Origin: an uncultured Oscillospiraceae bacterium
GTDB lineage: Bacteria; Bacillota; Clostridia; Oscillospirales; Oscillospiraceae
Length of the DNA stretch: 45,410 nucleotides
Assembly (NCBI GenBank): GCA_964634065.1
Contig: CAZWID010000001.1
Span: forward strand, 1 to 45,410
Direction: 5' to 3'
Under the pieces are notes generated by a model. That model was not told the origin of the DNA, searched no databases, and was given only the letters and a program-made list of their open reading frames with translations. This document shows positions 1 to 45,410 of the stretch, one piece after another. Each line of letters begins with the position of its first letter. Positions within the stretch are counted from its first letter, which is position 1. The position numbers and the translations under genes are program-made.

Positions 1-539
1 CTGCCGCAGCGTTCGCAAACACCGTCGACGACCTCCTCATTTGCAAGCACGCACTTGCAGGAGGTGCACCAGTTGACGGGCATCGTTGCCTTGTATGCCA
101 GTCCGTGCTTGTACATCTGAAGGAATATCCACTGCGTCCACTTGTAGTACTTGGGGTCGGTGGTATCGACAACTCTGTCCCAATCAAAGCTGTAGCCCAA
201 CATCTTGAGCTGAGAGGTAAAGGTCTTTATATTGTCCTCAGTGACCTTGGTGGGATGAATATGAGTCTTTATCGCATAGTTTTCGGTGGGCAAACCGAAG
301 GCGTCAAAGCCTATCGGAAACAGAACGTTATAGCCCTCCATCCTCTTTTTGCGGCTGACTATATCTATCGCCGTAAAGGGTCTGGGGTGACCGACATGGA
401 GACCCTGTCCGGAGGGGTACGGAAACTCTATAAGTCCGTAAAACTTAGGTCTGGGGTCGCCCGTAATTGCGGCATAGGGCTTCTTTTCTTCCCAAATGTC
501 CTGCCATTTCTTTTCTATTGCCGTAAAATCGTATTTCAT
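1..539 (-). CDS. leuS: leucyl-tRNA synthetase, N-terminal fragment (continues past the window edge)
   Basis: Absent from the ORF track because it is open at the edge. My minus-strand translation from ATG 539..537 reads [91 protein letters not shown]. This has the class-I HIGH motif (HVGH) and a LeuS-type N-terminus. SD GGGAGA lies upstream. Confidence 0.9.
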
Positions 540-583
540 TTTTTATTTCTCCCTTATCAGTTTATTGTTTTTCCGAATGCCCC

Positions 584-946
584 TTAGCAGGGGCCGATAA
601 GGGATGAGAGTTCGACCTCCTCAGCATCGGACCACAGCCGTTCAAGGTTATAAAACTCTCTTGTTTCCTCGGTGAATACGTGGGCAACGACACAGCCGAA
701 GTCAAGCAGCACCCAATTGCCGCTGCGGTAGCCCTCTCTGCGGATGGGCGGTTCTCCCGCTTCGCTCAGTGCCTTGTCGATCTCGTCGGTCAGGGTCTTG
801 ATATGCGTCGAGGAAGTGCCGGTGCATATCACGAAATAGTCGCAAAGCGTCGTAAGATCGTGCGTCTTTAAGACCTTGATATCCTTGCCTTTTTTATCAT
901 TCAGTGCTTTTGCCGCGATCGCCGCGACATCTTTCGGTGTCATCAT
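584..946 (-). CDS. rsfS: ribosome silencing factor RsfS (iojap family)
   Basis: 120 aa. The segments KALNDKKGKDIKVL, CDYFVICTG and NWVLLDFGCVVAHVF are typical of RsfS/DUF143. It sits directly upstream of leuS with only a 44-nt gap. Confidence 0.9.
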   Translation of the reverse strand: MMTPKDVAAIAAKALNDKKGKDIKVLKTHDLTTLCDYFVICTGTSSTHIKTLTDEIDKALSEAGEPPIRREGYRSGNWVLLDFGCVVAHVFTEETREFYNLERLWSDAEEVELSSLIGPC

Positions 947-2172
947 CAGTTACCACCCTCATCTGTCAGTAGATCGGAGTACGGAAGCATACCGTAATTC
1001 TCCGTTGTGGGATTGCTGCTGTATAAATAGAAGCTTGTCACGCCGCCTCTCAAAGGCTCCGACGTGTAATAGAAATTGCCGTTTATGACCGTGACCATGT
1101 CGAGCTTGTCATAGGTAATATCCTGCTCATAGGGATTGAGGCAGGTATTCACCGTATCGATCCATGCGGTAATGTCGGGGAACACATAGCTGAGACCGCA
1201 GATATCGCCGCAGTAGGAGTTGAGTGCCGGCATCTTTATAAACTGTATGCTGTCGCTGCTGAGCTCCAAAAACTCCTTGAGGAAGAAACGGACATTGTCA
1301 CCCGTAAGCGGTTCGCCGGTATGGGTGTTGACCGTTGTAACTCTGGTTTCCGCAATCTCGATGAGCTCATCGATGTTGGGAATGTTGCCGAGTGACAGCA
1401 CCTGACTTGCAAGCGTTCTGAAGAAATCCTGCTGAACGTCGATACGGTCGATATCGCCCATACCGTAGGTCGCTCTGAAGCGGAGCACCTGTACAGCCTG
1501 CTCACCGTTGAGGGTTTGCAGTCCCTTGTTTATGTGGATATGCAAATCCTGTGCGGGGTCATCGTAGTTCATATTGCAGGGAACATCAAACTCTACGCCG
1601 CCTATCGTGTCGACTATCTCCTCTGCTGCCTTGAGGTCGATAACGACAACATTGTCGACCTTGAAGCCGAGCATCTTTTCGACCGCCTCGGCAAGTGCCG
1701 TATATCCGTCACCGCCGGAGTTTATGCTTCCGGGATACACGCTGTTTATCTTCTTGACGCTTTGCTGGGAATTGATGAGAGTATCTCTCGGAAGACTCAC
1801 GACATTGAGCGTATTCTCATCGGTATCAAAGCGTGCGACCATGATGGTGTCGGTATTGTTGCCGACCTTGTCAAGTCCGACTATCAGGAAGGTGTAGCAC
1901 CCTGTCTCTCTCTGCACTTCTTCGGGATCGTTGACAACGGGAGGTTCGGTGAAAAACTGAACAAATACAAACCATGCCGCGGCAAGCAGTGCCGCAATAA
2001 CAAGGAGCACGATAAGTATTTTCTTTATTGCGGAGCCTTTTTTCTTCTTTTTGCGCTTTTTGGGCTTATCGTTATTTAATGCCGCATCGACGGCAATCTG
2101 TTCCGCAGTCAGTTCTTCTTCGGAGCGGTCAGCGTCGCCGTTCTTTTTGCTTTTGTTTCCGTATAGCTGCAT
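946..2172 (-). CDS. LytR-CpsA-Psr (LCP) family cell-envelope polymer transferase
   Basis: 408 aa. Lys-rich cytoplasmic tail, one TM helix (ILIVLLVIAALLAAAWFVFV), then the LCP core FLIVGLDKVGNNTDTIMVARFDTDENTLNVVSLPRDT. Confidence 0.85.
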   Translation of the reverse strand: MQLYGNKSKKNGDADRSEEELTAEQIAVDAALNNDKPKKRKKKKKGSAIKKILIVLLVIAALLAAAWFVFVQFFTEPPVVNDPEEVQRETGCYTFLIVGLDKVGNNTDTIMVARFDTDENTLNVVSLPRDTLINSQQSVKKINSVYPGSINSGGDGYTALAEAVEKMLGFKVDNVVVIDLKAAEEIVDTIGGVEFDVPCNMNYDDPAQDLHIHINKGLQTLNGEQAVQVLRFRATYGMGDIDRIDVQQDFFRTLASQVLSLGNIPNIDELIEIAETRVTTVNTHTGEPLTGDNVRFFLKEFLELSSDSIQFIKMPALNSYCGDICGLSYVFPDITAWIDTVNTCLNPYEQDITYDKLDMVTVINGNFYYTSEPLRGGVTSFYLYSSNPTTENYGMLPYSDLLTDEGGN

Positions 2173-2184
2173 CGTTATCCCTTC

Positions 2185-3360
2185 CTACCGAATATCGGTC
2201 GTTATATCTCTGTACCATTCATAAGCGGACACCGTGACCTCATAGGGCTCCGTACCGTAGCTTCTGATGTCCTCAAGGCTCATTGAAAGCCCCAATGCCA
2301 TTGCCCTGTCAAGGTCCTCATAGGCAAGTGCTCTGAGCTTTGCCACTCCGTCGAATTTCCTGTTCGGCTCGATATAATCCGCCATGTAGATTATTTTTTC
2401 CAACAGAGTCATGTTCGGCTTCCCCGTCGTATGCCAACGGATGGCGGAATAAACTCTGTCGTTTATATTGAAAAGGTCTTTTGCAAGTGCCGCTCCCGTT
2501 TTGGAATGGAGCAGCTTGACGTTTGCCTTTTCATGGTTATCGTTTATAATACCATATTTTTCGCTCAATAGCAATTGTTCGGATAGCACAAGATTTTTCG
2601 TAATATCATGCAAAATTCCGGCTTCCGCAGCATCCTCGACGTTTTCGCCCCACCGTATCGCCAGCTTCACCGCTTCTTCCTCGCAGCCCATAACGTGAGG
2701 AATACGCTTCGGTGCAAGATAGGCATACGCCTTTTCTCTGAGCCACGGCAGCGCGGGACGTGCGTCATAATCGCCGTTTTTTATGATCTGAGCGTAAACC
2801 GCATCGGGCAGCATCGTGTCTCCCATGCGTTTCGGCAAAAGAGTGCGTATCTCAGACGATGACATAGGCAAGGGCTCGTGCGTTATATACTCTATCTTCG
2901 CACCGTAGTTTTCCTTCAGGTAGTCCGCGTGTGCGTATATTGCCGCGCTCTCTCCTTCCGCTCTTTGAAATACCGCAAGGGTCGCATTTTGCAGGATATA
3001 CTCAAAGCGATTCCACGTCTCAAAGCTAAGCAGCATATCCGTTCCCATCGCAAAGCAAAGCTCCGCATCGGGATACATTTCGCGAAAAGCCTTAACGGTG
3101 TCCGAGGAATAGCTTTTTCCGGTACGTCGAAGCTCCATATCCGACACCTCGACCTCGGGAATATCGCAAAACGCAAGTCGGGTAAGCAAAAGACGCTCCG
3201 TCTCGTCCGGACTTCCCTCTGCCAAAGGCTTATGCGGCGGTATCCTGTCGGGTATCACAAGGAGCTTTTCGGGTCTGCATCGCTCAATTATCGAGCGAAG
3301 TGCCGCCTTATGCCCCAAATGCGGCGGATTGAATGTGCCGCCGTAAATGACGATTCTCAT
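2185..3360 (-). CDS. nadD: fusion of nicotinate-nucleotide adenylyltransferase (NadD) with a YqeK-type HD phosphohydrolase
   Basis: 391 aa. The N-half MRIVIYGGTFNPPHLGHKAAL carries the nucleotidyltransferase HxGH motif. The C-half carries HD-domain motifs (HVMGCEEEAV, AGILHDITK, RWHTTG) typical of YqeK. Confidence 0.85.
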   Translation of the reverse strand: MRIVIYGGTFNPPHLGHKAALRSIIERCRPEKLLVIPDRIPPHKPLAEGSPDETERLLLTRLAFCDIPEVEVSDMELRRTGKSYSSDTVKAFREMYPDAELCFAMGTDMLLSFETWNRFEYILQNATLAVFQRAEGESAAIYAHADYLKENYGAKIEYITHEPLPMSSSEIRTLLPKRMGDTMLPDAVYAQIIKNGDYDARPALPWLREKAYAYLAPKRIPHVMGCEEEAVKLAIRWGENVEDAAEAGILHDITKNLVLSEQLLLSEKYGIINDNHEKANVKLLHSKTGAALAKDLFNINDRVYSAIRWHTTGKPNMTLLEKIIYMADYIEPNRKFDGVAKLRALAYEDLDRAMALGLSMSLEDIRSYGTEPYEVTVSAYEWYRDITTDIR

Positions 3361-3665
3361 TTTTTCTTGCTCTTTACAAGCTCTATTTTGGGCTCTTTTA
3401 TATTTCTTTTAAACAGCACGAACTTGCTTCCGATGGTCTGAACGACCTCGGCACCGCAAAGCGATGCAAGCTCCTCAGCCGCTTCTCTTGCAGAAAGCAG
3501 TGAGTTTTCAAGCACTCTGCCCTTTATGAGCTCTCTTGCGGCAAGAGCGTTATTGACCTCGACAACGGTATTTTCACCGATGCCGCCCTTGCCTATCTGA
3601 ATTATCGTGTCCTGCGTCATCGCAAGACCCTTAAGCTGCGATCTCTGCTTACTTGTCAGTGTCAT
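3357..3665 (-). CDS. yhbY: YhbY/CRM-domain RNA-binding ribosome assembly protein
   Basis: 102 aa. LTSKQRSQLKGLA, IIQIGKGGI and ELIKGRVL match the YhbY (YqeI) pattern. 4-nt overlap with nadD. Confidence 0.85.
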   Translation of the reverse strand: MTLTSKQRSQLKGLAMTQDTIIQIGKGGIGENTVVEVNNALAARELIKGRVLENSLLSAREAAEELASLCGAEVVQTIGSKFVLFKRNIKEPKIELVKSKKK

Positions 3666-4251
3666 TGTATTCCCTCAATTTCTTTTTGAACTCTCTCAGT
3701 GCCTTACCTCTGTGCGATATGGCGTATCTGTCCTCGTCGCTCATCTCCGCCATAGTGCAATCAAAGCCGTCGGGCTTAAATACACTGTTATAGCCGAAGC
3801 CGCCCGTACCGCGCTGCTCACGGATTATCTCGCCATGGCAGTACTGCTCGGTTCGGATAATATCGCCGTTCGGCATTATACAGCATATGCTGCAGACGAA
3901 TTTCGCCGCTCTTTGTTCCTCTTTTTCCATGACGGAAAGCAGATACACGTTTCTTTCGTGATCGCTTGCCGAGTGTCCGCCGGGTGCAAAACGTGCGGAA
4001 TATATGCCCGGTGCTCCGTCCAGTGCGTCGACCGCAAGACCCGAATCGTCCGCAAGCGTTGCCTCTCCGGTGGCTTTATAAACCGCTTCCGCTTTTAGGT
4101 ATGCGTTTTCGGCAAAGGTCGTTCCGGTTTCGTCGACCTCGAAGTTACAGCCTGCTTCGGACTGGCTGAGTATTTCGACATCGGTATCCGACATGAGCTC
4201 TCTCAGCTCACGCAGCTTATTCTTATTGTTGCTTGCAAGTATCAGCTTCAT
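3649..4251 (-). CDS. rdgB: non-canonical purine NTP pyrophosphatase (RdgB/Ham1 family)
   Basis: 200 aa. MKLILASNNKNKLRELRELM N-terminus; FGYNSVF and SHRGKAL motifs. Confidence 0.9.
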   Translation of the reverse strand: MKLILASNNKNKLRELRELMSDTDVEILSQSEAGCNFEVDETGTTFAENAYLKAEAVYKATGEATLADDSGLAVDALDGAPGIYSARFAPGGHSASDHERNVYLLSVMEKEEQRAAKFVCSICCIMPNGDIIRTEQYCHGEIIREQRGTGGFGYNSVFKPDGFDCTMAEMSDEDRYAISHRGKALREFKKKLREYNDTDK

Positions 4252-5156
4252 GCCTTAAACAACGCCTCCACGAAATCCTTTGAGTCGAAGGGGATAAGAT
4301 CGTCGACACCTTCACCCACACCGACGTACTTCACGGGGAGCTTCAGCTCGTTGGCTATCGCAAATACGATGCCGCCCTTTGCCGTACCGTCAAGCTTTGT
4401 CAGTACGATGCCGGTTATGCCCGCAGTCTCGGAAAACTGCTTTGCCTGAATAAGTCCGTTCTGCCCCGTCGTCGCATCGAGCACCATGAGAGTCTCGATA
4501 TCCGCATCGGGAAGCTCACGGCGAACGACTCTGCTTATCTTGCCGAGCTCGTTCATGAGATTTGCCTTGTTGTGCAGTCTGCCGGCTGTGTCGATTATGA
4601 TTATATCCGCGCCCCTTGCCTTTGCCGCACATATACCGTCATACACGACGGATGCGGGATCGCTGCCTTCCTCGTGCCGCACAATATCGGCTCCCGAACG
4701 CTCCGCCCAGACACCGAGCTGCTCCGCCGCCGCCGCTCTGAAGGTATCTCCCGCGCACAGCAGCACCTTCTTGCCCTCCGCCTTATAACGCGCCGAGAGC
4801 TTTCCTATCGTCGTTGTCTTTCCGACACCGTTTACTCCGACCATGAGTATGACCGAGGGTTTTGTATCGAGCTTCATCGTCGGATCGTTTTCCGATAGGA
4901 CATCGGTCAGCATACCGACAAGAGCGTCTCTTGCCGGTCTTGCCTTGGAGATACGCTGACGGTAGATCATTCGCTTATAGTCGAACAAAAGCTGCGCGAC
5001 GTTCTCCGCACCCATGTCGCTCATCACCAAAAGCTCCTCAAGCTCCTCATAAAAATCGTCGCTCTCGGCATTGAAGTTTCGGAATATCTCCTCAAGGTCC
5101 TCAAGGTTCTTACGGCTCTTTGAAAGACCCGAAAACATTTTATCGAAAAATCCCAT
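4248..5156 (-). CDS. ftsY: signal recognition particle receptor FtsY
   Basis: 302 aa. SRP-GTPase NG domain with GVNGVGKTTTIGKL, DTAGRLH and TKLDGTAKGG. Confidence 0.93.
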   Translation of the reverse strand: MGFFDKMFSGLSKSRKNLEDLEEIFRNFNAESDDFYEELEELLVMSDMGAENVAQLLFDYKRMIYRQRISKARPARDALVGMLTDVLSENDPTMKLDTKPSVILMVGVNGVGKTTTIGKLSARYKAEGKKVLLCAGDTFRAAAAEQLGVWAERSGADIVRHEEGSDPASVVYDGICAAKARGADIIIIDTAGRLHNKANLMNELGKISRVVRRELPDADIETLMVLDATTGQNGLIQAKQFSETAGITGIVLTKLDGTAKGGIVFAIANELKLPVKYVGVGEGVDDLIPFDSKDFVEALFKA

Positions 5157-5165
5157 ATATCCTCC

Positions 5166-8100
5166 TCAGTTTTCCTCAACCGTTTTCCGCGCCGCCTCAA
5201 GGTCAAGCTCTATGACCTTCGTGACGCCCTTTTCCTGCATCGTCACACCGTACAGGAAGTCGGCTTCCTCCATGGTGCCGCGTCTGTGGGTTATGACGAC
5301 GAACTGCGTCTTATCGCTGATTCTGCGAAGGTATTCCGCAAAGCGCACAACGTTTGCCTCGTCCAGTGCCGCCTCTATCTCGTCCATTACGCAGAACGGT
5401 GTGGGTCGCACCTTGAGTATGGCAAAGTACAGTGCTATCGCGACAAACGCCTTTTCACCGCCGGAAAGCAGGCTGATATTCGACACCGCCTTGCCCGGTG
5501 GCTGAACCTTTATCTCAATGCCGCACTCCAAGGGATCGTTTTCGTCCTCAAGGACAAGGCTCGCTTTGCCGCCGCCGAAAAGCTCCAAAAACGTCGTTCG
5601 GAAGTTTTCGTCTATGAGCTTAAACTCTCTCGTGAATACCGCCTTCATTTCGCCGGTAACGTCGTTTATGACGGAAAGCAGCTCCTTCTTCGCCTTTTCC
5701 ACATCGTCACGCTGACCGGAGAGAAACTCATATCTGGTATTGACTCTCTCGTATTCGTCTATCGCGCCGATATTCGGTGTGCCGAGAGCGGATATCTGCC
5801 GTCTGAGCTCGGCAATACCGCGGCTCTCCTTTTGGAGATTTTCGACCGGCTGACGGAGCTCCTGTGCCGCAGTGTGCGACAGCTCATAGCTGTCCCACAG
5901 CTTATCGAGAATCTGCTTTTCCTCCATCTCGGCTTCAAGCTTCTTGTTTTCCAATCGCGCACAGCTTCGCTCAAGCTCCAAAAGCTCCTTGTTCTTATCC
6001 TGTGCGTCTCTGTCGGCTTTGGTACGTCTGCCTTCAAGCTCAAGCTTCTTATCGTTTAATGCCGTAATCTCGTCTCTGACCTTTTGCGCCGCGGCGGACA
6101 GCTTTTCACGTTCTTCGGCATTGCTCTCAAGCTTTTTCTCTATCGCGGTCTTTGCCGATATCGCCGCATCTATCGCCGCCTTGCGGGTCTTTCCGTCACC
6201 GGACAGTGCCGTCAGCAGCGCGGAAAGCTGCGTCGATGCCGCTTCGGTCGCTCGCCTTTCGGCGGTCGCCGCACTCAGCGAATTGCGAACGGCGTTTTGA
6301 TCCTCGGTCGCTATCTCAAGCTCATAGCGCAGTCCCGAAAGTGCGGCTGCCGCTTTTTGCTGCTCATCCTTCGACCTTTGCAGCTCCGCTTGTTTTTTGA
6401 TTAGCTGCTCTTTCAGCTTTGTCAGCTCGTTTGCGCGCGACAGTATGCCCGTGCCCTTTGCGGCACTGCCGCCCGTCATCGATCCGCCTGCGTTTATAAG
6501 CTGCCCGTCAAGCGAAACGATGCGCAGTCGGTTGCCGTTATTTTTCGATATGCGCACGGCATCCGACAGTGTTTCGGCAACTACCGTTCTGCCGAGAAGG
6601 CTTGCGAATATGCCGTCGTATTTTTTATCGAAATGAGCAAGATCGTATGCCACGCCCACAAAGCCGTCATCGTTTATCGGCGCGTCCTTCATCACACCGC
6701 CTCTGACGGTGTCTATCGGCAAAAACGTCGCTCTGCCGGAATCGCTGCGCTTTAAGAGTTCTATCGCACTGCGACCGTCGTTCTGCGTATCGACAACGAT
6801 GTTCTGCATCGCGGCACCCAGTGCCGTCTCAATGGCAAGGGCATATTCGTCGTCGGCGCGCAAAAGATTTGCCACGGGACCGTGTACGCCCTTGAGGCTG
6901 CCTCTCTTATGCTCACGCATGACGGTCTTTACCGCCTTGGAAAAGCCTTCATACTCCTTTTCCATTTCGCTGATCATATGTATTTTCGCGTCCAAACTTC
7001 TGATGTCCACGGTAAGCGTCTGCGTCTTTTCCTCAAGCAGCCTGTATGCATTCTCTCGCGAACCGAGCTTCATGCGGCAGCCTTCGATAACGTTTGCAGC
7101 CGAGGAGAGCTTTTCACGCAGCTCACCGAGTTTTACGTCGATCTCCGCTATCTTACCGTCGTTCTCGGCAAGAGTCGCCTCGATCTCATGCACTCTCGTC
7201 TCCGCCTCCGCCATATCGGATCTCATTCGTTCGATCTCCGCTTCGCTGCTTTTAATATTTGCACGCAGCACCGCAGCATGAGAATCGTTTTCCGACAGTC
7301 TGCCTTCCGCGGCAGACAGTCTTTGCCTTGCGTTTTCGGCTTCAACATCCTTTTCACGCATACGGAGGCTTATATTTTCCGACGATGCATACAGTGCCTC
7401 AAGGCTCCTGTGGGCATTGTCAAGCTTTGACTTTGCTTCCTTGTACGCCGCCATGACATCGGCAGACTGGGCACGGAGCTTATCAAGCGTCGCCATCCAC
7501 ACCGAGATTTCTCGGATACGCATCTCGTCTCTCAAGACAAGGTATTTTTTCGCCGTCTCCGACTGCTTCCTGAGCGGCTCTATCTGGAGCTCCAGCTCAT
7601 CGATCTTGTCGCATATTCTGAGCAGGTTTTCCTCGGTCTTTTCGAGCTTGCGCTCGGACTCCTCCTTACGGCTGCGGTAGCGGGATATGCCCGCCGCTTC
7701 CTCGAATATTTCCCTGCGGTCGGTGCTCTTTGACGACACAATCTCCGCTATTCTGCCCTGTCCGATAATCGAGTAACCGTCTCTGCCGAGACCCGTATCC
7801 ATCAGCAGACTGTTTATGTCCTTGAGTCTTACGGCTTCTCTGTTTATGTAGTATTCACTCTCACCGCTGCGGTAGTAACGACGGGTTAGCACAAGCTCAT
7901 TACTGTCAAAATCAAATATGCGGTCTGAGTTGTCGATTATCAGCGACACCTGCGCAAAGCCAAGTGCACCTCTCTTTTCGGTGCCGCTGAATATGACATC
8001 CTCCATCTTTCCGCCTCTGAGAGTCTTTGAACGCTGCTCGCCCATGACCCAAAGTATTGCATCGGATATATTCGATTTTCCGGATCCGTTGGGTCCGACT

Positions 8101-8186
8101 ATCGCGGTTATTTCTTTTTCAAATGTTATTCTGGTCTTCTCCGGAAAGCTTTTGAAGCCCTGAATTTCCACGCATCTTAGGTACAT
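5166..8186 (-). CDS. smc: chromosome segregation protein SMC (short-armed, 1006 aa)
   Basis: Walker A GPNGSGKSN. Hinge begins about residue 433 (GVHGPVANLL...GAAMQNIVVD). Signature LSGGEKAFVAIAL and Walker B FCVMDEIEAALD. Long heptad-rich arms. Confidence 0.92.
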   Translation of the reverse strand: MYLRCVEIQGFKSFPEKTRITFEKEITAIVGPNGSGKSNISDAILWVMGEQRSKTLRGGKMEDVIFSGTEKRGALGFAQVSLIIDNSDRIFDFDSNELVLTRRYYRSGESEYYINREAVRLKDINSLLMDTGLGRDGYSIIGQGRIAEIVSSKSTDRREIFEEAAGISRYRSRKEESERKLEKTEENLLRICDKIDELELQIEPLRKQSETAKKYLVLRDEMRIREISVWMATLDKLRAQSADVMAAYKEAKSKLDNAHRSLEALYASSENISLRMREKDVEAENARQRLSAAEGRLSENDSHAAVLRANIKSSEAEIERMRSDMAEAETRVHEIEATLAENDGKIAEIDVKLGELREKLSSAANVIEGCRMKLGSRENAYRLLEEKTQTLTVDIRSLDAKIHMISEMEKEYEGFSKAVKTVMREHKRGSLKGVHGPVANLLRADDEYALAIETALGAAMQNIVVDTQNDGRSAIELLKRSDSGRATFLPIDTVRGGVMKDAPINDDGFVGVAYDLAHFDKKYDGIFASLLGRTVVAETLSDAVRISKNNGNRLRIVSLDGQLINAGGSMTGGSAAKGTGILSRANELTKLKEQLIKKQAELQRSKDEQQKAAAALSGLRYELEIATEDQNAVRNSLSAATAERRATEAASTQLSALLTALSGDGKTRKAAIDAAISAKTAIEKKLESNAEEREKLSAAAQKVRDEITALNDKKLELEGRRTKADRDAQDKNKELLELERSCARLENKKLEAEMEEKQILDKLWDSYELSHTAAQELRQPVENLQKESRGIAELRRQISALGTPNIGAIDEYERVNTRYEFLSGQRDDVEKAKKELLSVINDVTGEMKAVFTREFKLIDENFRTTFLELFGGGKASLVLEDENDPLECGIEIKVQPPGKAVSNISLLSGGEKAFVAIALYFAILKVRPTPFCVMDEIEAALDEANVVRFAEYLRRISDKTQFVVITHRRGTMEEADFLYGVTMQEKGVTKVIELDLEAARKTVEEN

Positions 8187-8238
8187 TCGTATTCCTCTGA
8201 GTTATGTTATCTTCTGTTTCCACACAATTTAGCATTTT

Positions 8239-8267
8239 ATTATACCACCTAAGCTTCGGCTTTTCAA
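8239..8267 (-). promoter_or_regulatory. sigma-A type promoter upstream of smc
   Basis: The minus strand reads TTGAAA (8267..8262), a 17-nt spacer, then TGgTATAAT (extended -10, hexamer 8244..8239). It lies about 50 nt upstream of the smc ATG. Confidence 0.55.
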
Positions 8268-8269
8268 GA

Positions 8270-8301
8270 AAAATACGAAAAACGGAGCGTTTTGCTCCGT
8301 T
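8270..8301 (-). terminator. rho-independent terminator after the radical-SAM gene
   Basis: 8-bp stem AACGGAGC/GCTCCGTT (8281..8288 and 8294..8301) with a 5-nt loop, starting right after the stop codon. On the minus strand it is followed by TTTCGTATTT. Confidence 0.6.
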
Positions 8302-9303
8302 TTAAAGTAATATCACACTGCCCTTTTCGATATCATCGGTTTTGACCTTTATATCTTTCAGCGAAAGCTCGGCTTTGAGCCATTCGATATTGCAGCGGTG
8401 CTGTCCTATGAGCTTTGAGACATCGGATGGGTTTACGCCGAGAGTTACGGTTGAGCACCTTGTGTCCTTTAAAAGCTCATATGCTTTGTTGCGCATTATC
8501 CTCGAATACACAAGCTCACCCAAAGCAGGGTGATATGCTCCGCCCGCCGCCGCTCCGCCGGAGAGCTCCTCCGTCGGATTTAGTCCCATGCGAATTATCT
8601 TTATTCCCGCGGTCTCAAACATCGGGACTATTTTTGCGCAAACGCTTACCGCATTCTCCACGGTGTGCTCCGTGTAATGTCCCGTCTGCCACAAATCGAA
8701 CAGTGCCGTGTCACGCACTATGACCGTCGGGTATATCCTGACCGCATCGGGCTTTAAGGCTATTATACGTTGTGCCGTTTCTATACTGCGTTTTTCGCTG
8801 TCCCCCGGAAGTCCGGTCATCATTTGCAGCACAAGCTCAAAGCCTTTTGCCTTTATGAGCTTTGACGCATCCTCCACCGCTTTTGAATCATGCCCTCTGC
8901 CGGAGAGTGAAAGCACCTCATCGCACATAGACTGTGCTCCGAGCTCAACGGTCGTAACGCCGTAGCGCGAAAGCCTTTTGAGTACGGCTTCGTCAATGGC
9001 ATCGGGACGGGTCGAAAGACGTATCGAGCTCACCGTTCCGTTTTCAAGGTACGGAGCGGCGGCGGAAAGCAGCTCCTCCTGCTGCGATACGGGGATCGCC
9101 GTGAAGCTGCCGCCGTAAAACGCAAGCTGACGCTTTGTCCCCTGCGGCGTTAAGCTCGCAGCGGTCTCTATTGCATTTTTGACCGTTTCTGCCGTCGCGG
9201 GCTCCTTTTCACCGGATATGCGGCGTTGATTGCAGAAAACGCAGTCATTCGGGCAGCCGAGATGTGGCACGAAAACCGGTATTATACTGTTTCTCGCTGT
9301 CAT
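8302..9303 (-). CDS. radical SAM protein (ELP3/MiaB-like family, function unknown)
   Basis: 333 aa. CPNDCVFC is a CX3CX2C cluster motif at residues 17-24. ATGA overlap with rnc. Confidence 0.8.
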   Translation of the reverse strand: MTARNSIIPVFVPHLGCPNDCVFCNQRRISGEKEPATAETVKNAIETAASLTPQGTKRQLAFYGGSFTAIPVSQQEELLSAAAPYLENGTVSSIRLSTRPDAIDEAVLKRLSRYGVTTVELGAQSMCDEVLSLSGRGHDSKAVEDASKLIKAKGFELVLQMMTGLPGDSEKRSIETAQRIIALKPDAVRIYPTVIVRDTALFDLWQTGHYTEHTVENAVSVCAKIVPMFETAGIKIIRMGLNPTEELSGGAAAGGAYHPALGELVYSRIMRNKAYELLKDTRCSTVTLGVNPSDVSKLIGQHRCNIEWLKAELSLKDIKVKTDDIEKGSVILL

Positions 9304-9974
9304 TTATGTAGCTTCTTCAAAGCTTCGCAGGCAGCAGCCTGCTCCGCCTCCTTTTTCGTATGTCCTTCTCCGACTCCGACCTCATTGCCGTTTATGATAA
9401 CTCGGAAGCGGAACACTTTGTTGTGATCGGGACCCGATTCTCCGATGAGCTCATAGCTTATATGCGTGCCCTGAGTGCGCTGAACCAACTCCTGAAGCTC
9501 CGTCTTATAATCCTCGGTGCCCTTTGATTTTATACTTTCGGGATTGAGCAGAGTGCGCCTTATAAATGCGTCGGCAGGCTCTATGCCGCCGTCAAGATAT
9601 ATCGCGGCAAGCACCGCTTCCGTCGCATCCGCAAGAATCGACGGTCGTTCTCTGCCACCGTTTTTATCCTCTCCCTTGCCCATACGCAGGTATTTGCCGA
9701 GAGATATCTCCTTTGCGACGGCATAGAGGCTTTGCTCGCAGACAAGCTCCGAGCGCAGTCTCGTCATCTTTCCTTCGGGCATGGGCGGCTTAATGTCATA
9801 GATATATCTCGCACTGATAAGCTCCAACACCGCATCGCCCAAATACTCAAGACGCTCGTTGCTGTAAATGCCCTTTCCCCTGTTTTCGTTTGCGTATGAG
9901 GAATGAGTCAGAGCATGGCAAAGCAGCTCCCTGTCTTTAAACTCATATCCCAATTTTTCTTCAAGCTCACGCAC
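9300..9974 (-). CDS. rnc: ribonuclease III
   Basis: 224 aa. HALTHSSYANE and ERLEYLGDAVLEL signature, plus a C-terminal dsRBD (GEGHTKKEAEQAAA). Confidence 0.93.
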   Translation of the reverse strand: MRELEEKLGYEFKDRELLCHALTHSSYANENRGKGIYSNERLEYLGDAVLELISARYIYDIKPPMPEGKMTRLRSELVCEQSLYAVAKEISLGKYLRMGKGEDKNGGRERPSILADATEAVLAAIYLDGGIEPADAFIRRTLLNPESIKSKGTEDYKTELQELVQRTQGTHISYELIGESGPDHNKVFRFRVIINGNEVGVGEGHTKKEAEQAAACEALKKLHK

Positions 9975-9977
9975 TTT

Positions 9978-10997
9978 TTACGCTTCCTCACCGATTTTCA
10001 TATAGTCGATATTTCTGATGACATCCTCTATAACGCCCGAATCCGCAAAGCTCACAGCCTGTCTTATAGCCGCAAACATCGCTTCGTCGTTCGATGAACC
10101 GTGTGCCTTGATGACGGGCTTTGCAATACCCAGCATCGGCGTTCCTCCGACCTCGTTGGGGTCAAGCTTTCTTGCAAGCTTTTTGATGTCCTTTTGTAAT
10201 ATCGCCGCAGCAAGCTTGTTGCGCCAATTCTTTTTAAGAACGCCTTTCAGCTCCTTGAAGATGAGCTTTGCGGCACCCTCGGTGGTCTTGAGTGCGATAT
10301 TGCCGGAAAAGCCGTCGGTCACGATAACGTCGGCTCCGCCCATAAACATCGTACTGCCCTCGATATTTCCGACGAAGTTCAGTCTGCCCTGTTCCTTTGC
10401 CGCAGACAGCAGCTTATGCGTCGTCTGCTGAAGCTGACCGCCCTTTGTTTCCTCCGCACCGTTATTCAAAAGTGCGACTCTCGGATTCTTTATGCCCATT
10501 ATACGTTCCGCGTAAAAGCTGCCCATATAGGCAAACTGCAGCAAATACTCCGGCGTACACTCTGCATTTGCGCCGCAGTCCATAAGCATGAAGCCTCTCT
10601 CCATATTTGGGAATACCGGTGCCATCGCCGCTCTGCGTATGCCCTTTATGCGCTTGGTTATGAGCGTCGCACCCGTGAGCAGAGCTCCGGTACTGCCTGC
10701 GGATACCACCGCATCGCCCTCACCGTTTTTGAGCATTGTGAGTGCCACGGTCATCGACGAATCCTTTTTCTTTCTTGTCGCGGTACTGGGATCGTCATGC
10801 ATGGTGATGACCTCTCTTGCGTCGACTATCTCAATGCCGTCGGGTATTTCACCCTCAAAACAGGACTTGACTTCCTCGATACGTCCCACAAGAACTATTT
10901 CGGTGCCTATCCTTTCTCTTGCGTAGATCGCACCCTTTACCGCCGAAAGAGGTGCATTATCTCCGCCCATTGCGTCAACGATTATCTTCACAGGCAA
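9978..10997 (-). CDS. plsX: phosphate acyltransferase PlsX
   Basis: 339 aa. The N-terminus VKIIVDAMGGDNAP and the overall pattern are typical of PlsX. Confidence 0.9.
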   Translation of the reverse strand: MPVKIIVDAMGGDNAPLSAVKGAIYARERIGTEIVLVGRIEEVKSCFEGEIPDGIEIVDAREVITMHDDPSTATRKKKDSSMTVALTMLKNGEGDAVVSAGSTGALLTGATLITKRIKGIRRAAMAPVFPNMERGFMLMDCGANAECTPEYLLQFAYMGSFYAERIMGIKNPRVALLNNGAEETKGGQLQQTTHKLLSAAKEQGRLNFVGNIEGSTMFMGGADVIVTDGFSGNIALKTTEGAAKLIFKELKGVLKKNWRNKLAAAILQKDIKKLARKLDPNEVGGTPMLGIAKPVIKAHGSSNDEAMFAAIRQAVSFADSGVIEDVIRNIDYMKIGEEA

Positions 10998-12300
10998 ATA
11001 TCTCCTTCTTCATCAGCTCGTCGATTATCGCAAGACTTCTTGCGGATATCTCGGCATTTTTGTTGCGCTTGCCCTTGACCTTATAGCTCAAAGGAGCGAT
11101 TATGCCGAAATTGATGTTCATCGGCTGAAAATCTCCGACGCTGCCTCCGGAAACGTAAAGTCCGAGTGCGCCGATTGCCGTCTCCTGCGGGAAATCAACC
11201 GGTTCCATACCGAGCAGCCTTGCAGCGGTCTCTATTCCGACAAGCATACCCGATGCCGATGACTCGACATAGCCCTCTACTCCCGTCATCTGACCCGCAA
11301 AGCTTATGCGCGGCTCTGCCTTAAAGCGGTAGTAGCGGTCAAGAAGGTCGGGACTGTTAATATATGTGTTGCGATGCATTACACCGTAACGGACAAATTC
11401 CGCGTTTTTGAGTGCCGGTATCATCGTGAACACACGCTTCTGCTCGCCCCATGTGAGATGAGTCTGGAAGCCGACCATGTTATAGATCGTTCCGTCCGCA
11501 TTGTCTCGTCTGAGCTGCACGACGGCATAGCTCTCTTTGCCGGTTCTCGGATCCTTGAGACCCACGGGCTTTAAGGGACCGTAGCACAGAGTCGAAACGC
11601 CTCTGCGCGCCATGACCTCGACGGGCATACAGCCCTCGAAAACTCCGGCATCGTCAAAGCCGTGTATGGGTGCTTCCTTTGCCGCACAAAGCTCCTTCCA
11701 GAACGCCATGTATTCTTCTTCGGTCATAGGGCAGTTTACATAATCCGGTGTGCCCTTGTCGTATCTCGATGCAAAGTAGGCGTTTTCCATGTCCACGCTC
11801 TCAAGCGTAACGATGGGTGCGACGGCATCGAAGAAGTGCAGCCCGTCGGAATTGCAAAGCTTTGCTATGCGTTCGGCAAAGCCGTCACTCGTCAAAGGTC
11901 CCGTTGCGATGACAAGCTCTCCCTCGGGAAAATCCAAAGCTTCGTCGACGACAAATTCAATGTTGGGGTGATTTTTTATCTTTTCGGTTATGTATCTTGC
12001 GAAGCCTTCTCTGTCAACCGCAAGCGCACCGCCTGCGGCGACTCTGTTTGCATCCGCGCTTTCGAGAATGAGTGAGCCCATTTTTCTCATTTCCGCTTTG
12101 AGCAGACCCACCGCATTCGTAAGCTCGTCACTTCTCAGCGAATTGGAACACACAAGCTCCGCAAGGTACGGCGAAGTATGTGCGGGAGACATCTTCTTCG
12201 GCTTCATTTCCACAAGCTTTACCTTGATACCGCGCTTTGCAAGCTGCCAAGCACATTCGCAGCCGGCAAGTCCCGCTCCTAATACCGTAACATTTTTCAT
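10975..12300 (-). CDS. trmFO: methylenetetrahydrofolate-tRNA-(uracil54-C5)-methyltransferase TrmFO
   Basis: 441 aa. FAD fold VTVLGAGLAGCECAWQLAKRG with Gid/TrmFO-like length. The 3' end overlaps the plsX start by 23 nt. Confidence 0.88.
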   Translation of the reverse strand: MKNVTVLGAGLAGCECAWQLAKRGIKVKLVEMKPKKMSPAHTSPYLAELVCSNSLRSDELTNAVGLLKAEMRKMGSLILESADANRVAAGGALAVDREGFARYITEKIKNHPNIEFVVDEALDFPEGELVIATGPLTSDGFAERIAKLCNSDGLHFFDAVAPIVTLESVDMENAYFASRYDKGTPDYVNCPMTEEEYMAFWKELCAAKEAPIHGFDDAGVFEGCMPVEVMARRGVSTLCYGPLKPVGLKDPRTGKESYAVVQLRRDNADGTIYNMVGFQTHLTWGEQKRVFTMIPALKNAEFVRYGVMHRNTYINSPDLLDRYYRFKAEPRISFAGQMTGVEGYVESSASGMLVGIETAARLLGMEPVDFPQETAIGALGLYVSGGSVGDFQPMNINFGIIAPLSYKVKGKRNKNAEISARSLAIIDELMKKEIFACEDNR

Positions 12301-12303
12301 AGC

Positions 12304-14484
12304 TTATTCCTTGCTCTTTCCCGCGGCAGTTTTGCCGCCTTTCTTTGTTGCGGTCTTCTTTTCATCGCCGCTCTTTTTCTTGTAGCCTCGCTTTTCTTCG
12401 GGAACGAAATTTTGACATTCCTCGTTTATGCAGAAGCTCTTGAGTCTGCCCTTGCCGCCCGGTTTGAACATCGTTTTGCCGCAGGATGGACAATAGTCCT
12501 TCGTGGGGACGTACCATGTCATGAAGCCGCAATCGGCACCTCTTTCACAGGCATAGAAGGTGTATCCCTTTTTGGAGGTGCGTTTCAGTATCCTACTGCC
12601 GCATTTCGGGCATTTGCCGGGCATTTCTATGACAATCGGCTTTGTGAAGCTGCACTCGGGATAACCGGGGCAAGCCAAAAAGCGACCGAATTTGCCGGAT
12701 TTTACGACCATTTGCTTGCCGCAAACGTCGCAGTATTCGTCGGAAAGCTCATCGGGCACCTTGATTCTCGTGCCCTCGAGTGCGGTTTCGGCAGCGGTCA
12801 GCTCATTGCTGAAATCGCCGTAGAACTCACGGATGAGCTCCTTCCAGTAGCGTTTGCCGGATTCGACGCCGTCCAAATTTTCCTCCATATTGTTGGTGAA
12901 CTTGAGGTCGACTATATCGGGGAAACGCTCCATCATCAGCTCCGTAACCACGGTACCGAGATTGGTGGGCTTTAAATATTTGCCGTCTTTTACAACATAC
13001 TCATGAGAGGTTATGGTCGATATTGTCGGTGCGTAGGTCGAGGGTCTGCCTATTCCCTTTTCCTCCATTGCGCGAATCAGCGTCGCTTCGGTATATCTTG
13101 CGGGGGGCTGAGTAAACTGCTGCTCGGGGAGCGTTTTTTCGAGATAGACCTTTTCGCCCGCATTAAGCTCCGGAAGCTTGCTGCGTATCTCGTCCGATTC
13201 CTCGTCCTTGCTTTCCTCGTACACCGCGGTATAGCCCGCAAAGCGCATCTCGGAATAGTTGGAGCGAAACACATAGCCGTTGCTGTCGACATCTATGACA
13301 ACATTGTCGTACACCGAATTTGCCATTTGGCTCGCTGTGAATCGACCCCAAATAAGCCTGTACAGTCTGTACTGCTCGGGCGTCAGATCTTTACGCACCA
13401 ACTCCGGCGTAAGCTCAACGTTTGTGGGTCTGATGGCTTCGTGCGCATCCTGTGCGCTGTTTTTGGATTTATACACGCGGAAGGAGCCGTGATAGTATTC
13501 CTTTCCGTAATGCTCGATGATGAAATTCTTTGCCGCCATGAGTGCAACATCGGACAGACGCAAAGAATCGGTACGCATATAGGTTATGAGACCGACGGAG
13601 CCCTGTCCCGTTATATTCACACCCTCATAAAGCTGCTGTGCAACGGACATCGTCCTGCGCGGTGTCATACCCAGACGGCGCGATGCCTCCTGTTGGAGCG
13701 TAGAGGTAATAAACGGAGGTGACGGGCTGCGGTGCTTTTCGCCTCTCTTGACACTCTTTATCGAAAACGGTGCATCCTGCGTTTCGGCAATGACGTGCCT
13801 AACCTCGTCCTCGGAGTGCAGATCAAGCTTTTTGTCGCCCTTTCCGTAGAACCTTGCGGTGAAGTTTGCGCCGTTATCACAGCCGAGCACCGCATCAAGC
13901 AGCCAGTATTCCTCGCGCACGAAGGCATCTATCTCTTTTTCGCGGTCAACAACCATTCTGGTCGCAACGGACTGGACTCTGCCTGCCGAAAGACCTCTTT
14001 TTATCTTCTTCCAAAGAAGCGGAGACAACTTGTAGCCCACGATTCTGTCAAGCAGACGGCGTGCCTGCTGTGCATCGACAAGATCCTGATCTATGTCCCT
14101 CGGGTGCTCTATGCTCTCGGTAACGACTTTTTTCGTTATCTCGTTGAAGGTAACTCGCCTTGCGCGCTCATCGTCAAGGTCAAGCAGCTCCTTCAAGTGC
14201 CACGATATCGCCTCTCCCTCGCGGTCGGGGTCGGTCGCAAGATATACGGTCGGCGCATTTTTGGAGAGCTTTTTGAGATTGTCGATTATCTCCTTATGAT
14301 CTCTCACCGGTATATACTTCGGCTCAAAATCGTTCTCTATATCTATTCCGAGTGTGCTTTTCGGAAGATCTCTCAAATGTCCCATTGATGCAACGACCTT
14401 ATAGTCCGCACCGAGGTACTTCTCTATCGTCTTGGCCTTTGCCGGAGATTCCACTATGACAAGATTCTTTTTCGCTGTAGGCAT
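12304..14484 (-). CDS. topA: DNA topoisomerase I
   Basis: 726 aa. Toprim N-terminus LVIVESPAKAKTIEKYLG, several C-terminal Cys4 zinc ribbons (CDVCGKQM, CPKCGSR, CPSCGKTM), Lys-rich tail. Confidence 0.93.
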   Translation of the reverse strand: MPTAKKNLVIVESPAKAKTIEKYLGADYKVVASMGHLRDLPKSTLGIDIENDFEPKYIPVRDHKEIIDNLKKLSKNAPTVYLATDPDREGEAISWHLKELLDLDDERARRVTFNEITKKVVTESIEHPRDIDQDLVDAQQARRLLDRIVGYKLSPLLWKKIKRGLSAGRVQSVATRMVVDREKEIDAFVREEYWLLDAVLGCDNGANFTARFYGKGDKKLDLHSEDEVRHVIAETQDAPFSIKSVKRGEKHRSPSPPFITSTLQQEASRRLGMTPRRTMSVAQQLYEGVNITGQGSVGLITYMRTDSLRLSDVALMAAKNFIIEHYGKEYYHGSFRVYKSKNSAQDAHEAIRPTNVELTPELVRKDLTPEQYRLYRLIWGRFTASQMANSVYDNVVIDVDSNGYVFRSNYSEMRFAGYTAVYEESKDEESDEIRSKLPELNAGEKVYLEKTLPEQQFTQPPARYTEATLIRAMEEKGIGRPSTYAPTISTITSHEYVVKDGKYLKPTNLGTVVTELMMERFPDIVDLKFTNNMEENLDGVESGKRYWKELIREFYGDFSNELTAAETALEGTRIKVPDELSDEYCDVCGKQMVVKSGKFGRFLACPGYPECSFTKPIVIEMPGKCPKCGSRILKRTSKKGYTFYACERGADCGFMTWYVPTKDYCPSCGKTMFKPGGKGRLKSFCINEECQNFVPEEKRGYKKKSGDEKKTATKKGGKTAAGKSKE

Positions 14485-14493
14485 TTTATGTCC

Positions 14494-15699
14494 TCACTTT
14501 ATTTTCAATGTAAACCTTTTTCCCGCTTCCTGCTCCACATAGCCCATAAGTTGAAGCAGTGTCAGGTCGGACAGGACCTTTGCGGCAGACAGCTCCGTTA
14601 TCTCAATGAGCTCATCCACCTGCATCGACGGCTTGTTCATCGCGGAAGCTATCTTTTGCTGAGTATCGGTCAGCCCTTGAAGCTGTTTCATGGAGTCAAT
14701 ATAGACTTCGCTTTCTTCATTGTCAACCTCTTTTTTTGAAACTTTTTCGGTCTCGGGCTTCTTTTTCCGCTCTTTGTTGGGACGATATTCAAGCTTTTCC
14801 GGTGAATACAATTCATTGCTCCTGTGCACTCTGTTCGGAAAAAGCGATGCATATTCGCACATCACGTCCCACCCTTCCGTAACGGGCTTGGCTCCCTCTT
14901 TGAGTATGGCATTGGAGCCTATACAATTATACTCACCGGCATTGCCGGGTACGACAAAAAGCTCCTTGCCCTGATCGGCGGCTTCGTTTGCAAACAGTCG
15001 CGCTCCGCTCTTTTGCGGTGCTTCGACGACGACAACACCCATCGACAGTCCCGCACTTATGCGATTTCTTGCGCGGAAGTAACTGGAATAAACGGGTGTT
15101 CCGGGCGGGTACTCACTTATAAGTGCACCGTACCACATGACGTCGGCGGAAAGCTCCGTCTTTGCCTGCTCATGCGGAACACCGAGTACGCCTATGACCG
15201 TACCGTCACCGTACAGTGCGCCCTTTGCAGCCATAGCGTCGATGCCTGCCGTGAGTCCCGATACAACGACACCGCCGCATTTTGCTATCTCATAGCCGAG
15301 CTTCTTTGCCATTTTCAGTCCGTGAGGCGAAGCTTTTCTCGTACCGACTATCGCGATCGCAGCCTCGTCATCGATCGGCGGAAGCTTGCCTTTGACGTAC
15401 AGTATATTCGGCGGCAAACTGATATTCTTCAGTCTGTCGGGATAATCGGCATCCTGCACCGTAAGTATTCTGATATGTTGCTCCTCGCATTCATCGAGTA
15501 TGCGTAAAGCGGAATCGAGATCTCTCTTTTCAAGTGCGTCGATACCGTCGTCGTAACGTCCGACAAGCGACTTGATCTCACCTTTAGGTGCAAAAAACAT
15601 CGCCTCCGGACTGCCGTAATGCTCAATAAGTGCGGCAGTGACTCTCGGGCTCAGACCCGGTGACTGTGATATCCACAGCCAATATTTCAGTGCAGACAT
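14494..15699 (-). CDS. dprA: DNA processing protein DprA (Smf)
   Basis: 401 aa. DprA core AIVGTRKASPHGL, GLTAGIDAMAAKGAL and VVVVEAPQKSGA, with a C-terminal winged-helix-like extension. Confidence 0.88.
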   Translation of the reverse strand: MSALKYWLWISQSPGLSPRVTAALIEHYGSPEAMFFAPKGEIKSLVGRYDDGIDALEKRDLDSALRILDECEEQHIRILTVQDADYPDRLKNISLPPNILYVKGKLPPIDDEAAIAIVGTRKASPHGLKMAKKLGYEIAKCGGVVVSGLTAGIDAMAAKGALYGDGTVIGVLGVPHEQAKTELSADVMWYGALISEYPPGTPVYSSYFRARNRISAGLSMGVVVVEAPQKSGARLFANEAADQGKELFVVPGNAGEYNCIGSNAILKEGAKPVTEGWDVMCEYASLFPNRVHRSNELYSPEKLEYRPNKERKKKPETEKVSKKEVDNEESEVYIDSMKQLQGLTDTQQKIASAMNKPSMQVDELIEITELSAAKVLSDLTLLQLMGYVEQEAGKRFTLKIK

Positions 15700-15715
15700 T
15701 GCTCCGCTCCTTCGC

Positions 15716-16465
15716 TCACTTTGTCATTTCCCACATCGACACCGCTGCAGCAACCGCCGCATTGAGCGATTCGGAGCACGGCATCATCGGTATTATCAGC
15801 TCACCGTCGCACATTGAAAGCAGCTCGGAGCTGAGACCCCTGCCTTCACTGCCTATCGCGACGGCTGCATTTTTAAGTTCAATCTGCCGTATGTCCCGTG
15901 CGGTATCGGTGAGTGCCGCGCCGTAAAGCAAAAGCTTTGATGCTTTGCAGAGCCTAAGGAGTTCTTCGCGATCGGTGCTTATTACTCTTTGGCGAAATAT
16001 CGCACCCATCGTCGCACGCACGGTCTTGGGATTATAGAGATCTGCGCAGTCACCGACGAGGATGACGGCATCGATACCGAAGGCATTCGCCGTTCTTATC
16101 ACCGTACCTACATTGCCCGGGTCTTGAAGATTTTCAAGCACAACGGCATTGCGGAGAAAGCCGTCGGACATAGCCTTCATTTCGACTGTAAACAGCGGTC
16201 CGGGGCAATTCTTGAGCGGCGAAGCGTAGTCAAAGAGATCGCTCGGTGCAGCGTATATCGCGCAGTCATCGGGAACCCGAGGCAGTGTCTCCGGCTCGTC
16301 CTTAAAAAGCAGCGTCTTGACCGTCATACCGGCACAGAGTGCCTCTTTGAGCGTTTTTTGCCCGTCACAGACAAATTCGCGGCATTCATCGCGATATGCG
16401 GCATCGGCGGAAAGCTTTTTGAAGTGGCATATTATTCTGTTTTTCCTCGAAGTAATCTTTTCCAT
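15716..16465 (-). CDS. TrmH/SpoU family RNA 2'-O-methyltransferase
   Basis: 249 aa. SpoU motifs LENLQDPGNVGTVIRTANAFG, AVAIGSEGRGLS and IPMMPCSESLNAAVAAAV. Confidence 0.88.
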   Translation of the reverse strand: MEKITSRKNRIICHFKKLSADAAYRDECREFVCDGQKTLKEALCAGMTVKTLLFKDEPETLPRVPDDCAIYAAPSDLFDYASPLKNCPGPLFTVEMKAMSDGFLRNAVVLENLQDPGNVGTVIRTANAFGIDAVILVGDCADLYNPKTVRATMGAIFRQRVISTDREELLRLCKASKLLLYGAALTDTARDIRQIELKNAAVAIGSEGRGLSSELLSMCDGELIIPMMPCSESLNAAVAAAVSMWEMTK

Positions 16466-16474
16466 GGTGATAAT

Positions 16475-16502
16475 AATATAACACTCCGACGCGATTTGTC
16501 AA
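16475..16502 (-). promoter_or_regulatory. sigma-A type promoter placed so that the TrmH-family gene would be (near-)leaderless
   Basis: The minus strand reads TTGACA (16502..16497), a 16-nt spacer, then TGtTATATT (hexamer 16480..16475). Only 9 nt (ATTATCACC) separate it from ATG 16465, with no SD between. Confidence 0.5.
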
Positions 16503-16530
16503 ACCTTCCTACATATTTAATATATGTGAT

Positions 16531-16560
16531 TTAAAATTCCCACTGCCGTTTGACAGTGGG
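16531..16560 (-). terminator. hairpin terminator after small ORF A
   Basis: Perfect 7-bp stem CCCACTG/CAGTGGG (16539..16545 and 16554..16560) with an 8-nt loop. On the minus strand it is followed by AATTTTAAAT. Lies 29 nt after the stop of the 85-aa ORF. Confidence 0.45.
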
Positions 16561-16588
16561 AATTTCGTTTTGCTTTGAAAATGCAGCT

Positions 16589-16846
16589 TTAGGAGTTAAA
16601 GAGCATTTCGTTTGTCGAGGGTACCTGATAGCAGTAGAGGCTGCCGTCGGCACCGGGGGAAGTATTGCAACCTATCGCGGTGTCGAGGAACAGGAAGTCG
16701 CCGCCGCCGGCATCGACCTTGCAGGTCGTGTACGATACGGCATAGATCGTGTCCTGATACAGCTTGTTGCCGCAGTTTCCCGCTATCGAGCTGCTCAGCT
16801 CATACTCCTCGAAATACAAGGCGGGCTTTTCATAGCTTCTTTTCAT
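16589..16846 (-). CDS. 85-aa four-Cys protein, copy A (uncharacterised; translationally coupled to giant protein A)
   Basis: The ATG shares one base with the upstream TAA (TAATG at 16848..16844). SD GGAGGTG is formed by the last codons of the upstream gene. The paralog at 22987..23244 differs at 13 synonymous codons and only 1 amino acid (S63H). Confidence 0.85.
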   Translation of the reverse strand: MKRSYEKPALYFEEYELSSSIAGNCGNKLYQDTIYAVSYTTCKVDAGGGDFLFLDTAIGCNTSPGADGSLYCYQVPSTNEMLFNS

Positions 16847-18129
16847 TACTTGCCACCTCCGATTGTTCCTTCGACGAGTTTTCCTATCGTTATCGATGCA
16901 TCTATCGCCTTTTCCGTCGCCGCTATCTTTATGCTTCCTGCGGGTGCGGATTTCAGCACGTCTTCCGGCTCCGTCGGTTCAACGTAGGTGTAGCCCTCTC
17001 CTGCGGGGATACTCGACAGCTGCGCCGCCGCGTAACCGCACAGCTCCGTATCCGCTATGAGACTTGCACTCTGTGCCGTACCCTTTGCATAGGTCACCTT
17101 CACGCTTGTCACCGATACGATGCCCGTGCCGTTATTAACGATTACTATCTTGCCGTCACTTGCCGTCACCGCATAGTACATTTCGGTGCTGCTGTTTACG
17201 CCGATCGTCTTGCCGTTTACCGCTACCGATACCGCCTTGCCGTCCGCGCTCTTGAGTCCGATATGTACACCGACGACATTGCTCATATTGCTCAGCTTAA
17301 ACGCTATGCCCTGTCCCGTCGCAAGATATACTTCGTTCTTCGGTCCGTAGTTCTTGTAATCCTCCGCTACGCTCGAGGTCGTTATCTTATGGTCCACTAC
17401 CAGGTTGCCCTTAGAGTCTACCTTGTAGCTGCCGTCTGCGTTCTTCGCGGGACGTCCGTCGATATACACCGCTCCCGATACGCTGCCGTTTGCACTGTTG
17501 AAGCTGTTTGCCGAAATCAGTGCGTCTCTGACGTCGATGTACTGTGCGTTGTATTCGCCGTCCGCTGCGTAGATGTCGCCGTAGGTCTCGTTCAGCTTAT
17601 TGTTGTATACTCTGATACCGTCCAGTATGAAGCTTACGCTGCCGAGTCTTGTTCCGTCGGCTGCGGTGAGGTCAAGTGCCGTCGAGTATGCGACCTCGAT
17701 CTTCACGGTGTAGGTGCCGTAGGCAAGAGACGTTTCCTCGAATACGGGGATCTGCCAATAGCTGTCCGCCGATCTCGTCGATATCATCTGCTTCATGCCG
17801 ACCATTTTTCCCTGCGCGTCGTATACGCTGACCTTGAAGCCGCCCTGCGACGCAGTCGTTGCGGAGTAGAGCTCAAAGCCCGTTCCGGTGAAGGTGAACT
17901 GTGCGGTCGCGGTATTGCCGCCCTTGGCGACGGTGACGCTCATCGCCTTGCCGAGTGAGTAATTGGTGTACTCGCCGTAGGCTGCATCGTAGCCGTATAC
18001 GCCTTCGCCCGCCGTCTGCTTAATCGCCGCTATTGCCGCATCAGTCTTGCCGTCGTCGTACACCGCTTTCCAATCGCCGCTGTAGCTCACGAAGCTGTCC
18101 TCATAGTATACGCTCGTTGCGGGGATGAT
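16589..18129 (-). repeat. direct repeat copy A (1541 bp; 3' end of giant gene A plus small ORF A)
   Basis: Collinear with 22987..24527 at a constant offset of 6398 bp. Sub-blocks: 16589..16615 identical; 16616..16676 has 17 differences; 16677..17985 has no difference found; 17986..18129 has 5 silent SNPs (17986, 18010, 18022, 18043, 18088). Confidence 0.9.
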
Positions 18130-21100
18130 CTTCACATTGGAGTACATATACTTGCCCGCTGCGGTGACCGCGTAGTATACGGTATCGGCATCGCTTGCGA
18201 TTGCGTTGGGCTTATAGGTAATCTCCTGTCCGCTTGCACTTGCGACACCGGACTTGAGGGTTACGCTGTTCATGCTGAGGTTGCTGTCGGACTTGAGCTC
18301 GGTCTTGCTGATGCCGGAGATGGGGTATCCGACATTGACGGATACGGGGAGACCGTAGTCAATGATGACATTCTTCTGCTCTGCGGGCTTTACATTGTAG
18401 GTATTGACCGCATTGACCGTCGTGATACCGCCGGAGAGCGTACCGGAAAGTCCGGTGCTGCCCTTGTAGGACAGTGTGTAGTATTCCTTCGGGGTCTCGG
18501 TTATGGTGTAGGTGGAGTTTTGCGCAAGCTGCTCAATGACTACACGGTAGCCGTCCTTGAAGGTGCCGAGCTGAGCGGAGCTGAGGGTCACGGTCTGATT
18601 TGCCGAAGTGATGTTGACGACGCCGTTTTTGACCTTGTTATTTGCCGCATCGTAAACGGTGTAGTACACTTCGTCGAAGTCGCGGCTTGCTATCTTGAGC
18701 GTGATGTTGAATGCGAAGGTGTCGCCGGTGGGTGCGGTGAAGGCGGAGCCTGCCGCAGTGACTACATTCTTCTTGAGGATGAGAGTGGTCGTTCCGGTGT
18801 TCCAAACCGCGGAGAAGTGGATATCCTCATTGAGGGTAAGTCCGGTGATGTATTTGCTCGAATCGTCGGGATCGACAAACTGACCCTTTGCGGAATCGTA
18901 CTTGTAGAACTTACCGTCGCTGCCCTGATAGCCGACGAAGGTCACGGTCTGACCGTAGGCGTCGACGACACTGATGTTGGAGGGATATGCGGGGATGCCG
19001 GATACGAACTGACCCTGCTTTGCGTTGCCGCCGTCGGGCATAGTGCCGGTTATGACATATTCATCTCTGTTCAGACCGACGTCATAGGAATAGCTGACCG
19101 TGGTCTTGGACTTGAGGTAGCAGTCGATGTGCCAACCGACGCCGGTACCGTGCTGAATCTTTACGACATAGGGAATGAGCTCGTAGTTATCGGCTTCGGA
19201 AGCCGCGATGCCCTTATCGGCAAGGAACAGAGTCTTGACGAGATCCCAGTCGGCGTCGCTCATGTCGATATAGTCTCTGGGATAGTACTGAACACCGTTG
19301 ACGGTGGAGAGCGAAACGCCCCATGTACCGCCGTCATTATTGGACTTCATGAATGCTTCGGAGTCGAAAATACTGCTCTTTATGAAGGATGCGCCGTTTT
19401 CCATGAAGATATCGCCGCCGGTGACCTTATAGTTCACGCCGCCGATGGTCAGATTGGGAGTTGCGCCGTTGGTGTTCTTGGTTATGTAACGCCAACCGTA
19501 GTTCACTGCTATGCACGGCTCTGTGGGGTATGCGCCGTCTATATTTGCAATGCAGGTGAGGTAAACGGGATACGTGGTGTTATTGAGAACGCCGTTGTCT
19601 TTGTTATCGTAGCTCCACTGTGCATAGAGGGTGGTGGGACCATCGAGGCGCAACGTTCCCGTATTTGCACCATGTTTTATTTCACCCGTAACGTTCTCCA
19701 TCCAACCGATAATATCGGAATTATCGTGGTTTACTCCTGTTGCGCCTGTACCGCCCTTCTTCGCCTCGTTGTAGAAAACTGTGTTGGAAACAACGGTTCC
19801 GCCATCAGCACGAACGACAGCAGTTAAAATATAGCAATTCTTATGATCATTTATACCGTCCTCATGGAAGAAATCGTTTGAACAAAAGGTTACTTCATAA
19901 CCCCAAATCGCATAAAGAGTAATATCTGAGGTCGGTGTGAAAGTTGTTCCTGCGGAATAAACGTCATCACCATCCGGAGATGTGCTCCAACCCATAAACA
20001 CTGCTGAGGTTCCGGGACCGGTAAATGCGTTTGCACTCAGAGTAATACCGCTTCCCTTGGCAACAGTCTGCGCTGCCATACTTCCGGTGCCGCCATTGGC
20101 GTTGTAGGTAACGGTGTATGCAGGAGTTACGGTTATAGTTGAGTTGTCACGCAGACAGTAAAGCTCCCCTGTAGCTTTATCTTTCCAATAATAGTAGCAA
20201 GTTATTACCGCTGTTCCTTCGGAGTTGCAAGTAACATTGCCGCTATTGTCAACGCTTGCAACTTCGGGGTTACTTGATACCCAACGATAGTCCGTACTTT
20301 CATCATAGCGATAGTTGTTGCGCGGTGTTGCTGTGAGTTTTATTGTACTCATTCCCGCAATCCCGCTATCTTTTTTAGGAGAAACAGTCATACCAACATT
20401 TATTGTTGACTTGCTATAAAGTGTGAGGAGCCTATCTGCCGATGAATCTCCATCATCGGACTGTTGCTTTGACCAAGCTCCGGAAGTAGTAACATGGACT
20501 CTTTTTATACTTGTTGTTATACCTTTGTATGCTATTATCAAGCTGTAAGTACTGTCACCTGCATATGTCCTGTCAAAAGTGAACCATGCTTTCGACGTTC
20601 CACTGGTATTGACACTACTCTGCGCTTGAAGTCGCGTATCATTTGTTAGATTAAATCTGTCAGCATGATACCACGCAAGATAACTTTGACCATTATTATT
20701 TGTCCAAGTGTAGTCTTCCTCGCTTCCGTTAAGTTTCCATTTAATGGACGCCAATTTGCTATCAGCTACTCTCAAATAAGGAGCACTGTTATCCGGCGCA
20801 ACATTAACTGTAACTTCCGTGCTACCTATATCATTTCCGTTGCCTTTATTGGTCATAGCATAGCGGGTTTCAGCAGCAGGGCTCGTCGGTGCTTTTCTTG
20901 TAACAATATATTCAGTGCCGTTGGAAAGTTGGCTACGAGTAACGGCTTTCCAAACGCTCATTGTTAAGTCCTGTCCGATTTCATTCATATGATTAGAATC
21001 AAGACTTGCAAGCACAGTTATGCTCTTGCTCGTTTTAAGCTCATAATTTTTGCCGCCATCAGTCCATGTAAATGTACAGATAATATTTGCTGTACCTTCT

Positions 21101-22029
21101 CCTTGAGTAGTAACATAACCGTTGGTGGGATTTACCGTAGCAACAGCCGTATTGTCGGATGACCATGTAATGGTTTGATTAGAACCATAGGTGTATCCGG
21201 TATAATTTGTTGGTACAGTAGTGGCATAAGTCGAGTGTGTCGTCAGATTACCAAGGTTATCATTCAGAACAGCCTTATACTGAATCTTGTCTCCACTGAT
21301 AACTTGATTATTGCCCGATATTTCAATAGAAAGTTTTAGATCCTGCTTCTCGAACAAATAAGTATTTGTTGCTTTGTTTTCCAGACTTCCGCCTTTACTT
21401 ATAGCAGTCCAATATCCTTCATCTTTATAGTAAGACAAAATCTTATCGTTAGTATTGGCTCCATATACGAGTTTTGTTTCTCCGGTATTCGTATTGACAA
21501 CCTGTACATCCTTAAAGGTATACCAACCGCTGAGTGAACCGTCATTTTTGGGTTTGGAGGTAACGCCGCTGATACGGTACTTGTCTTTTACGCCGCTTAT
21601 CGCACCGGTATAGTGCCATGCAAGATAACGGTTGTTAGCCTGATTGCGCCAATACCAACCTCTGTCGGCACTAAGCGACCAAAGCTCGTTAGAGCTGACA
21701 TTACTATTTATATAGTAGGGCATACCTACCGTACCCTTAGAGATAGACTGCTCCCTGTATCCGGGGTCACTGCCGTTAAGATTCAAAATGCGCACGGTAT
21801 TATTGTCTTTAGGTGAGCTTATAATGTAAGTTCTCCCGGCACTTTGTATATATGCCGGTGCCCAGACGTTCGAGATAGTAACCGACTGTCCCGAAACGGT
21901 GGTCGCCGTCGTATCGTTGGAAGTGACTGCCGCGGCTGCCTCATAGCTCGTTATGGGTATCATCGAGAAAAGCGAAAATACCATGAGCAGACAAAGCAGC
22001 ATCGACAGTGCCCGTTTCACATTTGTCAT
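16846..22029 (-). CDS. giant secreted multidomain protein A (1727 aa; Big_2-like Ig domains, Listeria-Bacteroides/Flg_new repeat, C-terminal beta-sandwich module shared with protein B)
   Basis: Start moved to ATG 22029 (SD GGGAGGAG 7 nt upstream), giving signal peptide MTNVKRALSMLLCLLMVFSLFSMIPITSYEAAAA. Big_2-like ITWSSDNTAVATVNPTNGYVTTQGEGTANI and RWVSSNPEVASVDNSGNVTCNSEGTAVI. No LPXTG, SLH or dockerin seen. Confidence 0.9.
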   Translation of the reverse strand: MTNVKRALSMLLCLLMVFSLFSMIPITSYEAAAAVTSNDTTATTVSGQSVTISNVWAPAYIQSAGRTYIISSPKDNNTVRILNLNGSDPGYREQSISKGTVGMPYYINSNVSSNELWSLSADRGWYWRNQANNRYLAWHYTGAISGVKDKYRISGVTSKPKNDGSLSGWYTFKDVQVVNTNTGETKLVYGANTNDKILSYYKDEGYWTAISKGGSLENKATNTYLFEKQDLKLSIEISGNNQVISGDKIQYKAVLNDNLGNLTTHSTYATTVPTNYTGYTYGSNQTITWSSDNTAVATVNPTNGYVTTQGEGTANIICTFTWTDGGKNYELKTSKSITVLASLDSNHMNEIGQDLTMSVWKAVTRSQLSNGTEYIVTRKAPTSPAAETRYAMTNKGNGNDIGSTEVTVNVAPDNSAPYLRVADSKLASIKWKLNGSEEDYTWTNNNGQSYLAWYHADRFNLTNDTRLQAQSSVNTSGTSKAWFTFDRTYAGDSTYSLIIAYKGITTSIKRVHVTTSGAWSKQQSDDGDSSADRLLTLYSKSTINVGMTVSPKKDSGIAGMSTIKLTATPRNNYRYDESTDYRWVSSNPEVASVDNSGNVTCNSEGTAVITCYYYWKDKATGELYCLRDNSTITVTPAYTVTYNANGGTGSMAAQTVAKGSGITLSANAFTGPGTSAVFMGWSTSPDGDDVYSAGTTFTPTSDITLYAIWGYEVTFCSNDFFHEDGINDHKNCYILTAVVRADGGTVVSNTVFYNEAKKGGTGATGVNHDNSDIIGWMENVTGEIKHGANTGTLRLDGPTTLYAQWSYDNKDNGVLNNTTYPVYLTCIANIDGAYPTEPCIAVNYGWRYITKNTNGATPNLTIGGVNYKVTGGDIFMENGASFIKSSIFDSEAFMKSNNDGGTWGVSLSTVNGVQYYPRDYIDMSDADWDLVKTLFLADKGIAASEADNYELIPYVVKIQHGTGVGWHIDCYLKSKTTVSYSYDVGLNRDEYVITGTMPDGGNAKQGQFVSGIPAYPSNISVVDAYGQTVTFVGYQGSDGKFYKYDSAKGQFVDPDDSSKYITGLTLNEDIHFSAVWNTGTTTLILKKNVVTAAGSAFTAPTGDTFAFNITLKIASRDFDEVYYTVYDAANNKVKNGVVNITSANQTVTLSSAQLGTFKDGYRVVIEQLAQNSTYTITETPKEYYTLSYKGSTGLSGTLSGGITTVNAVNTYNVKPAEQKNVIIDYGLPVSVNVGYPISGISKTELKSDSNLSMNSVTLKSGVASASGQEITYKPNAIASDADTVYYAVTAAGKYMYSNVKIIPATSVYYEDSFVSYSGDWKAVYDDGKTDAAIAAIKQTAGEGVYGYDAAYGEYTNYSLGKAMSVTVAKGGNTATAQFTFTGTGFELYSATTASQGGFKVSVYDAQGKMVGMKQMISTRSADSYWQIPVFEETSLAYGTYTVKIEVAYSTALDLTAADGTRLGSVSFILDGIRVYNNKLNETYGDIYAADGEYNAQYIDVRDALISANSFNSANGSVSGAVYIDGRPAKNADGSYKVDSKGNLVVDHKITTSSVAEDYKNYGPKNEVYLATGQGIAFKLSNMSNVVGVHIGLKSADGKAVSVAVNGKTIGVNSSTEMYYAVTASDGKIVIVNNGTGIVSVTSVKVTYAKGTAQSASLIADTELCGYAAAQLSSIPAGEGYTYVEPTEPEDVLKSAPAGSIKIAATEKAIDASITIGKLVEGTIGGGK
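19900..20122 (-). other. Listeria-Bacteroides repeat (Flg_new-like) domain within protein A
   Basis: YTVTYNANGGTGSMAAQTVAKGSGITLSANAFTGPGTSAVFMGWSTSPDGDDVYSAGTTFTPTSDITLYAIWG matches the Y.V.Y.ANGG...F.GW.....Y.......LYA.W pattern. Coordinates are approximate. Confidence 0.7.
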
Positions 22030-22632
22030 AAGTAAACTCCTCCCCATGTGTTTTGCGTTTGCCGATTTCGATTTTATCGTTTTTGTTCTGCGAAATGCGG
22101 CGGATTTTGCGGTTTTCTTCTGATAGGCATAAAGTTTAAAATCCACGTATTTCCACTCACAGAGCAAAAGATTCGGCATTTCTGCCGCAAGTGTAAATAC
22201 GATTCCAACCTATCATCTTATTTAACATTTATAATATATCAGTGTCACCATTAAATTACAAGTAAACAAATTGGCATTTTTTATCTACGTTTTGGCATTT
22301 TGACGATTTACATAATACTTTTTATGGCGGAATTATGGGGTGTTTTGTGCACTTTTTTCGACTTTTCTTCTTGCCTTTTATTTACAAAACAGGGGGGGTG
22401 GTCTGTTGGTGAACATTTTGAGTCGGTTTGTCGGTTTGATGTTCAATAATTGTGAAGAAATTTTTGTTAAAAATAACGAAAGTATTTTTTAGTTGATTTT
22501 CAGCTTGACGAAGCAGTGAGATGCTTTTTTGGGCTCACCGCAAAGGGTGCGCTGTCGGCGTCTTGTCGACAACCGATAGGACATTTAGTCCGCGCTCTGC
22601 CGTTCTGATTAACACTTTTGCAGATTCAAGTA

Positions 22633-22670
22633 CGTCGCAGGCGGCGGACTCATGAGTCCGCCCTACGACG
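22633..22670. repeat. REP-like palindrome 1 (20-nt perfect palindrome GGCGGACTCATGAGTCCGCC with outer CGTCG/CGACG arms)
   Basis: The perfect palindrome is at 22643..22662. It is the first member of an about 80-nt imperfect direct repeat (22642..22720 vs 22838..22918). Confidence 0.8.
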
Positions 22671-22757
22671 GTGCCGACAGTTTTAATTACTGCTGTGCGG
22701 TGATTAACAACGAAAAATCGACCGACGGTGATTAAAACTACTGCCATTGCATTGTAG

Positions 22758-22777
22758 GGAAGGGTCATGACCCTTCC
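22758..22777. repeat. REP-like palindrome 2 (GGAAGGGTCATGACCCTTCC)
   Basis: Perfect 20-nt palindrome with the same TCATGA centre as the other two. Confidence 0.8.
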
Positions 22778-22837
22778 GCCCGTAGCACACTTAGTTTTAA
22801 GAAAGTATTAAAAAAGAAGAACGCAGTGCAGGTTCAG

Positions 22838-22918
22838 CGGCGGACTCATGAGTCCGTCCTACGACAGTGCCGACAATATAAATAATTGCGCTGCGATAAT
22901 TTGGAGCGGAAAAATTCG
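22838..22918. repeat. REP-like element 3 (second copy of the about 80-nt unit; palindrome CGGACTCATGAGTCCG at 22841..22856)
   Basis: CGGCGGACTCATGAGTCCGtCCTACGACaGTGCCGACA aligns with 22642..22679, followed by a looser AT-rich tail. Confidence 0.75.
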
Positions 22919-22986
22919 TGCATACGAAAAACGGCACAGCGGAGTACGCCATGCCGATTTCGTTTGCTTTATGCTGTTTTCGTATT

Positions 22987-23244
22987 TTAGGAGTTAAAGA
23001 GCATTTCGTTTGTTGACGGAACCTGATAGCAATATAGTGATCCGTCCGCTCCCGGGTGGGTATTGCAACCGATTGCGGTGTCGAGGAACAGGAAGTCGCC
23101 GCCGCCGGCATCGACCTTGCAGGTCGTGTACGATACGGCATAGATCGTGTCCTGATACAGCTTGTTGCCGCAGTTTCCCGCTATCGAGCTGCTCAGCTCA
23201 TACTCCTCGAAATACAAGGCGGGCTTTTCATAGCTTCTTTTCAT
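22987..23244 (-). CDS. 85-aa four-Cys protein, copy B
   Basis: Same TAATG coupling and embedded SD as copy A. The protein is identical except H63 in place of S63. Confidence 0.85.
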   Translation of the reverse strand: MKRSYEKPALYFEEYELSSSIAGNCGNKLYQDTIYAVSYTTCKVDAGGGDFLFLDTAIGCNTHPGADGSLYCYQVPSTNEMLFNS

Positions 23245-24527
23245 TACTTGCCACCTCCGATTGTTCCTTCGACGAGTTTTCCTATCGTTATCGATGCATC
23301 TATCGCCTTTTCCGTCGCCGCTATCTTTATGCTTCCTGCGGGTGCGGATTTCAGCACGTCTTCCGGCTCCGTCGGTTCAACGTAGGTGTAGCCCTCTCCT
23401 GCGGGGATACTCGACAGCTGCGCCGCCGCGTAACCGCACAGCTCCGTATCCGCTATGAGACTTGCACTCTGTGCCGTACCCTTTGCATAGGTCACCTTCA
23501 CGCTTGTCACCGATACGATGCCCGTGCCGTTATTAACGATTACTATCTTGCCGTCACTTGCCGTCACCGCATAGTACATTTCGGTGCTGCTGTTTACGCC
23601 GATCGTCTTGCCGTTTACCGCTACCGATACCGCCTTGCCGTCCGCGCTCTTGAGTCCGATATGTACACCGACGACATTGCTCATATTGCTCAGCTTAAAC
23701 GCTATGCCCTGTCCCGTCGCAAGATATACTTCGTTCTTCGGTCCGTAGTTCTTGTAATCCTCCGCTACGCTCGAGGTCGTTATCTTATGGTCCACTACCA
23801 GGTTGCCCTTAGAGTCTACCTTGTAGCTGCCGTCTGCGTTCTTCGCGGGACGTCCGTCGATATACACCGCTCCCGATACGCTGCCGTTTGCACTGTTGAA
23901 GCTGTTTGCCGAAATCAGTGCGTCTCTGACGTCGATGTACTGTGCGTTGTATTCGCCGTCCGCTGCGTAGATGTCGCCGTAGGTCTCGTTCAGCTTATTG
24001 TTGTATACTCTGATACCGTCCAGTATGAAGCTTACGCTGCCGAGTCTTGTTCCGTCGGCTGCGGTGAGGTCAAGTGCCGTCGAGTATGCGACCTCGATCT
24101 TCACGGTGTAGGTGCCGTAGGCAAGAGACGTTTCCTCGAATACGGGGATCTGCCAATAGCTGTCCGCCGATCTCGTCGATATCATCTGCTTCATGCCGAC
24201 CATTTTTCCCTGCGCGTCGTATACGCTGACCTTGAAGCCGCCCTGCGACGCAGTCGTTGCGGAGTAGAGCTCAAAGCCCGTTCCGGTGAAGGTGAACTGT
24301 GCGGTCGCGGTATTGCCGCCCTTGGCGACGGTGACGCTCATCGCCTTGCCGAGTGAGTAATTGGTGTACTCGCCGTAGGCTGCGTCGTAGCCGTATACGC
24401 CTTCGCCTGCCGTCTGCTTTATCGCCGCTATTGCCGCATCGGTCTTGCCGTCGTCGTACACCGCTTTCCAATCGCCGCTGTAGCTTACGAAGCTGTCCTC
24501 ATAGTATACGCTCGTTGCGGGGATGAT
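22987..24527 (-). repeat. direct repeat copy B (1541 bp)
   Basis: Partner of 16589..18129; see that entry. Confidence 0.9.
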
Positions 24528-27500
24528 GTTGACCTCGGCATATTTATAGCCGCTGTCGACCTTTGCGGAGTAGTATACGCTGTCCTTATCTGCAAGCAGC
24601 TTGTTTGCCGTGTAGGTCAGTTCGTCATCGTTCAGTACCGCAGTACCGTACTTGGTGTCGGCGGATTTTGCGCCCTTAAACTCATCGCTGCCGCTGATTC
24701 CGGTATTGAGCGTCGTTTTGGGTGCGCTTGCGCTTATGCCGGATGCGTTGCCGACAAGCTCTATCGTTACGGGGAGACCGAAGTCAAGCACCGTATCGCT
24801 TCCGCTGACGCCCGCCTTGACGATTACCGTCACATAGCTCTCATAGGTCTTGCCGCCGAGAGTATAGCTGAGCTTCAAGGTGACGGAGGTATCCTTGCCG
24901 TTAAACGTAAGCTTTGCCGTTCTGCTCGTTGCGTCACCGAGAGTCGCTCCGTCGGCTTCGTCGCTGACGACAGTCCATGCATAGCTTCCGCTCGCCATAT
25001 CGAGGTCTGCCGCGCCGATGCCTACGGGCTGCGCCGTGAGGCTTAGGGTATCGTTCGGGTTAATGCCGTTTATGAGCTTATAGTCGGGGTACGCCCCGGT
25101 CTCGGTGTCGACGGTGTCGCTGCCTATCTGAATGTCGACAAATGCGGTGACGGAGGTTATCACAACGGAGTCGGAGCAGTAGGTAACGCCGTCTTTGACA
25201 TATGCCGCAGTGAGTGTCGCCGTGCCGCTCTGGGAGCCGAGGGACAACGTTGCATCACTGCCGTTGCCGGAAACGGTGAATACCGAGCTGTCGGAGCTCG
25301 TCCATACCCACGCGCCGCCTGCGGGAAGTGCCGCAAGAGGTACGCTGCTGTAGGTCACGGATACGTCCTTGGTAACGTTTGCAACGAAATTGTCGATGCT
25401 GTAAGCGTCGGGGTAGTAACCGTCGATGCAAATGTCCGCACTGTAGATAATATTGGTGACGGTCGCGGTATCGCTCATGGTGTAGGTCGTGCCGTCAAGC
25501 TCCGTCCAAGTCAGCGTCATGGTGATATTCGCTGTACCGCCCTGGCCGCCGAGGACAAGGTTTCCGTCGGAATCGACCTTTGCGACCGCTTCGTTATCGC
25601 TTGTCCAACTTACGCTGCGGTTCTGACCGAAAGTATAGCCGGTAAAGGAACCGTAGCTTGCAAATGCGTTATCGGTGAGAATGTTTTCGTTTCTGCCCGT
25701 GCTCGTCATCGTCGGTGAGTTGAGCATATTGTCGGAAACGTTATAGCTGAAACTCACCGCAGTGCCCGCGGTGCCGTTATAGAAGGTCTGCTCCTTGCTC
25801 TGATCGAGGATCTTGAGGAAGGTATCGGCACTTGCAGCCGCATAAAGTGTGACGAGGTTACCGGCATCGCTGCCGTCGTGTGCATGGTCTGCGTATCGGA
25901 TACCGCGGAAGCTGTATCCGCTTACGACGTCGTCCCAGTTATTCTTGTTCGGGACATCGTAGAAGAAGCTCAAATATCTGTCGGAGTTGCCGGGGAATAC
26001 CGAGCCGTAACGAATATAGCTCTTATAGGAAGTGTTACTGTCAAGCGGAGAAATGGTATTGAAGCTGTACCAATCACTGAAGCCGCCGGAAACGCCGTTC
26101 AGTCCGACGCTCTTTCTGACACCGGTGTCGTATACATCGGGTGTATAGAGTGCAGGGAAATAATAACCGAGGTACAGGTCACTGTATTTGTAGTTCTGCC
26201 ATTTGATCTCCGACTGCGTTGCGGTGGTCTGCTGCCAGAATGCAGCCTTATAGCTGTCGGCTTCGGGAACGACCGTAACGCCGTCGGACGCCGTGGTCGA
26301 TGCTATCGCAAAATACGGTGCGCCCTGCGTACCTCTTTGCAGAGTCGTTTGAAGCAGAACAAAGTCGGCTATCGGGTTTCCGTATACCGCACCTCTCCTC
26401 GAAGAACCTATGCCGCTGCCCTCCGGACTTGAGGTCTCACTGCCGTCGGTTGCCATGAGGACTATGTTACCCTGCTGATCGCTGCTTCCCGCGGGAAGGT
26501 TCTCGTCACTGCCGAAGAAGTAATAGCTTGCGCCGTCGGTTGCCGTTGTCGCAACGTAGAGGTTCTTGACCGTTGCCTGCAAATTTGCGGCATCGCCCGT
26601 CGGTACGCTCTTGAATATGCTTATGGGAACGCTGCTTGCGACAACGTTCTGACCTGCCACCGTATAGTGAATGTGATCCGTTGTATATGCGTCGGCAAGA
26701 ACATACTGGTTCTCGTATCCGCTGCGCTGAGTGCCAAGCTGATCGCTTACGGGAATGTATCCGAAGGAGTAGCCGTCAATGGGATCGACCGTCATGTAAT
26801 CGCCGTCGATATAGTCGGTCGCATTCTCCGCAAGCCATGCATTGACTTCGAGACGGACGCTCTCCATCTTCGCTATCGTCGCTTCGTCGGTGGTGACAGT
26901 GTCTCCGCGAGTGTAGCCTATCCACGGAGTAATATCGAAGAAGTATATCTCTATTCCCTTTGCATGGGCTGCCGAAATGAGCTGCTTATAGGCATTGATT
27001 ATCTCCTGTGCACTCGGAGTACCGTCAAAATACTGTGCGAGATTGGAGCAGTTGGGGTGCACGATATCGTTGACACCGATCTTGACGAAAACCTTTTTCA
27101 CACCGGAAAGGCTCAGTGCGTCCATATCGAAGCGGTCAAGAAGCGCATCGCCCTCGAGGGGACCGTCGCCTCCGACACCGTCGGCAAGAAGCTCATTGCC
27201 CTTTATGCCCGCACCGAGAACCGCAACGTTTGTCACGTTCTCGCCTCTGAGCTTCGACTGGAGCAGCGAAGGAATGTAGTTCGTGACGGTGGAGTCACCG
27301 ATGACCATGACGCTGTATGCGCTACTGTCGGTCGTCTTGACCTCAAGGCAGTTGAGCAGCGGAGTGATATTGTAATCTCCGGTATTGGCATCCTGCTTTG
27401 TAAGCTTGCCGAGTGCGCCGTATGTCCATTCCTCATTGTCCATCTGATCGCCGCGCCAACAGTAGGATATGCTCCCCGTGAGACCTGCGTCACGGACTTC

Positions 27501-28025
27501 GCCGGAGTTGGATATGTACGAAGAAAAGACAATATATCCGCCGGAGCTGACCGCGGTTTTCATGGTGAACCAGTCCGTCCAGACATAGCCGCCCTTGGGG
27601 ATGGTAAACGAAGTACTGCCGTTGACTTTAACGCTCACGGCGGTGTTGCCGTAAATAGCCGTGGCATTACCTTCACCGGGCAGTGCCGCAGTCATCTTCT
27701 TGACATTCAGATCCTCCGCTCCGTAGTAGTTAGTGAGCTTGACTCTGAAGGTTGTTCCGCCTGCGGAAATCTGAATCCTGCTGCGGAAGGTCGAGTTTGT
27801 CGAGAAAAGACCGCTGCCGGTAAAGTATTTATCGACAAGTGCCTCTTTCGTCTGTTCGCCGTTCAGGTTCGTCATGGCAGTGTACCACGACGTTATAACG
27901 CCGGAATTTTCATAGCTCTTTGCCTCTGCCGTGCCGCCTATCGCCGTGAACGGTATGACCGTCAGCAGCGAAAGGAGCATAAGAAGGCTGAGGAAAAGCG
28001 AAAATCCCCTCTTTAATTTGCTCAT
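23244..28025 (-). CDS. giant secreted multidomain protein B (1593 aa; N-terminal SGNH/GDSL esterase, Big_2-like domains, shared C-terminal module)
   Basis: Start moved to ATG 28025 (SD GGAGGT upstream), giving signal peptide MSKLKRGFSLFLSLLMLLSLLTVIPFTAIGGTAEA. SGNH blocks VIGDS, GVND and DHIH. Big_2-like VSWTSDNEAVAKVDSDGNLVLGGQGGTANI. The last about 470 aa are identical to protein A. Confidence 0.9.
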   Translation of the reverse strand: MSKLKRGFSLFLSLLMLLSLLTVIPFTAIGGTAEAKSYENSGVITSWYTAMTNLNGEQTKEALVDKYFTGSGLFSTNSTFRSRIQISAGGTTFRVKLTNYYGAEDLNVKKMTAALPGEGNATAIYGNTAVSVKVNGSTSFTIPKGGYVWTDWFTMKTAVSSGGYIVFSSYISNSGEVRDAGLTGSISYCWRGDQMDNEEWTYGALGKLTKQDANTGDYNITPLLNCLEVKTTDSSAYSVMVIGDSTVTNYIPSLLQSKLRGENVTNVAVLGAGIKGNELLADGVGGDGPLEGDALLDRFDMDALSLSGVKKVFVKIGVNDIVHPNCSNLAQYFDGTPSAQEIINAYKQLISAAHAKGIEIYFFDITPWIGYTRGDTVTTDEATIAKMESVRLEVNAWLAENATDYIDGDYMTVDPIDGYSFGYIPVSDQLGTQRSGYENQYVLADAYTTDHIHYTVAGQNVVASSVPISIFKSVPTGDAANLQATVKNLYVATTATDGASYYFFGSDENLPAGSSDQQGNIVLMATDGSETSSPEGSGIGSSRRGAVYGNPIADFVLLQTTLQRGTQGAPYFAIASTTASDGVTVVPEADSYKAAFWQQTTATQSEIKWQNYKYSDLYLGYYFPALYTPDVYDTGVRKSVGLNGVSGGFSDWYSFNTISPLDSNTSYKSYIRYGSVFPGNSDRYLSFFYDVPNKNNWDDVVSGYSFRGIRYADHAHDGSDAGNLVTLYAAASADTFLKILDQSKEQTFYNGTAGTAVSFSYNVSDNMLNSPTMTSTGRNENILTDNAFASYGSFTGYTFGQNRSVSWTSDNEAVAKVDSDGNLVLGGQGGTANITMTLTWTELDGTTYTMSDTATVTNIIYSADICIDGYYPDAYSIDNFVANVTKDVSVTYSSVPLAALPAGGAWVWTSSDSSVFTVSGNGSDATLSLGSQSGTATLTAAYVKDGVTYCSDSVVITSVTAFVDIQIGSDTVDTETGAYPDYKLINGINPNDTLSLTAQPVGIGAADLDMASGSYAWTVVSDEADGATLGDATSRTAKLTFNGKDTSVTLKLSYTLGGKTYESYVTVIVKAGVSGSDTVLDFGLPVTIELVGNASGISASAPKTTLNTGISGSDEFKGAKSADTKYGTAVLNDDELTYTANKLLADKDSVYYSAKVDSGYKYAEVNIIPATSVYYEDSFVSYSGDWKAVYDDGKTDAAIAAIKQTAGEGVYGYDAAYGEYTNYSLGKAMSVTVAKGGNTATAQFTFTGTGFELYSATTASQGGFKVSVYDAQGKMVGMKQMISTRSADSYWQIPVFEETSLAYGTYTVKIEVAYSTALDLTAADGTRLGSVSFILDGIRVYNNKLNETYGDIYAADGEYNAQYIDVRDALISANSFNSANGSVSGAVYIDGRPAKNADGSYKVDSKGNLVVDHKITTSSVAEDYKNYGPKNEVYLATGQGIAFKLSNMSNVVGVHIGLKSADGKAVSVAVNGKTIGVNSSTEMYYAVTASDGKIVIVNNGTGIVSVTSVKVTYAKGTAQSASLIADTELCGYAAAQLSSIPAGEGYTYVEPTEPEDVLKSAPAGSIKIAATEKAIDASITIGKLVEGTIGGGK
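26660..27310 (-). other. SGNH/GDSL hydrolase catalytic domain within protein B
   Basis: Block I GDS is encoded at 27292..27300. Block III is GVNDIVHP. Block V DHIH is encoded at 26667..26678. Confidence 0.75.
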
Positions 28026-28095
28026 AGACAGGTACCTCCGAATGTAGATTGCCAAATAAAAGTCAAGCCGAAGTTAGGCTACTTTTACGATTAAC

Positions 28096-28124
28096 ATAAT
28101 ATCAAAAACATCTCCCTCTTTCAA
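28096..28124 (-). promoter_or_regulatory. candidate sigma-A promoter for giant gene B
   Basis: The minus strand reads TTGAAA (28124..28119), a 17-nt spacer, then TATTAT (28101..28096), about 70 nt upstream of ATG 28025. Confidence 0.4.
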
Positions 28125-28263
28125 GCTTTTTCTCCTTTATTTTTCAACTAATTTTCACTGTCCGGACATAAGCGTTTTAGGGTATTTTGCATAGTTTTAC
28201 ACTATATATAATAATTCGATGTCGGGAGCTTGGTTTCTTTAGTTTTTTAACACAAAAACTGTA

Positions 28264-28298
28264 TTAAAAAACCCTGTTCCGCAAAAGCGCGGAACGGG
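28264..28298 (-). terminator. rho-independent terminator
   Basis: The minus strand reads CCCGTTCCGCgcttttGCGGAACAGGG followed by TTTTTTAATAC. Stem 28272..28298. Confidence 0.6.
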
Positions 28299-28472
28299 TT
28301 CGATATTTTACATTATTCGGGCACCGATATCTCCTTTATCACGAAGGTATTACATTGAATTTGTGCTTTTTCATGCAAATACCGCAGCCGATGCATCTCT
28401 CGATCTCCTTGCGCATCGGTGCGGCATCATATCCTCCGCCTGTTTTTTGTTGCCGACCATCATTTCCGTGGC

Positions 28473-28508
28473 AATATAAGAATAAACTCCCACTTAAAGA
28501 AGTGAGAG
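28473..28508 (-). terminator. rho-independent terminator at the end of the polysaccharide locus
   Basis: The minus strand reads CTCTCACTT-cttt-AAGTGGGAG (9-bp stem with one G-U pair, 28487..28508) followed by TTTATTCTTATATT. Lies 13 nt after the wzx stop. Confidence 0.55.
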
Positions 28509-28521
28509 CTTTAAATCTTAT

Positions 28522-29982
28522 TCACTTTTTCTTTCTTTGCAGCAGTTCTTTAATTACTCCGAGCAGGTAGTCGAAGCTTTCGAAGTGCAGCAGCTTTGAG
28601 CCTGCGACATAAATGCAAACACCCAAGGGCACCTGAATCAGCAGCGTCAGCCAATTTGCAAGCTTTAGGAGCTGCACACAATACACGATACCCGCCATTG
28701 TACACGACAGCAGCATCGACGGCAGCATATCGGATATCTGCTGCCTGTAAGTGTAATCAAGCAATTTGCGGTTCGGTGCGGCATTGACGGCAAAGCTGAG
28801 GAGTGCAAAGGCAAGCATACTCACTGCCATAACAAACGGACCGAACCACATTGTCGCAAAGAGTATCGCAAAGCCGATGAGCTTTTTAATTATCTCAAGC
28901 TTCAAGTACACGTCGCTTTTGCCGAGTGCCTTTATCGCATTGAGGTTTGCGGTTTGCAGCGGCAGCATCGCATAGTAAATGCTGAAAACCACAAGATAGG
29001 GCACACTCGGCAGCCATGCATCCGACAGCAGCACCGAAACGAGCGGCGTCGCACAGGCGGCAATGCCCATCATCATGGGCCACATTATATACGAGCTTAT
29101 GCGTATTGACCTGCGTGTCATCGCTTTGACGGTCGCAACATCATCCTGTGCCGATGACATCGCGGGAAAGAGTGCGGTGTCTATGGCTGTATTGATATTG
29201 CACACGACGGTATTCGGTATCATGTAGCCTCTGTTGTAAAATGCAAGGCTTTTTGCTGAATACAGCTTACCTATGACGAGTTGGCGCAGGTTGTTGTATA
29301 TTGTATTGATTATCGAGGAAACAAGCAGCTTCCAACCGAAGGTAAACAGTCCCTTGAATCGGCTGAAGGAGAAAGCGAAATCCGGTCTCCATTTCACGAC
29401 AAACCACAGTATCACCGTATTCACAAAATTCGCAAACAGATTCTGTGCTACCAATGCCCATGCACCGAAGCCGCTGTACGCCATCCATATTCCCAGTATT
29501 GCCGAACCCACCGTACCGCCGATAGATGCGTAAAAGGATTTGTTGAACAGGAGATTTTTCGCAACATACGCATCCTGTACGTTCTTGATACCGGATATGA
29601 CGAGTGAAAGACTCAGGACTCGGACAAGAGGAACAAGCTCCGGCTTAGCGTAGAAGTCGGCTATTATCGGCGCGGCGAAGAACATGATGAAGTATGTAAT
29701 GATGCCGACCGCTATATTGAAGTAGAACACCGTCGAAAAATCGAGGTTGTCCGCATTCTTTTTCTGTATAAGCGCGTTGCCCAAGCCGCTGTCGACAAAT
29801 ACGGTCATTATTTCCATAAAGACCGTGAGTATCGCAACGGTGCCGAACACGACGGGATCGAGCAAGCGTGCAAGGATTATAGAGACGACAAAGGTGACGA
29901 TCTGAGCTCCGAATCTCGCCATAAAGATCCATGTGAGTCCCGATACCACCTTAGTCCTGTTGTTTTGTGCTTTGTTGTCCAT
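28522..29982 (-). CDS. wzx: polysaccharide flippase (Wzx, MOP superfamily)
   Basis: 486 aa and strongly polytopic (about 12-14 TM helices). Wzx-like N-terminus GLTWIFMARFGAQIVTFVVSIILARLL. Confidence 0.8.
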   Translation of the reverse strand: MDNKAQNNRTKVVSGLTWIFMARFGAQIVTFVVSIILARLLDPVVFGTVAILTVFMEIMTVFVDSGLGNALIQKKNADNLDFSTVFYFNIAVGIITYFIMFFAAPIIADFYAKPELVPLVRVLSLSLVISGIKNVQDAYVAKNLLFNKSFYASIGGTVGSAILGIWMAYSGFGAWALVAQNLFANFVNTVILWFVVKWRPDFAFSFSRFKGLFTFGWKLLVSSIINTIYNNLRQLVIGKLYSAKSLAFYNRGYMIPNTVVCNINTAIDTALFPAMSSAQDDVATVKAMTRRSIRISSYIMWPMMMGIAACATPLVSVLLSDAWLPSVPYLVVFSIYYAMLPLQTANLNAIKALGKSDVYLKLEIIKKLIGFAILFATMWFGPFVMAVSMLAFALLSFAVNAAPNRKLLDYTYRQQISDMLPSMLLSCTMAGIVYCVQLLKLANWLTLLIQVPLGVCIYVAGSKLLHFESFDYLLGVIKELLQRKKK

Positions 29983-30030
29983 CAGTCACTCCGTGAGCTA
30001 TGGTATTTATCTCGACTCATATATTTGTCA

Positions 30031-30835
30031 TTAGTCTTTATGACTGATATGTTTACGCAATTCTCGGTACTTTATCATATCCAGTAAACGTATTATGCGA
30101 AAATGCGAATAGAGATAAAAGCCAAATTTTCCATACTCTTTATACGCTCTTCTCATTCGCAAGTTGCCGTCACGAAGGCGTTTATCCCAGTGAGTCGATT
30201 CATAGTGATGAATACTATATGTTTTGTCTGTAATACTCAGCTTACCTGTTTTATAATGCATGGGGCAAAAGTATTCCATTGGATATATATATATATATAT
30301 ATATATTGTCTGCATTTCCGTAGGTAATAGTTTGCAATTTGTCTTCATCAACAAATCCATGCTCTTTCAAAAAGTCTGTTTGATATTTCACACACGGTGT
30401 CGTATTTAAACTTCCGTCATTATTAACAAAGGAAAGTCCATCATAACATTCAAGCATATCTCGGATTACCGGCATTTCGGCTTCTGCTCCAAATCCAAGC
30501 CCTGTATTAACCCCTCCGGTGCAACCGATTCCCATAAAAACGTTGTTCCCAAGCAAATCATCAATACTTTTTATAAGTTCAACATCGGTATCAAGATATA
30601 TTCCGCCATATTCATGAATAATATCGAGACGAGCATAGTCAGAAACAAACGCCCATTTTTTATTCTCGTATGCCTGCCTCATATATTCGTTTTTGCTAAT
30701 ATCGTAATTCGTCTCATCCCAACGCTTTATCTCGTAATCAGGGCAAAACTTTTTCCAACTTTCAATGCACTTTTTGCCTAAGTCACTCATTTCATTTCCA
30801 CCAAACCAACAATAGTGTATAATCTTAGGTATCAT
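30031..30835 (-). pseudogene. GT32-family (DXD, sugar-binding region) glycosyltransferase split into two frames at an internal (AT)12 tract
   Basis: N-part 30251..30835: MIPKIIHYCWFGG, YLDTDVE; ATG 30835 lies 8 nt after AAGGAGG. C-part 30031..30282 is in the +1 frame: PMEYFCPMHYKTGKLSITDKTYSIHHYESTHW. The two ORFs overlap exactly at the repeat. Confidence 0.8.
30283..30306. repeat. (AT)12 dinucleotide microsatellite inside the GT32 coding sequence
   Basis: Direct count gives 12 AT units flanked by gg and tgtc. It reads (IY)n in both frames. Confidence 0.95.
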
Positions 30836-30864
30836 GAACATTGCCTCCTTTAATCTATGTGATT

Positions 30865-32049
30865 TCAGTCTCTGCAATACAGGTCTCTTGTATAGAGCTT
30901 GTCCTTAACATCGTCCAATTTGTCGTCCGCTCTGTTGGCAACTATGACATCGGCTCTGCGTTTGAAGTCCTCAATATCGGAAATGACCTCCGTGCCCTCA
31001 AACTCGGAAGCGTTTAATGTCGGCTCATAAATGACAAGGTCGACGCCATTTGATTTGAGTCGGGATATAACGCCACGTATACTCGACTCTCTGAAATTAT
31101 CCGAATTTGCTTTCATCGTCAGTCTGTAAATACCGACCGTGCCGCCATCGGCTTTACGCTCTATCATTCTTGCGATATGATCCTTGCGTTCGTCGTTTGC
31201 GGCGACGGATGCACTGATTATCTTATTCGGAATATTGCCGTAGTTGGCGACAAGCTGCTTTGTATCCTTCGGCAGGCAGTATCCGCCGTAGCCGAAGGAC
31301 GGATTGTTATAGTGCGTACCTATCCTCGGGTCGAGGCAAACACCGTCGATTATCTGCTTTGTGTCAAGACCGTTGAGCTCACAGTAGGTGTCAAGCTCAT
31401 TGAAGTAGCTCACTCTCACCGCAAGGTATGTATTGGCAAAAAGCTTTATCGCTTCCGCTTCGGTTGCATTGGTAAAAAGCGTCGGCACATTTTCGTCCTT
31501 TGCCCCGTCGGTAAGCAGCTTTGCAAAGAGCCTTGCATCCGCTTCGGTAGCGGCACCGCCCTTCGGCAAGCCGACCACGATGCGGCTCGGGTGCAGATTG
31601 TCATACAACGCCTTGCCTTCACGGAGAAACTCCGGTGAAAACAAAAGCCTTTTGCAGCCGAATTTCCCTATGACGCTTTCGCTGTAGCCTACCGGAACGG
31701 TCGATTTTATAACGACCAACGCATTCGGATTCACCTTTTCCGCCGTTTTGAGCACCGACTCCACGGTCCGGGTATTGAAAATGTTGAGCTTGGGGTCATA
31801 GTCCGTCGGTGTGGCGATTATTATGAGCTCCGCATTTTTATACGCACCTTCCGCATCGGTAGTTGCGGTCAGTGAAATGGGCATATTGAGATATTCGCTT
31901 ATTTCCTTGTCAACTATCGGAGATATGCCCCTGTTTATCTTTTCGGCTTTTGCGGGAGTTGTCGTTACCGCGACAACGTCATTATGCTGTGCCAGCAAAA
32001 CGGCTTGGGCAAGTCCCACATATCCCACACCTGCAACAGTTATTCTCAT
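30865..32049 (-). CDS. ugd: UDP-glucose 6-dehydrogenase
   Basis: 394 aa. NAD fold MRITVAGVGYVGLAQAVLLA and catalytic region GYGGYCLPKD. Confidence 0.88.
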   Translation of the reverse strand: MRITVAGVGYVGLAQAVLLAQHNDVVAVTTTPAKAEKINRGISPIVDKEISEYLNMPISLTATTDAEGAYKNAELIIIATPTDYDPKLNIFNTRTVESVLKTAEKVNPNALVVIKSTVPVGYSESVIGKFGCKRLLFSPEFLREGKALYDNLHPSRIVVGLPKGGAATEADARLFAKLLTDGAKDENVPTLFTNATEAEAIKLFANTYLAVRVSYFNELDTYCELNGLDTKQIIDGVCLDPRIGTHYNNPSFGYGGYCLPKDTKQLVANYGNIPNKIISASVAANDERKDHIARMIERKADGGTVGIYRLTMKANSDNFRESSIRGVISRLKSNGVDLVIYEPTLNASEFEGTEVISDIEDFKRRADVIVANRADDKLDDVKDKLYTRDLYCRD

Positions 32050-32061
32050 ATTCTTACCTTC

Positions 32062-33309
32062 TCAGATAACCGTCGGATAGTCGTTTTTCTTACCTTCGGC
32101 ATAATCGAGGATCATTTTCGCCTCCATGCCGAAGCGTTTTTCGACGGTCATGAATTTGTCAATCGCCGTTTTATGGGCATTTGAACGTATTTTGTCGATT
32201 GTTTCCGCATCGTTTTGTAAGGCGATGAGCATTTCGGCAGCTTCCGCTTCCGTGTCGTAAACAAGGCAATTGACACCTTTATCGATAAATACGTCAACGG
32301 AATGATTGTTATTCGTCAAAACAAGGCTTCCCTCGCCCATTATCTCGTAGAAAATATTGACTCGGTTCCACTCCCCCGTCAGCAGACTCGCAAATGAGTT
32401 CCTCGCATACCTTCTGCAATCACCTTGAGATTTTCCGCCTACGAAGTGGACATATTCGCTCACTCCGTATTCCTCTGCGACCCTTAGCGTCTCATTGTAC
32501 ATGGTCTCGTCGTCAACGGTGCCGATAAGGTACAGATGCATCTTGCAACCTCGCTTATGCAGCTCTCCCAGTATCCTCGCACTGCGATCCTGCCGCTTCA
32601 CCTCGGCTATCCTGCCTATGTGCGACAGTGCCATCGGGTCAAATGCATCCGGATAGTTTGCTGAGTCTCCGGTATCCACAGGCGGCTGAGTATCGGGTAT
32701 CATTACCGCAGAACGCCAAAAGTAGAAATCGAATTTCTTCTTTTTAATGCCGAGGATGTCATACAGCTCATCGGCACGGCTACCGTCATTCGTCGCAAGA
32801 ATAAAGCTCTTTTTGCCGAGCATCGAGAGCGTTATATAGGTGTAGTCCTTCAGTGCCTTCCACCATCGTCTTATGCCCTTGGGCACGGTTTCGAGTACGT
32901 TTGCCATCTCCTGCGTACCGAACTGACGCAAGCCGCAGGGTATGCCGAGCTTTTCGGCGGCACGGACACCCATATGACTGCCCTCCGACATACCGTAAAC
33001 GAAATCGTAATGCCGCTTTTTCAGCAGCTTTTTCGTCTCTCTGTACATCAAAAAAGGCAGTTTAAGCTTAGACAAAAGCCCGTTTTTCTTAATCTTTATA
33101 TGTATCAGATTTTCCTTTTTGAAATGTTCGCTTTCTATAACGGTCTTATCCTGCGGCGAAAACAGAAGTATGTCCACCGTGTGTCCCTGTTCGATGAGTA
33201 TCTTGAACGGAAAATAAAATGCAGGCAAGCCCGATAGAGTTTCATCGTTCATCCCGCCGAGTATCGTCTCAACGGCAGGATTGTCAAACGCTATGTATAG
33301 TATTTTCAT
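32062..33309 (-). CDS. glycosyltransferase (GT-B fold, GT4-like; weak assignment)
   Basis: 415 aa. MKILYIAFDN N-terminus and a two-domain layout typical of group-1 glycosyltransferases, but the canonical EX7E region is not obvious by eye. Confidence 0.6.
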   Translation of the reverse strand: MKILYIAFDNPAVETILGGMNDETLSGLPAFYFPFKILIEQGHTVDILLFSPQDKTVIESEHFKKENLIHIKIKKNGLLSKLKLPFLMYRETKKLLKKRHYDFVYGMSEGSHMGVRAAEKLGIPCGLRQFGTQEMANVLETVPKGIRRWWKALKDYTYITLSMLGKKSFILATNDGSRADELYDILGIKKKKFDFYFWRSAVMIPDTQPPVDTGDSANYPDAFDPMALSHIGRIAEVKRQDRSARILGELHKRGCKMHLYLIGTVDDETMYNETLRVAEEYGVSEYVHFVGGKSQGDCRRYARNSFASLLTGEWNRVNIFYEIMGEGSLVLTNNNHSVDVFIDKGVNCLVYDTEAEAAEMLIALQNDAETIDKIRSNAHKTAIDKFMTVEKRFGMEAKMILDYAEGKKNDYPTVI

Positions 33310-33319
33310 GGTTAGCGTT

Positions 33320-34792
33320 TCACCTTTTGTTTAACCTATAATAAGTATAGTAGTCATCTTGAACTACTATCGTATAGTTTTCGAGAAGATTCAGCATTTC
33401 TCTATCATCCTCCCCGACATTTGTCACTATCCAAAGAGGCTCATCGTTTTTAACGTATTCGAGAAACTCTCCATACACGTTTCTTTGCTCGGTAGTCCAC
33501 CATTTTTGAAGCGTATAATATTTGTAGCATGGTGTGATATCGGCATTTACATAGAAATCCGCCAAAACTCCAAAGCCTATTACGGAGTTTCTTTCATCTT
33601 GCGGTATTATCTGCATACTTTCGTGCGTCTGATTATACTGTTGGTTTGAGATTCCCGATATGTATGTCTTGTATATAGGTGCTCCAACGCTGTATGCACT
33701 GAACAACGCAAAAATCGTTACTATCAAAGTTGCACTTATCGCAGCGATTTTTTTGCTCTTTACAAAGCTCAGAATATTCTTAACATCCGCATCGGGTAAT
33801 GCCACTGCGATTGCTATCGCAAAAAGAGGCGCACCCAAGGTAAAATAGTGCACGTAAACATTTGTGTACACCAACATGGCATAAGTCACTGCAGTTGCCG
33901 AAAGCAGTGAAAAGTACAATCTGCTCTTAGTTCGTTTCCCGGCTATTGCAAACACTGCTGTTGCAAAAACACCCGGTGCATACATTACAATATAAAACGG
34001 TAGCTCCGCAGAAAAAATTGCAGAATGAGTGCTTTCCTTTGCATAAATCAAATTGTACAAAAACGTCGCATAGAGCATATCGTAAAGGGCGTTATTGGCA
34101 TAGTAATACCAACATATCGGCAATGCAGCAACGGCAATACCCAATAGTCCGGCAAGCAGATTTGCTATAATATTTTTCCATTTCTTCGCTGCAATCAGTG
34201 CAATGCCTGTGCAGACAATAAGCACACACATCGTTATTGCGTTATTCAGCCTTAGAAACGCAAGGATGCCTATGATAATTCCGTAGGCAAAGGCAAGTAT
34301 TGGGGGATGCTCCGCTTTATTCGATTTAAGAAATAAGACTTCGCAATAAACCGCTATCAATATAAACGGCATACTGAGTTCTTCGGTTAGGTTGCCGTGC
34401 GAAAAGCAATAGAAAAAAACAGTTGCAAATCCGAGCAATGGCAAAAGTGGCTTTGCTTCAAAGCTTTTCACTATCTTTTCAAGCACAAGTATATCTATCC
34501 CAAAAAATATGCTCTGAAGAATACACACGCCTGTTCTACCACCCATGGCATATCCCAAAGCTTCAAGCCAAAACAGGACGGGTCCTTTGTGGTCAAACAG
34601 ATCCACGTAGCACATTTTTCCCTCAAGTATTCCTTTACCCGTCAGTATAAAAATTGACGAATCCAAGCAGTTGTAATGCGGGTACAGCGGACTCGTGCAG
34701 CCTGAAAAGACAAGCATTAGAGCAAATGCCGATAGCATCACTAAGAATATGTGCTTAACACTTTGCAATCTATTGCCGTTTAAACAGCTCAT
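33320..34792 (-). CDS. large polytopic membrane protein, GT-C (ArnT/PMT-like) glycosyltransferase or polymerase candidate
   Basis: Start moved to ATG 34792 (SD GGGAGAA 7 nt upstream), giving 490 aa. About 11-12 TM helices plus a soluble C-terminal domain of about 100 aa. Visibly lower GC than its neighbours. Confidence 0.6.
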   Translation of the reverse strand: MSCLNGNRLQSVKHIFLVMLSAFALMLVFSGCTSPLYPHYNCLDSSIFILTGKGILEGKMCYVDLFDHKGPVLFWLEALGYAMGGRTGVCILQSIFFGIDILVLEKIVKSFEAKPLLPLLGFATVFFYCFSHGNLTEELSMPFILIAVYCEVLFLKSNKAEHPPILAFAYGIIIGILAFLRLNNAITMCVLIVCTGIALIAAKKWKNIIANLLAGLLGIAVAALPICWYYYANNALYDMLYATFLYNLIYAKESTHSAIFSAELPFYIVMYAPGVFATAVFAIAGKRTKSRLYFSLLSATAVTYAMLVYTNVYVHYFTLGAPLFAIAIAVALPDADVKNILSFVKSKKIAAISATLIVTIFALFSAYSVGAPIYKTYISGISNQQYNQTHESMQIIPQDERNSVIGFGVLADFYVNADITPCYKYYTLQKWWTTEQRNVYGEFLEYVKNDEPLWIVTNVGEDDREMLNLLENYTIVVQDDYYTYYRLNKR

Positions 34793-35951
34793 CACTATTT
34801 CTCCCTTTTCGTTCATAGCAGTTGTAAATCGCAATTCCGAGAATAAGCGGAATATATATGTAATAGTCCAATCCTTCAAAAAAAGTTCTCGCAGTTGCGA
34901 AAACGCATAGTGCAAACGGCAGGCTCCCTCTTACTTTGGCAAGTGATGTTATAAAAATAAGTGCTACAAGAAATGTTCCTATAAGCCCGGTTGATACAAG
35001 ATATGCTGCATATACCAAATGTGCTCCAATCGTATCGCTGTGAAGCTCCTCGTACATAAAGCCGTTGCCGAATATTTTTCCGAAAGCATCACTACCAAGG
35101 AACATATTCCAAGCGTTTCTAATTCCTTCTTCACGTCCCGATGTTGAATCTCCGTCAATAAGGCGATTAAAATCGCTGTTTTTTATGGCAATATAGCCGA
35201 GTACTGCAGCAATTATAAGAACAACAACACCTATCAAGGCTTTCCACGGATTTTTAAGGTACAGATTATAAATATTCAACGCAAATATCGTTATAAGTGC
35301 AGCTATCGTACAAAGAAATGCACCTCTACACTGGCTGTAAATAAGTGCATAAGCTAAAAACAGGGTCATAACCCCATATATAACCTTATGTTTTCCACCC
35401 TTTATGATATATACAATTCCCAACACCGTACTCAAGCCGAAAACATAAGCGTTTTTATTTCTGTTTACGTGAATACCGTTGAAGATCAATTTGCCGTTTT
35501 GAGCCAAAGTAGGATCATCATACGCATTATATCGGAAGAATATGATTGCACAAAGCACTGCCGCAAAGAAGCAGCTCATCACAATAAAGTGAACTTCCCT
35601 TTCATTCCACTTAGTTCCCGTCGCAGTCCAAAACATAAGTAAATACAGTATCGCCGCACCGCCAATCATAAACTCGTCACTATTCCATGAATTGAGCAGC
35701 AGGACAATCACAAAATAGATTGCGGTTGTTAATGCTATATTTCGCATAGCAGAGCTTATCGTCCCGTAATTTAGCATACGAATCAAAAGCACCGCAATCA
35801 TGATAGGTCTGAAAACCTGTGTAACGATTTCCGGTACTCTGTTGTAAAATATTTGCGAAACGATGGTAAAAAACACCGCAGAAACAACCAAACACGATAT
35901 AGACAGTTTTTCGCTTTCATTGTATTCACTTGTCATACGCAAGTCATGCAT
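34770..35951 (-). CDS. O-antigen ligase/polymerase family membrane protein (Wzy-like)
   Basis: 393 aa with about 10 TM helices and a large periplasmic-type loop late in the protein, as in the Wzy_C family. Low GC. Confidence 0.65.
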   Translation of the reverse strand: MHDLRMTSEYNESEKLSISCLVVSAVFFTIVSQIFYNRVPEIVTQVFRPIMIAVLLIRMLNYGTISSAMRNIALTTAIYFVIVLLLNSWNSDEFMIGGAAILYLLMFWTATGTKWNEREVHFIVMSCFFAAVLCAIIFFRYNAYDDPTLAQNGKLIFNGIHVNRNKNAYVFGLSTVLGIVYIIKGGKHKVIYGVMTLFLAYALIYSQCRGAFLCTIAALITIFALNIYNLYLKNPWKALIGVVVLIIAAVLGYIAIKNSDFNRLIDGDSTSGREEGIRNAWNMFLGSDAFGKIFGNGFMYEELHSDTIGAHLVYAAYLVSTGLIGTFLVALIFITSLAKVRGSLPFALCVFATARTFFEGLDYYIYIPLILGIAIYNCYERKGRNSDELFKRQ

Positions 35952-37032
35952 ATATCTTCTCCAGTGTTTTTGCGACTGAGTTTACGTCAAATCTTTCTTT
36001 TACCTTTTCGGCGGAGCTTATGTCTCTTTCCGGTGCGGAAAGGACTGTTTTTGCCCATGTCTCATCACTTTCCGACAGCGGCAAATAGGTCGTTCTGCCG
36101 TCTGCATTCGTATCCTTCGGTACAACATCCGAGGCGACGCAGACAAGTCCCGATGCCTGTGCCTCAATCATTGCCATTCCGAAGCCTTCGTATCTCGACG
36201 GGAACAGGAAAACATCCATCGCCATATACGCATTTTCAACGTCGCTCATTGCTCCCGTAAACACCGTTTTATCCGAGATACCGAGGCTCTCGGCAAGAGA
36301 ACGGACATTGTCCTCAAGCTCACCGTCTCCCGTAAGCAGGAGTGCCGAGTTCGGTCTCTCCTTGCAAAGCTCGGCAAAGGTGCCGAGGATCTTTTCATGA
36401 TTTTTCGCCGGATTAAAGTGCCCGACGTGACCGACAACGAATTTATCCTCAAGACCGTACTTCTTTCGCATTTTCTCCCGCACTGCGGCATCAAACGCAA
36501 AGCGGTCGCAATCAATCCCGTCCGGCAGAACCGATGCCCTTGCGTCGCTCATTATGCTTTCACCGAAAACATAGCGGCACGCCTTTTCGGAGCAGCCCAA
36601 AAGCACCGTGGCATTGCGGCGTATCATGTGCCGCATCGACGCTTCATAGGCAAGGCGAGGCAACGACCGCTTTTCTCCGGTATGTGCATTGTGTGCATGG
36701 GCAACTCTGAGCTCGACTCCGCACTTTTTTGCGGTTTTCAGCATGAGTCCCGAATAGAAAAACACATGACTGTGCACTCCGTAGATATCGCTCTCAGTTT
36801 TCAGAATATGTTCAAGATTGTTCGTGAGGCTCATACTCGGATCAAAATAAAACAGTCTCGCACCCAAGCTTTTTGCCTCATCGTCCATGAGCGAAGGCTT
36901 GCCGGAGGTGAGTGCAAAATCAAATTGATATCGGTCTCTGTCAATACGGCGGTATATGTTCATCACGAAATTCGCAACGCCGCCGGAGTCGAGAGACGCC
37001 AATATGTGAAGTATTCTTTTCGGCTTATCCAT
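35944..37032 (-). CDS. glycosyltransferase family 4
   Basis: Start moved to ATG 37032 (SD AAAGGAGAAG), giving 362 aa. N-terminus ILHILASLDSGGVANFV and GT4 motif PSRYEGFGMAMIEAQASGLVCVASD. Confidence 0.85.
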   Translation of the reverse strand: MDKPKRILHILASLDSGGVANFVMNIYRRIDRDRYQFDFALTSGKPSLMDDEAKSLGARLFYFDPSMSLTNNLEHILKTESDIYGVHSHVFFYSGLMLKTAKKCGVELRVAHAHNAHTGEKRSLPRLAYEASMRHMIRRNATVLLGCSEKACRYVFGESIMSDARASVLPDGIDCDRFAFDAAVREKMRKKYGLEDKFVVGHVGHFNPAKNHEKILGTFAELCKERPNSALLLTGDGELEDNVRSLAESLGISDKTVFTGAMSDVENAYMAMDVFLFPSRYEGFGMAMIEAQASGLVCVASDVVPKDTNADGRTTYLPLSESDETWAKTVLSAPERDISSAEKVKERFDVNSVAKTLEKIYA

Positions 37033-38218
37033 ACTTCTCCTTTGCCGCTTCCGCAAATTCCGAGTAGAATTTGCGGCGTTTTTTTGCCAAAAGCTCTCGG
37101 TCGAAGTCGCCCGCACGTTTGAAATTCTCACGTGCGGCTGCGCTCATTTGTTCCTTCGTTACACTCCCGAGAAGCCGTGCGATCTCCGTCGTATTCTTTT
37201 TTCCGAACACGGCGGTGTCATTCAAAAGCTCGGGCATACCGCCCGTTTTAGACGCAAAGCACGGAAGTCCCCTGCTCATCGCCTCAATCAAGGCTCTCGG
37301 CATACCTTCCGTAAGACTCGGCTGTATGTAAACGTCGAGGTCATCGAGCCAGTCGAACATTTTATCATGCGGAATACTGCCCTCGAACACGACCTGATCC
37401 GCAACGCCGAGACGCTCTGCCAGCTCTTTCAGTGCCGTATTGTCGCCGCCTCCGGCAAGGCGGTACTCGAAATCCGTCCTGCCCTCGGCTTTGAGCCTTG
37501 CCAACGCCTCTATCACGAAGCGTTGACCTTTGAACGCAACGTTCACCGCCGCGGCGGTGCCGATGCGGAGCTTGCCCTCGTGCGTCTCGATTTTTTCAAG
37601 CCGTTTTTCGAGAACCTCCTGTGACACCGGTTGAAGCTGCACGTCGGATATTGCCGCCTGCTTACCGTCCGTCGGATAGCGTCGCTGAAGAAATTCTTCC
37701 GTAACGTACACGGCATAGTCCGCGTGCTTCATGCTGCGTCTCATACTGTGCCATGCAAACGGTGCCATCACCTTGCCGTATATACTGTGATTCCACAGGC
37801 TGTCCCACGGGCAGCCGACCGCCTCCGCAAGCACCGGTTTGCCAAGCTTATTGCAGTATTTTATCGCTATCGTGCCGCTTCCCGAACCGAGTCTTGCTAT
37901 TACCGCTCTGTCCGGTGTTATATTATCCGTAACGGTTTTTTTCAGCTCTATGCGTTTTTTCAGACTCAAAAAGCTGCGTATGCTTGCCTTTGTATCGGGC
38001 AGGAAAATCACGGTAATCCGAGGGTCCGTTATCTTATTCATGCGACCGAGTGCCTCGGTATCGTCCGGAGATATGGGAGAATGACGCATGATTAGGGTGA
38101 TGCCGTCAAACAGCTCAAGGTATCTGTCAAACACACTTTGGGAGAAAGCGGAGCCGACGTAGTAGTTTCCGTCCCTATCCTGTGCGACCTTGTCTTCATA
38201 TACAAACAGCAGCTCCAT
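37025..38218 (-). CDS. glycosyltransferase family 4
   Basis: 397 aa. C-terminal motif PSLTEGMPRALIEAMSRGLPCFAS. Confidence 0.8.
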   Translation of the reverse strand: MELLFVYEDKVAQDRDGNYYVGSAFSQSVFDRYLELFDGITLIMRHSPISPDDTEALGRMNKITDPRITVIFLPDTKASIRSFLSLKKRIELKKTVTDNITPDRAVIARLGSGSGTIAIKYCNKLGKPVLAEAVGCPWDSLWNHSIYGKVMAPFAWHSMRRSMKHADYAVYVTEEFLQRRYPTDGKQAAISDVQLQPVSQEVLEKRLEKIETHEGKLRIGTAAAVNVAFKGQRFVIEALARLKAEGRTDFEYRLAGGGDNTALKELAERLGVADQVVFEGSIPHDKMFDWLDDLDVYIQPSLTEGMPRALIEAMSRGLPCFASKTGGMPELLNDTAVFGKKNTTEIARLLGSVTKEQMSAAARENFKRAGDFDRELLAKKRRKFYSEFAEAAKEKYG

Positions 38219-38226
38219 GGCTCACC

Positions 38227-39315
38227 TCATTTTCCGAAATATATAGCTTCAAGTCTGTCTATCACATTGTCGATTGCAAATTTTTGCAGTCCGTTCAGGT
38301 TCTCCGCGCTGCGGTCAAGCTCACTATTCATCGCACTTGCGATGAGCTTTGTCAGCTTAGCGACATCGTTCGGTGCGAAAAGGCACTCCTTTGTTACAAG
38401 ATCTCTCGAGCCTCGGATATCCGAGCAAATGACCTTCTGTGATGCGGCTATTGCCTCCATCACAGATACGGGCAAGCCCTCCCTGTAGGACGGGTGCACG
38501 AAAAGGTCGAAGGTCTTATAAAGCTCCGCAACGTCGCTTCTGTAGCCCAAAAGCAGCAGCTTGACATTAAGCTCCTTTGCCCTTTCTTCCAGTGCGTTTT
38601 CAAGCTCTCCCTTGCCCGCTATTGCATAGCAGACATTGCCTCGGTCAAGCTTCGCTATGGCTTCGATGACCGCCCTGTGATTCTTATTCTCGTTCAGCTC
38701 ACCGACGGAGAGTATCGCAAAGCTGTCCTTCGGTACGCCTATCTCCGCTCTTTTGACGGCTTTGTCGACGCAAACGGAGGCAAACCTGTCTATATCTATC
38801 CCGACTCCGGGTACATACTCCACCCTTTTTGCCGGCATTTTCTTTTGTGCCAGTGCGTAATCCTCACTGTTTATCGTTATCAGCACATCGGTAAACCGTG
38901 CGCAAAAGCGTTCTATCGGGTAAAAGATAAGCCAATTCTTTTTCGGCGCACCCTTAAAAAAGTGGAAGCCGTGTGCCGTGTATATCACGCGAAGTCCTTT
39001 TTTTCTCGCCTTGCGGCAGGCAAGTCTCGCGCACATTGCGGCAACCGGAGTATGGCAGTGCACTATATCATAGCCGCCGCTTTCGACTATGCGTTTTAAA
39101 TGCTTTATCGCTTTGAAGTTGCCGACATTCAAAGGAGAGCGTGAGAAATCCACCTGTATAACCCGACAGCCGAGCTCATGGAAGCACTCCGGCACCGCCC
39201 ATTCCCTGTCGTTGCAGGCAATGTCAACCTCATGTCCTTCGGCTTTGAGCTTATTTATAAAATCCTTGAAGAATCCCATGGTCGCACCGACCGTCGTCAC
39301 GTATAGAATCTTCAT
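38227..39315 (-). CDS. glycosyltransferase family 4
   Basis: 362 aa. MKILYVTTVGATMGFF N-terminus and motif PSYREGLPVSVMEAIAASQKVICSD. Confidence 0.85.
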   Translation of the reverse strand: MKILYVTTVGATMGFFKDFINKLKAEGHEVDIACNDREWAVPECFHELGCRVIQVDFSRSPLNVGNFKAIKHLKRIVESGGYDIVHCHTPVAAMCARLACRKARKKGLRVIYTAHGFHFFKGAPKKNWLIFYPIERFCARFTDVLITINSEDYALAQKKMPAKRVEYVPGVGIDIDRFASVCVDKAVKRAEIGVPKDSFAILSVGELNENKNHRAVIEAIAKLDRGNVCYAIAGKGELENALEERAKELNVKLLLLGYRSDVAELYKTFDLFVHPSYREGLPVSVMEAIAASQKVICSDIRGSRDLVTKECLFAPNDVAKLTKLIASAMNSELDRSAENLNGLQKFAIDNVIDRLEAIYFGK

Positions 39316-39701
39316 TTTATCTCCACCAACTCTATAAGTCCGACTCTCGCATTATACATAAACGCAACCGTGGCACCGCCTATCGCGGGTGCCGGCTCCG
39401 GCTCCTTTACCGTCACAAAGCCCTTTGTCTTCAGCTCATCCGTTGCGGCGTTTATGTCCTGCACCTCATAGCAGATATGGTACGGCGTCGGTCCCGTGCT
39501 TTTGAGTATCCCGTCTACCGGTGTATCATCACCGTCGGGTGCGACAAGCTCCACACGCTCCGCACCGTTTTCGAGAAACATTATTCTTATGCGCCGACTC
39601 TCGTCCTTTGTTATCTCGCCCATTGTATATCCGAGCGTGGCAAAGACCTCGGCTGCCTTTTCCAAACGCTTTACCGCGTATCCGATATGATGTACCTTCA
39701 C
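39312..39701 (-). CDS. VOC/glyoxalase-fold protein (methylmalonyl-CoA epimerase-like)
   Basis: 129 aa. MKVHHIGYAVKRLEKA, VELVAP, HICYEV and the GLIELVE tail fit the H/E/H/E metal-ligand layout of the VOC family. Confidence 0.75.
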   Translation of the reverse strand: MKVHHIGYAVKRLEKAAEVFATLGYTMGEITKDESRRIRIMFLENGAERVELVAPDGDDTPVDGILKSTGPTPYHICYEVQDINAATDELKTKGFVTVKEPEPAPAIGGATVAFMYNARVGLIELVEIK

Positions 39702-41344
39702 AGCTCCGTTATCGCTCCTATCAGCGGAGTCTTAACATCATTTATCTCCGCTTCGTATTCTTTCACGCCGTCGTGCTCGGAAGCAAGGCTAAAGCCCATG
39801 GAATCCCACAGTCTTTCAACGGGCTTGTTCTTAGCCGTCGGAACGTAGCTTGCCTTTATCCTGCGAACGCCGTATTTCGCTTCGGCAGACGCCACGGCGT
39901 GTATTATCGCGTTTTCAATCTGTCTGCCCATTACGCGGCAGGACATGAGCATATTCTCTATATGCAGCGTATCACCGTCACGCCTTGTAACCATTACGGC
40001 GACAAGTCCGCTATCACCGTATCTGTCTGAAACGTTGGCGACGAATATTTCGTTGTTATCACCGTCAAGATACCTCAAGAACTCCGGCATATCCATACGC
40101 AGCGTATTGGTGTTGAACTGATTGGTCTTGTTTATGAGCTGAACGGTGCGTTCATAGCATTCGGGAGTTGCCTTATGAACCGTCGTTTTTATATCCAACG
40201 ACAGCAAATAATCGTCCAACGATGCGGCATTCTCCATTGCCTTATGCCGCTGTGCCTCCAGACGGTACTGCTCGGTTTTTTTGCTGTCCTCCGCCGTCTT
40301 TTCCGCTATGTAAAAATATTTATCGTATATCCTCTTTATCGTATCCGGAAGTTTCGCAATGTCTTTCGGAAAGTCCGGCACCGCGACCTCGGGGAGATTG
40401 GCGCGCACCGCTTCCCTTTCGACTTCGTTGTCATCCAAAAAGACGAAGGAATCGAGACCGAGATTGAGCTCTCCCGCCATTGCCGCTATATTCCGAAACT
40501 TCGGCTCCCAGTTTATCTTCATCGACACAAAGTCGTCCTCTTGCAGCACCATATGCGGATTGTCACGAAAAACAGCCAAAGCGTCCTCGGGATTGTTTTT
40601 CGACGCTATCGCAAGCAAAACTCCCGTCTGCCCAATCTCCTTTATCCGCTTCTGGGCATCCCTGTATGCGGCACCGATCAGCGACTCCGACAGGGTAACT
40701 CCGTTTGCTCCGTCCTCTCCTGCGACGCCGCCCCACAGCGTATTGTCGAGATCGAGCACAAGCACCTTTTTGCGTATCGGTGCGACGTGCTCCGTAAGCT
40801 CGTTTATTGCGGCGGCAAGAGGCTTCAGGCTCTTTATCCCGTAGGGAATCGAGCCCGTGTACCAAAGTTTTTCGGAATAAAAGCTTTTCCTGCCCTCTGC
40901 GGCTATTATGCTCTTGAGATCAAATACCGTAATATGCTCCGACTTTGCGATATCGCTCAGCCGTTTTGCCCATTCCGCTTCCCACATAAGCTCAATATTT
41001 TCGTCCGATGACGGTCTGATACGGTTCGGGCATACGTCGATATTCGACACGGCAACGGTGCTGTACGGGTAATTCTCCTTAAGCTTCGATATATACGCAA
41101 AGCAGCGGTTGATCTCCGCAACACCGTCCGAAAACGTATCGCAGGTCTCGAGCAGGGCATTTCCGTCAAGCAAAAGCAAAATGAGCTTGGGCGAAAACGC
41201 CGTCAGTCCCTCATTGCGGCTTAGAGCATAGCTTACCCACTGCCCGTAGCCTTCTGTTTTAAATACCTCATGGCTCCGCGCAACCTCGTCGCACAGCATA
41301 TCGAGATTAACATTTGACAGTATTGCTATCTTCAAGGCTCTCAC
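39698..41344 (-). CDS. FkbH-like HAD-IIIC family protein (ACP-loading phosphatase/transferase type)
   Basis: 548 aa. HAD motif I VLVLDLDNTLWGG, FkbH-type core, C-terminal acyltransferase-like region. GTG start with a poor SD, so the exact start is uncertain. Confidence 0.75.
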   Translation of the reverse strand: MRALKIAILSNVNLDMLCDEVARSHEVFKTEGYGQWVSYALSRNEGLTAFSPKLILLLLDGNALLETCDTFSDGVAEINRCFAYISKLKENYPYSTVAVSNIDVCPNRIRPSSDENIELMWEAEWAKRLSDIAKSEHITVFDLKSIIAAEGRKSFYSEKLWYTGSIPYGIKSLKPLAAAINELTEHVAPIRKKVLVLDLDNTLWGGVAGEDGANGVTLSESLIGAAYRDAQKRIKEIGQTGVLLAIASKNNPEDALAVFRDNPHMVLQEDDFVSMKINWEPKFRNIAAMAGELNLGLDSFVFLDDNEVEREAVRANLPEVAVPDFPKDIAKLPDTIKRIYDKYFYIAEKTAEDSKKTEQYRLEAQRHKAMENAASLDDYLLSLDIKTTVHKATPECYERTVQLINKTNQFNTNTLRMDMPEFLRYLDGDNNEIFVANVSDRYGDSGLVAVMVTRRDGDTLHIENMLMSCRVMGRQIENAIIHAVASAEAKYGVRRIKASYVPTAKNKPVERLWDSMGFSLASEHDGVKEYEAEINDVKTPLIGAITEL

Positions 41345-41356
41345 CCCGTATTGATC

Positions 41357-41572
41357 TTATTGCTCCAAATATGCGTAAAAGTCCTTCAGCGTATTCAGCG
41401 AGGACAGACTGTCGCTTGGGATATCGACGTCAAATTCGTCACAAATTTCGACCATGAGGCGAAGATGCATCAGCGAATCCCAATCGCCGTTTTTATAGCT
41501 TGAATCCATCGAGAGCTCGGATACATCCTTATCGAGTACCTCGGAAACAAAGTCGAGAAATCTCTTTTCCAT
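41357..41572 (-). CDS. acyl carrier protein
   Basis: 71 aa and acidic. Phosphopantetheine Ser motif GDWDSLMHLRL. Confidence 0.8.
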   Translation of the reverse strand: MEKRFLDFVSEVLDKDVSELSMDSSYKNGDWDSLMHLRLMVEICDEFDVDIPSDSLSSLNTLKDFYAYLEQ

Positions 41573-41587
41573 ATCGCTATCTCCCTA

Positions 41588-42217
41588 TCAAATCTTTTTT
41601 GCCGGATTGCCGAACACATGGCGACCGTCCCGCACATTGCTTACCACAAAGCTTCCCGCTCCGACGGTAACATCATTTCCTATCTTGATCCCCGGTACGG
41701 TACTGACGGAATTATTCAGAAGCGTTCTTTCACCTATGCTCACGTGACCGTTTACGGAGCAGTTGCCGAACACCGTGGTGTAATCACCGATAGAGGCATC
41801 GTGTCCGATAAAGCACTGCGACAGCACGGTAACGTAATCTCCCACCGTGACATTGACGGTCAGTCTCGTATCGGGATATATGATGCAGCCCTTGCCTATT
41901 TTGCAATAGTCCCCTATATGAGCATCGGGATGAATAAGCGAAACAATGTTCGCTCCCCTGCACTTCAGACTGTCCGTCACCTTTTTCTTAACCGCGGGAA
42001 AACCGAGTGCGATGACAAATTCTTCGTTTTCGGAGGGCTGCCAGTCCTTAATGCTTCCTATCACGCCGAAGTCACAGTCGTAGCCCGAAAGAGCATCGGG
42101 ATTATCGTCGATAAAGCCCTTTATGCTCCATCTCGGCTCTATTGCGTTTATTTCCTTTGCCCAACAAAGCAGCTCTCTGCCGAAGCCTCCGGCACCGACT
42201 ATTATAAGCTCCTTCAT
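41588..42217 (-). CDS. NeuD/PglD/VioB-family sugar acyltransferase (left-handed beta-helix)
   Basis: Start moved to ATG 42217 (SD GGAGGTG just upstream), giving 209 aa. KELIIVGAGGFGRELL N-domain followed by hexapeptide repeats. Confidence 0.8.
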   Translation of the reverse strand: MKELIIVGAGGFGRELLCWAKEINAIEPRWSIKGFIDDNPDALSGYDCDFGVIGSIKDWQPSENEEFVIALGFPAVKKKVTDSLKCRGANIVSLIHPDAHIGDYCKIGKGCIIYPDTRLTVNVTVGDYVTVLSQCFIGHDASIGDYTTVFGNCSVNGHVSIGERTLLNNSVSTVPGIKIGNDVTVGAGSFVVSNVRDGRHVFGNPAKKI

Positions 42218-42258
42218 GACTTCACCTCCGTTTTTGCTCATAATTTGTTTATCAAAGT

Positions 42259-42287
42259 ATTATAACATTTAAAGGCAGTAAAGTCAA
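42259..42287 (-). promoter_or_regulatory. near-consensus sigma-A promoter at the head of the polysaccharide locus
   Basis: The minus strand reads TTGACT (42287..42282), a 17-nt spacer, then TATAAT (42264..42259), about 40 nt upstream of ATG 42217. Confidence 0.65.
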
Positions 42288-42310
42288 ATACAGCGCAGCA
42301 TATTCTTTGT

Positions 42311-42337
42311 AAAACAAAAAACACCCGTATGGGCGTT
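42311..42337 (-). terminator. rho-independent terminator after the hypothetical membrane protein
   Basis: The minus strand reads AACGCCC-atac-GGGTGTT (7-bp stem with one G-U pair, 42320..42337) followed by TTTTGTTTT. Lies 9 nt after the stop. Confidence 0.6.
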
Positions 42338-42345
42338 TTTTTGTT

Positions 42346-42933
42346 CTATCTTCCGTTCATCTTGCGGCTTATTTCTTTTGCACTTATTACAAGGTCACCG
42401 AAGGCGGCAAGTGTCAAGCCGGAAAGGTATGAGCCGACGGTGCCGCCGAGGAATATCCAAAAGCTCTCAAGCGCAAAGGCAAGAATTATCGATACTATTG
42501 TTCCGAGAACAAACAAAACATTTGCTATGCTCATCAAAGTATTTCCCGGATTTTTGTAGAAACCGAAGCCATTATCGGACGATGTTTGCCCATAGCTCGG
42601 TCTTGAGGTGTATCTGACACTGTTTGCGTTGTTCGTATTTACTTTGGGTGTGTCGGTCTTGACCTGCTCTTTCGGCGGCGGCAGTACCGGAGCATCATTT
42701 TTCAGTGCCGGACATTCGGACACGGGGCGAAGTCTTTGCGCTGCCGTCGCAGCGGTATAGCTGCTGCTCGTTGCGAAATATCTCCCGCTTACCCAGACAA
42801 TTTCTCCTGCGTTTTGAAGCTTTTCAAATTCCTCCGCACTAATAATCTTATACCAACCGCCGCAGCCGTCATTGTGCGGAAACTTGTCCAAAAACTCTCT
42901 GCTAACGGAAAATACCTTTGCGCCGTCGCTCAC
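42346..42933 (-). CDS. hypothetical protein with a C-terminal double-TM anchor
   Basis: The ORF track starts at a TTG (43002). I prefer GTG 42933, which is preceded by AGGGAGGAA at 8 nt. This gives 195 aa: a soluble N-domain of about 60 aa (GCGGWYKIISAEEFEKL), a Pro/Thr/Asn-rich linker, and two TM helices (IANVLFVLGTIVSIILAFAL, IFLGGTVGSYLSGLTLAAFG). Confidence 0.6.
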   Translation of the reverse strand: MSDGAKVFSVSREFLDKFPHNDGCGGWYKIISAEEFEKLQNAGEIVWVSGRYFATSSSYTAATAAQRLRPVSECPALKNDAPVLPPPKEQVKTDTPKVNTNNANSVRYTSRPSYGQTSSDNGFGFYKNPGNTLMSIANVLFVLGTIVSIILAFALESFWIFLGGTVGSYLSGLTLAAFGDLVISAKEISRKMNGR

Positions 42934-43065
42934 AGTTATTTCCTCCCTGTTATTTTGTGGTTTGTCTGTACAAATGCTGCCATTCGTCCGATTTTTTGTC
43001 AATTGATTGCACTTGATAAGATGTTAGAGCGTGACTGAGACCAACTATCGATTTTCAATCATATA

Positions 43066-44121
43066 TCAACGCCAAAACGAGTCTGTTATACTCTCGTAGT
43101 GTCTATCTTTTAATACCTCCGGAACAGAGTCTACGGATGGAAACTCATTGGCAATTTGCTCACACAAACAAAAGATAAGCTTTTCACCTATTAAATCTGC
43201 ATATTTCCCCCTTAAAGCTCTCTCGTACCAAACAACCAAGTCATTTTCCGTTACGATGCTTTGTATGTGACTGCGCCATCCTATTTGTGTGAGTAATGAC
43301 AAAATTATATCCCTTTCGGCATCTTTACACACAATTATAACTCGGTCGCTCGAAACGCTATTGACAATATTCTCTGCCAGTTCTATATCTAAGCTTAGAT
43401 GCTTAATTTGAATAGCTGGTCCCCAATTCGAGTACATATCCAACCCTCTATCCGCTGCATTTGTAATGCCGACACGATAAACCTTTGCGTTCTGACAAAA
43501 TTTCGGATTGGAGTAATCAATGCACATAACAGACCTTGCAAAATCTTCAAACTCAGACAATATCTCGTAATTCTCTTTATCTATTGATATTTCAACCCGC
43601 ATTTTTAACGATTCCACCAAGGTCGAAAAAAGAGAATATACGACAATTTCATAAACTTTATCAAGACTTCTTCTCAGTCCCGGCTCGTTCCAAAATGAGT
43701 CAATAAATTTTTGAATATCAAAATCATCTTTTGTTGCTTTCAAACAATAATCCAATGCGTCTGCCAATTGGGTATGTTTGGTGATGAAGCGTCTGTAAAT
43801 GTATGCTTCTACCGCTCCATTTGTTCGTCTGTTTTCATCGCCCAACACGTTGAGCAACGTTGGCGGAATTGCTGTTTCGTTAAAAAGATCGTCTTGGAAC
43901 TTTGCGCTACTTGTGCATACGCGTCCAAGCAGAGCTCTGCTGATATCATCTCTCCAATGCTTGCTTTTCGTACGATAGTCTTCAAGATTGAGCAAATCAA
44001 TATCTCTAACAACTCTATCGTGATGTAAGATTTCCGCAATTTGGATAGGCTTATAAAGATGCACTCTTGATTTGCGAATGACCGCATCTAAAGCGTTCTT
44101 TGCTTCCTCTCTGTTCGACAT
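43066..44121 (-). CDS. type II restriction endonuclease candidate (partner of the m5C methyltransferase)
   Basis: 351 aa from ATG 44121 (SD GGAGGT 8 nt upstream). It overlaps the methyltransferase 3' end by 71 nt. Possible nuclease element AADRGLDMYSNWGPAIQIKH. Low GC. Family not assignable by eye. Confidence 0.6.
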   Translation of the reverse strand: MSNREEAKNALDAVIRKSRVHLYKPIQIAEILHHDRVVRDIDLLNLEDYRTKSKHWRDDISRALLGRVCTSSAKFQDDLFNETAIPPTLLNVLGDENRRTNGAVEAYIYRRFITKHTQLADALDYCLKATKDDFDIQKFIDSFWNEPGLRRSLDKVYEIVVYSLFSTLVESLKMRVEISIDKENYEILSEFEDFARSVMCIDYSNPKFCQNAKVYRVGITNAADRGLDMYSNWGPAIQIKHLSLDIELAENIVNSVSSDRVIIVCKDAERDIILSLLTQIGWRSHIQSIVTENDLVVWYERALRGKYADLIGEKLIFCLCEQIANEFPSVDSVPEVLKDRHYESITDSFWR

Positions 44122-45073
44122 CAGCAATACCTCCGTTTATCTTTTTTGTCGCTTCAAGTCTTTTGAGGGCAATCATCATTTGACGAGCTACTGCTTCAAT
44201 TACCGGAACCGCAACCGAATTACCGCACTGCTTTTTCACTTTGCTGTATGGTACAACGATCTTATATGTATCCGGAAATCCCTGTATTCTAAGCATTTCT
44301 CTTTCTGTTGGTCTTCGTTCGTCATTGATTAGAATGTAATTTGCCGATGCGCCCGCTCTAAGTGCCGATGAATAGGGATGTGGCGTAACTGAACCCGCAA
44401 CATTTTCATGAGAAATGTAGGGTCTGGGATAGTTTTTATCTTTCAATCGTTCAACACGTGATTCTCGAATGGTATCACGAACGTAATACTTTTTATCAAC
44501 ATTCTTTTCGAGTATACTTGATAGCGGCTTTCTCTCGGATAGTGGATCCGGAAAAGTAAAATCAACATCATCTAAAAAGCCAACAATAATAATTCGTTCC
44601 CTTTTTTGCGGAAGTCCAAAATCCAATGCATTTAAGACTTTCGCATAAACATGATAACCCAAGTCTTCGAGATGCTTTTTTATAATTCTGAATGTTTCGC
44701 CGCCATTATGAGCAGTAAGATTTTTAACATTTTCAAGCATAAATGCAGATGGTCTTTTTTCTCTTAATATTCGCTCAATATCAAAAAACAAGGTACCGCT
44801 TGTTTCATTCGCAAAGCCTTCTTTTTTCCCGATAATCGAAAATGCTTGGCATGGAAATCCTGCCAGTAGCACATCAAAATCCGGAATATCTTTTGCATCA
44901 ATTTGAGTGATGTCTCCGCACGGATAATCTCCAAAATTTGCCTCGTATGTTTTACAGGCATCAGCATCGATTTCCGATGAGAAAACGCACTGCCCACCGA
45001 CAGATTCAAATCCTAATCTAATACCGCCTATACCCGCAAACAAATCAATGAAACTGAAACTATTCCAGTCCAT
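44051..45073 (-). CDS. DNA (cytosine-5)-methyltransferase
   Basis: 340 aa from ATG 45073 (SD AAAGGAG). Motif I FIDLFAGIGGIRLGFE, motif IV GFPCQAFS, motif VI ENVKNL, motif VIII QKRERIIIVGF, motif X QCGNSVAVPV. HhaI-like motif order. Confidence 0.92.
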   Translation of the reverse strand: MDWNSFSFIDLFAGIGGIRLGFESVGGQCVFSSEIDADACKTYEANFGDYPCGDITQIDAKDIPDFDVLLAGFPCQAFSIIGKKEGFANETSGTLFFDIERILREKRPSAFMLENVKNLTAHNGGETFRIIKKHLEDLGYHVYAKVLNALDFGLPQKRERIIIVGFLDDVDFTFPDPLSERKPLSSILEKNVDKKYYVRDTIRESRVERLKDKNYPRPYISHENVAGSVTPHPYSSALRAGASANYILINDERRPTEREMLRIQGFPDTYKIVVPYSKVKKQCGNSVAVPVIEAVARQMMIALKRLEATKKINGGIADVEQRGSKERFRCGHSQIKSASL

Positions 45074-45181
45074 TTTTGCTCCTTTCAGTAGCAATATTTT
45101 TCTTAAAAAAGAATATCACTTTTAACAACACATTTCAAGCTCTGTTGCTATCATTATACTGTATCCGTTGCCAAAGTTAAA

Positions 45182-45302
45182 GTGAAATATCCTTTTGATG
45201 TGAAATATGATGCTATGCATCAAGTGAAATGAAATAAATCCACACACGCCTGCAGGCATTTCACATTGCGAAGCAATATTTCACGCACAAAGCGTATTTC
45301 AC
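45182..45302. repeat. array of six GTGAAAT heptamers: three direct, then three inverted
   Basis: GTGAAAT at 45182, 45200 and 45224. ATTTCAC at 45258, 45278 and 45296. Small hairpins are interspersed (TGATGCataGCATCA, GCCTGCAGGC, ATTGCgaaGCAAT). Confidence 0.8.
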
Positions 45303-45329
45303 AAATCCCGTCAGGGATTTATCTCGTTG

Positions 45330-45358
45330 AAAAAAGCACGCCAAAGCGTGCTTTTTTC
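45330..45358 (-). terminator. rho-independent (bidirectional-looking) terminator immediately 3' of the tRNA
   Basis: Stem AGCACGC/GCGTGCT (45335..45341 and 45346..45352), loop CAAA, flanked by an A-run and a T-run. Confidence 0.65.
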
Positions 45359-45410
45359 TGGCGGAGAGTAAGGGATTCGAACCCCTGTGGCGTTGCCGCC
45401 TAACGGTTTT
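45359..45410 (-). tRNA. tRNA-Ser (class II), 3' portion only; the anticodon is cut off by the window edge
   Basis: The minus strand reads ...AAAACCGTTAGGCGGCAACGCCACAGGGGTTCGAATCCCTTACTCTCCGCCA. This shows a T-loop TTCGAAT, a long variable arm GGCG-gcaa-CGCC, an encoded CCA, discriminator G73, and an implied acceptor 5' GGAGAGT. All of these fit Ser. Confidence 0.75.

Follow-up and report, generated by a model that had tools for sequence, protein, structure and literature searches.

Small proteins that are cross-linked in the cytoplasm before they join large exported partners are known from the qhp operon. There a radical SAM/SPASM enzyme cross-links QhpC (~80-110 aa, with a leader and four Cys) in the cytoplasm, after which QhpC joins large Sec-exported proteins of the same operon, which encodes the radical SAM enzyme QhpD, the protease QhpE, the ABC exporter QhpF and the Sec-exported proteins QhpA and QhpB (PMC7876137). 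Individual elements of the locus considered here also recall other peptide-modifying systems: PqqD-like RRE proteins bind YxxPxL leaders (PMC10368454), and homologues of HPr kinase phosphorylate the C-terminal Ser of lasso precursors (PMC8498205). We found no description in the literature of a surface protein paired with a modified peptide.

The window, a stretch of 45,410 nucleotides from an uncultured Oscillospiraceae bacterium, carries two bicistronic units on its minus strand, each consisting of a gene for a large protein with a Sec signal and an 85-aa ORF with four Cys (Table 1). An earlier note, made from the sequence alone, had described them as two tandem operon-like units with a common architecture, and both the ORF coordinates and a 1,542-nt direct repeat bear this out. 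The same holds for its reading of the gene junction, which is GGAGGTGGCAAGTAATG in both units; the TAA stop codon and the ATG share one base (TAATG), with GGAGGT as Shine-Dalgarno sequence 8 nt before the start of the small ORF. The frames of the large genes are open over 16846-22179 (unit A) and 23244-28055 (unit B), and their true starts are likely the ATG at 22029, preceded by the ribosome-binding site GGGGAGGAG, and the ATG at 28025, preceded by GGAGG. Each unit has its own promoter-like site and a terminator-like hairpin directly past the small ORF, and an Rfam scan found no RNA element within either unit. A strong promoter-like site at 16502-16475, past the hairpin of unit A, would serve the next gene, which encodes a SpoU methylase.

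Table 1. Features of the two units and of the direct repeat; positions are counted from the first letter of the window.
Feature	Position	Strand	Remarks
Unit B promoter-like site	28096-28124	-	TTGAAA-17-TATTAT, with TG; consensus match only
Unit B large gene	23244-28025	-	1,593 aa from ATG 28025; frame open as far as TTG 28055; Sec-type signal peptide, then SGNH/GDSL esterase, Ig-like domains, CT module
Unit B predicted signal peptide	27921-28025	-	MSKLKRGFSLFLSLLMLLSLLTVIPFTAIGGTAEA, read off the translation
Unit B GDSL/SGNH esterase domain	26634-27299	-	Pfam PF00657 8e-08, PF13472 7e-08
Unit B CT module	23247-24797	-	Ig-like domain, two jelly-roll beta-sandwiches, disordered tail ending GTIGGGK
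Unit B small gene	22987-23244	-	85 aa; YEKPAL leader, 4 Cys, C-terminal Ser; ATG overlaps the large-gene stop
Unit B terminator-like hairpin and T-run	22932-22956	-	31 nt past the small ORF
Unit A promoter-like site	22233-22261	-	TTGTAA-17-TATATT, with TG; consensus match only
Unit A large gene	16846-22029	-	1,727 aa from ATG 22029; ORF open back to 22179; signal peptide, unknown domains, Big_2, Flg_new, DUF7601, CT module
Unit A CT module	16849-18372	-	
Unit A small gene	16589-16846	-	85 aa
Unit A small gene, leader	16784-16846	-	residues 1-21; putative boundary, by lasso-leader analogy (PMC10368454)
Unit A small gene, Cys-rich core	residues 22-85		inferred by lasso-leader analogy (PMC10368454)
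Unit A terminator-like hairpin	16534-16565	-	past the small ORF
Direct repeat (1,542 nt), copy 1	16588-18129	.	spans exactly the small gene and the last ~428 codons of the large gene
Direct repeat (1,542 nt), copy 2	22986-24527		98.6% identical to copy 1
Substitution patch between the copies	16616-16676	-	17 changes, small-ORF codons 57-77

The direct repeat holds the C-terminal (CT) module of the large protein and the small gene as one block. Because it measures 1,542 nt, the identical part of the two large proteins comes to ~428 aa and not to the ~470 aa that the earlier note had assigned to its identical C-terminal module, while the homologous stretch comprises the last 517 aa, at 88%. The N-terminal parts are partly related as well (residues 143-388 of A and 569-867 of B; 22% identity, E 6e-13). 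Most of the divergence within the repeat is concentrated in the small ORF, where 17 of the 22 mismatches are packed into 61 nt; this patch contains 13 synonymous codon changes and one replacement (S63H), the single residue at which the two small proteins of the window differ, and the neighbouring 1,309 nt are identical. The ratio of 13 synonymous to one replaced codon points to purifying selection on the small ORF as a translated product.

Pfam confirms the SGNH esterase and Ig-like domains (GDSL/SGNH and Big_2) that had been read into unit B, and in unit A it recovers the expected Big_2 and Flg_new domains along with DUF7601; the repeated domain suspected in unit A did not hold up, since a self-comparison of the large protein revealed no internal repeat at E<1e-3. 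The CT module has no Pfam or NCBIfam family match apart from weak similarity to CE2_N and CBM_6, which is consistent with a jelly-roll fold. Its structural model (pLDDT 78, pTM 0.78) consists of an Ig-like domain and two CBM-like jelly rolls, and Foldseek related this model to generic jelly-roll/CBM-like accessory domains of glycoside hydrolases with TM-scores of ~0.2, which are low because single domains only match; these similarities point to no specific function. Across loci, the passengers of the CT module vary and include SGNH esterase, VWA, DUF7601, Flg_new, Big_2, Ig-like and pilin-like domains.

The two large proteins of the window have neither an LPXTG-like motif near the C-terminus nor a C-terminal hydrophobic segment, and Pfam detects no SLH, dockerin or choline-binding domain in them; in that of unit B, the predicted signal peptide is the sole long hydrophobic stretch. 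The absence of a recognisable anchor noted earlier thus stands for the window proteins but does not carry over to the family. A few CT-module homologues elsewhere carry SLH or sortase-like signals. Most CT-module proteins have, at the very C-terminus, a linker and then a short amphipathic tail of aromatic and basic residues (...IKSLLGWLFK, ...GIFGRWF). E. coli PBP5/6 are held by C-terminal amphipathic-helix membrane anchors, and the predicted short amphipathic C-terminal helix of most CT-module proteins may resemble these; the window tails (...IGKLVEGTIGGGK) differ in having no aromatic residues, and the window clade possesses a distinct GGG(V)K tail. The aromatic tail co-occurs with X300, a membrane-anchored protein described below, and this suggests that the tail may dock to protein rather than insert into lipid.

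The large and small genes form a conserved and tightly coupled pair. In a genome survey with a hand-made degenerate DNA pattern of the N-terminal motif, covering ~65% of the known members, a CT-module ORF immediately precedes 77 of the 96 small genes found on genome contigs among the matches listed; the gap between the two genes is mostly 12-22 nt, or they overlap. In the metagenome contigs, a redundant set, a small gene directly follows 71 of 72 CT-module genes. Hence the small family is not mostly unlinked from such large genes, a possibility that the earlier note had wished to see checked. A CT partner was found for 93 of 116 small-protein clusters (60% identity); about 15 of the 108 resolved clusters have no CT-module gene upstream, and several of these come with a minimal cassette of modifying enzymes, so that the peptide pathway can exist without the surface protein. 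The divergence of the small proteins correlates with that of the CT modules (mirror-tree, Spearman 0.79), a value confounded by shared descent, and we have therefore set it aside as evidence for binding. Pseudoflavonifractor capillosus ATCC 29799 is a cultured relative that carries the system.

The small protein belongs to an unannotated family with 452 cluster representatives (50% identity) of 75-100 aa. It has no NCBIfam match at E<=1 and no Pfam match at E<=0.01, nor does it match the curated NCBIfam and Pfam precursor models, including QhpC and SCIFF; neither the small protein nor the CT module falls into a characterised family. Two long profile matches (P0130, P0146), one to an unrelated repeat protein and one to a eukaryotic thrombospondin-repeat protein, were rejected as compositional. 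Across 147 aligned members, Y5, P8 and all four Cys never vary, conservation reaches at least 90% at E13, A22, F53, Y73, F83 and S85, and the N-terminal 24 residues are the best-conserved part. Exactly four Cys occur in 162 of 199 small proteins, and 189 of the 199 end in Ser. The two small proteins of the window have four Cys each and no hydrophobic N-terminus, and they carry the YxxPxL motif and the C-terminal Ser; within their clade, neither the leader motif (Y5, P8, L10, EEYEL, IAGNCGNK) nor the C-terminal MLFNS varies. Their AlphaFold2 model reaches a pLDDT of 52.7 and so gives the protein no confident autonomous fold. The description of a four-Cys protein of no recognised family accordingly remains correct, yet the protein is not anonymous: to judge from its conserved positions, it bears the hallmarks of a RiPP-type precursor in its YxxPxL leader, its invariant Cys and its terminal Ser, and in other genomes it is linked to a maturation cassette.

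This cassette, which follows the gene pair in those genomes, encodes an HPr-kinase-like protein of the ScmC type, a radical SAM/SPASM enzyme, the membrane-anchored protein X300 (~300 aa) and a PqqD protein. Among the matches listed, and counting the 67 loci that have 3 kb or more of downstream sequence, the ScmC-like gene is present in 54, the radical SAM gene in 53 and pqqD in 41; in the redundant metagenome set, 29 of 30 loci have the cassette. Tandem large and small genes can share a single cassette (loci L221 and L222), with each large gene retaining its own small gene. The cassette proteins match, below threshold, the NCBIfam models for ScmC, HprK-related kinase B, the ScmE/GeoRSP/MftC/AlbA radical SAM enzymes and lasso PqqD. 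Among solved structures, SkfB, SuiB and PqqE come nearest to the radical SAM enzyme, and the ScmC-like genes of related loci carry precomputed PF27840 ScmC matches; a PDB sequence search with the ScmC-like profile returned generic P-loops only. ABC exporter and NTP_transf_5 genes accompany the cassette at some loci, the exporter at only seven. A signal peptide is absent from the small protein, and an exporter gene is seldom nearby.

Nowhere in the 45-kb window is there a ScmC-like, cassette-type radical SAM, X300 or PqqD gene, which is why the earlier note missed the RiPP-type context. The radical SAM gene at 8302-9303 is a housekeeping gene of the Radical_SAM_C type and was rejected as a cassette enzyme. 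Among the matches listed, the closest relatives of the window also lack a cassette beside the pair, and the nearest outgroup (L001) has only a ScmC-like gene and an S26-like peptidase within ~5.7 kb downstream. With no adjacent cassette in this lineage, the cassette is presumably encoded elsewhere in the genome of the organism; alternatively, the modification could have been lost here.

When compared with the described systems, the cassette loci share with the paeninodin and pseudomycoidin lasso clusters a precursor with an MKKxYxKPxL N-terminus containing YxxPxL and ending in Ser, stand-alone PqqD-type and HPr-kinase-like P-loop proteins (in the homologous loci only), and the occasional NTP_transf_5 gene and ABC exporter. 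A lasso cyclase (the asparagine-synthetase-like C protein) and a B2 protease were found neither in the Pfam listings of the cassette loci nor in scans of the cassette proteins; a radical SAM/SPASM enzyme takes their place. Moreover, the core is ~60 aa long with four Cys, whereas lasso cores comprise 15-25 aa, and the precursor gene is coupled here to that of a large secreted protein. The same trio of HPr-kinase-like P-loop protein, radical SAM/SPASM enzyme and PqqD-like protein occurs in the SynChlorMet, GeoRSP and HprK-related-kinase cassettes, but these belong to other taxa, act on another precursor and are not defined by linkage to a surface module; scores against the SynChlorMet models (TIGR04248-04251) fall far below the curated cut-offs (ScmC 26.3 vs 125 bits, ScmD 17.8 vs 100, ScmE 83.2 vs 400). 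The PQQ and mycofactocin pathways (PqqA/D/E; MftA/B/C) likewise bring together a short precursor, a chaperone of the PqqD type and a radical SAM/SPASM enzyme, and the radical SAM enzyme of the cassette has sub-threshold matches to the MftC and PqqE models and to the structure of PqqE. In contrast to the ~85-aa protein with its four spaced, conserved Cys, their precursors of 20-30 aa yield small redox cofactors, and downstream cofactor-tailoring enzymes have no counterpart here. For QhpC, no sequence relationship was found, the small protein having no Pfam or NCBIfam match. The loci also differ from the qhp operon in containing no heme subunit, CTQ-forming flavoprotein or subtilisin-like QhpE, in having as partner a CBM-like module whose passengers are adhesin-like or enzymes, and in residing in Gram-positive gut Clostridia.

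Building on the gene structure, the coupling, the family membership, the conserved synteny, and the neighbouring genes with their folds and families, we propose with a probability of roughly 0.6 a double role for the small protein, as a precursor of the RiPP type and as a dedicated, QhpC-like partner of the CT module; its modification, the chemistry involved, the export route and the physical binding to the CT module are what we infer. Each unit would be a bicistronic operon that yields, by coupled translation, a Sec-exported multi-domain surface protein and an 85-aa precursor composed of a recognition leader (MKRSYEKPALYFEEYEL..SIAG, with YxxPxL), a four-Cys core of ~60 aa and the almost invariant C-terminal Ser. 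The PqqD-type protein would bind the leader, the radical SAM/SPASM enzyme would most likely introduce intramolecular cross-links at the four Cys, and the P-loop protein of the ScmC type would most likely phosphorylate the C-terminal Ser, the reaction known for its homologues from lasso clusters of the paeninodin type. The usual further member of the cassette, X300, is predicted to be a membrane-anchored extracellular protein, and a single cassette could serve several tandem pairs. The mature peptide would then act as a dedicated small subunit or ligand of the CT module on its many passengers, following the logic of QhpC, which is cross-linked in the cytoplasm and joins Sec-exported large subunits outside the cell. 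The earlier suggestion of a shared C-terminal module with a dedicated partner finds its constant module and tightly coupled small gene confirmed, and partial support for the partnership itself.

A rather unlikely alternative to this QhpC-like partnership is that the product of the small gene is a secreted RiPP in its own right, such as a bacteriocin or signalling peptide, and that the large protein is a mere neighbour in the operon (one whose gene offers high expression, or a receptor or immunity-like binder) with which it forms no functional complex. Every enzyme type of the cassette is classic RiPP machinery, the ABC exporter and NTP_transf_5 genes of some loci recall paeninodin- and pseudomycoidin-type clusters, and minimal cassettes of PqqD, small gene, ScmC-like and radical SAM genes occur without a CT gene, for example at L054, L079, L082, L123 and L124. 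Against a diffusible product speak its ~60-aa core, which would be large for such a peptide, and the fidelity of the pairing: the small gene sits directly downstream of 71/72 CT-module genes, every tandem large gene is paired with its own small gene, CT module and small gene were duplicated together in the window, and the pair is kept in lineages that have no adjacent cassette. This last circumstance may itself be read differently, in that the window lineage would be independent of the cassette and the 85-aa protein would act unmodified, for example as an intracellular chaperone or secretion-coupling factor for the CT module, or as a metal- or disulfide-stabilised mini-protein; this comes near the export-chaperone pairs named in the earlier note. 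The missing cassette in the window and, among the matches listed, beside the pair of its closest relatives, the reduced gene set within ~5.7 kb downstream in the outgroup L001 (ScmC-like and S26-like peptidase only) and the replacement of the aromatic tail by GGG(V)K in the window clade all fit such a reading. We nevertheless regard it as improbable: the invariance of both leader motif and MLFNS in the clade is hard to explain without recognition partners, no autonomous fold is seen in the AlphaFold2 model, and maturases are commonly encoded away from their precursors in RiPP systems.

The analogies with effector/immunity or enzyme/inhibitor pairs that the earlier note had drawn, with the small protein neutralising an activity of the large secreted one, have lost nearly all their appeal. 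They draw on the gene arrangement, a small gene tightly coupled past a large secreted protein, and are confronted with a small protein that stays constant while the passengers change completely, with a constant part that is a non-catalytic-looking beta-sandwich module, and with a RiPP-type leader and linkage to maturases. Polymorphic toxin/immunity pairs attach a variable C-terminal toxin, with its variable cognate immunity gene, to a constant N-terminal delivery region; such a pair was rejected because the polarity here is reversed (variable N-terminus, constant C-terminus) and the small protein is conserved across passengers.

Beyond the QhpC-like partnership, we tentatively raise the possibility of an as yet undescribed surface system of gut Oscillospiraceae and related Clostridia, in which a peptide cross-linked by a radical SAM enzyme and phosphorylated on its last Ser would be the obligatory adaptor or subunit of a shared CBM-like module on many adhesins and enzymes, X300 would dock the aromatic tail, and RiPP chemistry would serve to build or anchor surface proteins rather than to make a diffusible product. 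Three families for which no model exists emerge from the analysis, those of the small precursor, the CT module and X300. If the proposal is true, a large, unannotated peptide family that is common among Clostridia of the human and animal gut, with 452 clusters at the 50% identity level, would represent surface-protein partners rather than a class of bacteriocins, and the QhpC principle would extend from one periplasmic enzyme to modular adhesins and enzymes of Gram-positive bacteria. It would also offer an entry point into how large surface proteins without known anchors are displayed by these abundant yet little-studied gut organisms.

All genes in the window are encoded on the minus strand, and among them are two units, A and B, each of which consists of a large gene for a secreted protein and a small gene for an 85-amino-acid, four-Cys protein. 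The likely true starts of the large genes are the ATG at 22029 in unit A (ribosome-binding site GGGGAGGAG) and the ATG at 28025 in unit B (ribosome-binding site GGAGG); both are followed by a typical Sec-type signal sequence, the sole long hydrophobic stretch in either large protein. The junction sequence GGAGGTGGCAAGTAATG is found in both units alike: the TAA of the large gene and the ATG of the small gene have one base in common, and a GGAGGT lies 8 nt upstream of this ATG. The stop/start overlap (TAATG) and the Shine-Dalgarno sequence described in the earlier note are thus confirmed in both units. Since each unit possesses its own promoter-like site and a terminator-like hairpin, A and B look like two independent bicistronic operons. 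Pfam searches likewise bore out the earlier domain reading, with GDSL/SGNH and Big_2 domains in the large protein of unit B and Big_2 and Flg_new in that of unit A, to which DUF7601 is to be added. Neither the common C-terminal (CT) module of the large proteins nor the small protein has a match in Pfam or NCBIfam, in keeping with the statement that the latter belongs to no recognisable family.

The units are flanked upstream by a polysaccharide-biosynthesis cluster (28.5-42 kb) and downstream by housekeeping genes (SpoU methylase, DprA, TopA, TrmFO-like, PlsX, RNase III). Further away, where the GC content is low (~0.39), the gene for a HaeII-type restriction endonuclease (PF09554, E 1e-145) overlaps a gene for a C-5 cytosine DNA methylase, and the two make up a type II restriction-modification pair. 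The Gut-1 RNA of Rfam (RF01706) is matched over its full length (66.5 bits, E 3e-11), which fits an origin from gut Clostridia.

Coordinates of the two units and of other features in the window
Feature	Position	Strand	Basis
Unit A large ORF	16846-22179	-	ORF reading
Unit A small ORF, 85 aa	16589-16846	-	ORF reading
Terminator-like hairpin after unit A small ORF	16565-16534	-	
Unit B large ORF	23244-28055	-	ORF reading
Unit B small ORF, 85 aa	22987-23244	-	ORF reading
Terminator-like hairpin after unit B small ORF	22956-22932	-	
Direct repeat, 1,542 nt, two copies	16588-18129 = 22986-24527		
61-nt substitution patch	16616-16676 = 23014-23074		
77-nt spacer elements	22641-22717; 22837-22913		
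GC-rich hairpin between the spacer elements	near 22760-22790		
Polysaccharide cluster	28522-42241	-	
LytR-CpsA-Psr gene	946-2172	-	
Restriction endonuclease and methylase	43066-45094	-	
Gut-1 RNA	45253-45329	-	

The two units contain a direct repeat of 1,542 nt, which extends from one base beyond the small-gene stop codon to about 428 codons into the large gene; the repeated block is therefore exactly the C-terminal module plus the small gene. Between the two copies, 1,309 nt are identical, while 17 substitutions are crowded into 61 nt of the small ORF (codons 57-77). These change 13 codons synonymously and replace an amino acid in one (S63H), which clearly indicates that the small ORF is translated and subject to purifying selection; the pattern also suggests that the block is kept homogeneous by gene conversion. 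The S63H site is a hypervariable position in the small-protein family, and the patch as a whole looks like a gene-conversion mosaic or an import from a third copy. At the protein level, the last 517 residues of the A and B proteins are 88% identical, and a weaker common domain is present further upstream (A 143-388 versus B 569-867, E 6e-13). The 800-nt spacer between the units carries two 77-nt elements (79% identical), each of which opens with the palindrome GCGGCGGACTCATGAGTCCGCC and may represent a REP-like or terminator-like repeat; a third hairpin lies between them.

A word-indexed search with the small protein retrieved 17 relatives only; a profile search across 1.84 billion cluster representatives gave 452 matches at E<=1e-3, nearly all of them 75-100 amino acids long and aligned from end to end. 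The family follows the pattern MKKxYxKPxhxFExFxLSxSIAGxC ... C ... F ... C ... CY.xP ... hFxS; no variation is seen at Y5, P8 or any of the four Cys, and conservation is 90% or higher at E13, A22, F53, Y73, F83 and the C-terminal S85. Of 199 copies from genomes and metagenomes, 189 have Ser as their last residue, and the number of Cys is exactly four in 162. The family members are nameless in all sources, and precomputed Pfam annotations assign no family to them. AlphaFold yielded no confident fold for the small protein (pLDDT 52.7), as is to be expected of a peptide structured by cross-links or by a partner.

The linkage of the small gene was assessed with HMMs built for the CT module and for the proteins of an adjoining gene cassette, in two independent sets of loci. 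The first, found via the back-translated N-terminal motif of the small protein, comprises at least 119 genome loci; among the matches listed, these are mostly from Oscillospiraceae, Faecousia and Pseudoflavonifractor, with some from Lachnospiraceae, a CT-module ORF lies directly upstream of 77 of the 96 small genes with sufficient upstream sequence, and the gap between the two is mostly 12-22 nt, with some overlaps. The second, redundant set of 80 metagenome loci was found with the CT module itself, and here a small gene comes next after 71/72 CT-module ORFs. When the small proteins were clustered at 60% identity, 93 of the 116 clusters had a CT partner, 15 never had one, and eight gave no call. 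Overall, a CT module is almost obligatorily followed by a small gene, and a small gene is preceded by a CT module in about 80-85% of cases; the non-redundant pairs number ~117. We consider the coupled gene pair to be real and its linkage conserved, with a probability of roughly 0.95. Its stoichiometry is not always 1:1, since in a Selenomonadaceae-labelled MAG (locus L062, 5646-7282) three small-protein genes stand in tandem behind a single CT-module gene.

The cassette consists of genes for a "ScmC"-like protein (PF27840; of the HPr-kinase-like P-loop type, with the motif SGPSGxGKST and a conserved His), a radical SAM/SPASM enzyme of ~370 amino acids, a protein of ~230-320 amino acids here termed X300, and a PqqD-type protein. 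Among the listed loci of the first set with at least 3 kb of downstream sequence (n=67), ScmC-like genes are present in 54, radical SAM genes in 53 and PqqD genes in 41; in the redundant second set, 29 of the 30 loci with at least 4 kb downstream have the full cassette. Minimal cassettes without a CT gene also exist. Cultured carriers of the precursor and cassette genes include Pseudoflavonifractor capillosus ATCC 29799 (L065) and P. intestinihominis CLA-AP-H29 (L090). In all individually inspected contexts, a large signal-peptide protein with varying N-terminal domains (VWA, DUF7601, Flg_new, GDSL) is followed 0-22 nt on by the small gene, and in most of them by the cassette; the exceptions are L006, in which no cassette was seen, and L001, in which the ScmC-like gene alone is kept. 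In NCBIfam, the kinase-like protein matches ScmC (TIGR04249) and HprK-related kinase B, the radical SAM enzyme matches ScmE, GeoRSP, MftC, AlbA and StsB, and the PqqD protein matches lasso PqqD chaperones, all well below the curated cut-offs; the cassette is therefore uncurated but of a known type. Among solved structures, SkfB and SuiB, which cross-link peptides, come closest to the radical SAM enzyme, followed by PqqE. Since X300 has a lipobox (41/109 cases) or an N-terminal membrane anchor, it is predicted to be an extracytoplasmic, membrane-tethered protein. At one locus (L011; ERZ28636353 scaffold_116, 3623-20261), three tandem cassettes are present, with a 1,490-amino-acid GH2 enzyme without CT module between them; in place of the ~85-amino-acid precursor, ORFs of 146 and 122 amino acids stand ahead of the first and the third cassette, respectively (the former a weak match to the small-protein profile, E 1e-4), and may represent additional classes of precursor handled by the same enzymes. 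An S24/S26 (signal-peptidase-I-like) protein of ~154 amino acids recurs near the cassette (L001, 5289-5753, and 26 other loci) and is a candidate for the peptidase that removes the leader of the small protein.

The cassette-protein HMMs gave no match to the window. Its closest relatives keep the same arrangement, with the pair followed by SpoU/DprA/TopA (L052, 78% DNA identity; L214-L218). GCA_963625655.1 and SFFW01 are among the close relatives. The small proteins of the next-nearest relatives are 52-56% identical to those of the window, and two loci (L221, L222) carry tandem large-plus-small pairs followed by a single set of X300, ScmC-like, radical SAM and PqqD genes, so that several units can evidently be served by one cassette. 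The two units of the window look like such a tandem array parted from its cassette. The invariance of leader motif and C-terminus within the window clade argues that recognition partners still exist there.

In paeninodin-type lasso clusters, HPr-kinase homologues act on the linear precursor by phosphorylating its C-terminal Ser, the phosphate can later be glycosylated by a nucleotidyltransferase, and a PqqD-like RRE protein binds the leader at its YxxPxL motif, which occupies positions -17 to -12 (PMC8498205, PMC10368454). If this geometry is applied, the leader of the small protein would end near residue 21 (...LSSSI/AGNC, the slash marking the inferred boundary). In contrast to the lasso clusters, the cassette has no lasso cyclase and no B2 protease and carries a SPASM radical SAM enzyme instead; the most likely chemistry would hence be the formation of intramolecular cross-links that involve the four invariant Cys. 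In functional terms, the nearest precedent is QhpC, a small, leader-bearing four-Cys protein that is cross-linked by the radical SAM enzyme QhpD, freed of its leader, exported by an ABC transporter and assembled with Sec-exported large subunits encoded in the same operon (PMC7876137). Because of the lasso-type features and the QhpC precedent, the 85-amino-acid ORF is read as a RiPP-type precursor, whose mature form would serve as the dedicated partner of the CT module. That the small protein is, in the family at large, the substrate of the PqqD/radical SAM/kinase-like cassette is in our view likely; we lean only slightly towards its still being modified in the window organism, and a physical partnership with the CT module outside the cell is put forward as a tentative proposal.

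The AlphaFold model of the CT module, calculated with 48 homologues (pLDDT 78, pTM 0.78), shows two jelly-roll beta-sandwiches in addition to a small beta domain of the Ig-like type, and its last ~40 residues are disordered. Conserved stretches of the module include FTFTGTG, DGIRVY and GPKNEVYL. With Foldseek, single domains matched CBM-like domains that are accessory parts of glycoside hydrolases and lyases (BT_2959, GH101 EngBF, xanthan lyase, CITase), and Pfam scans of individual members gave weak CE2_N and CBM_6 matches and nothing more; a role in carbohydrate or ligand binding is plausible. In the window, L008 and L014, the system has polysaccharide genes (LCP, Wzz, CpsB) in its vicinity, a proximity that may or may not be meaningful. 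The cluster directly upstream of unit B encodes a flippase, several GT4 and GT sugar-binding transferases, UDP-glucose dehydrogenase, a Wzy-like polymerase and a PglD-like acetyltransferase, and a LytR-CpsA-Psr gene is found 14 kb downstream; the CBM-like CT module may be linked to a cell-wall glycan.

Among 131 distinct CT-protein tails drawn from L001-L213, 92 (~70%) carry a short aromatic, basic amphipathic segment after an acidic/Pro-rich linker (e.g., ...IKSLLGWLFK, ...NWFGKM, ...GIFGRWF), which might act as a hitherto undescribed signal for docking or anchoring at the C-terminus. Sortase-like signals occur in four tails, and the small gene is retained in these homologues; a further four, all from the window clade, end in ...GGG(V)K, and the window tails (...GTIGGGK) are without the aromatic segment. 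X300 accompanies 43/49 aromatic tails versus 2/15 other tails (Fisher p = 1.7e-7, uncorrected for phylogeny); this co-occurrence suggests that X300 and the aromatic tail form an anchoring pair, the small peptide belonging with the CT module proper.

The system is classed as RRE-dependent radical SAM peptide maturation with a QhpC-like logic, and the enzyme types of the cassette are already known. What appears undescribed is the family of precursors, together with the CT module, X300 and, most notably, their near-obligate pairing with large surface proteins, since there are no Pfam or NCBIfam models, no name in any source and no matching paper; it should be noted that the absence of a paper on the pairing is weak evidence only, given the collection searched. 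There remains a real chance that the role of this system in surface-protein biology is categorically new.

Follow-up and report, generated by a model that had tools for sequence, protein, structure and literature searches.

A GT32 glycosyltransferase gene of an uncultured Clostridia-type bacterium carries an uninterrupted (AT)12 dinucleotide tract, at a length that leaves the two conserved parts of the gene in different reading frames. We lean towards the view that the tract is genuine and hypermutable, was sequenced in its OFF position and would control one sugar-addition step as a slipped-strand ON/OFF switch. Such a switch is credible; that it flips frequently and reversibly, that the true repeat count is 12 and that the organism benefits from it are points that we infer. 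Counted in its favor are a tract length beyond chance, the intactness of both halves of the gene and an ON protein that is modeled with high confidence.

In the mechanism that we propose, replication slippage would have lengthened the ATA-TAT (Ile-Tyr) codons of a conserved beta-strand, I-x-I-Y-P. With 12 units the gene would be out of frame and its truncated product would correspond to the OFF state. Dinucleotide tracts of 12 units are by nature liable to slipped-strand mispairing, and the gain of one unit or the loss of two would rejoin the frames into an ON enzyme in which the repeat would merely extend one arm of a surface beta-hairpin. The result would be a stochastic and reversible ON/OFF control of one sugar-addition step in the polysaccharide.

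A GT32 gene split at a dinucleotide tract

The tract lies on the minus strand at positions 30283-30306 of the window, by which we mean the whole 45.4-kb stretch of DNA that was analyzed. It is placed within the GT32 coding sequence and is bordered by AAGTATTCCATTGG and TGTCTGCATTTCCGTAGG. The preliminary description had reported a perfect 24-bp AT repeat longer than chance would allow, and the sequence bears out its coordinates and its 100% perfection. It is the sole simple repeat of at least 5 units in the window. The remaining dinucleotide runs reach 4 units at most, homopolymers of 8 or more are absent from the 45.4 kb, and the 30 alternating AT runs found elsewhere are all 6-8 nt long, with nothing between them and the 24-nt tract. 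Even for a 16-nt AT pattern, the count expected from 100 dinucleotide-preserving shuffles of the window is 0.00. Phasome surveys have used dinucleotide cut-offs of at least 6 or at least 8 units for phase-variable loci (PMC5953494), and 12 units exceed both, as they exceed the background maximum of 4. Tract length alone is nonetheless no proof of switching, since the Neisseria dinucleotide tracts examined in the same study showed no variation (PMC5953494).

The preliminary description needs correction with respect to base composition. It spoke of a GC-rich genome, but the window has 49% GC. It also called the gene AT-rich relative to its neighbors: at 36% GC the gene is indeed AT-rich compared with the window, but other variable genes of the locus, at 33-36 kb, are similar, with 39-41%.

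As sequenced, the 5' reading frame of the gene (30251-30835, minus strand) opens with an ATG at 30835, and an AGGAGG ribosome-binding site, read from the sequence, is found 8 nt 5' of this codon (30844-30849, minus strand). The frame begins with MIPKIIHYCWFGG and reads MIPKIIHYCWFGG...TYGNADN-IYIYIYI-SNGILLPHAL, passing through the tract to its stop as ...TYGNADNIYIYIYISNGILLPHAL*. After the tract it holds 10 out-of-frame codons before the stop at 30251-30253, and the product is 194 aa long. The 3' part (30031-30282, minus strand) lies in a frame displaced by one base and comprises 83 codons and a stop (30031-30033). This C-terminal frame reads (IY)4-PMEYFCPMHYKTG...IHHYESTHW... and, taken past the tract to an alternative extent, (IY)4-PMEYFCPMHYKTGKLSITDKTYSIHHYESTHW.... 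Whatever the frame, (AT)12 encodes (IY)n, and no stop codon can arise from the tract alone.

We rebuilt the gene in silico with 6-17 AT units. A full-length protein was obtained only with 7, 10, 13 and 16 units (264, 266, 268 and 270 aa, respectively), and every other unit number tested gave a truncation of 190-202 aa. The frame is thus restored by one additional unit, to 13, or by the removal of two, to 10. The preliminary description had proposed that the gene is split exactly at the repeat, that the sequenced state is the truncated one and that such changes would fuse the frames into an enzyme of about 268 aa. This picture holds in all its parts: the N- and C-terminal frames meet at the tract, the sequenced frame ends early, and the 268 aa are those of the 13-unit product.

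The frameshift falls exactly in the tract, in the only broken gene of the window, and both of its halves are intact. This is also what would be seen if the repeat had been miscounted and its true length were in frame, most simply 13 units, in which case the gene would be intact and would encode a protein with an (IY)n insertion in the hairpin. Dinucleotide AT tracts are in general sequencing experience prone to stutter and miscalls, and polymerase stutter or a basecalling error could have altered the assembly consensus by a unit. We nevertheless consider a miscount rather improbable. A 24-nt tract with unique flanks is well within read and k-mer lengths, the consensus usually gives the modal length, and there is no indel noise elsewhere in the contig. 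Long ORFs of the contig (1777, 1603 and 1006 aa) run without a break, and GT32 is the only gene in 45 kb that looks frameshifted. Such a single broken gene is compatible with an OFF allele that is real and equally with an error confined to the tract. Should the sample have held a mixed population, the assembler would have reported the majority length, which would again be a case of phase variation.

A quite different proposal is that the 12-unit allele yields some full-length enzyme without any change in the DNA, through a -2 shift of the ribosome or slippage of the RNA polymerase. Passing from the N- to the C-terminal frame takes a +1 shift, to which -2 is equivalent, and a 2-nt shift in (AU)n regenerates ATA/UAU codons, such that both tRNAs would re-pair perfectly. 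A ribosome slipping by -2 on (AU)n might in this way rescue the OFF allele in part. We find recoding extremely improbable as an account of the locus: downstream of the tract there is no stimulatory RNA structure (fold z-score of 0.14), ATA is the most used Ile codon and no hungry-codon pause is therefore expected, and the two-frame arrangement is found in none of the orthologs, all of which have a single frame. To our knowledge, recoding at a dinucleotide tract has no precedent in bacteria.

Two further candidates were set aside. A role of (AT)12 as a promoter or terminator was dropped since promoter-like matches at the tract are at background (4 versus 4.1 expected) and no terminator was found there. 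A chimeric assembly at a low-complexity join was excluded because both flanks are successive stretches of one GT32 gene, in the correct order and orientation.

Conservation and predicted structure of the protein

The fused protein matches PF04488 (GT32, Gly_transf_sug) with 61.9 bits for a cut-off of 23 (E = 9.8e-17), as well as PF05704 (Caps_synth) with 45 bits for a cut-off of 24.5. Its DXD motif is D82-T-D84, and both aspartates are invariant in 84 aligned sequences. The family match and the invariant motif support the assignment to GT32 made in the preliminary description. The C-terminal part contains a histidine (H210 in the numbering of the fused protein) that is invariant in the same 84 sequences, together with several residues conserved in at least 90% of them.

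Conservation was assessed against the eight closest full-length homologs, which are 65-77% identical overall. The N-terminal 171 residues, in frame, share 69-81% identity with these proteins, and the C-terminal 66 residues, out of frame, share 70-82% with the same eight. Alignment with the homologs revealed no further stop or frameshift in either half. Judged from these alignments, the out-of-frame 3' part appears free of decay and as conserved as the 5' part; the accumulated mutations that the preliminary description had named as the mark of a fixed pseudogene are not seen in the downstream frame. As both halves are equally conserved, the frameshift should be either recent or reversible. The 194-aa product keeps the DXD motif and is most likely inactive, because the conserved C-terminal third, including the invariant H210, is missing from it.

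AlphaFold modeled the 13-unit protein with a pLDDT of 95 and a pTM of 0.89. Foldseek matched the model to YeGT, PaToxG, SetA and the fungal GT32 enzyme Och1 (E = 4e-7 to 2e-6), and the protein is predicted to have a GT-A fold like that of the toxin-type transferases and Och1. In the model, the repeat forms a strand (residues 179-185) that pairs with strand 168-173 in a beta-hairpin. A repeat-free homolog (P0001), which shares YFCPMHYKTG with the repeat-centered region of the window protein, has the same hairpin with strands of 3 and 4 residues (168-170 and 173-176). Among 84 relatives, the segment from a conserved Gln (Q168) to a conserved Pro (P186) is mostly 10 residues long (75 sequences); six relatives have 11-12 residues, and P0061 and P0062 have 14. 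Family members thus span 10-14 residues, and changes in length at the hairpin are therefore tolerated; at 19 residues, the 13-unit form would be longer than any of the 84 relatives. The two relatives with 14 residues have a long first arm without a repeat (...QTIYYEGSSITVYP). We had considered that the non-repeat arm of the window protein was co-extended to match the repeat, and withdrew this idea since these repeat-free proteins have a similarly long arm.

Each in-frame step adds an Ile-Tyr pair to the hairpin arm, directly before the EYFCP and HH motifs. The ON alleles (10, 13 and 16 units) might in principle form a slippage-made series of hairpin lengths with altered acceptor or linkage preference, a tunable 'ruler', but we regard this as very unlikely.

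The polysaccharide locus and the tract site in relatives

The GT32 gene belongs to a co-oriented Wzx/Wzy surface-polysaccharide cluster on the minus strand, in line with the surface-glycan context that had been suggested for it. It lies between ugd, encoding a UDP-glucose/GDP-mannose dehydrogenase (30865-32049), which is its upstream neighbor in the same orientation, and the gene of a Wzx-type flippase (Polysacc_synt_3, 28522-29982) downstream. The wzx start is 48 nt past the ON-frame stop of GT32 and 268 nt past the OFF-frame stop. The rest of the glycosyltransferase and polymerase block (32062-39315) comprises a GT1-like gene, an unassigned ORF, Wzy and three GT4 genes, and the cluster is syntenic with a Logan contig (L002) whose gene order is that of the window except for an extra GT2 between GT32 and wzx. 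This GT2 is present at 8809-9747 of L002 and at 1064-2002 of a second contig (L003) and is missing at 29983-30030 of the window. Should GT32 build the polysaccharide backbone and not a side branch, its OFF state could prove detrimental instead of being a useful variant.

Three ORFs of the locus (39312-41344 and 33320-34915) have no family match above threshold. One, of 548 aa, has only weak acid-phosphatase/HAD-like and GDSL matches, and a 129-aa ORF overlaps its end; another, of 531 aa, stands where L002 carries a DUF6625 gene.

At the site of the tract, the relatives read ...LQxVx-G-I-(S/T)-I-Y-P-x-E-Y-F-C-P..., and the closest one (L001) has the codons ATA AGC ATA TAT CCG. In several more distant relatives IYIYP is found there, namely in 2 of 120 word-index matches and in 8 of the 150 best matches from an exhaustive scan of 1.84 billion representatives. 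Among about 270 relatives inspected, none has (IY)3 or longer at the site and none is frameshifted there. We then scanned the DNA of JGI metagenome contigs, regardless of frame, for at least 6 AT units abutting P-x-[ED]-Y-F-C-P codons. Six loci were recovered, each of them a GT32 gene that is in frame and has 6-7 units. One gene is represented by four independent contigs, distinguishable by nearby SNPs, and the count is exactly 6 in every one of them; these short (AT)6-7 versions are apparently stable. In relatives the site has only 3-7 AT units, and neither 8 or more units nor an out-of-frame arrangement was seen in the other GT32 genes examined. A scan of genome contigs found an AT tract in the GT32 gene at 0 of 35 loci, the best relative there having 63% identity.

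Given that short in-frame tracts occur elsewhere and that none reaches 8 units, the tract of the window represents an Ile-Tyr codon seed that has expanded specifically in this lineage. The seed itself is ancestral, since homologs have ATA TAT CCG or IYIYP at the same codons. The site can be described as a recurrent proto-microsatellite because the alternating Ile/Tyr beta-strand is encoded by ATA-TAT. Codon usage favors such seeds. ATA makes up 56-57% of the Ile codons, at 35-40 per 1000, in the genes at 946-16465 and 28522-39315, housekeeping genes included; this majority is unusual for an organism of roughly 50% GC and favors ATATAT seeds at Ile-Tyr dipeptides. A separate (AT)7 tract is found at 3297-3310 of L002, within the final codons of the GT4 gene that precedes wzy and ends in '...CDIYIYEGL*'. 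Here too AT units have expanded at an Ile-Tyr codon pair, the second such case in loci of this type, and the window ortholog of this gene ends in '...EKIYA*' with ATATAT only (about 35945-35960).

The window allele occurs a single time in a collection of 15 billion proteins, as a fragment (P0006) that forms a one-member cluster. Exact look-ups of the truncated GT32 product, ugd and wzx in the protein collection and in the index of encoding contigs returned no record. Among JGI metagenome contigs, 0 matched both exact flanks at a spacing of 6-36 nt. In 5.8 billion clustered proteins, the best relatives of TopA (12304-14484) are 92% and 91% identical, followed by many at 88-89% that apparently come from one common related species. 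With a best TopA match of only 92%, the species of the window is essentially unsampled.

These observations also bear on the main competitor of the switch, namely that the tract is an accidental dead end: runaway slippage at the IY codons would have knocked out the gene recently, leaving a young pseudogene with no selected switching. We think this unlikely, while giving it appreciable weight. Core contingency loci are usually conserved features of a lineage. The long tract is not such a feature, as the allele is unique to a single contig and the other GT32 genes stop at 6-7 units, in frame. The window has no other long simple repeat and thus gives no hint of a switch-rich organism. In L002 and L003, GT32 is followed by a GT2 gene that the window has lost, a hint of ongoing remodeling of the locus. 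A lone expansion fits a one-off event as well as an evolved contingency locus. A review defines phase variation by reversible switching at one locus, clearly faster than background, and warns that mutation-prone tracts can be accidental (PMC11868660). Such switching would in practice be visible as differing repeat numbers. Against a dead end, the 83 out-of-frame codons are undecayed, with the same identity to homologs as the in-frame part. The tract is perfect, one step separates it from an in-frame length, and the model of the in-frame protein is good. Reversion would moreover continue at such a length, whether selected or not.

Known switches and other features of the window

In gut commensals, capsule variation is usually put down to invertible promoters, and for gut-type Clostridia commensals DNA inversion is regarded as the main source of phase variation. 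If (AT)12 is indeed a switch, then an uncultured Clostridia-type bacterium varies its surface polysaccharide by microsatellite slippage, which has so far been documented mainly in host-adapted pathogens and in pneumococcal 15B/15C. We would in addition be looking at a contingency locus at birth, in which an Ile-Tyr strand in an ATA-preferring organism seeds a repeat that the fold absorbs. The mechanism itself is familiar; new are the group to which the host belongs and the fact that the repeat can be seen arising from a structural Ile-Tyr strand. Were the tract only accidental or miscounted, the finding would be ordinary. Where such tracts occur, neither gene calls nor glycan predictions based on metagenome-assembled genomes are reliable at the GT32 gene.

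The closest analogue is the (TA)n tract of wciZ in Streptococcus pneumoniae, where length changes frameshift an O-acetyltransferase and give rise to serotypes 15B and 15C and to mixed populations (PMC5028725). The 15B/15C switching is described as reversible in a report that cites van Selm 2003 for it (PMC5266551). Both cases involve a TA/AT tract inside the ORF of a polysaccharide-tailoring enzyme, in a Wzx/Wzy-type locus of a Gram-positive bacterium. They differ in that WciZ is an O-acetyltransferase, whereas the gene of the window encodes a glycosyltransferase and has 12 units. Length polymorphism is documented for wciZ only, and the host of the window is an uncultured, Clostridia-type non-pathogen. 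The window protein has no homology to WciZ: only GT32-type families match it, and no acyltransferase family does. Because the enzyme family differs, the locus would work like the wciZ switch without being a member of the wciZ family.

Intragenic slippage that toggles a glycan glycosyltransferase is likewise the mode of action of Haemophilus lic2A and lgtC, Neisseria lgt and the LOS/LPS genes of Campylobacter and Helicobacter (PMC11868660). Dinucleotide examples given in this literature include the CT/GA tracts of H. pylori (PMC4205683, PMC10564699). The simple-repeat genes of these mucosal pathogens mostly have homopolymers or tetranucleotides near their 5' end, are conserved among strains and exist as many loci per genome. 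In contrast, the (AT)n tract of the window is located at about 70% of the gene, in a structural beta-strand, and occurs once, with no other long simple repeat. A Type III mod gene of Mycoplasma mycoides, as reported, has 12 AG repeats and is prematurely terminated in the sequenced state (PMC3498834). It resembles the GT32 gene in its 12-unit intragenic dinucleotide tract and its early termination as sequenced, and differs in that it is a DNA methyltransferase gene with another repeat motif in another organism. With regard to its own family, the Och1-type and bacterial capsular polysaccharide synthesis enzymes of the GT-A class, the window protein is alike in its HMM match, DXD motif and predicted fold. 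It differs from the roughly 270 relatives inspected, which have at most (IY)2 at the site and are not frameshifted.

The remainder of the window is a Firmicutes-type chromosomal core, with SMC, FtsY, RNase III, PlsX, TrmFO, TopA and DprA. An AT-rich stretch (43066-45094, 39% GC) that borders the polysaccharide locus on its upstream side encodes a HaeII-type restriction endonuclease (PF09554, E = 1e-145) whose gene overlaps that of a C5 cytosine methyltransferase.

The minus strand also contains two giant genes for surface proteins. Big_2, Listeria-Bacteroides repeat and DUF7601 domains are encoded by the first (16846-22179, 1777 aa), and the second (23244-28055, 1603 aa) is GDSL-lipase-like. 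Their 3' ends and downstream flanks are spanned by a direct repeat of 1548 bp (16588-18135 and 22986-24533) whose copies are 98.45% identical, which suggests a recent duplication or gene conversion of a common C-terminal module.
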